This document shows, piece after piece, positions 1 to 64,000 of a stretch of 64,000 bases of DNA (its first letter is position 1; every line of letters begins with the position of its first letter). Origin of the DNA: an uncultured Bacteroidia bacterium (GTDB taxonomy: Bacteria > Bacteroidota > Bacteroidia > Bacteroidales > CAJPTX01); assembly GCA_963543925.1 (NCBI GenBank), contig CAUUCP010000005.1:2361-66360 (forward strand). Reading direction: 5' to 3'. The notes beneath the pieces were generated by a model. That model was not told the DNA's origin and did no database searches. It saw only the letters and a list, made by a program, of their open reading frames with translations. The translations under genes were made by a program, and so were the position numbers.

Positions 1-1416
1 TCTGCTTCCCATAATTTTGTGCGAAGAGGCTTCTTTTTACCTTGGAGCGAGGTACATACCCCTGAACCGCATCTACTACAGTGGGCACTTTCCCCATATG
101 GGAGCGAGTATATCCACCCCCTCGATACCTCACTCCTCTACTCTGCCTATACGATCAATGGCTACGAGGTACGGTGTGTGCCGCGCCGCTTCCGAGATAC
201 GGTTGCGCTCTCCTCGCTCGTGCCACGCCTTCTTTTCCCACAACCAGAACGGTATGCGAAAACGACAACGCTGGAACATACCCCTGTTGCTTCAAATGTG
301 GGAAAACCGTACTCGTACCTGCGAAATGCACTGCATTGGCACAGCTGGGGACCCTTCTATATCAATCCAAACCAAGATATTGAAACCGCTGTCGGGATAC
401 GCCCTGGGGTGTCGGCAATGTCGCAGAATGCGACCTCTACGTTGGCTGTGTATGGAGGGTATTTTATCAACCACGGGCATGGCGCTTCGCTCGGGGTGGA
501 TTGGCTGGGATCTTGGCCGCGAGTCTCGCTTGCGCTGTATACCGACCAGCGTACAATGCGCTATCTTTCCTATGATGGACAACATGCCGAACGGAAACAG
601 TACTACCATGGACAGCTGGGGTTGACTTTTCCCTATCATTGGGGTGAGGAGATGTATAATCACTCCTTGAGTGTTTCGTTGATAGGGAGCGTGAACAACC
701 AGCGTGCTGCTTCGCACTGGCGCGATGGGGTGTATTGGCATGTGACGGATTATTTTACACGATCGACGTTACGGGCTATGCTTTCCTATTCGTTGTTAGA
801 GCTTTCTCCGAGTCAGTGTCTCTATCCACGTTGGGGATTTCATGTGGGAGTTTCGGGGCGTACCGTGCTCTTCCCGATGTCGTTGTTTGGCAATGTGTAC
901 GAAGTATCTGCCAAGGGGTATTTCCCCGGAATTGGTGCTACACACGGGGTGCGACTTTCTCTTTATGGGTTAATACAGCAGCGAAAGAAATACGTACAGG
1001 AGTTCTCCCTGTTGAGTCGCGGCTTGTGGTTCGATGCGCCAGAAGCCCTCCGTCGGGGAACAAGCCTTTTCAAGGCAGACCTCGATTATGCCTTGCCGCT
1101 CTGTTACCCAGACCTCAATCTTTTCTCGGCAGTCTATCTCAAACGTATCTCAGCATACCTTTTCCTGAGCTACCGTAGGTTCGAGACTCTAGCACAGTAT
1201 ACCGAGCAGACCCGCGTCGTGGGGATGGAGATGATGTACGACCTCCACTTCCTTCGTACGCAATATCCGTGCAAGCTTGGCTATACGGTCTCTTACTCTC
1301 CGTTTGGAGATCCGCTCGGTCCGCAGTCGCGTGCCCAATGGTCGCTACAGGGGACGTTCCGCATCGGGTTATCCGATCTTTTGAAAGAGAGGGAGGGATT
1401 TCCAACGCTCTATTAG
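1..1416 (+). CDS. Hypothetical protein, C-terminal part (gene starts upstream of the window); possible outer-membrane beta-barrel
   Basis: The reading frame is open from nt 1, since tct gct tcc ... has no stop before the listed start at 19. The sequence is rich in alternating aromatic/Gly/Ser stretches (YTVSYSPFG, GLTFPYHWG, VSLALYTD). No family recognised. Confidence 0.5.
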   Translation, partial: SASHNFVRRGFFLPWSEVHTPEPHLLQWALSPYGSEYIHPLDTSLLYSAYTINGYEVRCVPRRFRDTVALSSLVPRLLFPQPERYAKTTTLEHTPVASNVGKPYSYLRNALHWHSWGPFYINPNQDIETAVGIRPGVSAMSQNATSTLAVYGGYFINHGHGASLGVDWLGSWPRVSLALYTDQRTMRYLSYDGQHAERKQYYHGQLGLTFPYHWGEEMYNHSLSVSLIGSVNNQRAASHWRDGVYWHVTDYFTRSTLRAMLSYSLLELSPSQCLYPRWGFHVGVSGRTVLFPMSLFGNVYEVSAKGYFPGIGATHGVRLSLYGLIQQRKKYVQEFSLLSRGLWFDAPEALRRGTSLFKADLDYALPLCYPDLNLFSAVYLKRISAYLFLSYRRFETLAQYTEQTRVVGMEMMYDLHFLRTQYPCKLGYTVSYSPFGDPLGPQSRAQWSLQGTFRIGLSDLLKEREGFPTLY

Positions 1417-1477
1417 TGAGGTGTAACTTTTTGTACACATCGTCGTCTTACGGTCATACTTCGGAAAAAGATCCCGA

Positions 1478-1960
1478 ATGACAACAGAAGAATACAACGA
1501 TTGTGTAGACCAATATGCTGACGGTCTCTACCGTTTTGCCCTTCGCTTGATGGACAATCGCGTAGTGGCAGAGGATTTGGTGCAGGAGGCCTTTACGCGT
1601 CTCTGGGAGAAACGCCAGGGGGTCGCTGCCGCGGGAGCACGTCCCTATTTGTTTACTACGCTTTATAATGCTGCGGTAGACCTGATGCGCATCACCAGAC
1701 CCCAAGTAGGAGTTGAGGAGGTGCGTACGGCGACTTTCCAACAACCGACGTTCGATATTCAGGAACGCTTGAACCGTGGCTTGGCGCTCCTCCCAGAGGT
1801 GCAACGTACGGTACTCCTCTTGCGAGATTATGAGGGGTATAACTATGCCGAGATTGGCGATATAGCACACCTTTCCGAGTCGCAGGTCAAGGTATATATC
1901 CACCGTGCGCGGCAGTTCCTGCGTAACTATCTTGGCGATTTAGAGGAGTTGATAGGATGA
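1478..1960 (+). CDS. ECF-type RNA polymerase sigma-70 family factor
   Basis: 160 aa. Region-2-like AEDLVQEAFTRLWEKR and region-4 HTH LPEVQRTVLLLRDYEGYNYAEIGDIAHLSESQVKVYIHRARQFL. Confidence 0.9.
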   Translation: MTTEEYNDCVDQYADGLYRFALRLMDNRVVAEDLVQEAFTRLWEKRQGVAAAGARPYLFTTLYNAAVDLMRITRPQVGVEEVRTATFQQPTFDIQERLNRGLALLPEVQRTVLLLRDYEGYNYAEIGDIAHLSESQVKVYIHRARQFLRNYLGDLEELIG

Positions 1961-2976
1961 ACCTCACAGACGAACTCTTGGCACGCTTGCGCTCTGGTGC
2001 ATTGGACGTAGACGAGGCGCTTGCCTTGAACGATACTCTAGAGCATCTCACAGAACACCCCAGTGAAGAAGCACTTGACGAGCACGTTGTATCTTCTTCG
2101 ACTGAGGGGATGGCAACAAATCTTAAGGCACGTCTGAAGCGTCCTGTACAGCAGATGAGACCCCTCTCCTCCTTCGAGGAGCTGTGCTACAAGGAGCTCG
2201 AGGGAGAACTCTCGGATGCTGAGCAGCACGAGCTCGGGGAGATTATCACGCTTTACCCCCAGTATGCTGCGCAGCGTATAGCCATTTTGCGTACTAAGCT
2301 CACTGTGCCTACCAACATAGTATACCCCCACAAGGAGCGTCTCAAACATTATCCTACGCTCTTTCATTGGAAAACAGTGTTGTGGAAAGGGATGGCGGTT
2401 GCCGCCTGTCTATTCTTTGTGTTGTGGGTGGGGATATCGCACCAAACCGACGACACGCGTATTGTGGTGGCAGAAGGATCGAAAGAAGTGCAACCTCAAA
2501 CGCAAACACTAACTCCTCCTCTCCTCGCCTTCTCTTCACCCTCGTCTGTGGATGCGAAAGCTTCTTTGTCAAAGAAGGACGGAGTAGTAACCAAGCCTGC
2601 GGCTACTACCGAGGCTGCTGCAACCATGAATACTTCGACCCCACTCCCTATTGACGAAGAAACCACTGCGACGATGGTGGAAAGTCCTCTCCATTACGCT
2701 TCCACAGAGGTAGGGAGAGCAGAAATGGACGAGGCACACCTTGCCCTTGTACCCCTCGCTTCGTTACCAGTACAACAGCTTTCTACAAATTGGACATTAG
2801 CGCTCGAGCCTCGCGACCCGATGCCAGAGGTCTACCACGACTGGGAGGCAATCGCCGCACAGGATGAACTAGCCGCCTTTGAAAAGGAAATGAAAGCGCT
2901 CAAGAAAACGGTACGTCCTGAACCGTCGTTACGTGCCAAATTTGTCGACTATGTCGTAGCACTTGCCTTGCGTTGA
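1957..2976 (+). CDS. Putative anti-sigma factor / single-pass membrane protein coupled to the ECF sigma gene
   Basis: ATGA start/stop overlap with the sigma gene (4 nt). One hydrophobic span (GMAVAACLFFVLWVGI) splits an acidic N-terminal part from a Thr/Ala/Pro-rich C-terminal part. No recognisable zinc-finger or FecR motif. Confidence 0.5.
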   Translation: MNLTDELLARLRSGALDVDEALALNDTLEHLTEHPSEEALDEHVVSSSTEGMATNLKARLKRPVQQMRPLSSFEELCYKELEGELSDAEQHELGEIITLYPQYAAQRIAILRTKLTVPTNIVYPHKERLKHYPTLFHWKTVLWKGMAVAACLFFVLWVGISHQTDDTRIVVAEGSKEVQPQTQTLTPPLLAFSSPSSVDAKASLSKKDGVVTKPAATTEAAATMNTSTPLPIDEETTATMVESPLHYASTEVGRAEMDEAHLALVPLASLPVQQLSTNWTLALEPRDPMPEVYHDWEAIAAQDELAAFEKEMKALKKTVRPEPSLRAKFVDYVVALALR

Positions 2977-3070
2977 TAGTGTGCTTGGATTTTAGACGAA
3001 GGAAGGTCAACGTAGTTACGAAGGTCGTATTTTTCCTACTCAATAGTCTTCTACTATCTTTTTGAAATAA

Positions 3071-3109
3071 GGGGCTTGCCATTCTGTGGTAGCCCCATTT
3101 TTCTTTTTG
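3071..3109 (+). terminator. Hairpin plus T-run downstream of the sigma/anti-sigma pair
   Basis: GGGGCT (3071-3076) pairs with AGCCCC (3091-3096) and is followed by ATTTTTCTTTTT. The loop is long (14 nt). Confidence 0.45.
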
Positions 3110-3150
3110 TTGTAAATTGCGGTGAAAGGACAGATAAAAGTAGTGATAAG

Positions 3151-3807
3151 ATGATGAAGTGGTTATTTCTTTTGGTGGTATCGAGCTTGGCAGCTCTGCT
3201 CTCCTGTACGACAGGGGACAATATAGAGACGCCAGAGGGGGTCGGGGAAGGTCTCGAAGCCTTTTCCAAAGCGCAACGCAAACAGGCGAATACCGCCGCC
3301 AGCGAGCCCTATTTATCCAGTTTTGAGAAGGAGGTCTTTCTTTACCTCAATTTGGTGCGCATCAACCCCTCGCTTTTTGCTAAGACATTTGTCCAAGGAT
3401 ATGAGGGTGCACCAGGTTATGCCAAGGGCTATGCTTTCGATGAGCGTAAAGCCTCTCTATTAGAACAGCTCAAATATATGCAGCCTTTGGAGGTCATCAA
3501 GCCCAATAAGGAGCTCTTTGATCTCGCCGAGTGTTTTGCTACAGCACATGGAAAGAAAGGACTGGTAGGACATGATCGTACGGGGACGGGGTGTGAGAGA
3601 GGCTATCATGCCGAGTGTTGCGGTTATGGAAAATATGATTCGGGGCTTTACTCCATTCTCGAACTATTGGTCGATTCCGGAGAGGGGAACGAGGCACTCG
3701 GACACCGACGAATCCTCCTAGGCGATTACAACTACATGGGGGTGGCACAGCGCGACCATACACGGTATGCCAAGTGTACTGTCCTGGACTTTTGGGCGGC
3801 GCAATGA
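3151..3807 (+). CDS. CAP/SCP (PR-1-like) domain lipoprotein
   Basis: I chose the internal start MMKWLFLLVVSSLAALLSC (lipobox LSC). The CAP-like core is FEKEVFLYLNLVRINP ... AHGKKGLVGH ... ALGHRRILL. Confidence 0.7.
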   Translation: MMKWLFLLVVSSLAALLSCTTGDNIETPEGVGEGLEAFSKAQRKQANTAASEPYLSSFEKEVFLYLNLVRINPSLFAKTFVQGYEGAPGYAKGYAFDERKASLLEQLKYMQPLEVIKPNKELFDLAECFATAHGKKGLVGHDRTGTGCERGYHAECCGYGKYDSGLYSILELLVDSGEGNEALGHRRILLGDYNYMGVAQRDHTRYAKCTVLDFWAAQ

Positions 3808-3854
3808 TAGATGAGGAAACGAAGTCTGTAGAAGTTTAATGAATAGATGACACG

Positions 3855-6800
3855 ATGAGGATGACCAGATTGGGGATACGAGCACTACTGCTTATACTCG
3901 TATTGTGGGGAACTGTGGGGCTACTCTTTGCTCAGAATGCCCCTATGAAATTGAGACTCCGAACAGATGACGGGGCTAGGGTAGAAATACCCGTCATCTC
4001 ACGAGGGTACTATACCCTTCGTTGGAAAACAAAAGAGGGGGATGACTGGAACTATGAGAGAGCAGAGAATACCTTTAAGAAAAAGTTGCCCGCCGTGGGG
4101 GAGTATGACTTTGAACTCGGACCAGAGAACATACGCCGTGTAGATTACAGCCCTAGTAGTGCCTCTAAGGCGGCGGTGCAGTTGCTCGAAATCGCTGCTT
4201 GGGGCGATGTCGTCTGGGATAACATGCGCGAGGTGTTTGCAGGATGTCGCAATATGGAGATCTCCGCGACAGATCTCCCTAATATGAGCTTTGTACACGA
4301 CTGTGAAGGGATGTTCTCTGGGTGCAGTACGATGAATAGTCCGAACCTCTCGGGTTGGAATATGAGTACGGTGCGAAATATTTCTGGGATGTTCGCTGGA
4401 TGTACGAACTTTAACCAGCCTCTTGATCGTTGGGATGTGAGCCATGTGGAGAAAATGGACGGTCTCTTCGTTCAAGCAAACGCCTTTGACCAACCCCTCG
4501 GTACATGGGAGCTGCGCGTATGCTCCAGATTAGCACTCCCGATAATGAGCGAGGAGAACTACGTTACTACGCTCCAGCAGTGGGCAAATAAGACGGGAAT
4601 GGTCGAAGGATTGAAACTCTATGCTCCGTTTCGTTCCTATGCCAAGTGTACGGAGGCAAGGACGAAACTCATAGAAGAGAGAAAATGGGAGATTACTGGC
4701 GATTACGAGCGTTTGGGATCTCCTAAAGGAACGAACCCCTTTATCTTCAAGATAAAAGCCCAAGCAACACGAGTATATCTACCACTCTTTGGAAAGGACT
4801 TCTCATTTACCTATCAAAAGGAGGGAGGAAGCCCTGTCGCTGTGAACAATGTGACGAGCATACCCTTGCCCTCTTTTGAGGCAGAGAAAGGGGCAACCTA
4901 TACGATTTCCGTTGCTCCGCAGGGGCTTGGCGCGTTTGGGATGAGACTAGAGGCTGTAAGCCCTGATCTTTTGGGGATAGAGATTACCGAGATCCTCCGC
5001 TTTGGCGACGTACAGTGGGCTTCGACAGCACGCTTCTTGCGAAACTTTACTGGGCACATCGCTGCCGATGCGGGAAGCCCTGACCTCTCGATAGTGAAAG
5101 ATGCTGCAGGGATGTGCGAAGAAATGGGAGAAAATACGGGGATAGATGTAAGCACGTGGAATGTTGCGAACATAGAGGACTTCTCCGACTTGTTTAGCTA
5201 TAGTTCGGAAAAAGGGGTAGACATCAGTACCTGGAAGCTCTACGCGTGCAAGAAGCTCGATTTGAGTAACTCGCTCCTAAGCCCAGAAATGTATGAGAAG
5301 GCCCTGAAAGCATGGAGCGAAGACCCAAAGACGAAGACAGGGGTACGACTCAAAGCAGAGGGACTGATCTATCCTGCAACAGCCAACGTGTATCGCCAAA
5401 AGCTCGTGACAGAGAAAGGATGGGTGATAGAAGGCGATGAGCTCCCTGATTTCATCTCCTTGTCCAAGAAAGAACAAAAACCACTCTACCAAGGGGCTAC
5501 ACACGAGTACAGGATCGCGTTTGGGAAAAATATTACCACTCTTGAAATAAACAATCTCGTCTTTACCTCAGAGCCTGTCGACGCCTTGACTTGTGAGGTA
5601 AAAACAGATGGTGTGGAGTATTTCCTGTCGGTAAAAGCCAACCAGTCAGGGAAAGTTACTATCAAGGCTACGCTACCCCAAACTGCCGCACACGGAACAG
5701 TGGAGGTAGCATACCCCATAACAGTGCTTGAGACACCCACGACCATCAAGGTCTATGACATGACGGGGAATGAGATCGCCGATCGCGTGACGATCAAAGA
5801 GGGAACTCTTACCCGTTTTAGAGCTGAGGTACAACCGAAGGAAATACAAGATTGGGCATTTGATATACAGCCCGTTGTCGTATTTACTGCTCTGGGAAAT
5901 GAGTTGACTTTAGACACAGACGCGACGCCTGGCACCTACACAGTCTCGGTGTCAGTCGAGGGGGTGGCGCAGCTGAAAAAGACCTTCCAACTGAAAATAG
6001 AGCCAGTATTGCGGGTAAAGCTTAGTCAAGAAAACCCATTGGAACTAATCCTTAATCGAGAAGAGGAAAAGAAAAAATTCCAAGTAGTAGCACAGGTCTT
6101 GCCAGCTGCAAGTGCTGCGAGCCAGAATGTAGTATGCAGTATCGAAGGTACAGATAGACAAGTGATCTCTATCTCTTCCGAGGGATTGATCACCGCACTC
6201 AAGCCTGGGACGCAACTCGTAAAGGTCACCGCAAAGGATAACCCAGAGGCTATCCCCGCCTTCTTGCCCGTAACGGTAGATTATAGCTTGGATCAGATCG
6301 CAATCCTCAAGGATGGACAGGAGGTCACAGAGTATACTATTGATTTGAGCGAGGCTGTGATGAACCCAAACGATGGCTCTTTCGTCCTAAAAGCAAAGTA
6401 CACACCAGAGGAAATTCTCAATAGAGAGGTGGATTGGGAGATCTCCGATGAATACTTCCGTAGGGAGGATCTCTCACCAGAAGAGGTACGTCTGACCCCA
6501 CTGAAGAAAGGCACGAGCACCGTGAAGCTGACCTACCGAGCGAATCCCAACCAAGATGCTACCCTTCGGGTAACGATAGAGCACAATGCTAAAGGGTTAA
6601 AGATCTTTCATGAGAATACAGAGTGTACAGGGGCACAGTTCCTGTTGTGGGAATCGTTGAGTAACGTGGTCTTCCAAGTGAAAGCGCTCCCTGCAGGCGC
6701 AGATCTCCCCACGGATTTGGTATGGACGTCGGACAACCCGAAGTTTACTGTCGTTGGCGGTACGGTAACGCCCACCGCTACTGCTGCGGCGGGGGATCAG

Positions 6801-8741
6801 GCAACTATTACAGTCAAGAGTACGGCACAGCCTACCCTAGCAGCCTCTTTTACGGTAAAGATGGTCAGTGAAGTAGTGCCTGCGGCAACCGCAGTAACAC
6901 TGCCCGTTACGATGTTTGAGAAGTTCCTAAACGATAGTTTCGACATCGGGGTAAGTGTCTCCCCTGCTACAGCACAGCAGTTTGTCGCGTGGGAGTACGA
7001 ACCCAAGGATCAAAAGGTGCTCGAAATCACGCCTACGGGAACCGTAAAGATCTTCCAGCTCGGAATTGTGAAGGTAAGAGCCGTCACGAGCAACGGAAAA
7101 TACTCAGCCTGGGCGACGATTAGGGGTTGTAACCGATTAACTGCTATACGATTTGTCAATCCTCCTACAGAGCTCTATGATAGAACGGAAAAGGGGAAGG
7201 TCTTGCAACTTGGCTTTACTCCCGACGCGCAGTACCCCAGCTATACCGTGACGTTTGACCCCCCAGAGGCCCTCGAGTTGATTCGGACTCCTGCGAGCTT
7301 CTTGTACGTAGTAAAGGTGAAGAATGCAAAGAAAGGAGACAAGGTGACTATCCGTCTATCAGTTCCTGCTCAGCCCGAGCTCGCAGCAGCAACTTGCGAA
7401 GTACGGATTGTGGAATACATCGACCTCAAGGGGCTCTCTGTGGCTCATGCCGATCAGGAATTATTGATGCTGGTCAATGAGCGTAAGACCCCCAACATAA
7501 CGTTCCAACCAGCAGATGCGACGAATAAGAAATTGAGCTGGAATTCTTCCAACCCCTCGGTCGCAGACTACGACCTTACTACAAAGGAAATTGTAGCAAA
7601 ATCTCTAGGTACGGCAACCCTTACTGCAACCTCGGAAGAAGGCGGCTACAAGGCTATATTTCAGGTAAAGGTGCTCAAAGAGAAGAAAGACCCCGAGAGT
7701 GTGACTCTCACCCCAACCTCCCTCCCAACTCTTTGGGTAGATAAAGCCTTTAATCTGACCGCTACGGTGAACCCCGCAGAGGCTTCGCAAGTCGTGCAGT
7801 GGGTGTTTACACCAGCAGATCAGGACGTGGTGACACTCTCCTCCGAAGGGGTAGGAAAAGCCTTAAAACCAGGCGTCGTAAAGGTGAAGGCGCGTACACA
7901 GAATGGCAAGGAGTCAGAAGAACTCGAGATCCGTGTATTGGCAAAGCTAGCATCGCTGACTTTCCAAGAGCCCGCAACCGAGGTATTCGTAGGGAAAGAA
8001 ACGAAGTTTACCCTAGCCTTTACTCCAGACACTGACGTCGATAAGTCTTGCGATATTTCCTTTACTCCCACAGAGTACATTGAAAAGGTAGCGTTGGAAA
8101 ATGGGGTATTGACCGTAAAGGGAATCAAACCTTTGGCAACGGGCAAGGTGACTATCTCGGTAAAGAGTACACTCTACTCCGATCTCCCACCTGCGACGTG
8201 TGAAGTTGAGGTAAAGGGCACAAACCATGTCGATGTGCCGATAGTGGTCGAGTCGATCAGTTTACCCTCAACCGCCACAGTCGAGGTGGGGAAGGATACC
8301 ACGCTCTTGGTGACTTTTAAACCAGAAAACCCCACCGATAAGACGCTCACCTGGACAAGCTCTGACCCCACCATCGCTACAGTAACGGACGGAGTTGTAA
8401 AGGGTGTGGCAGTGGGTACGGCCACCATTACGGCGACCAGTGTGAACAACAAACCAGCTTCGTGTACCGTGACGGTGACACCACCTACCTCTGTAGACGA
8501 AACCGTCTTTGCTGAGGTCATGGTAGTTCCGAATCCGTTCACTACGCACCTACGCGTTGTGAATCCTACAGGGGTGCAGATGCGTTATACTCTGGTGAAC
8601 CTTTCGGGTATAGCCCTTCGTTCGGGTGTCGTAACTGATACAGAGTTCTTGATCGACACCTCGACACTTCCAGCAGGTGCGTATTTTGTGCGTTTAGAGG
8701 CGCAAGGAGGCGCTCAAAAGACTGTAATGGTATCTAAGTAG
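3855..8741 (+). CDS. Giant T9SS-secreted surface protein: BspA/DUF285-type LRR N-terminus, multiple Big_2-like Ig domains, type-A C-terminal sorting domain
   Basis: 1628 aa with a signal peptide (LLLILVLWGTVGLLFAQ). DUF285 motifs are MFSGCSTMNSPNLSGWNMSTVRNISGMFAGCTNFNQPLDRWDVSHV. Big_2-like units include LTWTSSDPTIATVTDGVVKGVAVGTATITATS. The CTD is VVPNPFTTHLRV...LPAGAYFVRLEAQGGAQKTVMVSK. Confidence 0.9.
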   Translation: MRMTRLGIRALLLILVLWGTVGLLFAQNAPMKLRLRTDDGARVEIPVISRGYYTLRWKTKEGDDWNYERAENTFKKKLPAVGEYDFELGPENIRRVDYSPSSASKAAVQLLEIAAWGDVVWDNMREVFAGCRNMEISATDLPNMSFVHDCEGMFSGCSTMNSPNLSGWNMSTVRNISGMFAGCTNFNQPLDRWDVSHVEKMDGLFVQANAFDQPLGTWELRVCSRLALPIMSEENYVTTLQQWANKTGMVEGLKLYAPFRSYAKCTEARTKLIEERKWEITGDYERLGSPKGTNPFIFKIKAQATRVYLPLFGKDFSFTYQKEGGSPVAVNNVTSIPLPSFEAEKGATYTISVAPQGLGAFGMRLEAVSPDLLGIEITEILRFGDVQWASTARFLRNFTGHIAADAGSPDLSIVKDAAGMCEEMGENTGIDVSTWNVANIEDFSDLFSYSSEKGVDISTWKLYACKKLDLSNSLLSPEMYEKALKAWSEDPKTKTGVRLKAEGLIYPATANVYRQKLVTEKGWVIEGDELPDFISLSKKEQKPLYQGATHEYRIAFGKNITTLEINNLVFTSEPVDALTCEVKTDGVEYFLSVKANQSGKVTIKATLPQTAAHGTVEVAYPITVLETPTTIKVYDMTGNEIADRVTIKEGTLTRFRAEVQPKEIQDWAFDIQPVVVFTALGNELTLDTDATPGTYTVSVSVEGVAQLKKTFQLKIEPVLRVKLSQENPLELILNREEEKKKFQVVAQVLPAASAASQNVVCSIEGTDRQVISISSEGLITALKPGTQLVKVTAKDNPEAIPAFLPVTVDYSLDQIAILKDGQEVTEYTIDLSEAVMNPNDGSFVLKAKYTPEEILNREVDWEISDEYFRREDLSPEEVRLTPLKKGTSTVKLTYRANPNQDATLRVTIEHNAKGLKIFHENTECTGAQFLLWESLSNVVFQVKALPAGADLPTDLVWTSDNPKFTVVGGTVTPTATAAAGDQATITVKSTAQPTLAASFTVKMVSEVVPAATAVTLPVTMFEKFLNDSFDIGVSVSPATAQQFVAWEYEPKDQKVLEITPTGTVKIFQLGIVKVRAVTSNGKYSAWATIRGCNRLTAIRFVNPPTELYDRTEKGKVLQLGFTPDAQYPSYTVTFDPPEALELIRTPASFLYVVKVKNAKKGDKVTIRLSVPAQPELAAATCEVRIVEYIDLKGLSVAHADQELLMLVNERKTPNITFQPADATNKKLSWNSSNPSVADYDLTTKEIVAKSLGTATLTATSEEGGYKAIFQVKVLKEKKDPESVTLTPTSLPTLWVDKAFNLTATVNPAEASQVVQWVFTPADQDVVTLSSEGVGKALKPGVVKVKARTQNGKESEELEIRVLAKLASLTFQEPATEVFVGKETKFTLAFTPDTDVDKSCDISFTPTEYIEKVALENGVLTVKGIKPLATGKVTISVKSTLYSDLPPATCEVEVKGTNHVDVPIVVESISLPSTATVEVGKDTTLLVTFKPENPTDKTLTWTSSDPTIATVTDGVVKGVAVGTATITATSVNNKPASCTVTVTPPTSVDETVFAEVMVVPNPFTTHLRVVNPTGVQMRYTLVNLSGIALRSGVVTDTEFLIDTSTLPAGAYFVRLEAQGGAQKTVMVSK

Positions 8742-8766
8742 CGATTGGCTACTAAACGAGCGAATA

Positions 8767-8804
8767 ACCCGCCCTACTGCTCTTTTTGGAGTAGTGGGGC
8801 GGGT
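8767..8804. terminator. Imperfect hairpin between the convergent adhesin and RloB genes
   Basis: ACCCGCCC TACT (8767-8778) pairs with AGTA gtg GGGCGGGT (8790-8804) with a 3-nt bulge. There is no strong U-tract on either strand. Confidence 0.35.
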
Positions 8805-8853
8805 TGTCCTTTGATATGGGATGCTGCTAAAGTGTAGGCAGGCGAAGGGAACC

Positions 8854-9573
8854 TTATTTTTTGTTTACTGTCTTCTTGAGCTTTTCTAAGAGCTCTTTAT
8901 CTTCCCCTATCAGCTGCTTTACTAATTTGTAGACTTGCGTACATGGATTATGTTTTGCATAGTTTGTATCGGTGAAGCCTGCAGCAGCACGCGCTGCATT
9001 TTTGAGGGCTTCTTCTTGCGAGCCACATTCTGTCATAATGCGATAATTGTTGGGGTCATTTTTCTGGTACTGATAGGGAGTTGTTCCGTTGTATTTACCT
9101 GATTTATTTACCGCCCTGGAGATTCTATCCGCATATTGATTCCGATTCATCGCGGTGTCTACAAATTGAAAATGATATAGAAACCAAAGTTCAAAAGCTT
9201 CATTACTCCACGCACATTTTATTCCCACTTTATGGGCTTTTGTTATAGCAGCATTAAAATCCCTATTGGGAAAGGAATCCTTATCAAATACAGCCCATAT
9301 TTGGTCATATTCTTGTCCGTTGTCTTTTGCTTGATTAGATAAGCGTATGGCCTCGTCTACTACGCTGAGGGTATTTTTCCCACACCCCCTCACTTCTATC
9401 ATTGCTGTATTGCGACTTATTGTCTTAAAGGCATTGAAATAGTTCGGTTCAGTCTTTTCGCCTTCGCAAACGATTAAAATGCGGATAACAATCTTACGAG
9501 GGTTGCGCCTCTCTTTTTGATGTGCATAACGCCTCTCTAAGGCAGGCTCTATTTTAATTCTGTTAGCGGGCAT
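8854..9573 (-). CDS. RloB-like (Toprim-like) protein, partner of the upstream ATPase
   Basis: 239 aa. RloB hallmarks are ILIVCEGEKTEPNYF, IWAVFDKDSF and AWSNEAFELWFLYHF. It lies 10 nt downstream of the ATPase stop on the same strand. Confidence 0.85.
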   Translation of the reverse strand: MPANRIKIEPALERRYAHQKERRNPRKIVIRILIVCEGEKTEPNYFNAFKTISRNTAMIEVRGCGKNTLSVVDEAIRLSNQAKDNGQEYDQIWAVFDKDSFPNRDFNAAITKAHKVGIKCAWSNEAFELWFLYHFQFVDTAMNRNQYADRISRAVNKSGKYNGTTPYQYQKNDPNNYRIMTECGSQEEALKNAARAAAGFTDTNYAKHNPCTQVYKLVKQLIGEDKELLEKLKKTVNKK

Positions 9574-9583
9574 AGCAATACAT

Positions 9584-10852
9584 TTATTCGGTTAGTATAT
9601 AAGGGATCGCCCCATAGCGCCCTGCTATATAGTTTCGCTCATAATTGGCGTTGTTCCGTGGTTTTGTTCCGTCAGGGAACACGATGTCGGAGAGGCAATA
9701 TAAATCGGTTTGTTCCATAGCATTTTTTTCAGTAAACCAGATCTGATCGCGTCGCATATTTTTCGTAGAAAGGAGGTGCGTATCATGGGTGGTAAATATC
9801 AATTGCGCATGATTGGGGTTGGTCGTCTCATTATTGAATAATGAAATAATGTTTTGAGAAATCAGAGGGTGCATCTTCGCATCTAGTTCGTCAATCACAA
9901 GCACAGAACTATTATTCAGGGTATCAAACAGAGGTCCCGCTAAATCAAATAGTTTGATAGTACCCGATGATTCCCGCTCGTAGAATGCGAAATCTAATAC
10001 GCCATCTTTGATACCCTCCGTGTTATAAACATTATGGATGGAATTCAACTCAAGGTGCTCTTTCCTATCCAATGTCTTTGTTAGTAAGTTTTTCAATTCG
10101 TCTGGAATTTCGTCGGGGATGGACGGCTTTTCCTCTTTTGTCTCAAGATCTACAAAGCCTACTTGGAGTCTCTTCAAGAAATCAAGAACCTTAGTGCTAA
10201 GTTCCGTCTTCTGATGGAATTGAAGTTTCGAAAAATTCCTATAACCCTGATTATTAAGTCCCGAGATTACGTGAATCTTATTCTGAAACCATGAAAGTAC
10301 GCTCTTGGAGCGTGCGCCTCCTAATTGTGCACACAAAGAGAGAAAAAGACGGTTGTCGTTTAATTTATTTTCTAAGTCGATCCCTTCCGCGAATAGTTTC
10401 TCATTGATGGCAATATTATCATCCTCGCGAATGTATAGGTAAGTTTCCTTTGAGCGAGGTGTGCTACTTACGAAGAGCCATTCACTTTCTATCCGAGAAG
10501 GGAGATAACTGAAACCATAGCGGTAGCAGTAACTACCATGCATAAAAACAATTTCAAAAGATGTGGGCGCTTGGTTTCCTCGCAAAAGCAAAAATGGATC
10601 GTACATTAACGAATCGTCATCGTTGAGCTTTACGGAAAATAACACACACGCAATCATGGTATTAAAGGCTTTGACCAAATTCGATTTCCCACTCGAATTA
10701 GCGCCATAAATGGCCAAGGTCTTCAGTATACGATGCGAATTCTCTATAGCAACATTGTCATTGTTGGGTTCGCTAATATTTTGTGCTTTCATTGAAAGCG
10801 TTTTTTTGTCAAAGAAAGAACGATAATTACCCACAGAGAACTCAAGCAACAT
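9584..10852 (-). CDS. ABC/SMC-like AAA_21-type ATPase (AbiLi/RloA-like)
   Basis: Start moved to the internal MLLEFSVGNYRSF (nt 10852), a typical N-terminus for this family. Walker A is YGANSSGKSN, Walker B is VLVIDELDAKMHP, the H-loop is FTTHDTHLL. A TACCTTTG -7 box lies 32 nt upstream of this start. Confidence 0.85.
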   Translation of the reverse strand: MLLEFSVGNYRSFFDKKTLSMKAQNISEPNNDNVAIENSHRILKTLAIYGANSSGKSNLVKAFNTMIACVLFSVKLNDDDSLMYDPFLLLRGNQAPTSFEIVFMHGSYCYRYGFSYLPSRIESEWLFVSSTPRSKETYLYIREDDNIAINEKLFAEGIDLENKLNDNRLFLSLCAQLGGARSKSVLSWFQNKIHVISGLNNQGYRNFSKLQFHQKTELSTKVLDFLKRLQVGFVDLETKEEKPSIPDEIPDELKNLLTKTLDRKEHLELNSIHNVYNTEGIKDGVLDFAFYERESSGTIKLFDLAGPLFDTLNNSSVLVIDELDAKMHPLISQNIISLFNNETTNPNHAQLIFTTHDTHLLSTKNMRRDQIWFTEKNAMEQTDLYCLSDIVFPDGTKPRNNANYERNYIAGRYGAIPYILTE

Positions 10853-10883
10853 GATTATAAATGGATTATCACACTTAGCAGAA

Positions 10884-10891
10884 CAAAGGTA
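10884..10891 (-). promoter_or_regulatory. Bacteroidota -7 promoter box (TACCTTTG on the minus strand) for the ATPase/RloB operon
   Basis: The plus strand reads CAAAGGTA, whose reverse complement TACCTTTG matches TAnnTTTG. It is 32 nt upstream of the ATG at 10852. Confidence 0.5.
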
Positions 10892-11193
10892 CGATTTGTT
10901 ACCAGAGTATGTTAGATATTGAAGAAAAACTTCAGAACGAGACATCGAGTTGTCCGACAGGGGACGCTCTTTGACTAGTCCCAGTAGTACCCCCCCAGAA
11001 AAATAGGTAAGAGTACTATCTATCACAAAAAAGAACCGCCCCTCTGACAAGAAGACAGAAGAGCGGCGCTTCTATGCATAGCGAACAAGCTTGTCGTGCG
11101 AGCCTTACCCCCCCTACACGAGGAAGACGCCCCTCAGGAGATTCTAAGCATGCCCACGCACGCGATCTTGTTGACTCTAACCGCGAAGGGCGT

Positions 11194-12663
11194 TTATTCA
11201 AAGATTGCCCTCACCACATACACCTTTTTCGTAGGATAACTGTCACGACTGACCGTCAGAGAGATAAGCTTTTTACCTTCCGCGGGTGTCGCCTTTATCT
11301 CTATCTTGCTACTCAGAGTAACATTGCTAAGCCTTTGTTCGCCGTTGATAGTGAGTGTCCCGCTGCCGTCGACTACGGTCAGGAGGCCGAAGTCTTGTTC
11401 CTCCTTATCCCCGTTGAATTTCCAGCCACGTGCTATGAGTGTCTCGCGTGCAGCCTTCCCTTCGGCATTGTAAACCAGTTCATTGACATCGAACTCAAGA
11501 CCACTTATCGTTGTCCCTTCTGCCCACCCTACGAGTGTCTTGGAGTAGTTGTCCACACTCATCGCGGTAGTGCCTAGCCCTCCCACTACTGTTTTTATGT
11601 TCCATTTGCCTAATGGCTGGTTAAAGGCAGAGCAGTCATCGAACATACCTTGCATACTGGTCACGTTGCTTACGTTCCAGTTGTTTAGTGGCTGGTTAAA
11701 TTTGGAGCAGCCATTGAACATACCTTGCATGTCGGTTACGTTGCCCACGTTCCACTGTTCCAGTGGCTGGTTAAAGGCGGAGCAGTCGCGGAACATACCC
11801 CCCATGTTGGTCACCTTGCTTACGTCCCAGTTGTCTAGTGGCTGATTGAAGGTGACGTCGTTTGTGAACATCCACTCCATATTGGTCACGTTGCCCACGT
11901 TCCAATCTTCTAGTGGCTGGTTAAATTTGGAGCAGCCATCGAACATACCTTGCATGTCGGTTACGTTGCCCACGTTCCAATCTTCTAGCGGCTGGTTAAA
12001 CTTGGCGCAGTTGTAGAACATAAAGTTCATATCGGTTACGTTGCCCACGTTCCACTTGTCTAGCGGTTGATTAAAGGCGGCGCAGTCATCGAACATACTC
12101 TCCATGTTGGTTACGTTACTCACGTTCCAGTGGTTTAGTGGCTGATTGAACGCGGAGCAGCCGTAGAACATATTGGACATGTACATCACCTTCCTAAGGT
12201 CTGGGGTATCGATCCCCGCTGCGAAAGTCATGTTCGCGCATCCTCTGAACATTCTTTCCATAGACTCCCACTCCACGGTACCGAATTGAATCACCTCCAG
12301 CAAGGCTTCGTTACTGCTTGCAGGAACCCAATTCCCACCAATAGACTCTCCTGTCATCTCCATATACTTCACTCCTGCAGGTCCCGCCTCTACGGTGTAA
12401 ATCCCGTCATCTGTAGGAGTAAAGGCGTACGGATGTCCCCCATCCGAGACGCTTACTGTTTGGTTGATCTTCTCGTTCCCACTGGCGTTCTTGATCACCA
12501 TCTTGTACGTCCCCACGATGGGGATTTTCAATTCCACGCCCGCCTTTCCTTTCCACTTCGTAATAAACGGACGTCCTTGCGCACTCACATCTCCCACAAA
12601 ATAGAGTAGTACTACTAGCGCTACTACGATTTTTAACGTTTTCCTCATACTTATCCACTGCAT
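11194..12663 (-). CDS. BspA/DUF285 family leucine-rich-repeat surface protein
   Basis: 489 aa with a signal peptide (VVALVVLLYFVGDVSAQ). About nine 25-aa repeats follow the pattern MF.GCS.FNQPL..WNVGNVT.M. The N-terminal beta-rich module is paralogous to that of the 3855-8741 protein. No obvious T9SS CTD. Confidence 0.9.
   Translation of the reverse strand: MQWISMRKTLKIVVALVVLLYFVGDVSAQGRPFITKWKGKAGVELKIPIVGTYKMVIKNASGNEKINQTVSVSDGGHPYAFTPTDDGIYTVEAGPAGVKYMEMTGESIGGNWVPASSNEALLEVIQFGTVEWESMERMFRGCANMTFAAGIDTPDLRKVMYMSNMFYGCSAFNQPLNHWNVSNVTNMESMFDDCAAFNQPLDKWNVGNVTDMNFMFYNCAKFNQPLEDWNVGNVTDMQGMFDGCSKFNQPLEDWNVGNVTNMEWMFTNDVTFNQPLDNWDVSKVTNMGGMFRDCSAFNQPLEQWNVGNVTDMQGMFNGCSKFNQPLNNWNVSNVTSMQGMFDDCSAFNQPLGKWNIKTVVGGLGTTAMSVDNYSKTLVGWAEGTTISGLEFDVNELVYNAEGKAARETLIARGWKFNGDKEEQDFGLLTVVDGSGTLTINGEQRLSNVTLSSKIEIKATPAEGKKLISLTVSRDSYPTKKVYVVRAIFE
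11596..12261 (-). repeat. Tandem 75-bp (25-codon) LRR coding repeats
   Basis: 75-nt periodicity runs through the LRR block. 11690-11754 and 11915-11979 (225 nt = 3 units apart) are identical at 64 of 65 nt. Confidence 0.85.
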
Positions 12664-12796
12664 TGCACAACAATATAAGGCAAGTTCTCAAAAAAAACGT
12701 CAATGCAAAATAGTGCCTAGTGCATCAGGCGAGAGAAAGTGCTCAAAAGGCAGTAGGGGACTGGGGTAGAAAGGAATGGAAAATAATTTTCTCTGG

Positions 12797-13169
12797 TACT
12801 GTCTGTAAAAGTGTGTAAGAGGCTGCCTATTCCTCCGCCTACCGCCCGCTCTTTATACCTCCATTATACATTACCACTTTAGGAAATCCTAAACCAGTAT
12901 TTCTACAACTAACTAAATAATGCAATATAGAAATAATGGAATACATTTATAATAAGGGCGTTCTTTCTGCCAAATTGACAGGCTCTACAAAGGGTCTACA
13001 CGTACTCTACACCGACTCTACACGTACTCTACAAGGATGACAAAAGGATGACAAAATGACAATACACCCGCTCTACCCTTATCCCAACCTGTGGGTAGTC
13101 TCGTATATTTAGAAATATATAATGCTTTATAAGCCCCCCGATCGCAGACCCGTTCTCACCCCCTTACAC
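12797..13169 (+). repeat. Intergenic IR-bounded element, copy A (variant; 11-bp array in inverted orientation)
   Basis: It starts with TACTGTCTGTAAAAGTGTGTAAG and shares the left arm with copies B and C (GGCTGCCTAT..CGCCCG.TCTTTATAC..CACTTTAGGAAA.C.TAAA). It ends in CCCTTACAC, abutting copy B. Confidence 0.7.
12983..13059 (-). repeat. Phased 11-bp direct-repeat array of copy A (7 units)
   Basis: The units are ctctacaaagg / gtctacacgta / ctctacaccga / ctctacacgta / ctctacaagga / tgacaaaagga / tgacaaaatga. The first five are the reverse complement of GTGTAGAG-type units. The last two are a second motif in the same 11-nt register. Confidence 0.8.
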
Positions 13170-13171
13170 GG

Positions 13172-13555
13172 TACTGTCCGTAAAAGTGTGTAAGAGGCTG
13201 CCTATTTCGCCTCCCAACGCCCGTTCTTTATACACATAGTGCCTACTCCACTTTAGGAAACTCTAAATCTCTACTTTTATACGATAAGATAAATAATAGA
13301 ATACGAGAACAGCCGAATACGTATAGAATATGGGCTATTTTTGGGTAGGTAATTTTACCTAATTTGGTGCGTGTAGAGTACGTGTAGAGTACGTGTAGAG
13401 TCGGTGTAGCGTTGGTGTACTCCGAACATGCCTTGTTTGGGGATAAGGGATTAAAGAAAACATAAAGCGGATTTTCCCCGTTTTTCTCCCCCGTTGCAGT
13501 GATTCTTACACACTTTTTTAGGACAGTATCCCTTACACACTCTTCTAGGACAGTA
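13172..13555 (+). repeat. Intergenic IR-bounded element, copy B (reference copy)
   Basis: The left end TACTGTCCGTAAAAGTGTGTAAG (13172-13194) is the reverse complement of the right-end unit CTTACACACTTTTTTAGGACAGTA (13505-13528), apart from one indel and one mismatch. The right unit is duplicated at 13532-13555. The palindrome TAGGTAA-TT-TTACCTA is at 13346-13361. Confidence 0.8.
13371..13425 (+). repeat. Phased 11-bp direct-repeat array of copy B (5 units)
   Basis: The units are gtgtagagtac / gtgtagagtac / gtgtagagtcg / gtgtagcgttg / gtgtactccga, contiguous with exact 11-nt spacing. Confidence 0.85.
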
Positions 13556-13632
13556 GCGTCGTGTTCTGGAGGGGGGATAGATTCTAGCACCCCGCTCTTT
13601 TACAACAACTCTGTAGATTAAAATAAAAGCAC

Positions 13633-13640
13633 TACCTTTG
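13633..13640 (+). promoter_or_regulatory. Bacteroidota -7 promoter box (TACCTTTG) upstream of tRNA-Arg
   Basis: It matches TAnnTTTG and ends 21 nt upstream of the mature tRNA 5' end. Confidence 0.5.
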
Positions 13641-13660
13641 TCTTCGTGGTAGACTGAAAA

Positions 13661-13737
13661 GGCCCCGTAGTTCAGCTGAATAGAACGTCAGATTCCGGTT
13701 CTGAAGGTCGTGGGTTTGAATCCCGCCGGGGTCACCA
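13661..13737 (+). tRNA. tRNA-Arg(CCG): tRNA-Arg (anticodon CCG), CCA encoded
   Basis: Hand-folded cloverleaf. The acceptor is GGCCCCG/CGGGGTC (one G-U), the D stem is GTTC/GAAC, and the anticodon stem is TCAGA/TCTGA with loop TTCCGGT. The T stem is GTGGG/CCCGC, followed by discriminator A and CCA. Confidence 0.9.
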
Positions 13738-13765
13738 CTTTCATATTGGAAAATCTAGTTGTACT

Positions 13766-14545
13766 ATGCGTCACCCCCTTAAGTGTTCGAGCCTTGTGGC
13801 AAGCCTCTTTATTGCAGGTGTTGTGCTCGTAGGCTGTTCGGAGTCTGAACCCCAACAGAAAATCCTCCCTGGTTCGCCAGAAGATACCCCAGAGAACGCG
13901 ATTAAGAATTACGACTTCAAGAAGCTTAGCTATGCATTGGGGATTTCGGCTGGACAGTATATCGTGAGCGAGGAAATACGTCTTCGTGAAGAGGAGTTTA
14001 TGCGTGGCTTGCGAGACCAGATCAATGGTAAGCCCGAGCTCTCCGATGCTGAGGTACAGGACGTCATGCGTTCCTATGCGATGATGCACATGAACGCCAA
14101 GGCTGCCGAGGCGGGGCGTCTTGAGAAGCGTTACTTTGACTCTGTCGCACAGCTCGAAGGGGTGATCAAGGATGAGTCTGGGCTATGCTACAAGATCCTC
14201 CAAGAGGGAACTGGGGCGCAGCCACAGGACACGAGTATGGTTCTGATGCACTACAAGGTTACGACCGTCGATGGTAAGCAAATTGACGCCTCGGCAGAAG
14301 AACCCGTGATGCTCGATCTGCGCCGTGTCATCCGTGGCTGGTCGATCGCTATTCCCAAGCTCAAGGAGGGTGCCAAAGCAACCCTTTACATCCCCTCCGA
14401 ACTCGCTTATGGACCCTCCGGGCGAGATCCCATTCCTGCCAATGCAACGTTGATTTTTGATGTAGAGCTCGTCAAGGTGATGTCTCCTGCTGATGTGGAG
14501 GCTTATACTAAGAAGATGAGCCAGAGGACAAACGAGAAAAAGTAA
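13766..14545 (+). CDS. FKBP-type peptidyl-prolyl cis-trans isomerase lipoprotein (Mip/FklB-like)
   Basis: The lipobox is VLVGC. The C-terminal FKBP core is VLMHYKVTTVDGKQIDAS...VIRGWSIAIPKLKEGAKATLYIPSELAYGPSG...IPANATLIFDVELVKV. Confidence 0.9.
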   Translation: MRHPLKCSSLVASLFIAGVVLVGCSESEPQQKILPGSPEDTPENAIKNYDFKKLSYALGISAGQYIVSEEIRLREEEFMRGLRDQINGKPELSDAEVQDVMRSYAMMHMNAKAAEAGRLEKRYFDSVAQLEGVIKDESGLCYKILQEGTGAQPQDTSMVLMHYKVTTVDGKQIDASAEEPVMLDLRRVIRGWSIAIPKLKEGAKATLYIPSELAYGPSGRDPIPANATLIFDVELVKVMSPADVEAYTKKMSQRTNEKK

Positions 14546-14550
14546 AGGGG

Positions 14551-14964
14551 ATGGCTGCGATTCTTTCGATAGTGGGACGCATTATCTCGATACTTCCGAA
14601 GGTCGAGGGCGAGAGTGCTAATGGACACTGGGTACGACAAAGCTTTGTCGTGGAAGTTGTGGAGGGGAATTTTACCTCTAATGTCTGTTTCGACGCGTGG
14701 GGAGAAAACTCGGTAAATGCCCTTGCGGCTTTTAAGACGGGCGATGCGGTGAATGTCTCTTTCCGTCCCTCCTCGCGCGAGTTCAATGGAAAATGGTACA
14801 CCAGTCTTCGTGCTTGGCGGATTGTTAGTGAAACGGAGGCTACACAGACGCAGCATGATGGGGTGGTAGACCCAGAGCCCGCCGTGGCACATATTGATAC
14901 TACCCCGAGCGAAGAAACAGCTGAGGGGGGAGCGGTGAAGAAATTAGAGGATCTTCCCTTCTAA
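14551..14964 (+). CDS. DUF3127-family small protein
   Basis: The pattern GRIISILP..EGESANG.W.RQSFVVE....F.S.VCFDAWGE......FKTGD.V.VSF...SREFNGKWYTSLRAW is typical of DUF3127, followed by an acidic tail. Confidence 0.75.
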   Translation: MAAILSIVGRIISILPKVEGESANGHWVRQSFVVEVVEGNFTSNVCFDAWGENSVNALAAFKTGDAVNVSFRPSSREFNGKWYTSLRAWRIVSETEATQTQHDGVVDPEPAVAHIDTTPSEETAEGGAVKKLEDLPF

Positions 14965-14992
14965 GTCCCTTTCGTCCAATCGCTATTTTTAC

Positions 14993-16411
14993 ATGCAGTG
15001 TATAGTGAGGAGCTTGAGGATTGACCCCTCTAAGCTCCTTCTTTTTTCTCTTTGTTGGGGGCTCTTCGTAGCGTGCTTGCCGAGTTGTGCAGAGAAGGAG
15101 GGGGCGATCCCTTCGGTCTCCGACCTTCGGCTTTCTGTAGATTCGATTTGTTTCGACAGTGTTTTCCTTACCGAGGTCTCTCCAACCCACCTCGTACGAG
15201 TCTATAATCTTACCTCACACTCCATTATTATCCCTCGTTTGGCGTTGCTGGGGGGAAGTCAGAGTCAATTCTCGTTATTGATTGATGGGGAACAGACTAC
15301 AGAGGCGAAGGATGTGCGTATCGAAGGGCGCGATAGTCTCACGATCCTGGCTCGTGTACGTCCCATCTCGACAACCGTTACAACCGAACGTTTGCATGAC
15401 GAGCTTGTCCTCTCCTTACGAGATGGGGGGAAACGATCCGTGCGTCTGCGTGCAACGGGTTTAGCACATAATGATGTCGGAGAGAATGACTTCCGAAAAT
15501 TAAACGCTCTACTACAAGAGGCGCCTAAGACCCCCCTCCTGATTACGCGCACGGTGGAAGTCCCCAAGGGAGAGACCCTCTATATCCCTGCTGGAGTAAG
15601 GCTTTATTTTCGTCCCCAAGCAGGTTTACGGGTGTACGGTTCATTGGTCATTGAGGGGGTGCCCAAACAGCACGCACTTCTGGCAGGGGAACGTCTAGAT
15701 ACAGCGTATAGGGATACCCCAGGGCAATGGTTGGGGATTTCCTTGATGCCAGGGAGTGGTCCTCACCGTATCATGCATGCTACGATTCGCGCTGCAGTGA
15801 CGGCGATACGTACGGATTCTGTACATCGACTCAGTGTGATAGAGAACTCCATCGTGCGTGGGGCGAGTCTGGATGCCATGGTCTTCAAACGGTCGAACTT
15901 CCTCTTGCGGGGCTGTATCTTTACACAGAACTCTGGGGCTGCGGTGGCTGTGGCAGGAAGTCGTATTTCGTTGATTCACTGTTCGCTCAATGGGATGACA
16001 CGCTTTGGACAGGCGCGTCGTTCGGCGCTCATTTCGCTAGAAAAGCCACCACAGGGTACACAGAATCAGCTCTCGGTGATCAACTCGATTGTGTGGGGGA
16101 ATTACGAGGTCGAGTTCCGTTCCTATGATACCGAGCGTTTTGCGAATGAGATTGTTACACTTTCCCACTCTCTGATCCGCTGGGGTAGTCAACGTCCCCC
16201 GATTGCGGATCACTGGGTGGGAGTTATTTACTCCCCTCCCCAGTGGGAGAATGCGAGCAAGCACAACTTGGCATTAAAATCCTCTTCCCCTGCGCGTGGT
16301 ACTGCTTTGGTATTGGAAGAGTCTGAGGATGCCGAGGACATCAATGGTTTTCCTCGTCTACACGCTGACGGTACTGTGGATATGGGCGCGCTTGTCTGGG
16401 ATGAGGATTAG
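14993..16411 (+). CDS. Hypothetical lipoprotein, possible right-handed beta-helix fold
   Basis: Signal/lipobox LFVACLPSC. Repeated short motifs resemble parallel beta-helix turns (NSIVRGASLDAMVF, GCIFTQNSGAAVAV, LIHCSLNG, NSIVWGN). Family not recognised. Confidence 0.55.
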   Translation: MQCIVRSLRIDPSKLLLFSLCWGLFVACLPSCAEKEGAIPSVSDLRLSVDSICFDSVFLTEVSPTHLVRVYNLTSHSIIIPRLALLGGSQSQFSLLIDGEQTTEAKDVRIEGRDSLTILARVRPISTTVTTERLHDELVLSLRDGGKRSVRLRATGLAHNDVGENDFRKLNALLQEAPKTPLLITRTVEVPKGETLYIPAGVRLYFRPQAGLRVYGSLVIEGVPKQHALLAGERLDTAYRDTPGQWLGISLMPGSGPHRIMHATIRAAVTAIRTDSVHRLSVIENSIVRGASLDAMVFKRSNFLLRGCIFTQNSGAAVAVAGSRISLIHCSLNGMTRFGQARRSALISLEKPPQGTQNQLSVINSIVWGNYEVEFRSYDTERFANEIVTLSHSLIRWGSQRPPIADHWVGVIYSPPQWENASKHNLALKSSSPARGTALVLEESEDAEDINGFPRLHADGTVDMGALVWDED

Positions 16412-16455
16412 GTGTCTGTAATAAGTCCCTGACTACACCAATCTTATGGATAGAC

Positions 16456-17508
16456 ATGGCAATCCTACGCGTGGGTGTCGAGGCATTTCTTAACCTTCGA
16501 GAGGCTGGGATTATCGTCGACGTCCGTTCGCCTAACGAGTTTGCGCATGCCCATATCCCAGGTGCGGTGAATATCCCGCTCTTTAGTGATGACGAGCGTG
16601 CCAATATTGGCACACTCTATACTCGTGTCTCCCGAGAGGCGGCTATCTCCCGAGGCTTTGAATATCTGAACGGGCGTCTCGAAGAGCTCCGTCTTTCACT
16701 TCTCCATACGGCACGGCACGGTGCGGTGCGCTTGCACTGTTGGCGTGGTGGTATGCGTTCGGAGAGTGTCGCATGGCTCGTCGAACGTTCGGGGGTGTCG
16801 GTTTATCTTTTGGAGGGGGGCTACAAAGCCTATCGGGCTTACGTATTGGAACGTTTTGCGTCTCCTATGCAGCTCCTTATCCTTGCGGGGATGACGGGAG
16901 CGGGAAAGACCGAGGTGCTTACCGAACTCGACGCTCTAGGAGAGCAGGTTATCGACCTGGAGGCATTGGCGCACCACAAGGGTTCTGCTTTTGGTGCGTT
17001 GGGAGAATTGCCACAGCCCTCTACCGAGCAGTTTGAAAATGATCTCCTCGCTGCGCTACGTCCACTCTCTTCGCAGAAGAGGTTGTGGCTCGAGGATGAG
17101 AGTCGGAACATCGGGCGTGTGCTGCTTCCAGCATCCTTTTTCGCTCAGATGACGGATGCCCCTCGTGTCGTCCTAGAAACTCCGTTCTCTGATCGGGTGG
17201 CGCGCCTCACACGCATTTATACATCTCATTCGCCCGAGGAGCTTGTTTTGTGCATAGAGAAGATTCGCAAACGGTTGGGAGGTGACCACGCCAACGAATG
17301 TATTGCGCTTATTCGTCACGGAGATCTCCGAACAGCCGTAGAGCGTGTTCTGCACTATTATGACAAGCGTTATAGTTATGGGCTGCAGACTACGTCGCAG
17401 ATTCTCTGCCGTATAGTACCGTCTGCTGCTGCGCCGCGTGCGGTAGCTGAACAGCTCTTGGCTGCCCTTCCTCACGTTCTTAGCTGCTATGGGGCTGGGA
17501 ATCTGTGA
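16456..17508 (+). CDS. selU: tRNA 2-selenouridine(34) synthase
   Basis: N-terminal rhodanese domain (VDVRSPNEFAHAHIPGAVNIPLFSDDERANIGTLY, active-site HCWRGGMRS) followed by the P-loop GMTGAGKTE. This architecture is typical of SelU/MnmH. Confidence 0.85.
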   Translation: MAILRVGVEAFLNLREAGIIVDVRSPNEFAHAHIPGAVNIPLFSDDERANIGTLYTRVSREAAISRGFEYLNGRLEELRLSLLHTARHGAVRLHCWRGGMRSESVAWLVERSGVSVYLLEGGYKAYRAYVLERFASPMQLLILAGMTGAGKTEVLTELDALGEQVIDLEALAHHKGSAFGALGELPQPSTEQFENDLLAALRPLSSQKRLWLEDESRNIGRVLLPASFFAQMTDAPRVVLETPFSDRVARLTRIYTSHSPEELVLCIEKIRKRLGGDHANECIALIRHGDLRTAVERVLHYYDKRYSYGLQTTSQILCRIVPSAAAPRAVAEQLLAALPHVLSCYGAGNL

Positions 17509-17558
17509 TTTTGTTCCACGTGGAAACCTCCCCTGCCTTATCCATCATATAGTTGCCA

Positions 17559-20210
17559 ATGTCTTACACGAAACGTCTCTTACTTATCGATGGCTATGCG
17601 CTCCTCTATAGGTCGCACTATGCTATGATTAACAATCCGTTAATCACTTCCAAGGAGGAAAACACCTCGGCAGCCTTCGGTTTCCTACGGACGTTGCTAG
17701 ACTGCATAGATCAGTTCCAACCCACGCACCTGGGGGTGGCGTTCGACTTGGGGGGAAAGACCTTTCGCCACGAAATGGACGAGAATTACAAGAGCAATCG
17801 ACCACCTACACCGCCCGAGGTGAAATTCGGACTGGAGGTCGTTCGTCAGTTCCTAAAAACATTACACATTATAGAGTTGTGGGCAGAAGGGTTCGAGGCG
17901 GACGATGTCATAGGTTCTATTGCGCACCACTTTGCCAGCGAAGAAGTACAGGTGCAGATCTACTCCCCCGACAAGGATTTCCAACAGCTCTTGGCACCAC
18001 ACGTGCAGCTGCTGCGCCCCAAGAGTATGGGAGTAGGGCTCAATCTTGTGACAGAGGAAGATCTTTTACAGAAATACCACATCAAGTCTGCGAAACAGTT
18101 TGTCGACATACTAGCCCTATGGGGAGATACGGCAGATAACGTGCCCGGCGTCCCAGGCATTGGCGAGAAGCGTGCTGCAGCCTTGGTATCCGAATATGGT
18201 TCGATAGAGTACATCTTGGGCAACAGTGGGCGTTTTACGAAACACATGGCGGCGAGTTTGGAACAGAATACAAAACAGCTGATGCTCTCGCGTCAGTTGG
18301 TGCGTATCCGTCTTGATGCCCCATTCCCAGAAGATATTGAGCAGTATCGGATGCCCTCCGACGTCTCTGCAGATGCCCTCCGTGCCCTGAATGACCAGTA
18401 TGAGTTCCGCTCTCTTGGCGAACGGCTCGTACGCTGTTTCACGAAAACGCAAAACACCCCGAAACAACCCTCGTTAGATGCCTTTTGTAAGGATATAGCC
18501 ACCTTGACAACAAGAGGGGAATTTGACGCCTTCGTACGCGATTTAGAATACCTACAGACGCCTTACTCGCTCGTGCTCTCTGCCAAGGGGTATGCTCTTG
18601 CCTATTTGAAAGGAGAAACGCTCGTCGCAAGAGTATTTGCCATAGAGGTCTTGGATGCTTGTGCTCCAGAGTGGCGCGATGCGATGGCACACTTCTTTGC
18701 CCGCCCCGAGCTCTCCTGTTATGCCTATGACCTCAAGGCGATCTTCTACTCCCTGCGTGCGCAAGGGATGAAGCCCTTGGGGGCAAAGCTGGTCGACCTC
18801 CTGATTGCGCACTACCTCCTAGCACCAGAAAAAGCTTATGAGTTGGAAGTGCTTATCGCCAAGGAATTTCATTACACGCTGCAAGCACCTGCACACTCCC
18901 TCGACGCGCTAGCGGAACAAGCCATACTCCTGTACCGTTTGGGAGAGCAGCTCGCCGAACGGATTGACGCTACGGGGCTTGGAAAGATCTTCCATGACTT
19001 GGAGATGCCCCTCCTCCCCGTCCTCTTTGCTATGGAAGTCACGGGGGTTGCTGTAAATACCGAGGTATTGACACAGCTCCACGACCGTTTGCAAGCAGAG
19101 CTCGACGCTCTTGAGGCAGAGATCCGAACCGTAGCGAAAAATCCCGACTTCAAGATCTCATCCCCAAAACAGGTAGGGGAGCTCCTTTTTGAAACCTTGG
19201 CAATCGCCGACAAGCCGAAGAAGACTCCTAAGGGGCAGTACAATACTACCGAGCAAGAGCTAGAAAAGTATCGGGAGGCATACCCCGTAGTAGAGAACAT
19301 CTTGCACTATCGCGAGACTGCCAAGCTCCTTTCAACCTACATCGATGCGCTACCAAAATTGGTAGACCCACACACGCACCTCATCCATGCCTCCTTTAAC
19401 CAAGCGGTGGTGGCCACAGGACGTCTGAGTTCGAGCAACCCCAATCTACAAAACATCCCCGTGCGTACCGAGGTGGGGCGTGAGATTCGTTCGGCATTCG
19501 TCTCGCGATTTGGTAAGGAGGGGCTACTCCTCTCCGCCGACTATTCACAGATTGAGCTCCGTGTGCTCGCACACATGGCCAATGACGAGCATATGATCGC
19601 TGCCTTCAACCAAGGGCAGGATATCCATACGGCCACGGCAGCGCGAGTCAATGGCGTGCCCGTAGAGGAGGTCTCCAAGTTGATGCGTGAGCGTGCGAAG
19701 CGCGTGAACTTCGGGATTGTCTATGGGATCAGTCCCTTTGGGCTCTCACAACAGTTGCATATCCCTATAGACGAAGCTGCGGCGTTTATGAAAAGCTATT
19801 TCGAGCTCTATCCTACTATCGAGACCTTTATGCATGACACCATCGAGGCGGGACGTCGCGACGGGTATGTACAGACCCTTTGGGGACGCCGTCGGTATGT
19901 GTATTACCTCCGTGCAGAAAATCAGAATGTCCGACAGGGGGCAGAGCGTATGGCAGTGAATATGCCTATTCAGGGGACGGCTGCCGATATTATCAAGGCT
20001 GCTATGGTACAGATTGCCGACCTGCTTCGTACGCATGGATTCCGCGCTCTGCTTACGACACAGGTACATGACGAACTCATCTTCGACGTACCTCGCGACG
20101 AGATAGAGAGACTCGCCCCACTTGTCAAGGAGACGATGGAGCGTGTCATGACCCTGCGTGTCCCCCTCGTGGTAGACCTCGCCGTAGGAGATCATTGGGG
20201 CGCATTGTAG
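17559..20210 (+). CDS. polA: DNA polymerase I
   Basis: 5' nuclease LLLIDGYALLYRSHYA. Pol motif A is LLSADYSQIELRVLAH, motif B is RERAKRVNFGIVYGIS, motif C is VHDELIFDVP. I prefer the ATG at 17559 to the listed TTG at 17553. Confidence 0.95.
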   Translation: MSYTKRLLLIDGYALLYRSHYAMINNPLITSKEENTSAAFGFLRTLLDCIDQFQPTHLGVAFDLGGKTFRHEMDENYKSNRPPTPPEVKFGLEVVRQFLKTLHIIELWAEGFEADDVIGSIAHHFASEEVQVQIYSPDKDFQQLLAPHVQLLRPKSMGVGLNLVTEEDLLQKYHIKSAKQFVDILALWGDTADNVPGVPGIGEKRAAALVSEYGSIEYILGNSGRFTKHMAASLEQNTKQLMLSRQLVRIRLDAPFPEDIEQYRMPSDVSADALRALNDQYEFRSLGERLVRCFTKTQNTPKQPSLDAFCKDIATLTTRGEFDAFVRDLEYLQTPYSLVLSAKGYALAYLKGETLVARVFAIEVLDACAPEWRDAMAHFFARPELSCYAYDLKAIFYSLRAQGMKPLGAKLVDLLIAHYLLAPEKAYELEVLIAKEFHYTLQAPAHSLDALAEQAILLYRLGEQLAERIDATGLGKIFHDLEMPLLPVLFAMEVTGVAVNTEVLTQLHDRLQAELDALEAEIRTVAKNPDFKISSPKQVGELLFETLAIADKPKKTPKGQYNTTEQELEKYREAYPVVENILHYRETAKLLSTYIDALPKLVDPHTHLIHASFNQAVVATGRLSSSNPNLQNIPVRTEVGREIRSAFVSRFGKEGLLLSADYSQIELRVLAHMANDEHMIAAFNQGQDIHTATAARVNGVPVEEVSKLMRERAKRVNFGIVYGISPFGLSQQLHIPIDEAAAFMKSYFELYPTIETFMHDTIEAGRRDGYVQTLWGRRRYVYYLRAENQNVRQGAERMAVNMPIQGTAADIIKAAMVQIADLLRTHGFRALLTTQVHDELIFDVPRDEIERLAPLVKETMERVMTLRVPLVVDLAVGDHWGAL

Positions 20211-20288
20211 CCTAAGTACTCCTCTGGGTGGATCTCCTCCTACTCCTCCTCTACCCTCCTTCTAAAGAAGTCGGTCGGCACGCAGGCG

Positions 20289-22649
20289 TTAGAATAGAAT
20301 CCGATAGTTGAACATTGGGGTAAAACCCTGCTGGTAACGATACCTGACGCTCTGCGTTGCGACATCCCATACTTTGCCAAAGACGTTGCGGTGGTTCGTA
20401 AGGTTTTGTAGGTCAAGCGCCCACTCCTGAGAAAAATGTCGCGTATTCTGTCGGAAGGCTAGCCGTGCATTCACCTTGAAATACGGAGCAGCTTTTTCCG
20501 AATAGGGGCGAGACCAGTCGTTGACTAGCTCCCGATCTCGTCGCGAGGCCTCCTCGTCGACAGGATTCATCCATTTGCCGCCAGCAAAGACCGCTCGTCC
20601 ATCGATAAGGAGTGCATACGTCGGGCTAAACGTCACCTCGTAACCCCCTAGGAGATTGAAAGCATACTCTCCATTGAACTTCGCATTGCGCCAACCACCC
20701 TCCAGCGTGCGAACCTGTGATTGGAACAGTGAGGCGGTCAATAGGAAGTAATAACCATGGGAGAGGAATTTCTCCAGCGTTAGTTCCAGCCCATAGTTCC
20801 GACCGTTGCCCGAGTTGACTAAGTCGCGAGGTACGGTGATGTTGTAGGAGTCTCCTGCATCCAGAAGCGAGAAGCCTGCGATCTGTCTCCTCGAAACAGG
20901 GATCGCGTAGAGCCATTGGTAGTAAAGCTCGCTCTTTAGACGGAACTCTTTCCCCAATTTGACGTCGTAGGCAAGGACTGAATGGATGGCACGCGAGAGA
21001 CCCAGATTGCGCATGGAGGAGGGGCTCTCCGTTTTCAAGAAGTAGAAGAGTGGCGATTGCATCTGACTGTGAAGCCCCCCCGAGAGGGTTAGGGTCTGTC
21101 GTGCTGCAACCCTCCACTGTAACGCCATGCGCGGCTCCAGTGCCCACGTATCGTTGAGGTGGAGATAGAGCCCGTGCAAGCCTGTGGCGAGCGTGAGCTT
21201 TTCGCTAGGACGATAGCGCCACGCAATATGCGCTTGGGAGAGGAGGTACGACCCTTGTGAGGAGACGCGTTCTAGGTATTGACTCGGGGAGATAAGGATC
21301 GAATCTTGGAGCGAGAGTTGCGACCATTGGAGTGTACTGCCTACCTCCCAGAAATGACGAGCAGAGAGACGTTGTTGGAAATCGAGGTAAAGCGAAGGGG
21401 TAGATTTACTCAGGCGCATGGCGTACCAGCGGTTGCGTTTGGCTGCCGTGGTGATCGAATCAATATTCGTCGCCGAGAGATTGCCTGTTGCCGCAAGCTT
21501 GAGGGTAAGGCGGGTATCAGAGGAAAGGCGATGGGTGACCTTTGCGCCGAGGACTCCAGATCGGGTGTAAAAATCCAAGTCGGAACGCTCGGGCTGTCCT
21601 GCTTGCGGGGTATCCCCTTCGTGCCATCCAAAGAAGATACTATTAAGCCCTCCTAATCCAAAAAGCTCGATGTGCCAGCGTGCGTGCAGGGGGACTTGTA
21701 CTTTGAACGTCAGATCTTGGTAATAAGGGGTAGCGCCATTCGTCCCCAGATCGAGATTCACCCCGAGGCGTTTCAATAGCGCTGGAAAGGAGTAGCGATA
21801 GCCGATCAGAAACGAGCCGGAATGTCGCTTTGACAGTGGACCTTCTGCACCCAGTTCAAAGCCTCCCCAGCCGATCTGTCCGACAAATTCGTAGCGCTCG
21901 TTATTGCCATTACGTAGACGAAGGTCAAATGCCCCAGAGAGCGCATTGCCATAGCCTGCTGGGAAGGCTCCTGTAAAGAAATCCGACTGGGCGAGGTAAT
22001 TGGCACTCACCATGGAGATAGGGCCTCCCGTTAAACCGTCGGTAGAAAAATGGTTGGGCGAAGGGATGTCCACACCCTCTAGCTTCCACAGGAGCCCCGT
22101 CGGGGAGTTGCCGCGGATGACGATGTCGTTCCGTTCGTCAGAGACACTCATCACGCCTGCATAGTTGGCGACCATACGTGCTGGGTCTCCCAAGCTCCCT
22201 GCGTAGCGCTCGGTCTCCGCCAATGTGAAGGCACGTGCCGAGGCTAGGGCAAACTCATTCGTCGGGACATCTTTACGTTGGGTATAGGCGATGGTCACAC
22301 CCTCGAGCTCGGTCACCGACTCCTCCAGTGGGATACTTAAGTAAAGCTCCTTGCCTGATGAAAGAAGGAGTGCGTGCGCCTCCCACGGGAGATAACCCAA
22401 GCAAGAAACCTGCAGGGAGTGACGCCCCACTGGAATATCGGACAAGAGGAACTTCCCATTGCTATCGCTGATTGTGACCTTAGACGGATTCAGGCTTTCC
22501 AAGCGTATCACAGCCCCTGCTATTGGTTCGTGGGTTTGTAGGTCGCGCACCTCGCCGCGTATATTCTGGGTCAGCGGGTCTGGCGCTGCCCACAGAGTTA
22601 GGGGGAGCAAAAGGAAGAAAAAGAGTATACCACGAAAATGAAGCATCAT
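20289..22649 (-). CDS. TonB-dependent-receptor-like outer-membrane protein with CarboxypepD_reg N-domain
   Basis: Signal peptide FFFLLLPLTLWA. The CarboxypepD_reg domain is IRGEVRDLQTHEPIAGAVIRLES...SDSNGKFLLSDIPVGRHSLQVSCLGY. A plug-like segment and long beta-barrel follow, ending in an aromatic residue (RILF). Start moved to MMLHF (22649). Confidence 0.85.
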   Translation of the reverse strand: MMLHFRGILFFFLLLPLTLWAAPDPLTQNIRGEVRDLQTHEPIAGAVIRLESLNPSKVTISDSNGKFLLSDIPVGRHSLQVSCLGYLPWEAHALLLSSGKELYLSIPLEESVTELEGVTIAYTQRKDVPTNEFALASARAFTLAETERYAGSLGDPARMVANYAGVMSVSDERNDIVIRGNSPTGLLWKLEGVDIPSPNHFSTDGLTGGPISMVSANYLAQSDFFTGAFPAGYGNALSGAFDLRLRNGNNERYEFVGQIGWGGFELGAEGPLSKRHSGSFLIGYRYSFPALLKRLGVNLDLGTNGATPYYQDLTFKVQVPLHARWHIELFGLGGLNSIFFGWHEGDTPQAGQPERSDLDFYTRSGVLGAKVTHRLSSDTRLTLKLAATGNLSATNIDSITTAAKRNRWYAMRLSKSTPSLYLDFQQRLSARHFWEVGSTLQWSQLSLQDSILISPSQYLERVSSQGSYLLSQAHIAWRYRPSEKLTLATGLHGLYLHLNDTWALEPRMALQWRVAARQTLTLSGGLHSQMQSPLFYFLKTESPSSMRNLGLSRAIHSVLAYDVKLGKEFRLKSELYYQWLYAIPVSRRQIAGFSLLDAGDSYNITVPRDLVNSGNGRNYGLELTLEKFLSHGYYFLLTASLFQSQVRTLEGGWRNAKFNGEYAFNLLGGYEVTFSPTYALLIDGRAVFAGGKWMNPVDEEASRRDRELVNDWSRPYSEKAAPYFKVNARLAFRQNTRHFSQEWALDLQNLTNHRNVFGKVWDVATQSVRYRYQQGFTPMFNYRILF

Positions 22650-22873
22650 GAGTAAGGCTTTGGCTAAACAACATGGGTTGAACAAAAATCATGCACCAAG
22701 AGGCTGGAGTGTTTTTCCTCGACCACTGACGAGCCACAGACTACCCATACGTACCAAGCGGTAGACAGAGCGAAGGCGATCGTGACGAACGATCTCATCT
22801 CTATATAAAACAGGATGGCTTGCGAAGCGTTAACTAAGAAGCGGAGCTTTTCCGCCGATAAATGGAGGAGAGT

Positions 22874-23716
22874 ATGAAGTATATCGGAGCGCACGTCAGT
22901 GCTAGTGGTGGCGTCTCGCACGCACCAGAGAATGCGCACGCCATCGGGGCGACAGCCTTTGCACTCTTTACGAAAAATCAGCGGCAGTGGAATGCTGCGC
23001 CACTCACCGAGGAGGAGATTGCCACCTTTCAGGCTCGTTGTGCAGCGTACGGTTATGGTGCTGGGCAGATCCTCCCACACAATAGCTATCTGATTAACCT
23101 TGGGAGTCCTGAGGCGGGGAAACGTGCACAGTCGCTTGCATCGTTTATTGATGAGATGCGTCGCTGTGCCCAATTGGGGATCGATCGACTGAACTTCCAC
23201 CCAGGGAGTCACCTCAAGCAGATCTCCCCCACCGAGTGCCTTCATCTTATCGCAGAGGGGGTGAACCAAGCCATTGCCGCCGTGCCGAACGTCTGTGCCG
23301 TACTAGAGAATACCGCGGGGCAGGGCTCGAACCTTGGCTATACCTTTGAACAGTTGGCGGAGATTATTGCCCAAGTCACAGACCCTTCTCGCGTAGGGGT
23401 GTGTATCGATACCTGTCATGCGCACCAAGCGGGGTACGACCTCTCCACACCAGCAGGCTATAATGAGATGATGGAGGTCTTTGCAGAAACGGTAGGACTG
23501 CAGTACTTGCGGGGGATGCATCTCAACGATGCAATCCACCCAGCTGGGAGCAAGAAAGACCGGCATGCGCCCCTAGGCGATGGCACCATCGGCTGGGCGA
23601 CCTTCGAGACACTCGTACAAGACCCACGTACCGATGGCATCCCACTCATCCTCGAAACGCCAGAGCCAGAACGTTGGCCTGACGAGATTGCGCGGCTAAA
23701 ACAAGCCGCTAGCTAG
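22874..23716 (+). CDS. nfo: Endonuclease IV (deoxyribonuclease IV)
   Basis: [14 protein letters not shown]-terminus, plus [15 protein letters not shown] and CIDTCHA metal-site motifs. Confidence 0.9.
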
Positions 23717-23737
23717 TAAAACGTTAGCTAGTAATAA

Positions 23738-23770
23738 AAGAGAGGAGGGAAGCCCCTCCTCTCTTGTTTT
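23738..23770. terminator. Bidirectional rho-independent terminator between convergent nfo and ddl
   Basis: 11-12 bp perfect stem AGAGAGGAGGG / CCCTCCTCTCT with a 4-nt loop (AAGC). It has TGTTTT on the plus side and TTTTATTAC on the minus side. Confidence 0.85.
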
Positions 23771-23788
23771 GCTATTCGTGTGGGGATA

Positions 23789-24769
23789 CTATGCGCGCAT
23801 CGCGTCGAGGATCTCGACCAAGAGGTCGGGCATCTCGCGCCCCAGGGCGCGCACCTGCTTGGGGACGATGCTCTCGGCTGTAAGCCCGGGACAGGTGTTG
23901 ATCTCTAGGAAGTAGGGCGTCCCGTCGTGGAGTATGAAGTCTGCTCGCGCCATACCCCGACACCCGAGGCGTTCGTAGGCGGCTGCTGTGTAGTGTTGGA
24001 CACGTTCCGACATCGGCAGGGGGATTCTCGCTGGGACGATCTCCTGCGAAGAACCGTCGTACTTGGTCTGGAAGTCGAAGAACTCCGACGGGGAGACAAT
24101 CTCGGCCACTGGGAAAGTGGTCACACGAGAGCCTACCTTGACCATCCCACACGAGAGCTCTGTACCGGGACAGAACCGCTCCAGCATGATGTCCGAGGAA
24201 ATCTCCAACGTCTCCCGCACGGCCTGGTGGAGCTCATTCCCATTACGAACCTTCTTTACGCCTACGCTACTCCCGTTGTCGTTCGGTTTCACAAAGAGGG
24301 GAAAACCGATGTCTCGCTTTATGGTTTCGATATCAAGGTCTTCGAAACGATGGATGTCTAGGGAGGGAAGCAGCGGCACTATCCCCTGTAAGTATCGCTT
24401 GCAAGCACTCTTGTGGAAAGAGATCGCTTGTGTAAAGGCGCTCCCCGTGGAAAAGGGAATGTGCATCAACTCTAGGTAACCTTGCAATAAACCATTTTCG
24501 CCCGGTGTACCGTGGGTAGAGATGAAGGCAAGATCGAGCGGGAGCATCCCGTCGGGGAGCGGGAGGGAAAACGTGTTCTTGTCGACCTGTACACAACGCC
24601 CATCGGGCAGAGTATAGGTCCAACTGGCCCCCTGCACATCGATCACGTAGGGCGTATACCGTGTCCCCGAGATCCAATTCTGGAGCTGCTCCGCACTTAG
24701 GAGAGAAATGACGCGCTCTTGTGATGTGCCTCCCGCCAAGATGGCGACATTATATCCGTTTCGTATCAT
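23789..24769 (-). CDS. ddl: D-alanine--D-alanine ligase
   Basis: 326 aa. N-terminus VAILAGGTSQERVISLLSA, then HGTPGENGLLQGYLELMHIPF, and the ATP-grasp C-terminus GMARADFILHDGTPYFLEINTCPGLT. Confidence 0.95.
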   Translation of the reverse strand: MIRNGYNVAILAGGTSQERVISLLSAEQLQNWISGTRYTPYVIDVQGASWTYTLPDGRCVQVDKNTFSLPLPDGMLPLDLAFISTHGTPGENGLLQGYLELMHIPFSTGSAFTQAISFHKSACKRYLQGIVPLLPSLDIHRFEDLDIETIKRDIGFPLFVKPNDNGSSVGVKKVRNGNELHQAVRETLEISSDIMLERFCPGTELSCGMVKVGSRVTTFPVAEIVSPSEFFDFQTKYDGSSQEIVPARIPLPMSERVQHYTAAAYERLGCRGMARADFILHDGTPYFLEINTCPGLTAESIVPKQVRALGREMPDLLVEILDAMRA

Positions 24770-24795
24770 TGAAGGTTTCCTATTGAAAAGTGGTG

Positions 24796-24803
24796 CAAAG
24801 TTA
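24796..24803 (-). promoter_or_regulatory. Bacteroidota -7 box (TAACTTTG on the minus strand) upstream of ddl
   Basis: The plus strand reads CAAAGTTA. It is 27 nt upstream of the ddl ATG and lies outside repeat copy C. Confidence 0.45.
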
Positions 24804-24898
24804 ACCGCTCGGACGAGATCTGAGGAGGGTCTGCAGAAGATTTTGCACAGGATGTTCTGGAGCTCCTAGCCATACCGCATCCATGCGGAAAACCACGA

Positions 24899-25250
24899 TA
24901 CGGTTCTAAACAGTGTGTAACAAGCTTCCTGTTTCGCCACCCACCGCCCGTTCCTTATACACATAGCGCCTACTACTACTTTATGGAATCCTAAAGCGCT
25001 ATTTTTGTACGATAAACTAAATAATAGAGTGCTGGAATAAAGAAATGCGTATAGAATATGAGCTATTTCAGGGTAGGTAATTTTACCTAATTTAGGGCGT
25101 GTAGAGTACGTGTAGAGTCTGTGTAGCGTACGTGTAGCATTGGTGTACTCAGAACATGGCTTGTTTGGGGAGGGGGAATTAATGAAAATATAAAGCGGTA
25201 TAAGCCTGTTTTTCTCCCGTTGCTGTGATGCTTAGGCACTTTTACAGATA
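24899..25250 (+). repeat. Intergenic IR-bounded element, copy C
   Basis: It is collinear with copy B along its whole length. The degenerate ends are TACGGTTCTAAACAGTGTGTAAC and CTTAGGCACTTTTACAGATA. The palindrome TAGGTAA-TT-TTACCTA is at 25074-25089. Confidence 0.8.
25099..25153 (+). repeat. Phased 11-bp direct-repeat array of copy C (5 units)
   Basis: The units are gtgtagagtac / gtgtagagtct / gtgtagcgtac / gtgtagcattg / gtgtactcaga. Confidence 0.85.
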
Positions 25251-25502
25251 TCCCCTCGCTACCTTGGAAATCGCAACAATTGGTTGCGGTAGTAGATTTC
25301 TTTGCTCAATTACAGCACTAAGTTACTAAAAATCATTGGTGTAAATGGTGTTTACCGTGCAATAATCCCATGGTAGACCTGAAGATGGGTAGCTTCTTTA
25401 GACACTGTGTAGGAGAGTATCCAATACTTCAGAAGAGAGGACGTTTTGCGGCACTCAGACAATAGTATCGCTCGGTGTATAAAGAAATGCACAAAAATCC
25501 GT

Positions 25503-25510
25503 TACTTTTG
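25503..25510 (+). promoter_or_regulatory. Bacteroidota -7 box (TACTTTTG) upstream of the FKBP cluster
   Basis: It matches TAnnTTTG 23 nt upstream of the ATG at 25533. This supports the shorter start. Confidence 0.45.
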
Positions 25511-25532
25511 TGGGAGTATAGAGGGACGTGGC

Positions 25533-26447
25533 ATGATGGGCATATTACGGTGTAGCCGTGGAAGATTTGGGTTCGCAACAGTCGTACTGCTCTTGGCAGT
25601 GCTACTGGGATGTCAACGCGCGCCAGAAGGCTACCTCGCGGGGTATACCCAGTTGGTAGATGACACCTATTACCGTCTTGCAGCTCTAGGCGAGGGGGCG
25701 CGCAAAGCTTCGCTCGGCGACTATATTACGCTTCAGTTGCGTTACGCCACCCTAGAGGACTCTACTTTTTTCACGGGGCTACGTCGTTTCCAAATCGAGC
25801 CATCGCCTTACGAAGGTTCGATCGATGCCTGTTTTACACTGCTCGCAGAGGGAGATAGTGCCAATTTCTATCTGAATCCCCGCAAGTTCTTTGAACAGAC
25901 TCTACAGACTACTCTACCCCACTTCTTGGATTCTGTCCCCTCGATGCGCATTGATGTAAAGGTATTGGCACTCCAAGATTCCGTCTCCTACGCGCGCGAT
26001 AAAGAGGCATTCGTACATTGGATTGAGGATTTCAGTGCTTACGAACGGGTACTCTTGGCACAGTATATCGCCAAGGAGCGGATGAACCCACACGCCGTCG
26101 ACAGTCTTTTTTACTTGCCCAAAAGAGCGGGAAGTGGAGATTATCCGCGCAACGGAGATACCCTTACCATCGAGTTTGAGGGACGATTCCTTGACGGTGA
26201 GTTCTTCGACTCGACCAAGAAGCGCAAGGAGTCCTTTCAGTTCGTCTTGGGACAAAAGTGGCAAGTCATCGACGGACTAGAACGCGCCGTACGGATGATG
26301 CGTGAGGGAGAGATTGCCCTCTTTATTCTCCCGTCTGCGGTCGCCTTTGGCGCAACGGGCAGCTCTACGGGGATCGTCCCCCCCTACACGCCCGTCATCT
26401 TTGAGATTGAACTTTCAGAACTTAAGCCAGGTGAACGTCTGGAATAG
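25533..26447 (+). CDS. FKBP-type peptidyl-prolyl isomerase lipoprotein
   Basis: Start at MMGILRC...LLAVLLGC (lipobox). The C-terminal FKBP core is GDTLTIEFEGRFLDGEFFDST...VIDGLERAVRMMREGEIALFILPSAVAFGATG...VIFEIEL. Confidence 0.8.
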   Translation: MMGILRCSRGRFGFATVVLLLAVLLGCQRAPEGYLAGYTQLVDDTYYRLAALGEGARKASLGDYITLQLRYATLEDSTFFTGLRRFQIEPSPYEGSIDACFTLLAEGDSANFYLNPRKFFEQTLQTTLPHFLDSVPSMRIDVKVLALQDSVSYARDKEAFVHWIEDFSAYERVLLAQYIAKERMNPHAVDSLFYLPKRAGSGDYPRNGDTLTIEFEGRFLDGEFFDSTKKRKESFQFVLGQKWQVIDGLERAVRMMREGEIALFILPSAVAFGATGSSTGIVPPYTPVIFEIELSELKPGERLE

Positions 26448-26949
26448 ATTCCCCACCCTTGGGCTTCTCCCCTTGCTTCTCGTTCTCACGGGGTGCAATG
26501 GTCTTCACGAATTAGAGTTGGAAGAGCGTGAACAGGAGAGTCTGCGGCAACGACTCGAGAAGATAGGGAGTGTCGAGGAACACGATCAGCTCTTTTTCGT
26601 GCGTCTCGACTCGGTAGACCGACCCTACGCTACGGGCGACACGCTTTACTTGCGCTATACCCTTGTGGCGCTCGCTGCGCGCGGAGAAATCGTGCTAGAG
26701 AGCAATGAACCCGATGTGATCGCACAGCACAAGCTCCACGCCACCGAGATAGATTATCCACCGCAACCCTACGTTCTGGGAAAAACGGATTGGCTCAAGG
26801 GAATACAGCGAGGGCTCGAGTATCTCTCGCGCCGCAGTTCGCGAGGATGGATAGGCATACCACACGCTCAGGGATACGGAAATGCCCCATTCGGACGCAT
26901 ACCGAGTCGCACACCCCTCCTCTTCCACTACGAGATTACGAACCAGTAG
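26431..26949 (+). CDS. Small lipoprotein, FKBP-like C-terminus (GTG start inferred)
   Basis: The only plausible start is the GTG at 26431, giving (M)NVWNRFPTLGLLPLLLVLTGC with a lipobox. It overlaps the preceding stop by 17 nt. The C-terminus GWIGIPHAQGYGNAPFGRIPSRTPLLFHYEI resembles an FKBP tail. Confidence 0.5.
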   Translation: MNVWNRFPTLGLLPLLLVLTGCNGLHELELEEREQESLRQRLEKIGSVEEHDQLFFVRLDSVDRPYATGDTLYLRYTLVALAARGEIVLESNEPDVIAQHKLHATEIDYPPQPYVLGKTDWLKGIQRGLEYLSRRSSRGWIGIPHAQGYGNAPFGRIPSRTPLLFHYEITNQ

Positions 26950-26965
26950 GAATTTTTACCCAACC

Positions 26966-27928
26966 ATGAAACGGACACTCTCGCTCGTTATCACGATGCT
27001 CGTCACAGGGGCACTCTTCATTACCACACCGAGTTGTAAAAAGGATAGTACCGATTTCGGAGGATCCGACGAATTGGTGCGTCTCCAAGCCTTCCAGAAG
27101 CTACACTATCCTCAGGCACGCACTTTGGTCAACGACGCTTTTTTACAAACCCTAAAACCCAATAGCGAGGGGGAACAACTGAGCCGGGAGAAGTGGCTTT
27201 ATTTTGACTATTTGGCGACGGATCTCGATGGTACATTCCTCGCTACGAGCTTGCCTGAAAAAGCGAAAGAGTACGGACATTTCTCCAAGACCACCTATTA
27301 CGTCCCGCGGTATAAACCGATGACAGAAAAAGGGGTCGGTGCTTCCCTCGTCGAGGCGCTCGGGAGTATGAGGATCGGAGAGGAGGTTGTCCTAGGATTG
27401 CCAGCCGCTCAGGCTAAAGCACTCGGCTTGTGGACCAACCGAGACTACCACTCGGCACTACTCTACCTCACCCCGCGCCAACAAGTGGCTGACCCCAAGG
27501 CGCATGAAAAAGAACTCATCAATACCTACCTTGCACAGCATTCAGGGTTTGAGGTCGTCGATAAAGTCTACCGAAAGGTCACAGAGACCGGTAGTGGCGC
27601 TGAGATAAAGTCCGAATCGAATCTATGGATACAGTATGCCGTCTATTCGCTCTCAGGGTATCTTTTTGATACCAACGTCGCAGAGACAGCACAACAGCAC
27701 GATGTCTATTCCTCCTCGGCAAACAAGTACGGACTTCTCTCTATGAAAGCCTCTGACGATAAAAAGCTTATCAAGGGATTTAGTGGACTCACGGTAGGGC
27801 TCAAGACAGGGACAAAGCTCCTCGCTATCATCCCCAGTGAGGTCGGCTACGGTGAAAGTGGACGTGGAAAGATCCGTCCCAATGAGCCGTTGCTCGTCGA
27901 AATGAACATCGTACGTTCCTCGAAATAG
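26966..27928 (+). CDS. FKBP-like lipoprotein (divergent PPIase domain)
   Basis: Start at MKRTLSLVITMLVTGALFITTPSC. The C-terminus is LIKGFSGLTVGLKTGTKLLAIIPSEVGYGESGRGKIRPNEPLLVEMNIV. Confidence 0.65.
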   Translation: MKRTLSLVITMLVTGALFITTPSCKKDSTDFGGSDELVRLQAFQKLHYPQARTLVNDAFLQTLKPNSEGEQLSREKWLYFDYLATDLDGTFLATSLPEKAKEYGHFSKTTYYVPRYKPMTEKGVGASLVEALGSMRIGEEVVLGLPAAQAKALGLWTNRDYHSALLYLTPRQQVADPKAHEKELINTYLAQHSGFEVVDKVYRKVTETGSGAEIKSESNLWIQYAVYSLSGYLFDTNVAETAQQHDVYSSSANKYGLLSMKASDDKKLIKGFSGLTVGLKTGTKLLAIIPSEVGYGESGRGKIRPNEPLLVEMNIVRSSK

Positions 27929-27958
27929 GTGCGACGCCTGTCGCCCACCCCCCATGCT

Positions 27959-29173
27959 ATGCGTCTGATACATACAGCAGACTGGCACTTAGGTCTCTCT
28001 TTTCATAACTATTCGCGACTCGAAGAGCAAGCGCTGTTCCTTCAATGGTTGGAAGATCTCGTAGCCCGAGAGCGTGTGGACGCCCTCCTCGTAGCTGGAG
28101 ATGTCTTTGACACCTATACCCCTTCGTCCCAAGCACAAAACCTTTTCTACCAATTCCTACACCGTGTCACGGAGCGCTGTCCAAAACTGAGCGTGGTCGT
28201 GACGGCGGGAAATCATGACTCTGGACTACGTCTCGAAGCGCCAAAGGAACTCCTCGCTGGGCTCAACATCCATCTCAAGGGGAGTGTCGTGCAAAACCAG
28301 ACGGAGAGGCGGATAGATTATCAACAGTTTGCTATCCCCCTGCGCGATGCACAAGGACGGGAGTTCCTCTGTCTAGCGATCCCCTTCTTACGCATCAATG
28401 ATTGCCCACAGAATGGTGATGCCGAAGATCCCACCGTCGCCTTTTACCGAGAGCTAGCCGAAGACCTAGCTACTGACCCTCGCCCCAAGATCTGTCTGGG
28501 GCACCTCTATGCCTCGAGTTCGCATATCGACGAACACGACGAAGTGGAGTATAGTATCATCGGAGGGTTGGAGGGATTGCCCCTCGAGCCCTACCTCCGT
28601 GACTATCGTTACGTGGCGCTCGGGCATATTCACATCCAACAACGGGTCTACGAGACGGGGACGGTCTATTATGCTGGAGCGCCTATTGCCACCACCTTTG
28701 CGCACCAAGGACGACACGCTGGGGTCTTACTCGTCGATGTAACGGAACAGGGAACAACCGTAACCCCCATAGATTTCCCATCGCCATTGCATTTACTACG
28801 ACTCGTGGGACGGTATCAGGAAATAGAAGCGGCCATTACCTCCCTACCACAGGGAGAACCCGACGGGCTCTCACCCATCCTCGCGGTGGAGATTGTGACA
28901 GAAGAACCCATCCCATTTCTGAAAACAGACTTGGAGCGCTGGCTCATGGGACGTGCCGCTCGTCTGGGACCAGTCCTCTTGCGGCGTCCCACAGAAGACC
29001 AGCCTACCGAAGAGGATGACGCACTACCACACTTCTATCACGGTCTGGATGCCGAACAGATCGCCCAACGAGAATACCGAAAAAACTACGGGATACCCAT
29101 GCCAGAGAAAATGCTCCGACTGTTCAGAGAGGCGATACAGCAGGCCAGAGAAGGTGAACCGAAAGAACTGTAA
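27959..29173 (+). CDS. sbcD: Exonuclease SbcCD, nuclease subunit D
   Basis: MRLIHTADWHLG N-terminus. Calcineurin-like phosphoesterase motifs are LLVAGDVFD, TAGNHDS and LGHIH. Confidence 0.9.
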   Translation: MRLIHTADWHLGLSFHNYSRLEEQALFLQWLEDLVARERVDALLVAGDVFDTYTPSSQAQNLFYQFLHRVTERCPKLSVVVTAGNHDSGLRLEAPKELLAGLNIHLKGSVVQNQTERRIDYQQFAIPLRDAQGREFLCLAIPFLRINDCPQNGDAEDPTVAFYRELAEDLATDPRPKICLGHLYASSSHIDEHDEVEYSIIGGLEGLPLEPYLRDYRYVALGHIHIQQRVYETGTVYYAGAPIATTFAHQGRHAGVLLVDVTEQGTTVTPIDFPSPLHLLRLVGRYQEIEAAITSLPQGEPDGLSPILAVEIVTEEPIPFLKTDLERWLMGRAARLGPVLLRRPTEDQPTEEDDALPHFYHGLDAEQIAQREYRKNYGIPMPEKMLRLFREAIQQAREGEPKEL

Positions 29174-29176
29174 CGG

Positions 29177-32100
29177 ATGAGAATACTCAGTGTGGCGGGC
29201 GAGAACCTTGCGAGTCTACGAGACCCCTTCCGTATCGATTTTGATAAGCCGCCACTCTCCGACGCAGGGCTCTTCCTCATTACCGGACGTACGGGCGCGG
29301 GAAAGTCTACATTGCTCGATGCCATCTGTTTAGCCCTCTATAACCGTATCCCGCGCCTGCGTGGAAAGAAGGATCTTTCGAATAAGGTCGAGGACTTACC
29401 AGGAGGAGAACTCCTGAGCGATAACGATCCGCGACAAATCCTACGACGAGGGGCAGGGGCTGCATCTGCTTCGGTACGGTTCCAAGGGCTAGATGGCAAG
29501 CTCTATTGCTCCACCTGGCATGTACATCGGGCAAATAAACGACCAACGGGCAAGCTACAAGAGAGCGAATTGACCCTGGTGAACGAAACAGAGAAGCGTG
29601 TCGAACTCAACGGACGAAGCTATAAAGAGGAATATACGACGCGTATCACACAACTCGTGGGCATGAACTACGAACAGTTTGTACGCGCCGTAGTCTTGGC
29701 ACAAAGCCAGTTCGATGCCTTCCTCAAAGCGCCTGCCGACGAAAAAGCATCTCTATTGGAACAACTAACCAATACGCGCGAGTTTGCCCTCATCTCCCGT
29801 ACGATCTTCAGTCGTTGCGCCGCTGCAAGATCCGATCTGGAGCATACCGAACTGGAGATCGAAGCCCTAGGATGTCTATCCCTAGAGGAGATCGCAAGGT
29901 TAGAGACACAGCAAAACGTTTATCAGCAGAACGTCACTCGTGCTCAACACGACATCAACCAACTCGCACTCTCTATAGAGTGGCACGAGCAAGCGCGGAA
30001 AATGCACCAAGAGCTCCTCGCTGCACAAGAACTGGTAAAGCAACAGGAAGCCGAAAGTGAAAAAATAGAAAACGAGAGAGCTTGGGTGAATCAATGGGAA
30101 GAGAGTCAAGAGGTGAGAGAAAAAGCCGTGCGCGTACAAGAGCATCAGGAGCACATCCACGAACTGATCGCCACTTTACGTGCAAAAAGCACCACGCTCC
30201 AACGGGCGTATAAAGAGGAACGACGACTTGAAAAGGAGTATGATCAATTGCTGCACACCAAGGAACTCCTGGCTGGTGAACGTGTGAATCTAGAGCACAT
30301 ACAAACCTCAAGTCTAGGAATAGAAAAGGAGATTGCAGCGCAAACCGCCGAGTTCGAGCGCCTAGACGCTAAGTTGAAGGAGCTCTGCGCACAGGGAAAG
30401 AGGGCGGCTGAGGAGGAGAAGGAACAGGAGAAAAAGCTCGAGCAACTCCAAACACAGATTGCGCAACGAGACCGTGAGCGAGCATCCCTTGCGCCGCGCC
30501 AGAAACTCTACGAAGCACTAGAACGATTGCAGCAAATCTACACTTCGTTTACCAACCTTTTACCCCAAATCCAGCGAGAACAGAAGGATTTAGCACTCGC
30601 TACCAATACACAAGCACGCTTACTGCAACAACAAGCCGAGATTGAGAAGGAATGGCATGCACTCGCGGGGGGTGTCCCGCTCGAAGTGCTGGAGTTACGA
30701 GCGCTTCTGAAAGAAGGGACGCCATGTCCACTCTGTGGAAGTACGACACATCACCTAGAACCCGAGGCGACGGCACTTCATACGCAGGATTGGGAAACAC
30801 TTCGTAGCGAACAGCAGAGATTGAAACAGCTGCGAGAGAAGGGGGACAAAGACCTACACACTGCAGAAGTCAATCGTGAGAAACACCGTGCCGCGCTCAC
30901 GCTCCTCGAACAGCAAAAGAGACAAGCAGAGACGCTCTGGGAGCAGACCCTACGGGAGCAACAAACACTCCCCCATGTTGCAATACAAGAAACGGAGTTT
31001 ACCCAAGAACAGCTGCCCGCTATCAAGTTATTCCTAACCACCCTCGTCGACGAACGCACCCAATGGCTTGAGATAGAGAAGGCGGCAGGGCTGGAAGCGC
31101 AGCTTGCGTCTAGTAGAGAACTCTTCCAAAGTCGCAAGCAAACAACTCAAAGACTGCGAGAGGAGTACAGGGGGCTCTCCCAGCAACACAACAACATTGA
31201 AACGAAAATAGAGGAGCTAAGAAAACAACTCTCCGATCTGACGCAGGGGAAGCCGCTCGAACAACTCATGCGCGACTACCACCAGCGGTTTCGCAACAAC
31301 GACCTACGTACTACCGAAGTGAAGCGAAGACTCGGCCAAGTGCACGAACAGCAGCAGAGCCTCGCTCAGACTACCCATACGCTCAACCATAATCGGTGCG
31401 AGAGTCAACGGAAACAAGCGACCACGCAGAGCGAAATCCAAATATGGTTGAGGGAGCATCCCGTCTACAATCCCGTCCTACTCGCCACCTTGCAAGGGCA
31501 TACGAAGGAGGAGGTACATCGTTTTCGAGAACGCTGGAACGTTATCCTACAAGAGACTACCAAGGCGCAAACCCTACTGCAGGAGCGAATGGGGCGCAAG
31601 GAGGCACATCTTGCTGCACCTCCCCCCGATCCGCGTCCGTGGGATCTCCTTGTCCAAGCGCTGAGTGACCAAAAGAAGTGCCTAGAGGAGAACCAAAAGC
31701 TGCTGGCCTACCATACCCTCAGGCTAGAGGAACAAGCCCAAAAGGCAAAAAGAAGAGTGATCCTCGAGGATATACGCACTCAACAACGAGACCAAGCGCT
31801 AGAGTGGGAAAAGTTGAATGCGCTCTTCGGTTCAAAGGATGGAAAACGATTCCGAGTCATAGCGCAGGGCTATACCCTTGTCGCCTTGCTGGAGTTTGCC
31901 AATCGCCAATTAGCACACATCATGCCACGCTATCGACTCGTGCAGGGAGCAACCGAGGGGAATACCCTCTCGCTCAGAATCGTCGATACGCAGATGGGAG
32001 GAGAGCTCAGAAACATTGATACCCTCTCTGGGGGAGAAACCTTTATCGTTTCCCTAGCCCTCTCCTTAGCCCTCTCCTCGATTTCCTCGCATCACCATGC

Positions 32101-32308
32101 GATCGAGCTCCTTTTTATCGACGAAGGTTTTGGTACACTGGACGCAGATAACCTCCGTTTGGTGATAGAAACCCTCGAGGCATTACAGATGCAGGGACGG
32201 CGGATTGGTCTGATCTCCCATGTTGCCGAGCTGAATGAGCGGATTCCCGTACAGGTGCGGGTAGAGAAGCAGAGCCACGATGCGGCGCGGGTGCTTGTCG
32301 TGGGGTGA
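29177..32308 (+). CDS. sbcC: Exonuclease SbcCD, ATPase subunit C
   Basis: Walker A is ITGRTGAGKSTLLDAI. It has a very long coiled coil with the zinc hook CPLCGS. The C-terminal signature is LSGGETFIVSLALSLAL and Walker B is LFIDEGFGTLD. Confidence 0.9.
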   Translation: MRILSVAGENLASLRDPFRIDFDKPPLSDAGLFLITGRTGAGKSTLLDAICLALYNRIPRLRGKKDLSNKVEDLPGGELLSDNDPRQILRRGAGAASASVRFQGLDGKLYCSTWHVHRANKRPTGKLQESELTLVNETEKRVELNGRSYKEEYTTRITQLVGMNYEQFVRAVVLAQSQFDAFLKAPADEKASLLEQLTNTREFALISRTIFSRCAAARSDLEHTELEIEALGCLSLEEIARLETQQNVYQQNVTRAQHDINQLALSIEWHEQARKMHQELLAAQELVKQQEAESEKIENERAWVNQWEESQEVREKAVRVQEHQEHIHELIATLRAKSTTLQRAYKEERRLEKEYDQLLHTKELLAGERVNLEHIQTSSLGIEKEIAAQTAEFERLDAKLKELCAQGKRAAEEEKEQEKKLEQLQTQIAQRDRERASLAPRQKLYEALERLQQIYTSFTNLLPQIQREQKDLALATNTQARLLQQQAEIEKEWHALAGGVPLEVLELRALLKEGTPCPLCGSTTHHLEPEATALHTQDWETLRSEQQRLKQLREKGDKDLHTAEVNREKHRAALTLLEQQKRQAETLWEQTLREQQTLPHVAIQETEFTQEQLPAIKLFLTTLVDERTQWLEIEKAAGLEAQLASSRELFQSRKQTTQRLREEYRGLSQQHNNIETKIEELRKQLSDLTQGKPLEQLMRDYHQRFRNNDLRTTEVKRRLGQVHEQQQSLAQTTHTLNHNRCESQRKQATTQSEIQIWLREHPVYNPVLLATLQGHTKEEVHRFRERWNVILQETTKAQTLLQERMGRKEAHLAAPPPDPRPWDLLVQALSDQKKCLEENQKLLAYHTLRLEEQAQKAKRRVILEDIRTQQRDQALEWEKLNALFGSKDGKRFRVIAQGYTLVALLEFANRQLAHIMPRYRLVQGATEGNTLSLRIVDTQMGGELRNIDTLSGGETFIVSLALSLALSSISSHHHAIELLFIDEGFGTLDADNLRLVIETLEALQMQGRRIGLISHVAELNERIPVQVRVEKQSHDAARVLVVG

Positions 32309-32443
32309 ACATAACGATTGCTAGACGCCTGAAAGGTAGCGAGGAAACGATTACCTCCGTCATGCAACCTTTCCTTTGAGTACAAAGAAGAGCTCCCCCC
32401 CCATTGCTGCTGGAAGAATGAAAAGGGGCGGGCTTACACGCTT

Positions 32444-34093
32444 TTACTGACATTCCCCACCGTGCCCGTCTAGCGCGAGCACCTCCTCCTTCCACTCTCC
32501 GATATTACGCGCTTTCTCATCAAAACTCACCCCGACGAGGTGGACGGGACGACCCTCGGCACGAACCGTATGGAAATACTCCCGATCCTTTATCTGGTCA
32601 ATGGCGTCCTGTGCCGAACCCTGTGTATTGACCTTAAACTCGAAGATGTAGACGTGCTGGCGCGTGGTGACTAGCATATCGATGCGCCCCGTGGCACAGA
32701 CCACCTCCGCTTGCGCATGGATGCCCAACAGACGGAAAACGGCATAGAGCACCGATTGGTAATACTGTTCGCGCAACGGACGTCCCTGCTCGCCGCTGGG
32801 AATGTTGCCATAGATGATCCCTGCGAGGATTGCGGAAATATGCTTCATTGCGCCTGCAATATCGCCACTTTGAAGAGTCCTATAGAGCTTCAGCACCGTA
32901 GCCCTGACGTCGTCGCGTCGGATGTTTACGTAAAGGGGCAAGAGTTCTTGCAGGAATCCGAAACGAACCTCCTCGTTCGGATAGCCCAGTTGGTAAATCT
33001 GCTCCTCAGATAGGTACTTCTGAATCGTCAGGTAGCCCGACTGGAAAAGGAGCGGGATCACCGAGTCTTCGTCATTGTAACGAAAGTCTTGGAGCGAACC
33101 TTCGTCCAGTAACAGTTCCTCCTCCAAATCGGGCATAAAGATCTGCGTCCTTCTGAGGTAATTCACAAGATAGGAGGGCGTCGCATTCTCGAACCAGTAG
33201 TATTTATACTTGCTCGTCGCCAATACTTTAAGGAGACTGTACGGGTTATATACCTGCACTCCCTCCTCAGCAAAACAATAGCCGTCATACTCCTTTTTGA
33301 GCCGTGCGCGCGTCTCCTCGATGCTACTATTATACTGCTTAGCTAGCTTCTCTATTTCGGGAGAGAGGTTGGCGGTGAGCTCTTCCTCGGTAAACCCACA
33401 AATCGCGTCATACTCATCGAGTAGGGTGATGTCTATCAGGTTATTCACTCCACTGAAAAGCGTCGTCTTACTAAACTTGGTAATCCCCGTCAGAAAGGCG
33501 AACCGGATGTATTCGTCGCACTGCTTTATTACCTCATAAAAGGCCTTGAGGAGCGAACGGTTGGCGTTATTTAACACCTCGTCGTCTACGGTTTCCAAAA
33601 GCGGCTTGTCATATTCATCGATGAGGATGACCACTTGCTTTTGGGTGGTCTGATAAATCATTCGGATCAGATAGATGAAGCGGTCATCAGGCGCATCGTA
33701 TCTTTTCTTTATATCGAACTGCGCCTCTAGGAAATCTAATTGTAATGACAACCGTTCATGCAATGGCTTACCTGTGAGATAGTCCTTTGCATTAAAATCA
33801 AAATAAAGCACGGGGGATGCCTCCCATGGTGTGCGATTCCGATTGCGCGCAATCTCCTCCTCGTGTGCTGCGATATAGAGTCCTTGGAAGAGCTCTTTCT
33901 TCCCCTCGAAGTACGCTTTTAGTGTAGAAAGGAACAAGCTTTTTCCGAAACGGTGCGGACGGCTGAGGAAAAAGATGCGTCCGAGTGAAAAGAGTTTTTC
34001 GATATACTGCGTCTTATCGACATAGAGATCCCCATCTCTACGCAACTGTTTGAAGCTTTGTGTACTGATGGGCAAGCGGCATGGATAGTTCAT
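32444..34093 (-). CDS. Predicted AAA-ATPase fused to a PD-(D/E)XK nuclease domain (AAA-ATPase_like + PDDEXK_9 architecture)
   Basis: Start moved to MNYPCRLPISTQSFKQLRRDGDLYVDKTQYI. Next come FFLSRPHRFGKSLFLSTLKAYFEGKKELF and Walker-B-like VVILIDEYDKP. The C-terminal nuclease core is GRIDMLVTTRQHVYIFEFKVN...AIDQIKDREY. Confidence 0.85.
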   Translation of the reverse strand: MNYPCRLPISTQSFKQLRRDGDLYVDKTQYIEKLFSLGRIFFLSRPHRFGKSLFLSTLKAYFEGKKELFQGLYIAAHEEEIARNRNRTPWEASPVLYFDFNAKDYLTGKPLHERLSLQLDFLEAQFDIKKRYDAPDDRFIYLIRMIYQTTQKQVVILIDEYDKPLLETVDDEVLNNANRSLLKAFYEVIKQCDEYIRFAFLTGITKFSKTTLFSGVNNLIDITLLDEYDAICGFTEEELTANLSPEIEKLAKQYNSSIEETRARLKKEYDGYCFAEEGVQVYNPYSLLKVLATSKYKYYWFENATPSYLVNYLRRTQIFMPDLEEELLLDEGSLQDFRYNDEDSVIPLLFQSGYLTIQKYLSEEQIYQLGYPNEEVRFGFLQELLPLYVNIRRDDVRATVLKLYRTLQSGDIAGAMKHISAILAGIIYGNIPSGEQGRPLREQYYQSVLYAVFRLLGIHAQAEVVCATGRIDMLVTTRQHVYIFEFKVNTQGSAQDAIDQIKDREYFHTVRAEGRPVHLVGVSFDEKARNIGEWKEEVLALDGHGGECQ

Positions 34094-34180
34094 CTGCAAT
34101 CTGTTTTCGTTACCACGAAGGTAATGAAAAGGAAATAAGCCCCTTGTGCGCTCAGTCCTTGCCCTATCAACCTCTGTGCG

Positions 34181-34526
34181 ATACTTTCCTAAACAGTGTC
34201 GCAGCATCACAGCAACGGGAGAAAAACAGGCTTATACCGCTTTATATTTTCCTCAATTCCCTATCCCAAAACAAGCCATGCTCGGAGTACACCCATGCTA
34301 CACGTACGCTACACCGACTCTACACCGACTAAATTAGGTAAAATTACCTACTCCAAAATAGCCTATATTCTATACGTATTTCTTTATTCCAACACGCTAT
34401 TTATTTAGTTTGTCGTGTAAAAATAGTGCTTTAGGATTCCCTAAAGTCGCGATCGGCACTGCGGGGATAAAAAGCAGAAGGTGGACCAGTGGATCACGCT
34501 CTCCGTCGCGTTGCACACCTTGTATC
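34181..34526 (-). repeat. Intergenic IR-bounded element, copy D (reverse orientation)
   Basis: Its reverse complement is collinear with copy C, including the tail GCCTGTTTTTCTCCCGTTGCTGTGATGCT and the palindrome (34335-34350). The left-arm end is degenerate (GATACAAGGTGTGCAAC). Confidence 0.75.
34282..34325 (-). repeat. Phased 11-bp direct-repeat array of copy D (4 units)
   Basis: The plus strand reads tcggagtacac / ccatgctacac / gtacgctacac / cgactctacac. This is the reverse complement of GTGTAG-type units. Confidence 0.8.
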
Positions 34527-34548
34527 AGAGAAAGAGTCTCTTTTTGTC

Positions 34549-34556
34549 TATTTTTG
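34549..34556 (+). promoter_or_regulatory. Bacteroidota -7 box (TATTTTTG) upstream of the DUF1573 gene
   Basis: It matches TAnnTTTG 18 nt upstream of the ATG at 34574 and about 23 nt beyond the end of repeat copy D. Confidence 0.45.
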
Positions 34557-34573
34557 TGGTGCGGCAATATGAG

Positions 34574-35638
34574 ATGGAAATGAAAACAATCGCATCGCTC
34601 TTGTATTTTTGCCTCCTCGCACTCTTCTCTTTTGCACAGGGAGGCTACTTGGTATTCAACTCTATAGAGCACCAGTTTGGTGATGTCCCAGAGGACGGGG
34701 GAGAGATTCAGCATGTCTTTGAGTTTACCAACAAGGGGACTGCTCCCGTGATCATCTATTCCGTGGCAACCTCCTGCGGATGTACGGCCACCGAGTGGAG
34801 TCGGGAACCCATCCTCCCCGGTAAAAAGGGAAATGTGCGGGCTATTTTTCAACCTTCGGGACGACCCTATAGCTTCTCCAAGACCCTGACCGTCCACACC
34901 AATGCACAGCCAGAGAAACAGGTCCTCACCATTCGTGGCTTTGTCATACCACAGAATGCCTCCAAAGAGGAACTCTATCCCCAACGCTTGGGGGCTGTCT
35001 CCTTACGAACCTATTACCAACTATTGGGCAATGTCTCGCACCTAGAGAAACAGAAAATAGAGATCCCCGTCTTTAATAGTTCCGATAAACCGCAGCAGGT
35101 GACCTTATCACCACTCCCGGTCGCTCTTTCTGGGAAAACGAAACTCAAATTGAAGCCCGGAGAGATCAAACATTTTGAATTGGAGCTTAATCCTCAGAAA
35201 TTAGAGGAGTGGGGACAGCAGTCCCTGGAAATTGTCTTCAAGTGTGGAGATGCGACCGGCAGATACTACATCCATCTCTCCCGAGTAGAGGATTTCTCCA
35301 AACTCTCACTCAAAGAGCGCGAAAAAGCTGCACGCCTCGAATTGTCTTCTACGCACTACACTTTCCCAAAGACCAAGACTGGCAACGTCGTCGAACAATC
35401 GATAGAGTTACGCAATGTGGGCGGTTCCCCGCTGATTGTCCGTAAGGTGATCACCAATAGTACACAAATCACCTATACGCTTGACAAGCAAGAGATCCCG
35501 GCAGGAGAAACCGGAATCCTCACCCTTCGTTTTGATACCAACGGATCGTATGGCGACCAATTGCGTCATATCCAGCTCGTGGTCAATGACCCGCACGAGA
35601 CCATGCCCGCTATCCAGTGGGAAGGAACGTTAGAATAA
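34574..35638 (+). CDS. DUF1573 domain-containing secreted protein (two DUF1573-like modules)
   Basis: Start at MEMKTIASLLYFCLLALFSFAQ. The DUF1573 signature is FGDVPEDGGEIQHVFEFTNKGTAPVIIYSVATSCGCTATEWSREPILPGKKG. A second, degenerate module lies near the C-terminus. Confidence 0.8.
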   Translation: MEMKTIASLLYFCLLALFSFAQGGYLVFNSIEHQFGDVPEDGGEIQHVFEFTNKGTAPVIIYSVATSCGCTATEWSREPILPGKKGNVRAIFQPSGRPYSFSKTLTVHTNAQPEKQVLTIRGFVIPQNASKEELYPQRLGAVSLRTYYQLLGNVSHLEKQKIEIPVFNSSDKPQQVTLSPLPVALSGKTKLKLKPGEIKHFELELNPQKLEEWGQQSLEIVFKCGDATGRYYIHLSRVEDFSKLSLKEREKAARLELSSTHYTFPKTKTGNVVEQSIELRNVGGSPLIVRKVITNSTQITYTLDKQEIPAGETGILTLRFDTNGSYGDQLRHIQLVVNDPHETMPAIQWEGTLE

Positions 35639-35652
35639 CGCTCGACGATCGC

Positions 35653-36612
35653 ATGACTTTACTCCAAATCTCCGACGTACGGAAGAGTTTCGGCGCCTTC
35701 CAAGCCCTCAAGGGAGTCTCTTTCGATGTGCCAGAGGGAGCGATTTATGGACTCCTCGGTCCGAATGGAGCGGGAAAGACCACCCTCATCCGTTGCATTA
35801 ACCAGATTACGAACCCAGATAGTGGACAGATCCTTCTCGGGGGACGCCCCCTCAAAAGAGAAGATGTGCGACGCATAGGGTATCTCCCCGAGGAACGTGG
35901 GCTCTACAAGAAGATGAAGGTCGGAGACCAAGCCCTCTACTTAGCACAGCTCAAAGGGATGTCCAAGCGAGACGCCATGCGTGCCCTCAAGTATTGGTTT
36001 GACAAGTTCGGGATCGCTGACTGGTGGCCCAAGAAGGTCGAGGAACTCTCCAAAGGTATGGCGCAAAAGGTGCAGTTCATCGTGACCGTCCTCCATGAGC
36101 CCAGGCTGCTCATCTTTGACGAACCCTTCAGCGGGTTCGACCCCATCAATGCCGACCTCCTCAAAAATGAAATCCTCGCCCTACGGGACAAGGGGGCTAC
36201 CGTCCTCTTCTCTACCCACAATATGGACAGTGTCGAGCGCATATGCGACGCTATTACGCTGTTTAACAAGGGCAACAATGTGCTCACGGGCGAGGTTGCG
36301 CACATCCGAGAGCGTTTCTCTGCCGCTCGTTTCCGACTAGGGTATTATGGAGATAAAGCGGCTCTCGAACAAGCCTTGGGCGAAGCCTGGCGTCTGGAAG
36401 AACTCCCCGCCACAGACACCATCCAATGGATCAATCTAGAGTCTGAACAAAAGGATGTCAAGACCAATGAGCTCTTGCAGCACCTCCTACAGTACGTAGA
36501 GGTCACCAATTTCTCTCGTGAGATTGCTACCATGAACGATATCTTTATCCGAGTTGTGAAAGAAAGTTCGCAACAAGAAGCCAATCTACGACAAGCCCCA
36601 CAAGAAGCGTAA
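35653..36612 (+). CDS. ABC transporter ATP-binding protein (ABC-2 type)
   Basis: Walker A is GPNGAGKTT, the signature is LSKGMAQKVQF, and Walker B is LLIFDEPFSGFD. Start at MTLLQISDVRKSFG. Confidence 0.9.
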   Translation: MTLLQISDVRKSFGAFQALKGVSFDVPEGAIYGLLGPNGAGKTTLIRCINQITNPDSGQILLGGRPLKREDVRRIGYLPEERGLYKKMKVGDQALYLAQLKGMSKRDAMRALKYWFDKFGIADWWPKKVEELSKGMAQKVQFIVTVLHEPRLLIFDEPFSGFDPINADLLKNEILALRDKGATVLFSTHNMDSVERICDAITLFNKGNNVLTGEVAHIRERFSAARFRLGYYGDKAALEQALGEAWRLEELPATDTIQWINLESEQKDVKTNELLQHLLQYVEVTNFSREIATMNDIFIRVVKESSQQEANLRQAPQEA

Positions 36613-36614
36613 CG

Positions 36615-37952
36615 ATGCATAATATCAGACTGATTATCCATCGCGAGGTCGCGATCCGACTCCGTAAGAAAAGCTTCCTCGTAGCCACATTCCTGGTGCC
36701 GCTCCTCTTTGCCGTGATGGCGATCTTACCCTCGCTCCTGATCATGCTCGACTCGGGCAAACATTACTCCATCGGGGTCGTAGACCATTCCCGGCATATT
36801 GCCGACTCCCTCCGCTCGTCCAGCCACCTGACTTATATCCAAGAACGGGACTCGGTTCAGGATATCGCAGCTTACCTCACCGCCAAGGGATATAACGCCC
36901 TCTTGGTGATCGGGGCGAATCTCGTGGACAATACCAAGGATGCTACCTTGTACAGCCTTCGAACCTTGGCCATGGAAGCTACCGAGTATGTCGAACGAGA
37001 GTTACAACGTATCGTGCGTGAGGAGCGTATCGCGGGCTTTCAAATAGAGGGCATAGAGCAAATCCTAAAGCGTGCGAATGTCAATGTCGATTGTCGAGCC
37101 GTGGTCTTGAACGAGGCGGGTGAAGAGTCCGAGACTAATTCGGGGATGGCACTCGCTATTAGCTATATACTTGGCGGACTGGTGTACGGTCTCATCGCAG
37201 CCTCTGGAGGCATGGTCATGACTGGCGTTATCGAAGAAAAGCATAACCGTATCGTAGAGGTCTTGGTTTCCAGTGTCCGTTCCTTCGACTTGATGATGGG
37301 AAAGATCCTCGGCGTGGCTTCCGTCTTTCTTATCCAGATCGTGCTGTGGATCGTCGTGACCGTCCTATTGGTCAATATTGCCGCAGGGCTCTTTCACTTC
37401 GGTTCGGCGGTCGATGTGCAACAGGTAACCCAACACATGACCCAGAACGACCCCTCGGGAATGAGTTCCAAGCTCGTCGCTACATTCCAGTCTGCCCCAC
37501 TCCAAGAGATCTTGAAGCCGCTGGAGAGCATACATTTTACCGAGCTCATTGCCGTCTTTCTCTTCTTCTTCTTCGGGGGGTATTTCCTCTATTCTGCCAT
37601 GTACGCTGCCATCGGTTCGGCAGTAGAGGAAGCCTCGGATGCGCAGCAGTTGCTCATCCCCGTCACAGTCCCCTTGATTATCGGATTCTTGGTGCTGGTC
37701 ACCATTGGGCGATCGCCAGATAGTGCGCTGGCGTTTTGGTTCTCTATGATCCCGTTTACCTCGCCTATGATTTTGCCTGCCCGCGTGGCATACGGTGTCG
37801 ATACGTGGGAAATCCTCCTCTCGGGGGCTATCTTGTTGGTTACCTTTGTGGGGGTCACGTGGTTGGCGTCGCGCGTTTATCGCAATGGGATTTTGCAGTA
37901 TGGAAAAAAGTTCGGGTGGAGGGATATATTGCAGTGGATGCGTCGCTCCTAA
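36615..37952 (+). CDS. ABC-2 family transporter permease
   Basis: 445 aa. It has an N-terminal TM, a large extracytoplasmic loop and a C-terminal cluster of about 5 TM helices. It starts 2 nt after the ATPase stop. Confidence 0.8.
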   Translation: MHNIRLIIHREVAIRLRKKSFLVATFLVPLLFAVMAILPSLLIMLDSGKHYSIGVVDHSRHIADSLRSSSHLTYIQERDSVQDIAAYLTAKGYNALLVIGANLVDNTKDATLYSLRTLAMEATEYVERELQRIVREERIAGFQIEGIEQILKRANVNVDCRAVVLNEAGEESETNSGMALAISYILGGLVYGLIAASGGMVMTGVIEEKHNRIVEVLVSSVRSFDLMMGKILGVASVFLIQIVLWIVVTVLLVNIAAGLFHFGSAVDVQQVTQHMTQNDPSGMSSKLVATFQSAPLQEILKPLESIHFTELIAVFLFFFFGGYFLYSAMYAAIGSAVEEASDAQQLLIPVTVPLIIGFLVLVTIGRSPDSALAFWFSMIPFTSPMILPARVAYGVDTWEILLSGAILLVTFVGVTWLASRVYRNGILQYGKKFGWRDILQWMRRS

Positions 37953-38004
37953 CTCCTAGACGATGCCTTTGTTTTAGATGAGAACGGTTGTAAGAAAGAA
38001 CGGA

Positions 38005-40326
38005 ATGAAGCGTTTATTGCTCCTCGTCCTCTGTGTAGGTTTGTTTACCGCACTCTACGCACAGACGGCGCACACGGTGACGGGGCTCGTCGTCGATGAC
38101 CAAGGGGAAGCTGCAGCCTATTGCGATGTCGTAGCACTGCGGGAAGATAGCACCGTCTGTGTCGCAACAGTTACCGATCCAGAGGGGCGCTTTACCCTTC
38201 CCCTATCCACAGATACCCGCTGGGTTGCTTTCCGTTATGTGGGCTACAAAGAGGTCTACTTTCACTCCGAGGAAATCCCTCAAAAGATCGTCCTGACTCC
38301 GGAACAGATCGAGCTTGACGACGTGGTCGTACGTGCTCAGCGCCCCAAGGTAGAGATGAAAAACGGGGTCTTGGAAATGGGGGTACAGGGCACCTCGCTT
38401 GTCCACAAACCCTCGATCTATAAAGTCATCGGCGCATTACCCGGCGTGCAACTCAAGAAAGAGAGCCAGCTGTCGCTACTAGGAGGTGGAAAATATCTCA
38501 TCTATGTCGACGGGCGGAAGCTACAGGACGAGACCGAGTTGGTCACGATGGATGTAAAGAACCTACGGTCGATAAGTATAGACCCCTCCCCTGGCGTGCG
38601 CTACGGGAGTGAGGTCAAGGCGGTGATCAGAATCCGAACCTTGACTCCCCTACCCGGCTTGGGGGTGACCCTCTCCTCGCAGGTGCGCAGAGGCTACTTG
38701 TGGTGCACCAATCAAGACCTGAAGGTCGGATATTCCCGAGGGATGGTCTACTACTATACCGCTTTTTCCTACGACTACAGCGCCAAAAAGATGGAAAAGA
38801 GTATCGATGTCGATTTCCTTCGGAGTCAAGGAACCGCCCTTGCCGAACGATTAGAAACCACATCTTGGCAACGAGACTCCTCACATACAGGACTCCTCAC
38901 CGCGGGGGTAGACCTTACGCCGACCGATAACTGCATCTTTGGGATAAGGTATGATGCCTATATCAACCCGTTGAATGGGACGAGCCAAGAACACTCCCTA
39001 GCATACCAAGGAGAAAATTTGCACGATGACGTCACATCACACGGACGTATGACCAAACGCCCCTATGCCCACCATCTGGCTGCCTACAGCGACCTCTCTT
39101 TTGCCAAAAGATGGACCCTCTCCCTCGCTGGCGACTATTATACAAAGCGTCTGGAGGATACACAAGACGCGAAGGAACGCAGCGATATCTACAATACTAC
39201 AAAATTATACCCCACACGTAACCGAGCTGCGTATGACCTCTTCCAGCTTACCCCCGTGCTCGCCTATAGGTTCTCTAACCAGTTCCGTTCCGAGCTTGGC
39301 GCGGAGGTCGCCAGTATTCGTGGAAAGGGAGACCAGATCGAAGGGTTACCCGAAGTCAAAACAACAGATTATACCAATTCCGAGACAAGCTACGCCATCT
39401 TTCTCTCGAATACCTTTCCCATCGGGAGCTGGTATGCCAAGCTCGGGGTGCGTTACGAATATTTGCGTAGCGAGCTGATGGATAAGATCGCACCAGCTGC
39501 ATCCCTCCTACGCAACTACTCCGACCTCTTTTACTCAGCCTCCCTCTCGGGAAAGATTGGGACCACAAACCATAGTCTACAGCTCGCCTCGTCGACACAA
39601 CGCCCCTCATTGCAACAGCTCAATGGATATTCCTATCACTCCAGCTCTTACCTCATTCAGCAGGGAAATCCGAGGTTGATACCCCAAAAGGATGTGACTC
39701 TCAGCTATACTTTCGTCTGGCAGCCCCTCTATTGGCAAACCTCCTACACGTACAGCAGAGACCTTATCGCCTCCGACTTTCGCGTCAATCCAGACCTGAA
39801 GAATGCGTATATCATTTCGAATACCAATTTCAAGTCGGGTCATAATCTCCAAACCGTCCTCGGTGCCGACTTTGAGTTCGGATTTTACTCCCTCGGGCTA
39901 CAAGGAGCTTTTGGTATACAGAAGGTCGACACCAGACGGGAAAAGGGATATGTCCGACAGTTACCCCTCTATATGGGAAAGATGACCCATACGTTTAACT
40001 TGCCGTGGGCGATGTCTGCCGAGCTCGAGTACCAGTACATTAGTCCCACTACGGAACAGTTGTATGAGATTACAGAGACCCACGACCTCTCCTTTTACCT
40101 CTCCAAGAGCTTTTGGAATGAAAAACTGAGCCTCTCCCTCTACTTCAATGACATCCTCGAGTACGAAGGGAATGATATAAAGACTACACTCAATGGGCTC
40201 AGGGTGCATCTAGAAGATCTAGTACCCGATACGCGCTATATCTCCCTCCGCTTACGATGGAACTTCCAGTCCCTGAAGAAGGATAGGAGTAAGAACGCGG
40301 CAAAACAGAACATCAATCGTTTATAA
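38005..40326 (+). CDS. Outer-membrane beta-barrel protein with CarboxypepD_reg N-domain (TonB-dependent-receptor-like)
   Basis: Signal peptide MKRLLLLVLCVGLFTALYAQ. The CarboxypepD_reg domain is VTGLVVDDQGEAAAYCDVVAL...TDPEGRFTLPL. A long barrel with alternating aromatic pattern follows. Confidence 0.8.
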   Translation: MKRLLLLVLCVGLFTALYAQTAHTVTGLVVDDQGEAAAYCDVVALREDSTVCVATVTDPEGRFTLPLSTDTRWVAFRYVGYKEVYFHSEEIPQKIVLTPEQIELDDVVVRAQRPKVEMKNGVLEMGVQGTSLVHKPSIYKVIGALPGVQLKKESQLSLLGGGKYLIYVDGRKLQDETELVTMDVKNLRSISIDPSPGVRYGSEVKAVIRIRTLTPLPGLGVTLSSQVRRGYLWCTNQDLKVGYSRGMVYYYTAFSYDYSAKKMEKSIDVDFLRSQGTALAERLETTSWQRDSSHTGLLTAGVDLTPTDNCIFGIRYDAYINPLNGTSQEHSLAYQGENLHDDVTSHGRMTKRPYAHHLAAYSDLSFAKRWTLSLAGDYYTKRLEDTQDAKERSDIYNTTKLYPTRNRAAYDLFQLTPVLAYRFSNQFRSELGAEVASIRGKGDQIEGLPEVKTTDYTNSETSYAIFLSNTFPIGSWYAKLGVRYEYLRSELMDKIAPAASLLRNYSDLFYSASLSGKIGTTNHSLQLASSTQRPSLQQLNGYSYHSSSYLIQQGNPRLIPQKDVTLSYTFVWQPLYWQTSYTYSRDLIASDFRVNPDLKNAYIISNTNFKSGHNLQTVLGADFEFGFYSLGLQGAFGIQKVDTRREKGYVRQLPLYMGKMTHTFNLPWAMSAELEYQYISPTTEQLYEITETHDLSFYLSKSFWNEKLSLSLYFNDILEYEGNDIKTTLNGLRVHLEDLVPDTRYISLRLRWNFQSLKKDRSKNAAKQNINRL

Positions 40327-40335
40327 GTTAAGACG

Positions 40336-41166
40336 ATGGAATATACACCCCAGTGGGACGCCATTATCACCCTTGCTTTACAAGAAGATATCGGGAGTTC
40401 TGATGTGGCAACGCAAGCCCTGATCCGCCCGCAGGCTATGATCTCTGCTCGTTGGATTGCCAAGGCAGAGGGCGTCTTGTCGGGGTTGCCCGTGGCGCTA
40501 CGAGTATTCCAAACCCTAGACCCGAGGGTCGAGATGGAAACGACATTCCATGCTGGCGATCGCGTCGTGACAGGGGATGTGATTGCGACTTTCCATGGGG
40601 ACTATCAAGCGCTCCTGACGGGCGAGCGTACGGCACTGAACTTTGTACAGCGTATGTCGGGCATAGCCACTGCGACCCGTGCTTTTGTCGATGCGATAGG
40701 TGACCTACCGACCCGTCTCCTCGATACCCGCAAGACTCTCCCCGGACACCGGGTTTTGGACAAACAGGCGGTCAGAGACGGAGGGGGAAAGAATCACCGC
40801 ATGGGGCTCTACGATCTGGCGATGATTAAGGATAATCACATCGTCGCAGCAGGCGGAATACGCGCTGCCGTCCAGGCGGTAAGAGCCGCTATCCCTGCGT
40901 ATCTGAACGTTGAGGTAGAAACCTCGTCACTCGAGGAGGTCAAGGAAGCTCTTGATGCTCATGCCGATATCATCATGCTAGACAACATGTCCTTAGAGAT
41001 GATGCGAGAGGCCGTGACCTTCATCCAACACCGTGCCTTGACAGAGGCATCGGGCAATGTGACCCTTCAGCGTGTACGTGCCATAGCAGAGACTGGGGTA
41101 GACTTTGTCAGCACGGGCGCCATTACCCACAGCGTCAAGGCTTTGGATATTAGTATGAAGTTTTAA
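40336..41166 (+). CDS. nadC: Nicotinate-nucleotide pyrophosphorylase (carboxylating)
   Basis: Motifs LTGERTALNFVQRMSGIAT, DTRKTLPG.R.LDK.AVR.GGG.NHR and IKDNHI. Confidence 0.9.
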   Translation: MEYTPQWDAIITLALQEDIGSSDVATQALIRPQAMISARWIAKAEGVLSGLPVALRVFQTLDPRVEMETTFHAGDRVVTGDVIATFHGDYQALLTGERTALNFVQRMSGIATATRAFVDAIGDLPTRLLDTRKTLPGHRVLDKQAVRDGGGKNHRMGLYDLAMIKDNHIVAAGGIRAAVQAVRAAIPAYLNVEVETSSLEEVKEALDAHADIIMLDNMSLEMMREAVTFIQHRALTEASGNVTLQRVRAIAETGVDFVSTGAITHSVKALDISMKF

Positions 41167-41217
41167 CCAAGAGCGTCGTTTAGCCTCCTCTTTAGGCACG
41201 CCCCATATATAGATGAG

Positions 41218-42186
41218 ATGACAACTCCTGTGATAGACCCAAAACAGATGACCGATCCGAAACAAAAGGCGCTCCGCGAGGAGCTGGCGGAGCTCCGTCG
41301 CACAAAACGTGCTATCCTATTGGGGCATTACTATGCACTTCCCGAGGTACAGGATGTCTGCGACTATGTGGGAGACTCCCTAGGGCTATCCCGAGAGGCG
41401 GCAAAAGCCGATGCCGATATAATTGTCTTCTGCGGTGTCCATTTTATGGCGGAAACAGCATCTATCCTCGCGCAGGACAAGAAGGTCTTGTTACCTTGTG
41501 CCGAGGCGAGTTGTTCCCTAGCCAATGGGATTACGGGCCAGGAGCTCGCGGCTTGGAAGGCATCACACCCCGATCATTTTGTCGTCTCCTACGTCAACAC
41601 TACTGCCGAGGTAAAGGCCTATACCGATTGTTGTTGTACGTCTGCCAATGCACTCCAAGTGGTACAGCACTATGCGGCTGGGCGGCGCATTATGTTTGTG
41701 CCAGATCGAAACTTGGGGAGTTATATCCGCCTCACCACGGGTATTGACATGGATCTCTGGGACGGGGCTTGTCATGTCCATAACGAGTTCTCTACTGCAC
41801 TCATCAAGGCGCGAATGGCGCAATACCCTGCTGCCCGTGTCCTAGTACACCCAGAAAGCGCAGGAGCCTCCGACGAACAGATTCGCAGAGCTCCGAGGGT
41901 CTTTATTGCCTCCACTACAGGGATGATCAAAGAGGCGGCGCGCTGTCCTGAGTCCCAACTCTTGGTCGTTACCGAAGAAGGGGTTTTGCATAAAATGCAC
42001 GAGGCTGCGCCGAACAAGGAATTGATCCTAGTCGCGCCTACTGCCCAGTGCGAACATATGAAACATGCCACGCTAGAGACGGTCGTAGACTCTCTTCGTA
42101 CCGAGCGTACCGAGGTGCGTGTACCTGCCGAGCTGGCGAGTCGAGCGCGACTCGCAATAGATCGGATGTTAGAGATCGGAGGTTAG
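41218..42186 (+). CDS. nadA: Quinolinate synthase
   Basis: Motifs ILLGHYYALPEVQDVCDYVGDSL, FCGVHFMAETA, VSYVNTTAEVKA and HPES, with Cys ligands. Confidence 0.9.
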   Translation: MTTPVIDPKQMTDPKQKALREELAELRRTKRAILLGHYYALPEVQDVCDYVGDSLGLSREAAKADADIIVFCGVHFMAETASILAQDKKVLLPCAEASCSLANGITGQELAAWKASHPDHFVVSYVNTTAEVKAYTDCCCTSANALQVVQHYAAGRRIMFVPDRNLGSYIRLTTGIDMDLWDGACHVHNEFSTALIKARMAQYPAARVLVHPESAGASDEQIRRAPRVFIASTTGMIKEAARCPESQLLVVTEEGVLHKMHEAAPNKELILVAPTAQCEHMKHATLETVVDSLRTERTEVRVPAELASRARLAIDRMLEIGG

Positions 42187-42291
42187 CCCACAGTGGATTG
42201 GTAAAGGTATTGCTCAAAGTGCCCATTCGTACGGAGGAACAAGTACTTTTTCCTGAACAAGCGGTGTTGACTCACCGTAGCGAAAACAGGG

Positions 42292-42307
42292 TACTACCTA
42301 GGTAGTA
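42292..42307. promoter_or_regulatory. Perfect 16-bp palindrome TACTACCTAGGTAGTA, candidate operator upstream of the acyl-CoA synthetase gene
   Basis: TACTACCT | AGGTAGTA is exactly self-complementary. Its centre lies 72 nt upstream of the ATG at 42372. Confidence 0.4.
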
Positions 42308-42371
42308 TGCATGTCTTTTATTATCCCTTGTAGAGAAAACAATTCGCTTAACACTTGCGTTTATCCTCGTA

Positions 42372-44051
42372 ATGGAAAATACAACACCTCTTTCCACGGA
42401 AGACCTCTTTACGCAAGATTTGGGTGCGCGACTGCGTGAAACTTTACAGACGCACTGGGACTTGGTCGCTTACTCTACCCATACGGGAGGGCAGGTATAT
42501 TATCGCGAAGTTGCAGTGAAGGTGCTGGAAATTCACGAGCTTCTTCGACAGGCGAAGATTAAGCCAGGAGACAAGGTCGCGGTGCTGGGATACAATTCCC
42601 CTTACTGGGCGACGACCTATGTCGCCCTACTTGCCTATGGGGCGGTGGTGGTGCCTGTACCCCGTTCATTACGTTCCAAGATGATTTATCGAATCTTGCA
42701 GCATTCGGGGGCTAGGGCGCTCTTCCTATGTGAACATCTCTGGGAGAACCTCAATGAGTTCTACCTCTCTTATTTACAACTGATTGTCGGATTCCCTAAC
42801 TGGAGCGTACTCTTTGTGAAGGAGAGCGCTTTGCAAAATTGCTCCTTTGAACAGGTCTCAAAAGCTGCCCTCACCAAAGAGAAGATCTGGGAACAGATGG
42901 GTGCGTTTCACACCTACGCTTCGGAAGATCCCGTAGTGCTCAACTATACCTCTGGGACGGTGGGGTTTCCCAAGGGTGTCCTTTTGCCAGCTCGGAGTTT
43001 ACTTGCCAATATCCGATACGCTGAACGTGTCGTACCCTTGAAATCAAAGGATGTCATCGTCTCTTACCTCCCTTTTGAACACATTTATGGTCAGGTCTTT
43101 GACTTCTTATATGGTTTCCTCATGGGGGCGCATGTCCATATCTTGTCGAGTACACCGTCGCTCTCGGCATTGCTTAAGGCTTTTCAAACCTATCACCCCA
43201 GGCTCATTTTGCTCCTCCCGAGTCTGTTTCAACGGATTTTCCAATCGTCGATTCCGCATTGCGCCAATAGAAAGGGGATCCGTTCACTGCTCCGCTTGCC
43301 TGTCGTGGGGGGATGGGTACAGTACTTTTTCCGAAGGCGTTTGGAACGGATTTTGGGCAGCAATTTTATCTCCGTGGTCATCGGAGGGTATCATTTCAAT
43401 CCGCAGATAGAGGATTTTTTACGAACCATTCATTTTCGGTATTCGGTAGGGTATGGGCTTACGGAAAACGGTGCTTTGGTCACATATCAGGGTCCAGAGA
43501 CGGGAAAGCAGTATTCGGTAGGACAGGTGGTAGAGGGGGTCGAGCTCGAAATACAGGATCTAGACGAAAATGGGGTCGGAAATATCTGTATTCGTGGCTT
43601 AAATCTCATGCTAGGATATCACAATCCGTTTGATACGAACGTCTCTTCTGTCTTCAGAAAAGGATGGTTTGATACAGGAGATCTTGGCTATCTTGATCAG
43701 AATAACTACCTTTACGTGAAAGGTAGAAGCGTAAACGCGTTACTTTTGCCAAGCGGACACCGCATCTATCCAGAAGAATTAGAGAACCTAATGAACACGA
43801 TGCCCTATGTACAGGAGTCCCTTTTGGTGGAACGAAGGGGAGAGCTTGTGATGTTGGTACAGCCCTCGTTATTAACCAGAAGGCGTCGCCAACTTTCCGA
43901 GGCGCAATTATTTTTTGAGATGGAGCGTAACCGAGAGCGACTCAATCAGCGCTTGGGTACTTCCGTTCGTGTGTCGAGGATCGAGCTGCAGTATCATCCC
44001 TTTGAATTGACTACCAAGTTGTCCGTGCGACGACCGGGGGCGCACTGCTAG
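42372..44051 (+). CDS. AMP-dependent synthetase/ligase (long-chain acyl-CoA synthetase-like)
   Basis: AMP-binding motif YTSGTVGFPKGVLL, then GYGLTEN, and WFDTGDLGYLD...LYVKGR. Confidence 0.85.
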   Translation: MENTTPLSTEDLFTQDLGARLRETLQTHWDLVAYSTHTGGQVYYREVAVKVLEIHELLRQAKIKPGDKVAVLGYNSPYWATTYVALLAYGAVVVPVPRSLRSKMIYRILQHSGARALFLCEHLWENLNEFYLSYLQLIVGFPNWSVLFVKESALQNCSFEQVSKAALTKEKIWEQMGAFHTYASEDPVVLNYTSGTVGFPKGVLLPARSLLANIRYAERVVPLKSKDVIVSYLPFEHIYGQVFDFLYGFLMGAHVHILSSTPSLSALLKAFQTYHPRLILLLPSLFQRIFQSSIPHCANRKGIRSLLRLPVVGGWVQYFFRRRLERILGSNFISVVIGGYHFNPQIEDFLRTIHFRYSVGYGLTENGALVTYQGPETGKQYSVGQVVEGVELEIQDLDENGVGNICIRGLNLMLGYHNPFDTNVSSVFRKGWFDTGDLGYLDQNNYLYVKGRSVNALLLPSGHRIYPEELENLMNTMPYVQESLLVERRGELVMLVQPSLLTRRRRQLSEAQLFFEMERNRERLNQRLGTSVRVSRIELQYHPFELTTKLSVRRPGAHC

Positions 44052-44113
44052 TGGGGAAGGTTATTAGGGCTTGTTGAGGTAAGGATTTTAAACGTTTAAT
44101 TTCGTAAGTAGAG

Positions 44114-45247
44114 ATGAGAATAGGAAGAAGTTCATGGCTGGCGCTCTGTCTTGTGGGGCTTGGCGCTACTGGGGTGTGGGCACAAGCTCCTACCCCTACG
44201 TTGGGACCAGCGGATGGTTCCGCAACTTATCAAACACCGTCAACGGATAAGTATTGGCGTGTAGATGACAATGCAAACAATGGTGGTAGCAATTTGAACA
44301 TTGTTTATCAGACGATTGGAACGACGAGTAAGTACTGGGTAGCACCGAGTATCTTCCAACACAGTTTATTGGATCATACTCAGGCTGCACATACAGCAGG
44401 CTTGGCAGCAAACGCTAATTGGAAGTGGGAGGTAGATGGCTCGACGGCTCTTAGCCCAGTTGCTGAATTTGAGTTCCCTTCTTATACGCCAGGAACGCCA
44501 CGTCCTCAGACAAGTCTTGACGTAAAAGCCATTGCGAGAAAAGAGATGATCCTCAAGGTAACGGAAACGGGGGATTGTGGCGATGGGCTTTCTACGTATT
44601 TCAAGATTATTGCTACTGGTAAACCGCAAATTGAGATAGAATCTGCATCTCTTGTGTACGGAGGACCTACTGACAAGATTGATGGTACGCTTGAAACCGC
44701 TGCTGCAGGGGCAACTCCTACGGCTATTCAAAACGCAAAGGGTTTCTTGATCAAGACCTGTGATGCTACCAAGATCAATGGGAAAAGGTTGAAGATTAAA
44801 TTGAAATCTACAGAAGAAGGGGTGCCAGACGATTTGCGTCGTTATGCATTTAGCGTACAGCACATGGTGCAAAAACATGCAGACGATGGTACTTATACTA
44901 CAACCACGCCTTTGGCAATGGCAAAAGAGTATAAGTTGAATGGTACGACTCCTGCTGAGAAGAAGCTCAGAATCCCTGCAGCAGGTGCTGAACTTGAGTT
45001 TTCTCTCGATAACCTTACGCTTGCTACGGGAGAAGACTACGCAGAGCATGTTTACTATCTCGATGGTAGTGAAGGTCGTGACAAGCTCGTATCCATGGTT
45101 TCGCATCGCTCGAGTATGACAGACCCTACCACTCTGGGAACGCTCGCTGAGTATGACTTCGACAAGGCCAATAAGGGCTACTATGTCGTGGTTCGTCTTG
45201 AGGCCTTCAGAACTGGTCCTGTTTACTTCATCCCTTATATCGATTAG
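44114..45247 (+). CDS. Hypothetical secreted protein (no recognisable family)
   Basis: Signal peptide MRIGRSSWLALCLVGLGATGVWAQ. It is Thr/Gly/Ala-rich and predicted beta-rich, with a C-terminal aromatic-rich tail GPVYFIPYID. G+C is visibly lower than in neighbours (about 42-47% in two hand-counted lines). Confidence 0.7.
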   Translation: MRIGRSSWLALCLVGLGATGVWAQAPTPTLGPADGSATYQTPSTDKYWRVDDNANNGGSNLNIVYQTIGTTSKYWVAPSIFQHSLLDHTQAAHTAGLAANANWKWEVDGSTALSPVAEFEFPSYTPGTPRPQTSLDVKAIARKEMILKVTETGDCGDGLSTYFKIIATGKPQIEIESASLVYGGPTDKIDGTLETAAAGATPTAIQNAKGFLIKTCDATKINGKRLKIKLKSTEEGVPDDLRRYAFSVQHMVQKHADDGTYTTTTPLAMAKEYKLNGTTPAEKKLRIPAAGAELEFSLDNLTLATGEDYAEHVYYLDGSEGRDKLVSMVSHRSSMTDPTTLGTLAEYDFDKANKGYYVVVRLEAFRTGPVYFIPYID

Positions 45248-45263
45248 TCTAACACATTTGGAA

Positions 45264-45308
45264 CGTGTGGTTGTCTCGAGAGGGCAGCCACACGCTCCAT
45301 TTTTCTTT
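45264..45308 (+). terminator. Weak hairpin plus T-rich tract after the 44114-45247 gene
   Basis: CGTGTGG (45264-45270) pairs with CCACACG (45288-45294) across a 17-nt loop, followed by CTCCATTTTTCTTT. Confidence 0.35.
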
Positions 45309-45315
45309 ATCTTTG
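45308..45315 (+). promoter_or_regulatory. Bacteroidota -7 box (TATCTTTG) upstream of the type-B CTD gene
   Basis: It matches TAnnTTTG 35 nt upstream of the ATG at 45350. Confidence 0.45.
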
Positions 45316-45349
45316 TAGCCCAGACAGCGAAAGAAGTGGCGTGTAACCA

Positions 45350-46579
45350 ATGACCCGAAACCATCCGTTCGGAATATTGAGTCCTGTGCTCGTTGTGGCG
45401 AGTTGGCTCTTGCTGTGTCTCCTATTGGGTGACGCAGTGGCTGCTCCGCGCAAGCGAAAACAGACGCGCTTCGAAGCTCCAAAAACTGGAGCGCCGCAGG
45501 AGAAGCTCCCCGCCGTCTGTTATGGTGACTCGCTCAAGTACGGAGTCAAGGGGGAGAATGGAAAAGCCCTTTTTCTGTGGTCCGTCTATACCTTCTTGCC
45601 CAATGGTACGCGCGTGGATGTCCGTCTCGAGGATGTCGTAGAGCTCACCCCTCTAGGCGATAGTGTCACCATCAAGTGGCGAGACCGAGACGATGCCAAT
45701 ATCGGAGGAATCTATACCATAGAGGTCATGCAACGAACCGCATGTGGTTTTGGACTCCCCTACAAGACCGACGTATTAGTCAATACGCCCGATATGCATA
45801 AACCGCGCGAGGTGGTCGAGTTCTGTGACGATCAGGACTCCTGTCGTATAGACCTCGCTGCACTACCCTCCTTTGCCGACTATACGCGCTTCTACCTCCT
45901 ACCCGCCGATACCCTTCTCCACTCCCCTACCTTCTATGTCCACGATACTATCACGCGACGCGTGCGTTACTATACAAAGGATTATACCTGTTCGTTTGGT
46001 GCGGTGAAAGCTGCGCCCATTCCTGCTCCAAGGTTCGACCTCGGACGAGATACGATCCTTAAAGAGGATGACGAGCTTGAGATTAACGTCTATAACCCCA
46101 CATTCGCAAAATACGAATGGGATACAGATAATAAGAGTACCGAGTGGTGGGCGTCCGTCTCTCCCTATACAGCTGCCATTACTGTACGGGGGTACGAGGG
46201 CGATCAACAAATTAGTCTGCGCGTGACAGGAGAGAATGGTTGTGCCGTTTCTGATACGATAAAGATACGAGCCATTAGCGAGACCCTCCTGCGCATTCCT
46301 GCGGCTTTTACCCCCAATGGCGATGGTGTGAACGATACATGGGTGCTGGGACTCGACCCCAATGTCCGTTTCCCATCTTCGATCCCCGAGGTGCTGGAAG
46401 TGCGGGTCTATGATCGCACTGGAACCTTGGTGTGGTATTCCGACGACGGCTACCAACCGTGGAATGGGATCGATATCCGTGGACGTGCCCTCCCCGTAGA
46501 TTCTTACCACTACGAGGTGATCTACATAGAGGAGAACGTTCAGAAAACCGCGCGTGGCGCAGTAACCATTGTTCGCTAG
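45350..46579 (+). CDS. T9SS type-B C-terminal-domain protein (gliding-motility-associated C-terminal domain family)
   Basis: It has a signal peptide. The C-terminus IPAAFTPNGDGVNDTWVL...LEVRVYDRTGTLVWYS...WNG...GRALPVDSYHYEVIY...ARGAVTIVR is the type-B (CHU_C-like) sorting domain. Cys-containing Ig-like modules lie upstream. Confidence 0.8.
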   Translation: MTRNHPFGILSPVLVVASWLLLCLLLGDAVAAPRKRKQTRFEAPKTGAPQEKLPAVCYGDSLKYGVKGENGKALFLWSVYTFLPNGTRVDVRLEDVVELTPLGDSVTIKWRDRDDANIGGIYTIEVMQRTACGFGLPYKTDVLVNTPDMHKPREVVEFCDDQDSCRIDLAALPSFADYTRFYLLPADTLLHSPTFYVHDTITRRVRYYTKDYTCSFGAVKAAPIPAPRFDLGRDTILKEDDELEINVYNPTFAKYEWDTDNKSTEWWASVSPYTAAITVRGYEGDQQISLRVTGENGCAVSDTIKIRAISETLLRIPAAFTPNGDGVNDTWVLGLDPNVRFPSSIPEVLEVRVYDRTGTLVWYSDDGYQPWNGIDIRGRALPVDSYHYEVIYIEENVQKTARGAVTIVR

Positions 46580-46594
46580 GGGGGGGCTTGAGAA

Positions 46595-47611
46595 ATGCTG
46601 CGTTCTTGTTCGCGTGTGGTAGGTTGCCTGTTGTGCTTGTGGTCACCGTTGTTGTGGTTTTGCACGACCGCACATGCGCAGCAACAGGGGATGTATAACC
46701 AGTACCTTACCAATCTCTTCTACTTCAATCCCGCTTTTGCTGGGGTGGATGGTATCATGGAGTTCTCGCTTATGGCGCGCGAGCAGTGGCTGGGGTATGC
46801 GCAGCGTCCGCGTACCTATTCGCTCAATTTCCAAATGAACCTCCTTGATAACCCCCTTTTGGGAACTTCTTTTGAAATGAAGAGCATCCGTCGGGGGTCA
46901 AATGCGCGCTCCTTTGGAGAGGTCCTAGAGAAGGCGAGTATGGGGGCTGCGGGTACGGTCTTCAGTGATATCAATGGATTGGTGCGTCGCACGGGTTTGC
47001 AGGGGGCGTATTCCTACCAGATCCTTATGGGGAACTGGCTTGTTGCCGCAGGTCTTGGGGTCTCTTTTATGCAGTATAAGGTAAATGTTTTGCCAAAGGA
47101 TCTCTTCGACCCCAATATGGATGATCCGCTTATCGCTGCTGGGAAGCCTAACCAAGGTTACGCGCCTGATTTTAATATAGGTGCGATGGCATCTAATGGT
47201 ACCATTTGGGCGGGGCTCTCTATGAATGCCCTTATGCAAAATGCACTCCAGTTTGGTACGTACAATAAAGATAACGCCTACAAGCAGTTGCGTCAGATCT
47301 ACGCCGTGGGGGGGTACAATCTTGATCTTCGCCCAGGGCTCGTGTTAGCCCCCTCGGCGTTAGTTACGTTCAATAGTGCTTGGCAGTGGAATGCCGATGT
47401 CTTGCTCAGGGTCGCTTATCAGAATAGATTCTGGGGAGCGGTAGGGTATCGTACTCTTTCCGACATGGTGCTCATGGGGGGGATTCGCTATGGGCGTCTC
47501 ACCTTTGCCTATGCCTTTAGCTATACGATTGCCGCGCCGCAGGGTATCAATAAGTTTGGTACCCATGAATTTGTGGTCGGCTTCCGTGTAATGGCTAAGA
47601 AAGAGAAATAG
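46595..47611 (+). CDS. PorP/SprF family T9SS outer-membrane protein
   Basis: A signal peptide is followed by AQQQGMYNQYLTNLFYFNPAFAG, the family-typical N-terminus. It is a beta-barrel-like protein of 338 aa, immediately downstream of the type-B CTD gene. Confidence 0.85.
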   Translation: MLRSCSRVVGCLLCLWSPLLWFCTTAHAQQQGMYNQYLTNLFYFNPAFAGVDGIMEFSLMAREQWLGYAQRPRTYSLNFQMNLLDNPLLGTSFEMKSIRRGSNARSFGEVLEKASMGAAGTVFSDINGLVRRTGLQGAYSYQILMGNWLVAAGLGVSFMQYKVNVLPKDLFDPNMDDPLIAAGKPNQGYAPDFNIGAMASNGTIWAGLSMNALMQNALQFGTYNKDNAYKQLRQIYAVGGYNLDLRPGLVLAPSALVTFNSAWQWNADVLLRVAYQNRFWGAVGYRTLSDMVLMGGIRYGRLTFAYAFSYTIAAPQGINKFGTHEFVVGFRVMAKKEK

Positions 47612-47628
47612 TAGAGGAGGTCGCCCTT

Positions 47629-50031
47629 TTGTTTACTTTTCCACAAGATTTTGAAGCACGAACGGGCTTTGTGCACGTGCGCGCCGAGGTGCAAGCTTAT
47701 GCAGTGACCCGAGCGGGGCGCGACCAAGTTGCTGCCTCGTGTTATTCGACCGACTATAATGCGATTGCAAGTAATTTGTCTCGCCTGCGCGAGTTGAAGG
47801 CCTTTCTCCTCTTCCATTCTCTCTCCGAAGAGTATTTTGTCGACGCGACAACGGCGCTCCTCAAATTACAGCATTCCGATCGTGCTTTTTCTGAGGAAGA
47901 AGCCGCGAATGTCCGTACTATGCTACGCTCCGTTCTTTACCTACACTCTCTATGGGGAGAGGGCGTGGAAGTTCAGGCACTGCACGACTGGGTTGCACGA
48001 GTCCTAGTACCCGAGGAGGTACTGCATGAGATAGACACCGTGCTCGACCGAACGGGACACGTAAAGGACAATGCGTCGCCAGAGCTACTGCGTCTTCGTT
48101 CACAACTCCGCACTAAAGCGGGACGGGTCTCGCACAAGATGGAAGAGCTCTTGGCGAGGTGTCAACGAGAGGGCTACTCCGATGCCAATGCGCAGGTGAT
48201 GGTCCGTGACGGAAGACTCGTACTACCCATAGCCGCACAGCATAAGCGGCGCATACCATCCCTTCAGTTAGGGAGCTCTTCCACAGGACAAACGCTTTTT
48301 GTCACCCCCTACGAGGTCTTGGAGTTAGAAAATGAGCTCAAGGAGCTTGAGCAAGCCGAGCTCGCTGAGGTGGCGCGCATCTTGTCAGAACTCACCGACC
48401 GTTGTCGTCCCTTCTATCCTGAATTGCTGCAAGCCTCTGATCTATTGATTTCGGTAGACGTCCTGCGGGCAAAGGTGCTCTATGCTATTGCGGTAGGCGG
48501 AGCTGCCCCTATACTTACGCAGGAACGTCGCTTGCTCCTGCGCGATGCGCAACATCCAGTACTGCTAAAACGGATGCAACGGGGAGGAAAAACTCCCGTA
48601 CCCTTGAATTTGATTCTTGATCCCTCGCAGCGTATTGTGGTGATCTCGGGTCCTAATGCTGGCGGGAAGTCCGTCGCATTGCAGACCGTGGCACTCGCCT
48701 CCTATATGCTCCAGTCGGGGTTTTTACCCTTGGTTAAGGAGAATAGCGAGATGTGTCTTTTCGAAAACCTCTTGCTAGACATCGGAGACGCACAGTCCAT
48801 AGAGGATGACCTCTCTACCTATAGTTCGCATCTCCAAGCGATGAAGGCGTTTACCGAACGAGCTACCCCGACGACCCTCTTTCTCATCGATGAAATGGGC
48901 GCTGGGACAGAGCCCACAGCAGGAGGCGCAATAGCAGAGGCGATCCTTGTCGACCTCTATCACCACGGAGCTTACGGGATTGTAACCACCCACTACGCTT
49001 GTTTGAAAAATCTTGCTTCGCAAACCGAGGGGATGCAGAATGCCTCCATGCGGTATGATATCGAGCATTTTGCGCCACAGTATACGCTCGACGTCGGAGC
49101 ACCAGGCAGCAGCTACGCTTTTGCTATTGCGCGCAAGTTGGGGCTGCGTAAAAGCCTTATCGCTTATGCCGAGGAGTTGGCTGGCAAGGACTATATCAGT
49201 CTCGAGGAGCAGCTCCGTCGTGCGATAGACGAGCGCCGAGCATGGGAGAAGAAGCAGCAGGAGCTTGAGAGCTTGCGACAAGAGGTGGCGACCTTACAAG
49301 CTGAACTCGCCGAGGAACGGGCTACCCTCACAGAGCGTAAACAGAAGGTCTTGGCCGAGGCGCGTAAACAGGCGCAGGCGATGTTGCGCGACTGTAATCG
49401 AACCATAGAGGAAACGGTCAGACTAATCCGAGAGAGCAATGCTGAAAAGGAAACGACCAAGCGTGTCCGTGAAGAATTGAAGTTTTACCAGTCCTTTGTG
49501 GATTCGGAGACGGAAGCAGCAAAGCCTCAAAAGGTACAGTCTGCACCCGTAAAACCAACCTTGGCGATAGGAGACACGGTAAAGCTTCTGGGTGGCAATA
49601 TGGGGCAGGTGGTCAATGTGAAGGGGGAAAAGGTCGTGGTTGCCGTAGGGCAGCTCATGACCACAATGAATATCGCCGATGTCGAAGTCGTGACGAACCC
49701 TGCCGCAGGGCGTACGAAAGGGGGGAGCGCAAGTGCCGCTTCGCAGAGAGTCTCCCCGCTTAGTTCGATGCGTCAACGAAGGTTGAACTTCTCACCCAAC
49801 CTAGATATTCGTGGGATGCGGGGGGACGAGGCCATGGAGCTCGTAAGACAGTACCTAGACGATGCCCAGATGTTTAACATCCCCTTTGTGAGTATCCTCC
49901 ATGGCAAGGGGACGGGCATCTTGCGCAATCTAGTGCATGACTACCTCCGGCACGCGACATTTGTCGATAGCTATACCAATACCTCGCCTACCTGTGCTGA
50001 TGGGGGGGTGACGGAGGTTTACCTGAAATAG
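47629..50031 (+). CDS. mutS2: Endonuclease MutS2 (MutS domain V ATPase + Smr domain)
   Basis: Walker A is ISGPNAGGKSVALQTVAL and Walker B is LFLIDEMGAGTEP. The C-terminal Smr domain is LDIRGMRGDEAMELVRQYLDDA...ILHGKGTGILR. The only in-frame start near the N-terminus is TTG (47629). Confidence 0.9.
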   Translation: MFTFPQDFEARTGFVHVRAEVQAYAVTRAGRDQVAASCYSTDYNAIASNLSRLRELKAFLLFHSLSEEYFVDATTALLKLQHSDRAFSEEEAANVRTMLRSVLYLHSLWGEGVEVQALHDWVARVLVPEEVLHEIDTVLDRTGHVKDNASPELLRLRSQLRTKAGRVSHKMEELLARCQREGYSDANAQVMVRDGRLVLPIAAQHKRRIPSLQLGSSSTGQTLFVTPYEVLELENELKELEQAELAEVARILSELTDRCRPFYPELLQASDLLISVDVLRAKVLYAIAVGGAAPILTQERRLLLRDAQHPVLLKRMQRGGKTPVPLNLILDPSQRIVVISGPNAGGKSVALQTVALASYMLQSGFLPLVKENSEMCLFENLLLDIGDAQSIEDDLSTYSSHLQAMKAFTERATPTTLFLIDEMGAGTEPTAGGAIAEAILVDLYHHGAYGIVTTHYACLKNLASQTEGMQNASMRYDIEHFAPQYTLDVGAPGSSYAFAIARKLGLRKSLIAYAEELAGKDYISLEEQLRRAIDERRAWEKKQQELESLRQEVATLQAELAEERATLTERKQKVLAEARKQAQAMLRDCNRTIEETVRLIRESNAEKETTKRVREELKFYQSFVDSETEAAKPQKVQSAPVKPTLAIGDTVKLLGGNMGQVVNVKGEKVVVAVGQLMTTMNIADVEVVTNPAAGRTKGGSASAASQRVSPLSSMRQRRLNFSPNLDIRGMRGDEAMELVRQYLDDAQMFNIPFVSILHGKGTGILRNLVHDYLRHATFVDSYTNTSPTCADGGVTEVYLK

Positions 50032-50753
50032 CTTGCGGCGGCGCATAGGATCGCCACAGCACTCGCCACATTCAGCGAATCCCCTTGTCCACCTTCTCCC
50101 TTGGGGATCGTGACTTGCAGTTGTGCCTGTGCTAGGAGTTCCTGTGAGAGCCCGTGCCCCTCATTTCCAAACAGGAACAGGCTTGGTGCTCGCAGCGTAA
50201 CCTGCTGGAGCGGTTGCCCCTCTAGCTGGGTACCTACGATGGTCGTTTTTGGCGTTAGAAAGGGGCGAATCTCTTCGAAGTGGCGATAGGCAATAGAGAT
50301 ATAGCCCAGTCCTCCCATCGAGGCTTGTAAAGCCTTGGAGTTGAAGATGCTCACGCTGTCGGGCGAACAGATCACCTGGCGGAAGCCGAACCACGCCGCC
50401 GTGCGAACGATAGTCCCCAAGTTGCCAGGATCTTGCAGGTTTTCTAGGTAGAGGTGATAACCGCTGTCCATGGGCAATACCGTCCCTTCCATACGCGGGA
50501 AAACCCCGAGCACTGAAGCAGGAGTGTCGAGGTGCGACATCCGCCCCATCTCTTCTTGTGTTACAAGGACGGGGCTAAAGGTCGCAAATCGTTCTTTTTC
50601 CTCTGCAAGACAATAGAGCGCGATGGGGCGTAGCCCACTTCGCAAGAGCTCCTCGACCAGTCTCCGTCCCTCTGCGACAAAGCGTCCAGCTTTTTTGGCA
50701 ACGTGCGATGAGTGGAGAGAGCGTATCGACTTTAGCGTGGCTTGTGAGATCAT
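50019..50753 (-). CDS. TrmH/SpoU family RNA 2'-O-methyltransferase
   Basis: Start moved to MISQATLKSIRSL. SpoU motifs are LQDPGNLGTIVRTAAWFG, LFGNEGHGLS and IP...GDSLNVASAVAILC. Confidence 0.85.
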   Translation of the reverse strand: MISQATLKSIRSLHSSHVAKKAGRFVAEGRRLVEELLRSGLRPIALYCLAEEKERFATFSPVLVTQEEMGRMSHLDTPASVLGVFPRMEGTVLPMDSGYHLYLENLQDPGNLGTIVRTAAWFGFRQVICSPDSVSIFNSKALQASMGGLGYISIAYRHFEEIRPFLTPKTTIVGTQLEGQPLQQVTLRAPSLFLFGNEGHGLSQELLAQAQLQVTIPKGEGGQGDSLNVASAVAILCAAASYFR

Positions 50754-50787
50754 CACGAACAGCATTGATTGGTGTGAGCGAAAGTAG

Positions 50788-50795
50788 TAACTTTG
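50788..50795 (+). promoter_or_regulatory. Bacteroidota -7 box (TAACTTTG) upstream of the BamA/TamA-like gene
   Basis: It matches TAnnTTTG 39 nt upstream of the ATG at 50834. Confidence 0.45.
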
Positions 50796-50833
50796 TTCCA
50801 AAGTCTGTGCCATTTATCCGTTTGTTGTCGCTC

Positions 50834-53170
50834 ATGTCTGTCGGGAAGGTCTTGCCTCGTCTTGCGGCAACGTTGTGGTTGCTGGCGGGAATCCTATTGA
50901 CAAGCTGTTCGGTGCTGAAAAACGTACCAGAGGATGCTTACCTACTTGACCGTATTGCTATTCTCCCACAAGACGAATCTCCCGATATTGAGAACTCGGA
51001 ACTCGAGCGTTACATCCGTCAGCAGCCTAATAACCGCCTCTTTGGACTCTACCGTTTCAATCTCTGGCTCTATAACCTGGGGAAAGTCGGAAAGGAAACG
51101 GGGGTGAGTGGATGGTTGCACCGCATCGGGGAAGCCCCAGTGATTTATAGCGATGACCTCACACGTCGCTCCGTGCAAAACCTTACCTCTTATCTGAACA
51201 ATCGTGGCTTTTACCACGCCCTCGTTACAGATTCTGTCGTCGATAAGAAGCCTCGTCGCAGGAAGGTGTTGTATAAGATTCGCTTTGGAGCGCCAACCTT
51301 GATCGATACCCTGTCGGCAGAAATTCAGGACTCGACGGTGGCATACTACTATCGCCAGACGCTCCCCGCTTCCTTGCTTGTCCGAGGTACACGACTCGAT
51401 CTCAGAATCCTAGAGAACGAGCGCGCGCGGATTACGAACCTCCTTCGTAACCAAGGATTTTACTCCTTCTCTCCCGAACGGATCGGCTTTCGGGTAGATA
51501 CCATCGGCTCGCCCTTCCAAGCTCGCCTGCAATTGCGCATCTTAAAGGACTCGACAACAGAGGAGGGACGACGCGCTTTTCGACGATATGTGATAGACTC
51601 CGTGCGGATCTTTACCAAGTATGACCCTCGTCTCCCCGCTTCGGGGCGTAAAGAGGGGTTGGATACGCGTATGCAAGATGGCTTGCACTATTATTTCGAT
51701 AAAAAGCCAGGTATCCGTCTCCCCGTTCTTGCACCCCTTTTATTGATGCGGCAGGATTCCTTGGTACGGATGGCACAGATTTACAAGTCGCAGCAAAATT
51801 TGCTGGGGTTGGGACTTTACCAGACGGCATCGTTCAATTTCCATCGTTCGACGACTCCCTTACGCAACTATCGAGGCGATTCGTTGCGGACATACTATCC
51901 CCTCAATTGTGACGTCTTGCTCACACGGTCGAAGTTACAGGGGTATCAGTTCGAGGGGATGGTGACTACCTCTGGTTCTTTAGGACTCGAGGGGAGTATG
52001 ACCTATCGTCATCGTAACCTCTTTCATGGTGCAGAGCAGCTCGAATTGCAGTTTCGTGCACAGGCTGAGGCGGTCCTCAAGAAAACGGCTATCGGTTTTA
52101 GAACTGCGATGGAGATCGGGGTGCATGCCTCGCTTTCCATACCTCGCTTCTTGTTACCCCTGAAGGGGAATGAATTTGTGCGCCGTTATTCGCCCAAGAC
52201 GCTTTTCCTCATCTCACACAACTTCCAACGCCGTCCTTACTATCGCCGCACTGTTGCCTCGGGGTATGTCTCCTATACTTGGAAGGGCTCTCCTACCACC
52301 TCGCACGCCGTTACGCCACTCGAAATTGATATCTTGAAGATCTTTGCTATCGATCAGGCCTTTGCACAACGTATCCGTCAGACCTACTTGGCAAATTCCT
52401 ATATCAGTCAGCTAATCACCCTCATGGCGTATAGCTTCTCCTATTCCTCTCCCAATACCAATGCGTTGTTTTCTACAACCCTTCTCAAGTTGAACGTCGA
52501 GACTGCGGGTAATCTTCTGCATACTGTAAGTCCTATTTTCCGTTTCCAAAAGACTGATGGTGTATACCAACTCTTTGCCCTACCCTTTGCACAGTATGCC
52601 AAGGGGGATGTGAACTACGCTGTGCTCTTTCGCCCGAATCGTTACAATTCGTTTGCTGCTCGTCTTTTTGCGGGGATAGGATATCCGTATGGAAATTCCA
52701 ACGCGCTTCCCTTTGAAAAACGTTATTACGAAGGGGGGGCTAACGGCGTACGCGCTTGGCTGGCGCGCGACCTAGGACCAGGATCTTATAAAGAGGAACG
52801 GTTTACTTTTCCCAATCAGACGGGGGATTTGAAATTGGAGGCAAACCTCGAGTATCGAACATGGCTATTTTGGAAGTTTGAAGCAGCTTTATTCGTCGAC
52901 GTGGGGAATATATGGGATGTGTCTAAGGCCGACGAACGACCAGGGGCTGTCTTCGTCCCTACGCGTTTCTATAAAGAGCTCGCTGTGGGATATGGTACTG
53001 GGCTGCGTCTCAATTTGGGCTTTTTCCTCCTGCGTCTTGATATGGGGGTAAAGTTGCATGACCCTAGTGTGACCGAGGGGGTGGCCAAGCCGCCGCATTG
53101 GATACCATTTGACCGAGATTTCCAATCTTCGGACTTTGCCTATCACTTCGGGGTAGGTTATCCATTTTAG
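50834..53170 (+). CDS. BamA/TamA family outer-membrane protein (bacterial surface antigen D15 barrel)
   Basis: Start at MSVGKVLPRLAATLWLLAGILLTSC. It has POTRA-like repeats and the C-terminal barrel motif YYEGGANGVRAW...GD..LE.N.EYR...VDVGNIW...GYGTGLRLN. It ends in GVGYPF. Confidence 0.85.
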   Translation: MSVGKVLPRLAATLWLLAGILLTSCSVLKNVPEDAYLLDRIAILPQDESPDIENSELERYIRQQPNNRLFGLYRFNLWLYNLGKVGKETGVSGWLHRIGEAPVIYSDDLTRRSVQNLTSYLNNRGFYHALVTDSVVDKKPRRRKVLYKIRFGAPTLIDTLSAEIQDSTVAYYYRQTLPASLLVRGTRLDLRILENERARITNLLRNQGFYSFSPERIGFRVDTIGSPFQARLQLRILKDSTTEEGRRAFRRYVIDSVRIFTKYDPRLPASGRKEGLDTRMQDGLHYYFDKKPGIRLPVLAPLLLMRQDSLVRMAQIYKSQQNLLGLGLYQTASFNFHRSTTPLRNYRGDSLRTYYPLNCDVLLTRSKLQGYQFEGMVTTSGSLGLEGSMTYRHRNLFHGAEQLELQFRAQAEAVLKKTAIGFRTAMEIGVHASLSIPRFLLPLKGNEFVRRYSPKTLFLISHNFQRRPYYRRTVASGYVSYTWKGSPTTSHAVTPLEIDILKIFAIDQAFAQRIRQTYLANSYISQLITLMAYSFSYSSPNTNALFSTTLLKLNVETAGNLLHTVSPIFRFQKTDGVYQLFALPFAQYAKGDVNYAVLFRPNRYNSFAARLFAGIGYPYGNSNALPFEKRYYEGGANGVRAWLARDLGPGSYKEERFTFPNQTGDLKLEANLEYRTWLFWKFEAALFVDVGNIWDVSKADERPGAVFVPTRFYKELAVGYGTGLRLNLGFFLLRLDMGVKLHDPSVTEGVAKPPHWIPFDRDFQSSDFAYHFGVGYPF

Positions 53171-53289
53171 GCGCTCTGTCCTGAATTCTTTCTCGTTTTT
53201 CCGTAGCGTAAGTCAACAGAAATTCCACTTTTGTCGTCTCAAGAGAGAGCCTTCTTCTACGAAATGGAGAAAGGATGGGCTTCTTTTCG

Positions 53290-53297
53290 TACTTTTG
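53290..53297 (+). promoter_or_regulatory. Bacteroidota -7 box (TACTTTTG) upstream of the thioredoxin-fold gene
   Basis: It matches TAnnTTTG 43 nt upstream of the ATG at 53340. Confidence 0.45.
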
Positions 53298-53339
53298 TGA
53301 CGTTACGGTTGCCATGGGGGCTCTTAAATCTAGATAGCG

Positions 53340-54794
53340 ATGCGTGTACGCTGTTTGCTTCGTTCTTTTCTACTGTTAGTATTCGTTCTGACCAGCAGCG
53401 CCTTGCTCAAGGCACAGGCGCGTCTGGATCTTCATTTCCGAGGTGCGCAAGACTCTACCCTTATCTTTGGTTACTATTTTGCCGAGGGGCGTTATGTGCA
53501 GGACTCGGTTCATTTCGATGCCAAAGGGCATGCGCTTTGGACGCGCGACTCGTCCCTCGCCCCAGGTCTTTACCTTTTCCTATTGCCTAGTGGCGAGACG
53601 GTAGATTTGCTCATTGGGAAAGAACAGAACTTCTCTTATTCCCTAGATCTTGACAATCCCAGTGAGACGCAAGTGGTGAAGGGAGCTCCTATTACCGAGG
53701 AGTTCCTTAGCTTTCAGACCTTTATGCGTGACATGCAGCGAAAGAATGAGGCCCTCCGAAAAGAGGATAGTATTGTCCGAACCCTCCCTGAGGGCTCTAA
53801 AGAGAGAACGGAGCGTCAGGAGAAGGGGCGAAAAGCATTTGACGACTTGGACAATCAAGTCAGGGACTTCCATAAGAAGATCTTAGCAGAACACCCTGAC
53901 GATGTGCTCGGAGAGTTTATACGCGCTACGATCCCCGTGACGATCCCTGAGTATACGCCTGCCCCAGAGGTCAAAAATGTGGATTCGGCGCGTTGGATGT
54001 GGAGCTACGCCTATCACAGTGCGCATTATCTCGACAATCTCGATCTAGCCTCCTCGGCGCTTTTGCGTACACCCTTGCTCTTGCCCAAGGTTAACTACTT
54101 TCTCGACAAGGTATTGCTCCAGCTCCCTGATACCCTGAACAAGTATTGTGATCTGATTTTGGAACGGGCACGCCCCAATCCAGAAACCTTCCGTTACTGG
54201 ACGAGTAACTTGCTGAACAAGTACCAGAGCTCGGAGATCATTGGGATGGATGCCATTTTCGTCCATATCGCAGATAAGTACTATCTGGCTGGACAAACTC
54301 CGTGGTCGGAGGAAGATTTCCTTAAACGTCTCAAGGAGCGGGTAGAGAAGATACGCCCAAACCTGCTCGGCTCGTTAGCTCCTAATTTCAAGGTAGAGAC
54401 CTTGACGGGGCAAACCTTCGAGCTTCTTAAAGATAAGGCCGATGCGACTGTTATCGTCTTTTGGGAACCAAGCTGTAGCCACTGTCGCGTGACAATCCCC
54501 AAGCTTGATTCCGTGGTACGTCAGTATGACCCCAAGCGTCTTCATGTTGTGGGATTTATGACTACGGGCGATGGTCCCGAGTGGCAAAAGTATGTCGTGG
54601 AACACAAGATGGAGTGGTGGATTAACGTATGGGATCCTTATCGCAAAACCTTTTTCAACGACAATTACGATATCTATAGCACACCAGTGATCTATATTCT
54701 GGACAAGGAGCATAAGATCGTATTGAAACGCTTAGGGGTAGAAGCACTCCCCGCTATCCTAGACGAACTATTAGGAGTGAAGAAAAAGAAATAA
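53340..54794 (+). CDS. Secreted thioredoxin-fold protein (TlpA/AhpC-TSA-like C-terminal domain with CxxC)
   Basis: Signal peptide LLLVFVLTSSALLKAQ. The C-terminal thioredoxin-like segment is ATVIVFWEPSCSHCRVTIPKL...YSTPVIYILD. Confidence 0.8.
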   Translation: MRVRCLLRSFLLLVFVLTSSALLKAQARLDLHFRGAQDSTLIFGYYFAEGRYVQDSVHFDAKGHALWTRDSSLAPGLYLFLLPSGETVDLLIGKEQNFSYSLDLDNPSETQVVKGAPITEEFLSFQTFMRDMQRKNEALRKEDSIVRTLPEGSKERTERQEKGRKAFDDLDNQVRDFHKKILAEHPDDVLGEFIRATIPVTIPEYTPAPEVKNVDSARWMWSYAYHSAHYLDNLDLASSALLRTPLLLPKVNYFLDKVLLQLPDTLNKYCDLILERARPNPETFRYWTSNLLNKYQSSEIIGMDAIFVHIADKYYLAGQTPWSEEDFLKRLKERVEKIRPNLLGSLAPNFKVETLTGQTFELLKDKADATVIVFWEPSCSHCRVTIPKLDSVVRQYDPKRLHVVGFMTTGDGPEWQKYVVEHKMEWWINVWDPYRKTFFNDNYDIYSTPVIYILDKEHKIVLKRLGVEALPAILDELLGVKKKK

Positions 54795-54850
54795 AGCGGG
54801 GCTTAGGGAGGGGAAAAGTCTGGAAAGAGGAGAATCTGTGTAAAAAAGCG

Positions 54851-54858
54851 TATATTTG
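54851..54858 (+). promoter_or_regulatory. Bacteroidota -7 box (TATATTTG) upstream of fbp
   Basis: It matches TAnnTTTG 36 nt upstream of the ATG at 54894. Confidence 0.45.
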
Positions 54859-54893
54859 GTGTGTTTACACTTGACTCTTAAAGATACATAGAC

Positions 54894-55910
54894 ATGCCAT
54901 CCACATATCGCGTTATAACGCTTAACCAGTTTATCATAGACCGACAGGCTGATTTCCCCTACGCCTCGGGGGAGTTTTCGCGCCTTCTCTATCACTTGGC
55001 TGTGGCTGCCAAGATTGTGAATAAGAAGGTCAACAAAGCGGGGCTCGTTGATATCTTGGGCGATGCTGGCTCGTCCAATGTGCAGGGAGAGGATCAGAAG
55101 AAGCTCGACGTCTTGGCGAATGAGCAGTTCATTCTGGCCTGTCGAAATAGTGGAGAGTGTTGTGGCGTGGTCTCGGAAGAAAATCAGGAGTCAATCCTCT
55201 TTGATACCGATCTGGCCAAGAACGGTAACTATATCGTGTGTATGGATCCCCTAGACGGTTCGTCCAATATCGACGTCAATGTTTCCATAGGGACGATTTT
55301 TAGTATTTACAGACGCCTTACTCCTCGCGGCGAGATGGCGAGGGAGGAGGATTTCCTCCAACCAGGACGCATGCAGTGCGCGGCAGGCTACGTGATCTAT
55401 GGCAGCTCCACCATGCTTGTCTATACCACAGGACGTGGGGTGTATGGGTTTACCCTCGACCCGAGCATCGGGGAGTTCTGTCTCTCGAACGCCAGTATCA
55501 CAACCCCTGAGCGAGGAACGATTTATAGTACGAACGAGGGGTATCTCCAGCAATTTTCCAAAGGGCTACAGGCGTACATCGCGGACTGTCAGGTATATAA
55601 TCCTGAACAAAAGAAGCCCTACAAAGGACGCTATATCGGTTCGCTTGTGGCGGACTTCCATCGCAATCTTTTGAAGGGCGGAATCTACATCTATCCTGCG
55701 ACGGCGGATGCGCCACATGGTAAACTGCGCCTTCTCTACGAGTGTAACCCGATGGCAATGCTTGCCGAGCAAGCCGGAGGTCTGGCAACGGATGGGAAGC
55801 AGCGTATCTTGGATATTGTCCCCAAGTCAGTCCACGAGCGTACCCCTCTTTTTGTCGGTGCAAAGGGTATGGTAGAAGATGCCATGCGCTTTTTGAAGGA
55901 GAATGACTGA
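54894..55910 (+). CDS. fbp: Fructose-1,6-bisphosphatase, class 1
   Basis: Motifs [52 protein letters not shown] and [12 protein letters not shown]. Confidence 0.95.
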
Positions 55911-56039
55911 GGGGGAAGAAGGTTCTAAACCCTGCCCTGAATTGTTCCATGAGCGTGCTGCCCTATCTCGACGACGCCATGGATTCGTTTGGATACTGTC
56001 CCTATCTGGGCATTTGGATTCTAATATAAAGAACGCTCT

Positions 56040-57461
56040 ATGTTGAAGAATACCAAGATTGTAGCCACGCTTTCTAGTTTGCGTTGTGATCGCATCTTTA
56101 TCGAGCAACTCCTTGAGGCGGGAGTAAACGTTTTTCGTCTAAACACAGCACACCAGTCTCCTGAGGAGATGGGGGCGATGATCGATCAGTTACGAGAGTA
56201 TGCCCCAGAGGCTGCATTGTTGGTCGACACCAAGGGCCCAGAGCTTCGCACCTCTGCACATGGAGATGACCTAGAGGTCTCCGCAGGACAACTGATAGAG
56301 ATTTACGGAGATCCGAACGGAGTCTCGAAGGGAACAAGGCTTTACTTAACCTCAGACCGTTTCCTAGAGACCATTAGTGTCGGGAGTAAGGTCCTCATAG
56401 ACGACGGAGCGCTGGAATTGATAGTCGCCGAGTGTCATAAGGGGTCGGTTACCTGTCTCCCACAGAACGATGGCGTTATCAAGCGGCGCAAAAGTGTGAA
56501 TATCCCTGGTATCCCTATTGACTTGCCTACGCTCAGTGAGCGTGACAAAAGTTTTTTGCAAGTCGCTGCGCAGAAGAAGGTTCCTTTTATAGCCCATTCC
56601 TTCGTACGGACAAGGGAGGACATTGAGCGGGTACAAGCTTTTTTGGCAAATGAAGGAAGCAGCGCCCGTATTATTGCCAAGATAGAGAATCAACAAGGGA
56701 TTGATAACATCGATCAGATCCTCGACGTCGCCTATGGGGTCATGGTGGCGCGAGGAGACCTCGGGATTGAAATCCCAGGCGAGTGTGTCCCCCCCGCACA
56801 ACGCATGATTGTAAAAAAGTGCATTGAGAGCAAGAAGCCAGTCATCATTGCCACGCAGATGCTCCATACCATGATAGAGAATCCACGACCCACACGAGCC
56901 GAGATTAGCGACGTCGCGAATGCGATCTACCAAGGGGTGGACGCTATCATGTTGAGCGGAGAAACCGCCAATGGAAAATATCCTGTCGAGTCTGTACAAA
57001 CCATGGCGCGCATCGCCGAGGAGATCGAAAAGTATACGCCAAAGGATTTAGATCAGAAGCTCCATCGGGTCTCCAATCCACTTACAGAGACCTTGGCGCG
57101 CATGGCTGTCCGTGCCTGTGAAAGGATGCCGATAAAGGCGATTATCGCCGATACCCTCACGGGGAGAACGCCGCGTTATTTGTCCGCTTTCAGAGGTAAA
57201 ATCCCTGTCTTTGCTATTTGTTATAAAAAGCACGTGGTGAGTGAACTACAACTTTCCTACGGCGTACAACCCATGTACATGGAGCGGCAGACTTCCCGCG
57301 ATGTCTTCGTATCCACTACGCTCAGGATGCTATTGGAACAAGGGAAGGTCGGGAAAGAGGATTATATATTGGTGCTCGCTGGTAGCTTCGGTTCAACGAA
57401 TGGTGCGTCCTTTGTAGAGATTTGTCAGGTTAGAGGAATTCTAGAATCTGGGCAAGAATAG
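56040..57461 (+). CDS. pyk: Pyruvate kinase
   Basis: Motifs TKIVATL, NVFRLNTAH, DTKGPELRT, IIAKIENQQGIDNIDQIL, MVARGDLGIEIP and ATQMLHTMI. Confidence 0.95.
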   Translation: MLKNTKIVATLSSLRCDRIFIEQLLEAGVNVFRLNTAHQSPEEMGAMIDQLREYAPEAALLVDTKGPELRTSAHGDDLEVSAGQLIEIYGDPNGVSKGTRLYLTSDRFLETISVGSKVLIDDGALELIVAECHKGSVTCLPQNDGVIKRRKSVNIPGIPIDLPTLSERDKSFLQVAAQKKVPFIAHSFVRTREDIERVQAFLANEGSSARIIAKIENQQGIDNIDQILDVAYGVMVARGDLGIEIPGECVPPAQRMIVKKCIESKKPVIIATQMLHTMIENPRPTRAEISDVANAIYQGVDAIMLSGETANGKYPVESVQTMARIAEEIEKYTPKDLDQKLHRVSNPLTETLARMAVRACERMPIKAIIADTLTGRTPRYLSAFRGKIPVFAICYKKHVVSELQLSYGVQPMYMERQTSRDVFVSTTLRMLLEQGKVGKEDYILVLAGSFGSTNGASFVEICQVRGILESGQE

Positions 57462-57467
57462 AGCACT

Positions 57468-58043
57468 ATGAGTCTTGTGGCTTTGGATGGTCTCCACGTG
57501 GGAGAATTGATGCTACGGCGTACCACCCGTCCCGTACAACTCTTGGAGATCGCAGCGCTTTACGAAGCATCTTTTCCGTTCGAGGAAAGGCGTTCTGTAC
57601 AGAGTATGGCAGAGGCGCTGGGGTCTTCGTCGGTTTACTTCTTTCGTATTTACTTGGGCGATACGTGTATCGGTATGCTGCACTGTTGGCTCTTCGATCA
57701 CGTGGTGTATTGCGAACATTTCGCTATAGCGAGCCACCACAGAAACCGTCATTACGGACAAATGATTCTCCGGACGCTCCTTGCGACTACACCCAAGCCC
57801 TTACTTTTGGAAGTGGAGCCTCCTACTGACGAGATGAGTACACGACGTCTCAATTTTTATGAACGGGAGGGGCTCGCGGTCATAAAGACCGACTATGAAC
57901 AACCGCCCTACCATCCTTCGTTACCTCCGTTGTCTCTTTACCTAGTATCTAACGACTCGCATCTTTCGCCCCAGGCGATCGCACAAACGATCCTTGAGTT
58001 GCAGGCACAGGTTTATCGAACCGAAGATCCATTGAAGAAATAG
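57468..58043 (+). CDS. GNAT family N-acetyltransferase
   Basis: 191 aa. The acetyl-CoA-binding-like segment is FAIASHHRNRHYGQMIL, followed by NFYEREG. Confidence 0.65.
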   Translation: MSLVALDGLHVGELMLRRTTRPVQLLEIAALYEASFPFEERRSVQSMAEALGSSSVYFFRIYLGDTCIGMLHCWLFDHVVYCEHFAIASHHRNRHYGQMILRTLLATTPKPLLLEVEPPTDEMSTRRLNFYEREGLAVIKTDYEQPPYHPSLPPLSLYLVSNDSHLSPQAIAQTILELQAQVYRTEDPLKK

Positions 58044-58047
58044 CCGT

Positions 58048-58719
58048 ATGCCTGAAACACAACCCTTAGTGACTATCCGTGGGGTAACAAAACGATACGA
58101 ACAGTTGGAGGTGCTCCATGCCATAGATTTGGACATCTCCCCTGCCGCCGTGACAACCATTGTAGGCGCCTCTGGAGCGGGGAAAAGCACCTTGTTGCAG
58201 ATACTCGGGACGATGCTTTACCCCGATGCTGGTACGGTTTGTTTTCGGGCACAGAACGTCTTTGCGCTGCCCCCCAAGCAGCTTGCACGCTTTCGCAATA
58301 GTGCCATAGGTTTCGTCTTCCAATTCCATCATCTCCTACCAGAGTTTACGGCGCTGGAAAATGTCTGTCTCCCTGCCCTCATACAGGGGATGAGTTTCCG
58401 TGGCGTCCGAGAGAAGGCCATTCGTTGGCTCGACTTTCTCGGTTTGCATCAACGTCTAGGACACAAGCCCCACCAACTCTCGGGGGGGGAACAGCAACGT
58501 GTGGCAGTGGCGCGAGCGCTTATCAACGAACCTCAATTGATTTTAGCAGACGAACCCTCGGGTAATCTTGACACGGGAAATAAGGAGGAGCTTCACGCTC
58601 TTTTCTTTCGTCTACGGGATGAGTTCCACCAGACGTTTGTTATTGTGACACACGACCCAGATCTGGCGCGCCAATCCGATCGAGTGGTACGCATGGAAGA
58701 TGGGCGAATATTGGATTAA
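58048..58719 (+). CDS. ABC transporter ATP-binding protein (LolD/MacB-type)
   Basis: Walker A is GASGAGKSTLL, the signature is LSGGEQQRVAVARAL, and Walker B is LILADEPSGNLD. Confidence 0.85.
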   Translation: MPETQPLVTIRGVTKRYEQLEVLHAIDLDISPAAVTTIVGASGAGKSTLLQILGTMLYPDAGTVCFRAQNVFALPPKQLARFRNSAIGFVFQFHHLLPEFTALENVCLPALIQGMSFRGVREKAIRWLDFLGLHQRLGHKPHQLSGGEQQRVAVARALINEPQLILADEPSGNLDTGNKEELHALFFRLRDEFHQTFVIVTHDPDLARQSDRVVRMEDGRILD

Positions 58720-58725
58720 GCGGGA

Positions 58726-59445
58726 ATGATGGCACGCGGGCGAGACTATTTCCAATTCAAACAGTTTACGGTACACCAAACGCGCGATGTCATGCGCGTG
58801 AATACCGATGGGGTCTTGCTCGGGGCTTGGACTCCAGATGTCGTAGGACGTCGTATCTTGGAGATCGGATCGGGGACGGGGGTCGTCTCACTGCAACTCC
58901 TCCAGCGTGGCGCCCGTTGGGTGGATGCGATTGATATTGATTGTGAAGCTTATCTGCAGACTAGAGAGAACGCATTGCGCTCTCCCTGGGCTGCGCAGAT
59001 GGCGGTGATACATTCCTCACTCCAGCTTTTTGTAGAAAACTATGAAGAGCCGTATGAGCTCATCGTGAGTAATCCCCCTTATTACGAACACGCGCTTCTT
59101 TCACCCAATACGCGGCGTAACCAGATGCGCCATACAGAGTTCTTACCTACCGAAGAGCTATTAGCTGGGGTGGTCGCATGTCTGAGCCCAGAGGGGCGTT
59201 TCGTGGCGATCTTCCCGCTTGCTGAGGGGAGTACCTTTGTGGCTCGTGCGGCCGCGGAGGGGCTCTATTGCAGTAGACAGGTGGCCATAGCAGATCGTCC
59301 GCTGCGCTCGACAAAACGTCTACTGTGTGAGTTCCGTCGCGAGCAGTGTACTCCAATGGTCGAGGAACTTTTTATTCGCAATACGTCAGGAGAGTATTCC
59401 GCCGAGTATCGAGCGTTAACCTCGCCTTTTTATTTGAATTTCTAG
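58726..59445 (+). CDS. tRNA (adenine-N6)-methyltransferase-like SAM methyltransferase (TrmN6/YfiC family)
   Basis: FQFKQFTVHQ..DVMRVNTDGVLLGAW N-terminus. The SAM motif is ILEIGSGTGVVSL and the catalytic motif is VSNPPYY. Confidence 0.8.
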   Translation: MMARGRDYFQFKQFTVHQTRDVMRVNTDGVLLGAWTPDVVGRRILEIGSGTGVVSLQLLQRGARWVDAIDIDCEAYLQTRENALRSPWAAQMAVIHSSLQLFVENYEEPYELIVSNPPYYEHALLSPNTRRNQMRHTEFLPTEELLAGVVACLSPEGRFVAIFPLAEGSTFVARAAAEGLYCSRQVAIADRPLRSTKRLLCEFRREQCTPMVEELFIRNTSGEYSAEYRALTSPFYLNF

Positions 59446-59472
59446 GATAAGTGTCTCTTAGCATACTTGTTG

Positions 59473-59488
59473 TACCTTTGCAAAGGTA
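59473..59488. promoter_or_regulatory. Perfect 16-bp palindrome TACCTTTGCAAAGGTA containing a -7 box on both strands
   Basis: TACCTTTG | CAAAGGTA is exactly self-complementary. The plus-strand TACCTTTG lies 50 nt upstream of the ATG at 59530. Confidence 0.45.
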
Positions 59489-59529
59489 ACGATGGGTGTG
59501 CCCATAAATAGATATAAGTAGTTAGTAAT

Positions 59530-60885
59530 ATGGAGATGAGTAGTATGTGGAAAAAACTCGTGACAACGCTCGCCTTTGTCGGATTGCTGGGGGGCGTATT
59601 TGCACAGAGTGGGACGGTACCGTTAGAGATAGTAAAATCCGACGAAGGACGCATTGAGATCCGCAAGACGGAATTCGAGGGATCTACAGATGATCCTGAT
59701 AATGTGATCATCAACAAGATTCTAGAGAAGGCAGAAGAGTCACCCTACAATATCGAAAAGGGATTTTTCTATGCCGTGGTGATCTATCCGAAGAAAGGTT
59801 TTGCTGTTGAAAAGGTGGTTTGGGAAAATGAGAATGGGAATCCTAAGCAGAGGGATTTGACTATACAGAATCGTTTCAATAGTAACGGCGAATTTCAGTA
59901 CAAGTTCGCCTTGTTTGGTTATAGCAGCAAAACACCCGTAACGAGCTCGAAGCTTATTCCTACGTTTGTCAAAAGCTCTGTCGTAGTGAATTTCCCTCCC
60001 CTAGAGCGTGAGAAGGGGAGTTTCAAGCTTTTCTCTTTGGAAGATAAGGATAATCCAAAGGAACTCGCTACGGGGGATGAGGTGCCGCAGGAGTCTTTTG
60101 TCAAGATTCAGGTAACCCCGTTTGATAAGACTAAGCGCCCGAAGGTGAGTTATATGAACAAGACCAAGATGGTTTCTATGCGTTCTCTGGTGGGGAAGTC
60201 TGGTGTATTCGAAGGGCAGTTCAATGTAGGGAAGGATAATGTAACGCTTGATGACATTACATTTGAAAAAGACAACGTACAGGTTGTGGTCACCTTCCCG
60301 CCTAAGAAACTAGGTACCATGGTGCTCAAGAGTAAAGAAATGGATAATGCGGAACTAAAGGAGCTCAAGGGATCAGAATCCGTACTCCGGAATTCGGAAC
60401 TCGCGTTTGAAATTACCACTGCTGATCCCGCAAAAGAACCAACCTTGACCTATATTTATGCTCAGGAGCAGTTGGATCAAGAGGGGAAAGGGAAAATGGG
60501 AAAAGAGGAAGACGAGAAGGTCGATCTCCCCTTAAAGAAGGGAGATGATGGTATCTACAGAGCCACCTTGACTAAGGTGTTATTCCCCGTGAGTTTCCAG
60601 CTTAAGTTTGGGAATGAAGATGTGACTAACCCAGTGGAAGAGAGTGTGTTGGACAATGTCTCGGTATTCCCTAATCCGTTCGATAGTCGCTTCTATATCC
60701 AAGCTCCAGAAGGAGAGGTGACGGGCTATGAACTCCTCTCGTTGCAGGGACAACTCCTTCAAACTGGCGTAGTCACGGGGGCAAAGAGTGTGGTCAATAC
60801 CGAAGAGCTCCCCTTGGGAATGTACCTCCTTCGTGTAAAAGGAGTGCGTGGCGAGACAAAGACCTTGCGTATTATAAAGCGTTAA
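59530..60885 (+). CDS. T9SS type-A CTD secreted protein of unknown function
   Basis: Signal peptide KKLVTTLAFVGLLGGVFAQ. The protein is Lys/Glu-rich and repetitive with beta-sandwich-like modules. The CTD is VSVFPNPFDSRFYIQAP...LPLGMYLLRVKGVRGETKTLRIIKR. Confidence 0.8.
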   Translation: MEMSSMWKKLVTTLAFVGLLGGVFAQSGTVPLEIVKSDEGRIEIRKTEFEGSTDDPDNVIINKILEKAEESPYNIEKGFFYAVVIYPKKGFAVEKVVWENENGNPKQRDLTIQNRFNSNGEFQYKFALFGYSSKTPVTSSKLIPTFVKSSVVVNFPPLEREKGSFKLFSLEDKDNPKELATGDEVPQESFVKIQVTPFDKTKRPKVSYMNKTKMVSMRSLVGKSGVFEGQFNVGKDNVTLDDITFEKDNVQVVVTFPPKKLGTMVLKSKEMDNAELKELKGSESVLRNSELAFEITTADPAKEPTLTYIYAQEQLDQEGKGKMGKEEDEKVDLPLKKGDDGIYRATLTKVLFPVSFQLKFGNEDVTNPVEESVLDNVSVFPNPFDSRFYIQAPEGEVTGYELLSLQGQLLQTGVVTGAKSVVNTEELPLGMYLLRVKGVRGETKTLRIIKR

Positions 60886-60983
60886 GTATACATAGTGTGT
60901 ATACGAAGTGGTTTATTTTTCCTAACTTGCCAACAAGAAAAAAGGCAGTCTTTTGCCAATCACTTACCTAAAACGTTACACCA

Positions 60984-62192
60984 ATGGTTAAGGAATTGGA
61001 TTCGTTGTTCTCTTCGAGTGCAAAGCGGATGCGTCGCTCCGCGATCCGTGAATTGTTGAAGTTGGTTCAGAAGCCCGACATCATCTCGTTTGCTGGCGGC
61101 TTGCCCGCACCAGAGACCTTCCCTGTGGAAGAGATGAAAGAGATCATCGTAAAGATGTTGGACGAAGAGGGACGCCAAGCCATGCAGTATGGGGCTACGG
61201 AGGGGGATATGCGCCTCCGCGAGCTCTTGGTAGCACGTTACCAGAAGCAGGGCCTCAAGGTCTCTCTTGAAAACTTGATTATTACCACCGCTTCGCAACA
61301 AGCACTGGACTTGCTCCCTAAGATCTTTGTAGACAAGGGAGATACTATCATTTGCGGATTGCCCTCATACTTGGGAGCGCTACAAGCGTTTGTCAACTAT
61401 GGTGCTAATCTGGTCGGAGTACCGCTGGATGACAAGGGGATGCGTGCTGACCTGCTCGACGCCAAGCTCGCCGAGTTGCAGAAGCAGGGGATTCGCCCTA
61501 AGTTCATCTACTGTATCCCTGACTTCCAGAACCCTGCGGGTATTACCATGCCCGAGTCGCGACGGAAAGAGATTATCGCCATTGCGCAGAAGTATGATAT
61601 CTTGATCCTTGAGGATAGCCCTTACCGTGAAATCCGATTTGCAGGTAAGGAACAACCCACGATCTATCAATTGGCTGACGAAGGGCGTGTCGTACTCTTG
61701 GGAACCTTCTCAAAGACTTTTGCGCCAGGATTCCGTATCGGGTGGGTAATTGCAGATCCGCAGATTATCGACAAGATTGTCATGGCAAAGCAGGCTACCG
61801 ACCTCTGTACCCCGCCTTTTGTACAGAAGATCGCAGCTCGTTATATGGAGGCGGGGCTCTTTGATAAGAACCTCGTCGGGATCATTGAAAACTATCGCGA
61901 AAAGCGACAGGTCATGATCGACTCCTTCAAGAAGTACATGCCCGAGGGGGTTACCTGGACCGAGCCCGAGGGGGGATTGTTCCTCTTCCTAACCTTGCCA
62001 GAGTATATGGATGCTGAGGAACTCTTCAAGATTGCGATCGAGGAGAAAGTCGCTTTCGTACTGGGGACGACCTTCTTCTGCGACGGTACGGGAAAGAACA
62101 CACTTCGTTGCAACTTCTCTTACATGTCCAAGGAAAAGAATGAAGAGGGAGTAAAGCGCCTTGCGAACGCCATCAAGAAGCTTATGAAATAG
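60984..62192 (+). CDS. PLP-dependent aminotransferase (class I/II, aminoadipate/aromatic aminotransferase-like)
   Basis: N-terminal IRELLKLVQKPDIISFAGGLPAPETFP, then QNPAGITM, and the PLP-lysine region LGTFSKTFAPGFRIGW. Confidence 0.85.
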   Translation: MVKELDSLFSSSAKRMRRSAIRELLKLVQKPDIISFAGGLPAPETFPVEEMKEIIVKMLDEEGRQAMQYGATEGDMRLRELLVARYQKQGLKVSLENLIITTASQQALDLLPKIFVDKGDTIICGLPSYLGALQAFVNYGANLVGVPLDDKGMRADLLDAKLAELQKQGIRPKFIYCIPDFQNPAGITMPESRRKEIIAIAQKYDILILEDSPYREIRFAGKEQPTIYQLADEGRVVLLGTFSKTFAPGFRIGWVIADPQIIDKIVMAKQATDLCTPPFVQKIAARYMEAGLFDKNLVGIIENYREKRQVMIDSFKKYMPEGVTWTEPEGGLFLFLTLPEYMDAEELFKIAIEEKVAFVLGTTFFCDGTGKNTLRCNFSYMSKEKNEEGVKRLANAIKKLMK

Positions 62193-62227
62193 GTAGCGTA
62201 GGGCTTTCTGCGCCAACCTTTACTGAA

Positions 62228-62259
62228 AACGTAGCCCTATGATTGGGGCTACGTTTTTT
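62228..62259 (+). terminator. Rho-independent terminator downstream of the aminotransferase gene
   Basis: AACGTAGCCC (62228-62237) pairs with GGGCTACGTT (62246-62255) across an 8-nt loop and runs into TTTTTT. Confidence 0.75.
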
Positions 62260-62576
62260 GTATAAGAAAAATGGTGGGGATTATCTTGGGCGTTGTATTG
62301 TGGACTGCCCACGTCAGCATTTCATACCGCTATACGTTATGGCGCTAGGTCACAAAGAGAGCATCAATGGTAGAGAGGTGTCTATTGTGCTGTTACCTTG
62401 TCTTGGTAGCCCATCTTTTTTACTTTTGTGGTGTAAAGGTTGTGGAACGAGTGAGGTCGGTAACGTGAATTTCAGAGCGTGTGGAGAGTACACTTAATTT
62501 GTTAATTTTGGAGCACGAGTATTCTGGTGGGGCGTGAAACTAAAAGGCATTAGGGGTAGGAAACTTTGACGGAAAG

Positions 62577-64000
62577 ATGATGGGGTGGTATGAGTTATCG
62601 GAGTCAGGGGCTGGTAAGCTCTCTTTTCGGAGTGGAAGCTGGGGGCGTATCTTCTGGCTAATCCTCTTGCTTCTTAGTCCTGTGTTACCTCTTTTGGGGC
62701 AAACGCCCGATTCGTTAGCAGCGTCCTCGCAAACGCAGAAACGTATAAAAGCGAAGTTTGAAGTCTTGACGGCGAATGAGACCCCCTTTGTAGGGATGGT
62801 AATCTTGGTCAGTGACGGAGGAGACCGAGTCTATCTTCATCCCAATCGTTTCGGACTGGCCTTTGTCGACCTTCTTCCCGAAACGCGGTATTCTGTCTCC
62901 GTGGACGGTTTTCCAAAGTTTACACACTTGGTCACAAGTTCGCTAGAGGAAGGGGATATGGAAAACGAACTGATCCTCCCCCCTACGGTATTGCACGGAC
63001 AGACTGCGCAAGAGGGGCATGGGCTCATCCTTTTTACTTATCTAGATAAAGATGCACAGCCCCTTGCCGATCGTCTTCTCTACTGTACGGCGGACAATGG
63101 TCAGTTCTATACAGGGCGCACGGACAGGTTTGGTAAGGCGCGTGTGGAGGTGCCTCTTGGACATCGCTACACCTTTAGTGTGGAGGAACAAAAAGAGTTT
63201 GACGAGCATACCTTTACTCTTTACCCTCCGTTGCAGACCGCCGAGATCTCGCTCATGCAGGGAAAGCCACACGTCAAGAAAAAGCCAGCTGTGGCTCAGC
63301 AACGGACGATTTCTCAACGGAAGGTTGTCCCCGCGAAGCCTCGTTTTCATACTCGGCGAGATAGTTTGCAGGCAGCTACGCGGCGTATCAAACCGATTAA
63401 GACGAAACAATCACCACAGGCGTTTACTATCCCTGTACGGGCAACGCCTCAGACAGAACCTATCGTCGCGAAGCGGATACTTGAGGGCGTCTATATGTTG
63501 CGAAATGTCGTGCAGCGAGAAAGTAGTGTTGACACCCTATTTATCAATCATTCGCAGCTTACGCTTCTTCAAACTCTTGATCGTAAGATCTATGACAGTG
63601 CTGTCTATGTCGTGGACGTCACGTGTAGTATGGATTTCTTTTTAGACGAATATCTCCTCTGGCTCTCATTGACCGAAGATACTCCTCATCTTTTGGGAGG
63701 CGTCTTCTTTAACGATGGAGATAATCTCCCTGATGAAGCTAAACCTATTGGTATGACAGGGGGGATTCGAGCCACGAGTCCCACGCTTGAGGAGGCTACC
63801 GAGGTGCTCGCAACCTCGATCTCCTACGACTGCGGCGGTGCGACGCCAGAGAATGACCTAGAGGCGCTCCTGTATGCCCAAGCTCATTTCCCAGAAGCTA
63901 AGCAGTTTATCTTGGTCGCCGACAATGGAAGTGACGTGCGCGATCTAGAGCTTCTCTCTCAACTTGAGAAACCAGTACACGTGATCCTCTGCTCGTCCTC
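62577..64000 (+). CDS. Hypothetical secreted protein, N-terminal part (runs off the window); beta-sandwich modules plus a vWA-like domain
   Basis: This ORF is not in the supplied track because it has no stop. ATGATG at 62577 is followed by an uninterrupted frame to nt 64000. It has a signal-like WGRIFWLILLLLSPVLPLLGQ, two CarboxypepD_reg-like segments, then VYVVDVTCSMDFF (DxTxS, MIDAS-like) and ILVADNGSD. Confidence 0.6.
   Translation, partial: MMGWYELSESGAGKLSFRSGSWGRIFWLILLLLSPVLPLLGQTPDSLAASSQTQKRIKAKFEVLTANETPFVGMVILVSDGGDRVYLHPNRFGLAFVDLLPETRYSVSVDGFPKFTHLVTSSLEEGDMENELILPPTVLHGQTAQEGHGLILFTYLDKDAQPLADRLLYCTADNGQFYTGRTDRFGKARVEVPLGHRYTFSVEEQKEFDEHTFTLYPPLQTAEISLMQGKPHVKKKPAVAQQRTISQRKVVPAKPRFHTRRDSLQAATRRIKPIKTKQSPQAFTIPVRATPQTEPIVAKRILEGVYMLRNVVQRESSVDTLFINHSQLTLLQTLDRKIYDSAVYVVDVTCSMDFFLDEYLLWLSLTEDTPHLLGGVFFNDGDNLPDEAKPIGMTGGIRATSPTLEEATEVLATSISYDCGGATPENDLEALLYAQAHFPEAKQFILVADNGSDVRDLELLSQLEKPVHVILCSS

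Follow-up and report, generated by a model that had tools for sequence, protein, structure and literature searches.

What are the non-coding repeats, bounded by inverted repeats, that recur between the genes of this uncultured Bacteroidota lineage, and why does one of them appear to have the same end twice? The window (the whole 64-kb stretch of DNA analysed) holds four related copies of about 350 bp (A, B, C and D, with sizes of 347-375 bp), D being inverted, and a profile search of the 64-kb window returned no fifth one. By blastn and alignments, B is 81% identical to C over 352 bp and 75% identical to D over 306 bp, C is 85% identical to D over 267 bp, and the identity between A and B (74%) is limited to the first 168 bp. 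The sequence features quoted in the initial annotation were all recovered, at most 2 bp from where it had placed them, and the same comparisons confirm its collinear copy (C), its inverted copy (D) and its variant copy (A). The reference copy, which it had drawn at 13172-13555, is a real element, but when its limits are set from the termini of related insertion sequences (ISs) it spans 13170-13530 (GGTACTGTCC...GGACAGTATC). We are highly confident, from the sequence comparisons presented below, that the repeats form a MITE family in which IS256-family ends enclose a non-coding cargo. The features referred to in the text are the following (strand given where there is one).

12795-13169, plus strand: copy A, main part; older resident element, interrupted by B
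13162-13169: target-site duplication CCTTACAC, left copy, from the sequence, the ends defined from intact ISs and the empty-site alignment
13170-13530, plus strand: copy B, a complete 361-bp MITE; of the insertions observed, the latest
13170-13194, plus strand: terminal repeat of B, IRR type, GGTACTGTCCGTAAAAGTGTGTAAG, 23/25 matches to the transposase-distal IS256-family end GGTAGTGTCCGAAAAAGTGTGTAAG
13252-13267: palindrome P1, of the TTTAGGA-AA-TCCTAAA type, in all copies
13346-13361: palindrome P2, TAGGTAA-TT-TTACCTA, inside a 20-bp stretch invariant in six copies
13369-13424, plus strand: 11-bp direct-repeat array of the CGTGTAGAGTA type, TGTA alone being invariant across copies and lineages
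13505-13530, minus strand: terminal repeat of B, IRL type, reading inward GATACTGTCCTAAAAAAGTGTGTAAG, 26/26 matches to the transposase-proximal IS256-family end
13531-13557, minus strand: right terminal repeat of A, CCTTACACACTCTTCTAGGACAGTAGC, its first 8 bp being the second copy of the target duplication of B
24897-25252, plus strand: copy C, its terminal repeats degenerate; target duplication absent
34180-34526, minus strand: copy D, in inverted orientation, its terminal repeats degenerate

A nested insertion and the origin of the ends

The apparent doubling of the end is explained by nesting, since B is inserted in A, within the terminal repeat on its right side. This repeat of the host element A is what had been attributed to B as a "repeated" right unit (13532-13555). 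A perfect 8-bp target duplication, CCTTACAC, flanks B (13162-13169 and 13531-13538), and a relative with about 92% identity has an uninterrupted "empty" site at this position. B is absent from the relatives' contigs L008 and L009, and once B and one copy of the duplication are taken out of the window, the remaining sequence is colinear with these two contigs, which carry a single element there. The left terminal repeat of A is good (GGTACTGTCTGTAAAAGTGTGTAAG), and A has the arm, palindrome P1 and the AT-rich core in common with the other copies, but diverges thereafter. Past the divergence point it carries a different palindrome (CTGCCAAATTGACAG), an 11-bp TGTA array that runs on the other strand (12985-13033; 12995-13033 by repeat search) and an extra AAGGATGACAA array of 2.2 units (13033-13056).

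The terminal inverted repeats, of 24-26 bp, are those of IS256-family insertion sequences, and the terminal-repeat pattern has a chance expectation of 0. Both ends of B contain the subterminal TGTAA(A/G) motif, TGTAAG forming bp 21-26 of each; subterminal TGTAAA is a hallmark of the IS256 family (PMC7780238), in place of which the window element carries TGTAAG. When metagenomes were scanned with the end pattern, more than 120 loci matched, and an ORF beginning M(E/K)LT... starts 40-120 nt inward in 65 of the 104 matches with enough interior sequence. The full-length proteins found at these ends (383-395 aa) match PF00872 (E=7e-72 and 2e-76) and NF033543, the IS256 family transposase model (E=5e-83); their ORFs start 83-86 nt inside the same ends and correspond to DDE transposases of the Mutator/IS256 type, and their plasmid homologues are annotated as IS256 family transposases. 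Intact metagenomic IS256-family elements are about 1.33 kb long (L104, L040, L092, L131 and L143), with ends of the form G(A/G)TACTGTCC...GGACACTACC (the right end also being written ...AAAAGTGTGTAAG). Their target duplications (TGAATATG in L104, ATGAGGGG in L040) are 8 bp long, the same length as that of B, and members of the family give duplications of 8-9 bp (PMC3189936).

Neither a transposase nor a recombinase was found in the 64-kb window with Pfam and tblastn, in agreement with the initial annotation. A search for an intact IS256-family transposase in the window (tblastn) and in the few contigs of close relatives yielded a truncated copy only, on a contig of a related species (L017). 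The exact 24-mer CTTACACACTTTTTTAGGACAGTA is present there at 19920-19943, and inward of it lies a truncated ORF whose matches to Transposase_mut and transpos_IS256 are weak and below the cutoff of each model; this truncated pseudogene belongs to a relative species in which the flanking protein is about 87% identical.

The repeats have the attributes of MITEs: small size, no coding capacity, ends matching an IS, an 8-bp duplication, dispersed copies and sites that are filled or empty. The initial annotation had left a MITE as one of several options, and because of the IS256-family ends, the target duplication of B and the empty site in a relative, it is the one we retain, the element most probably being mobilised in trans. 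The non-autonomous unit of about 350-360 bp consists of two IS256-family terminal repeats around a cargo of about 300 bp unrelated to the IS, and its ends would be bound by a transposase presumably encoded elsewhere, whose identity and location we infer. Going by current knowledge of IS256-family elements, the catalytic domain of this protein would contact the tip, and its N-terminal domain the TGTAA(A/G) motif in subterminal position. The element would then be copied out as a circle and pasted in a new site, 8 bp of target being duplicated, presumably by the copy-out/paste-in route of the family (PMC7780238). Once inserted, the copies change through gene conversion with one another, slippage of the 11-bp array and decay of the ends; C and D look old and are probably immobile.

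Some observations count against the MITE reading. Target duplications were also looked for at A, C and D and none was found, so that only B shows one; good terminal inverted repeats are restricted to A and B, the ends of C and D being degenerate to the point that the repeat tool detects none there. An intact cognate transposase is absent from the window and the few relatives' contigs, and the interior has nothing in common with the ISs.

Presence, absence and recombination in relatives

The comparison of orthologous sites in relatives that had been proposed initially does show filled and empty sites, for B as described above and for C. The latter is absent from relatives L015-L025, in which the flanking FKBP protein is about 87% identical, and its right end in the window adjoins the remnant of the 3'-end of an hsdS gene (25255-25292). 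D has orthologues in two relatives (D' in L026, and L157), so its insertion is old; three lineages that have diverged from one another retain it at one and the same position, and the orthologues D, D' and D'' have one orientation throughout. The cores of D and D' are 79% identical, compared with 76-85% at the 4-fold degenerate sites of the flanking genes, and their arrays are 59% identical, which is faster than neutral change.

C in the window and D' in L026 have the same right flank, with the hsdS remnant, which indicates that some of the spread did not occur by clean transposition. C and D also have derived changes of the tail in common that are missing from the orthologue of D, pointing to gene conversion. 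Together with the lack of target duplications at A, C and D, these observations are what one would expect of an intergenic repeat that does not transpose and is multiplied only by segmental duplication and homologous recombination; its IS-like ends would then be relics, present incidentally. We regard this explanation as improbable, given that B is two-ended and has its perfect duplication exactly at the ends defined from the ISs, with an empty site in a relative, and that its two termini correspond to the two distinct termini of a single type of IS.

An extra copy, E, occurs in a relative (L014). It lacks one end and is accompanied by about 55 bp of other sequence, which also occurs elsewhere in the relative, and it was for these reasons rejected as a clean insertion polymorphism. 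E is inverted relative to the gene that C faces in the window, an arrangement which, with the array of A lying on the opposite strand, the 24-bp inverted repeats, the divergent intergenic sites and the Bacteroidota host, recalls the phase-variable promoter cassettes flipped by a site-specific recombinase in Bacteroidales (invertons). That the repeats should be such cassettes, another of the options in the initial annotation, is nevertheless very unlikely: E is a copy in its own right, located elsewhere than C, and not a flipped C; the orthologous D, D' and D'' keep a single orientation; the window has no recombinase, and the repeats are IS256 ends. A conserved Bacteroidetes -33/-7 promoter is also lacking, the only copies with a TAnnTTTG box being B and C, in which its position differs. 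We also considered, and discarded, that an integrative element attaches here at tRNA-Arg, as the copies lie 5' of the tRNA, no integrase is found and the other copies are not at tRNAs.

In two relatives (L014 and L157) the contig ends at a copy or within one, as expected of a multi-copy repeat. In L008 and L014 the array unit is GCGYTGTATCC, compared with GTGTAGAGTAC in all window copies; a genome-specific 11-bp unit co-evolving with a binding protein was nonetheless rejected, since L026, from the same assembly as L008, has units of the GTGTAG type.

A non-coding cargo with invariant motifs

The interiors of the ISs found showed no similarity to the cargo of about 300 bp, so the element is not a simple deletion derivative. 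It also encodes no recognisable protein. The minus strand has stop-free stretches of 95 aa in B and 111 aa in C, without a start codon, and no Pfam match was obtained for the ORFs overlapping the copies. A small minus-strand protein is ruled out by this absence of a start codon, by a frame that is not kept between copies and by substitutions spread evenly over the codon positions (0.44/0.45/0.37, with no third-position excess); the earlier statement that no ORF is conserved therefore holds.

As the copies are conserved and non-coding, and their palindromes could form hairpins, they might instead be genes for a structured non-coding RNA or cis-regulatory RNAs, as had been suggested; promoter activity reported for the analogous BrickBuilt element would be in line with this. 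We give this explanation hardly any credence. Rfam searches of the window returned tRNA alone at the gathering threshold and nothing credible at E<=5, RNAalifold gave a covariation penalty of +2.95 with compensatory changes in 5 of 74 pairs (the palindromes, being invariant across copies, are uninformative for covariation), no terminator-like site was found, and the number of array units differs between copies.

What is conserved in the interior is P2 and the TGTA of the array. The P2 20-mer (GTAGGTAATTTTACCTAATT) occurs three times in the window, with 0 occurrences expected by chance, and the 20-bp block is unchanged in six copies, among which the remaining sequence varies by 15-25%; an invariant run of this length arose in 1 of 100,000 column shuffles. 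Of the five 11-bp repeats first described, the array itself is present, but consists of 3-4 good units plus 1-2 degenerate ones (13370-13409 in B, 3.6 copies with 93% matches; 25098-25137 in C; 34288-34329 in D). TGTA is fixed at an 11-bp spacing, while the other 7 positions are wholly different between arrays (GTGTAGAGTAC, GCGTTGTATCC, GTGTAGCATTA). Neither P1, P2 nor TGTA arrays were found in the window outside the copies. The invariance of P2 and TGTA suggests constraint, for which a candidate protein-binding site is the most plausible cause.

It is conceivable, if doubtful, that the interior is a functional cis-module, with P2 (and maybe P1) as a palindromic operator beside a helically phased TGTA array. 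The MITE would then be its vehicle, so that this proposal is compatible with the MITE reading. As for the binder, named just as tentatively, it might be the domain of the transposase that binds subterminal sites, a regulator of the host, or a protein of the nucleoid or partition type. In addition to the motif conservation and its restriction to the copies, the persistence of D at one site in three diverged lineages speaks for it, as does the recurrence of TGTA at the centre of the subterminal motif to which IS256-family transposases bind, although that match is just 4-5 nt long. Against it, the core identity of D and D' is no better than that of 4-fold degenerate sites and that of the array is lower, apparent conservation could result from gene conversion among the copies, no copy is linked to a candidate binding protein, and the copies do not all face their neighbouring genes in the same way. 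More speculatively, and in our estimation rather unlikely, the cargo could be a transposon-borne DNA-binding platform, in which an invariant operator and the TGTA array are retained and the non-contact positions drift freely. Such a platform, carried through intergenic regions by the MITE, would disperse binding sites of an architectural protein or a regulator of the host, or serve the subterminal-site-binding domain of an IS256-type transposase as an internal decoy or enhancer array that tunes the mobilisation of the element itself; this too we rate as rather unlikely. Were the palindrome and the TGTA array to bind a protein, the family would illustrate, in bacteria, how binding sites can be dispersed by a transposon.

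Phased 11-bp direct repeats are typical of R1 parC, R388 stbDR and OmpR/PhoB-type binding arrays, the direct repeats of the ArcA type belonging to the same class. The window arrays resemble these in their 11-bp period, their 4-5 units and the adjacent palindrome and AT-rich stretch. They differ from these in having no linked par, rep or regulator gene and in units that are hypervariable except for TGTA, and are putative binding sites; with Pfam, no rep or par gene was found adjoining any copy, as an iteron or partition site would require.

Relation to known elements

Outside the relatives, the body of the element was not recovered. The P2 20-mer gave 7 singleton chance matches, with no flanking similarity, in a set of one genome per species and none in viral or metagenome contigs; blastn of B against plasmid and phage collections gave no match, and a profile of the body gave nothing in the 120 end-pattern loci. 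The interior has thus been found only in this uncultured Bacteroidota lineage. A match to a catalogued IS had been named beforehand as grounds for giving up the idea of a new element: the termini do belong to a catalogued family, but the interior of about 300 bp does not.

With the MITE reading, the undescribed element bounded by inverted repeats is resolved into a MITE on IS256-family ends, and its double end unit into a nested insertion. The copies also break short-read assemblies of the lineage, and intergenic regions with promoters, among them the one just upstream of tRNA-Arg(CCG), are exposed by them to gene conversion and rearrangement.

The element is similar to IS256-family ISs (the prototype IS256, and ISCth4, which has been studied structurally) in its ends, its TGTAA(A/G) motif and its 8-bp duplication, and differs from them in that it has no transposase gene, has a dissimilar interior of about 300 bp and is not self-mobile. 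Elements of about 100 bp made of two ends (L080, L101, L128, L152 and L154) and a 431-bp internal-deletion copy (L074) have the same ends and are likewise non-autonomous; these are plain deletion derivatives keeping the 5' leader of the IS or the 3' end of the transposase gene, in contrast to the foreign structured cargo of the window family. No IS256-type MITEs with a foreign structured cargo and an internal minisatellite were encountered in the literature searched. A parallel in organisation is with BrickBuilt and MITEPgRS/MITE464 of Porphyromonas gingivalis, which also have a Bacteroidota host and are strictly intergenic and lineage-restricted (PMC4596501). Both have a leader, a tandem array of variable number, a tail and short IS-type ends, with decay of the ends and inconsistent target duplications (PMC4596501). 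BrickBuilt elements, for which promoter activity has been reported, and MITEPgRS have IS5-type ends of 12 bp (GAGACCTTCGCA..., GAGACC...) and units of 23 or 41 nt, compared with GGTACTGTCC... and an 11-nt unit here (PMC4596501, Table 2). There is no sequence similarity between them, and the window element has two conserved palindromes in addition. The two are analogous and not one family, and the elements described here provide a useful parallel to BrickBuilt/PgRS of Porphyromonas that could act as a strain-typing marker.

Copies in the window and their setting

The four related copies proposed in the initial annotation were recovered by repeat finding, blastn and alignment, and all the strings quoted there were present when the three regions of the window were read. 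They are located as follows:

Copy A: 12795-13169, variant copy
Copy B: 13170-13530, plus strand
Copy C: 24897-25252, plus strand
Copy D: 34180-34526, minus strand

According to blastn and alignment, B and C are 81% identical over 352 bp, C and D 85% over 267 bp, and B and D 75% over 306 bp; the identity between A and B (74%) is limited to the first ~170 bp. No fifth copy was found in the 64-kb window with a profile built from the copies. The 20-mer containing the interior palindrome P2 occurs three times in the window against 0.00 expected, the interior features thus far exceeding chance, and the chance expectation for the terminal-repeat pattern is likewise 0.00.

Each copy occupies an intergenic region whose two neighbouring genes are transcribed divergently: A and B have a DUF285 gene on one side and tRNA-Arg and an FKBP gene on the other, C has ddl and an FKBP gene, and D an AAA-ATPase/PDDEXK gene and a DUF1573 gene. 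The sole RNA gene nearby is tRNA-Arg(CCG) (13661-13737). A perfect Bacteroidetes-type -7 box (TAnnTTTG; TACCTTTG, 13633-13640) lies ~20 bp upstream of it and is kept in the relatives' contigs L008 and L010; the end of the nested A/B pair is ~75 bp upstream of this box. Two of the three paralogous FKBP-type peptidyl-prolyl isomerase genes in the window (13766-14545, 25533-26447 and 26882-27928) are directly downstream of copies, an adjacency which looks coincidental because the genes share no DNA similarity. The DUF285-family gene at 11194-12663 (minus strand), with 7-8 tandem 75-bp (25-codon) repeats at 11524-12225, is a repeat-protein gene separate from the element. Upstream of tRNA-Arg(CCG), the segment ~3855-12663 forms a variable island: it is missing from the ~70%-identical relative L010/L011, where counterparts of the genes at 1478-3795 directly precede tRNA-Arg and FKBP. 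The island encodes two DUF285 proteins, one of them a 1628-aa DUF285/Big_2/T9SS-sorted protein, together with an RloB-like protein and an AAA_21 ATPase that are likely a defence or toxin-antitoxin pair.

Terminal repeats and nested insertion

In L017, a contig of a related species, the profile matched the element end alone, and weakly. This site carries the exact 24-mer CTTACACACTTTTTTAGGACAGTA, ~50 bp inward of which starts a truncated 82-aa ORF (MELTQTQISEIV...) with weak, sub-cutoff matches to Pfam Transposase_mut and NCBIfam transpos_IS256; when an intact transposase served as tblastn query, the match extended over residues 1-222. A scan with the end pattern CTTACACACTYTTN{2,4}GGACAGTA returned at least 120 metagenome loci, and among the matches listed with at least 100 nt of interior, 65 of 104 have an M(E/K)LT... 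ORF starting 40-120 nt inward. The full-length products (383-395 aa) match PF00872 (E=7e-72 and 2e-76) and NF033543, “IS256 family transposase” (E=5e-83), and homologues of theirs on plasmids carry the annotation IS256 family transposase. The complete ISs are ~1.33 kb long, start with G(A/G)TACTGTCCTA(A/T)AAAAGTGTGTAAG, finish with CTTACACACTTTTTCGGACACTACC, and are surrounded by 8-bp duplications in two loci (TGAATATG in L104 and ATGAGGGG in L040).

The end of B at 13505-13530 is identical to the transposase-proximal IS end (IRL) at 26/26 positions and that at 13170-13194 to the distal one (IRR) at 23/25, so the two ends of a single IS type, which can be told apart, are both present in B. Each carries TGTAAG in place of the subterminal TGTAAA motif that is the hallmark of the family, a region bound in ISCth4 by the N-terminal DNA-binding domain of the transposase (PMC7780238). 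C and D have decayed ends. Terminal repeats of the same IS256 type also bound ~100-bp two-end MITEs (L080 2181-2281, L101 133-233, L128 3254-3353, L152 817-908, L154 7441-7541, L068 5961-6060 and L075 10775-10873), which apparently arose by deletion from CTTACAC in the first transposase codons (M-x-L-T) to the far-end CTTACAC; no target duplications are visible around those inspected. A small DDE_Tnp_1-like ORF (103 aa; L017 16339-16650 and L021 8465-8776) is the remnant of a second, unrelated IS in related species, adjoining a BACON/T9SS gene which the window does not have at that position.

Delimited by the intact-IS ends, B extends from GGTACTGTCC to GGACAGTATC, with CCTTACAC on both sides (13162-13169 and 13531-13538); IS256-family target duplications are 8-9 bp (PMC3189936; PMC7780238). 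Its target site is inside the right terminal repeat of A, and removing B together with one duplication copy gives ...CCCCCTTACACACTCTTCTAGGACAGTAGC|GTCGTGTTCTGG..., which matches base for base the single right end and flank of L008 and L009, two independent samples. The window and these contigs therefore represent the filled and the empty site, which directly attests transposition of B. The inverted unit which the initial annotation had seen repeated at 13532-13555 does exist, as A's own end and not as part of B; it is separated from the rest of A because B is nested in A. No target duplication was found for A, C or D.

Interior of the element

In the orientation of the initial annotation, a six-copy alignment gives the following order:

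IRR-type end, GC-rich arm, palindrome P1 (TTTAGGA-AA-TCCTAAA), AT-rich core
palindrome P2 (TAGGTAA-TT-TTACCTA), then 3-5 direct repeats of 11 bp
conserved block GGTRTAC..CATGSCTTGTTT..GAATT.A.GAAAATATAAAGCGG
tail GTTTTTCTCCC..GTTGC.GTGATGCT, then IRL-type end

The repeat array described earlier is thus present, its number of units varying rather than being fixed at five. The interior bears no resemblance to IS interiors, unlike the ~100-bp MITEs and a 431-bp deletion copy from the same scan, which are plain IS derivatives. It is non-coding, as had been proposed: minus-strand stop-free stretches have no start codon, their frame is not conserved, and substitutions are spread equally over the three codon positions. 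A MITE, an invertible cassette and a structured RNA or regulatory locus had all been put forward, and only the first is supported. The RNA reading finds no Rfam match, no terminator-like site in the element and no covariation support, with RNAalifold giving a covariation penalty and compensatory changes in only 5/74 pairs. The cassette is not supported, since no Bacteroidetes-type -33/-7 promoter is conserved across copies and the D orthologues keep the same orientation.

Tandem Repeats Finder detected 11-bp arrays in all four copies. Units vary among copies, even among orthologues (GTGTAGAGTAC, GTGTAGCGTAC and GTGTAGCATKG in B, C and D; GTGTAGCATTA in D', the orthologue of D in L026; GCGYTGTATCC in L008 and L014), and A has its array on the opposite strand plus an extra AAGGATGACAA array. 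A genome-specific unit is ruled out, as L026 and L008 belong to one assembly and have different units. The 11-bp period and the TGTA tetranucleotide are invariant. Between orthologues the array is 59% identical and the core 79%, against 76-85% at 4-fold degenerate sites in the neighbouring genes. The array thus changes faster than neutral, as expected of a minisatellite prone to slippage, and the bulk of the interior changes at a roughly neutral rate. The 20-bp block with P2, identical in 6/6 copies (a run length reached by 1/100,000 column shuffles), counts against pure neutrality. Together with the restriction of P1, P2 and the TGTA phasing to the element within the window, this makes a predicted protein-binding role of the interior plausible. 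The IS256-family subterminal transposase-binding motif also has TGTA as its core, an overlap of just 4-5 nt.

Distribution, decay and comparison with described elements

An uncultured Bacteroidota host is indicated by the Pfam content, which includes DUF3127, DUF1573, AAA-ATPase_like with PDDEXK_9, PorP/SprF and type IX secretion C-terminal domains. Among relatives' contigs obtained via the proteins flanking the copies, the element is carried by L008, L009, L014, L026 and L157 (~89-94% nucleotide identity) and is absent from L010/L011 (~70%), from L015-L025 (flanking protein ~87% identical) and from L027-L036 (~71%). The element body gave only chance 20-mer matches in one genome per species and no match in viral contigs, plasmids, phages or metagenome contigs. 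C occupies a ~600-bp block missing from the relatives with ~87% flanking-protein identity, whose ddl-FKBP spacer is merely ~150 bp. D has orthologues in unchanged orientation in L026 and L157 and is therefore old. An extra copy in L014 (E) lies in opposite orientation between window positions 25363 and 25370; with one end missing and ~55 bp of sequence shared with L026 alongside, it does not qualify as a clean insertion. That ~55-bp segment (L014 80-135, L026 200-260) is absent from the window and contains GAACGTACG, resembling ARACGTWCGT, the core of Bacteroides fragilis Mpi invertase sites. The L014 and L157 contigs start right beside or inside copies, the usual effect of a multi-copy repeat on short-read assemblies.

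Flanking DNA took part in some of the spread of the element: at their right ends, C and D' both adjoin the 3' end of hsdS, the specificity gene of a type I restriction-modification system. Directly beside C (25255-25292, minus strand), hsdS persists as its final 12 codons and stop (...YYRNQLLRFPR*), and L026 has a ~600-bp frameshifted half-hsdS (350-943) at the equivalent position beside its D copy. The stretch at window positions 25293-25369 is found again at both loci in the relatives. The intergenic DNA here is a patchwork of gene remnants. A derived tail (GGTATAAGCCTGTTTTTCTCCCGTTGCTGTGATGCT) common to C and D and missing from D's orthologue makes gene conversion between copies evident.

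The family is thus very probably a MITE with IS256-family ends, its copies multiple, restricted to one lineage and without coding capacity, the old ones decayed and gene-converted. By analogy with IS256-family biology (PMC7780238), a transposase supplied in trans would bind each end in two parts, copy out the element to form a double-stranded circle, and paste this into the target via an 8-bp staggered cut. A targeted full-text literature search found no IS256-derived MITE with foreign cargo, which is absence of evidence only. In architecture, BrickBuilt and MITEPgRS of Porphyromonas gingivalis come closest among described elements. They share with the window family a Bacteroidota host, intergenic sites, a leader/tandem-repeat/tail layout and IS-type ends, as well as the decay of many copies and the inconsistency of target duplications. 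BrickBuilt and MITEPgRS have IS5-type ends and 23- or 41-nt units, whereas the window family has IS256-family ends, 11-bp units and no sequence similarity to them, and it therefore belongs to neither.
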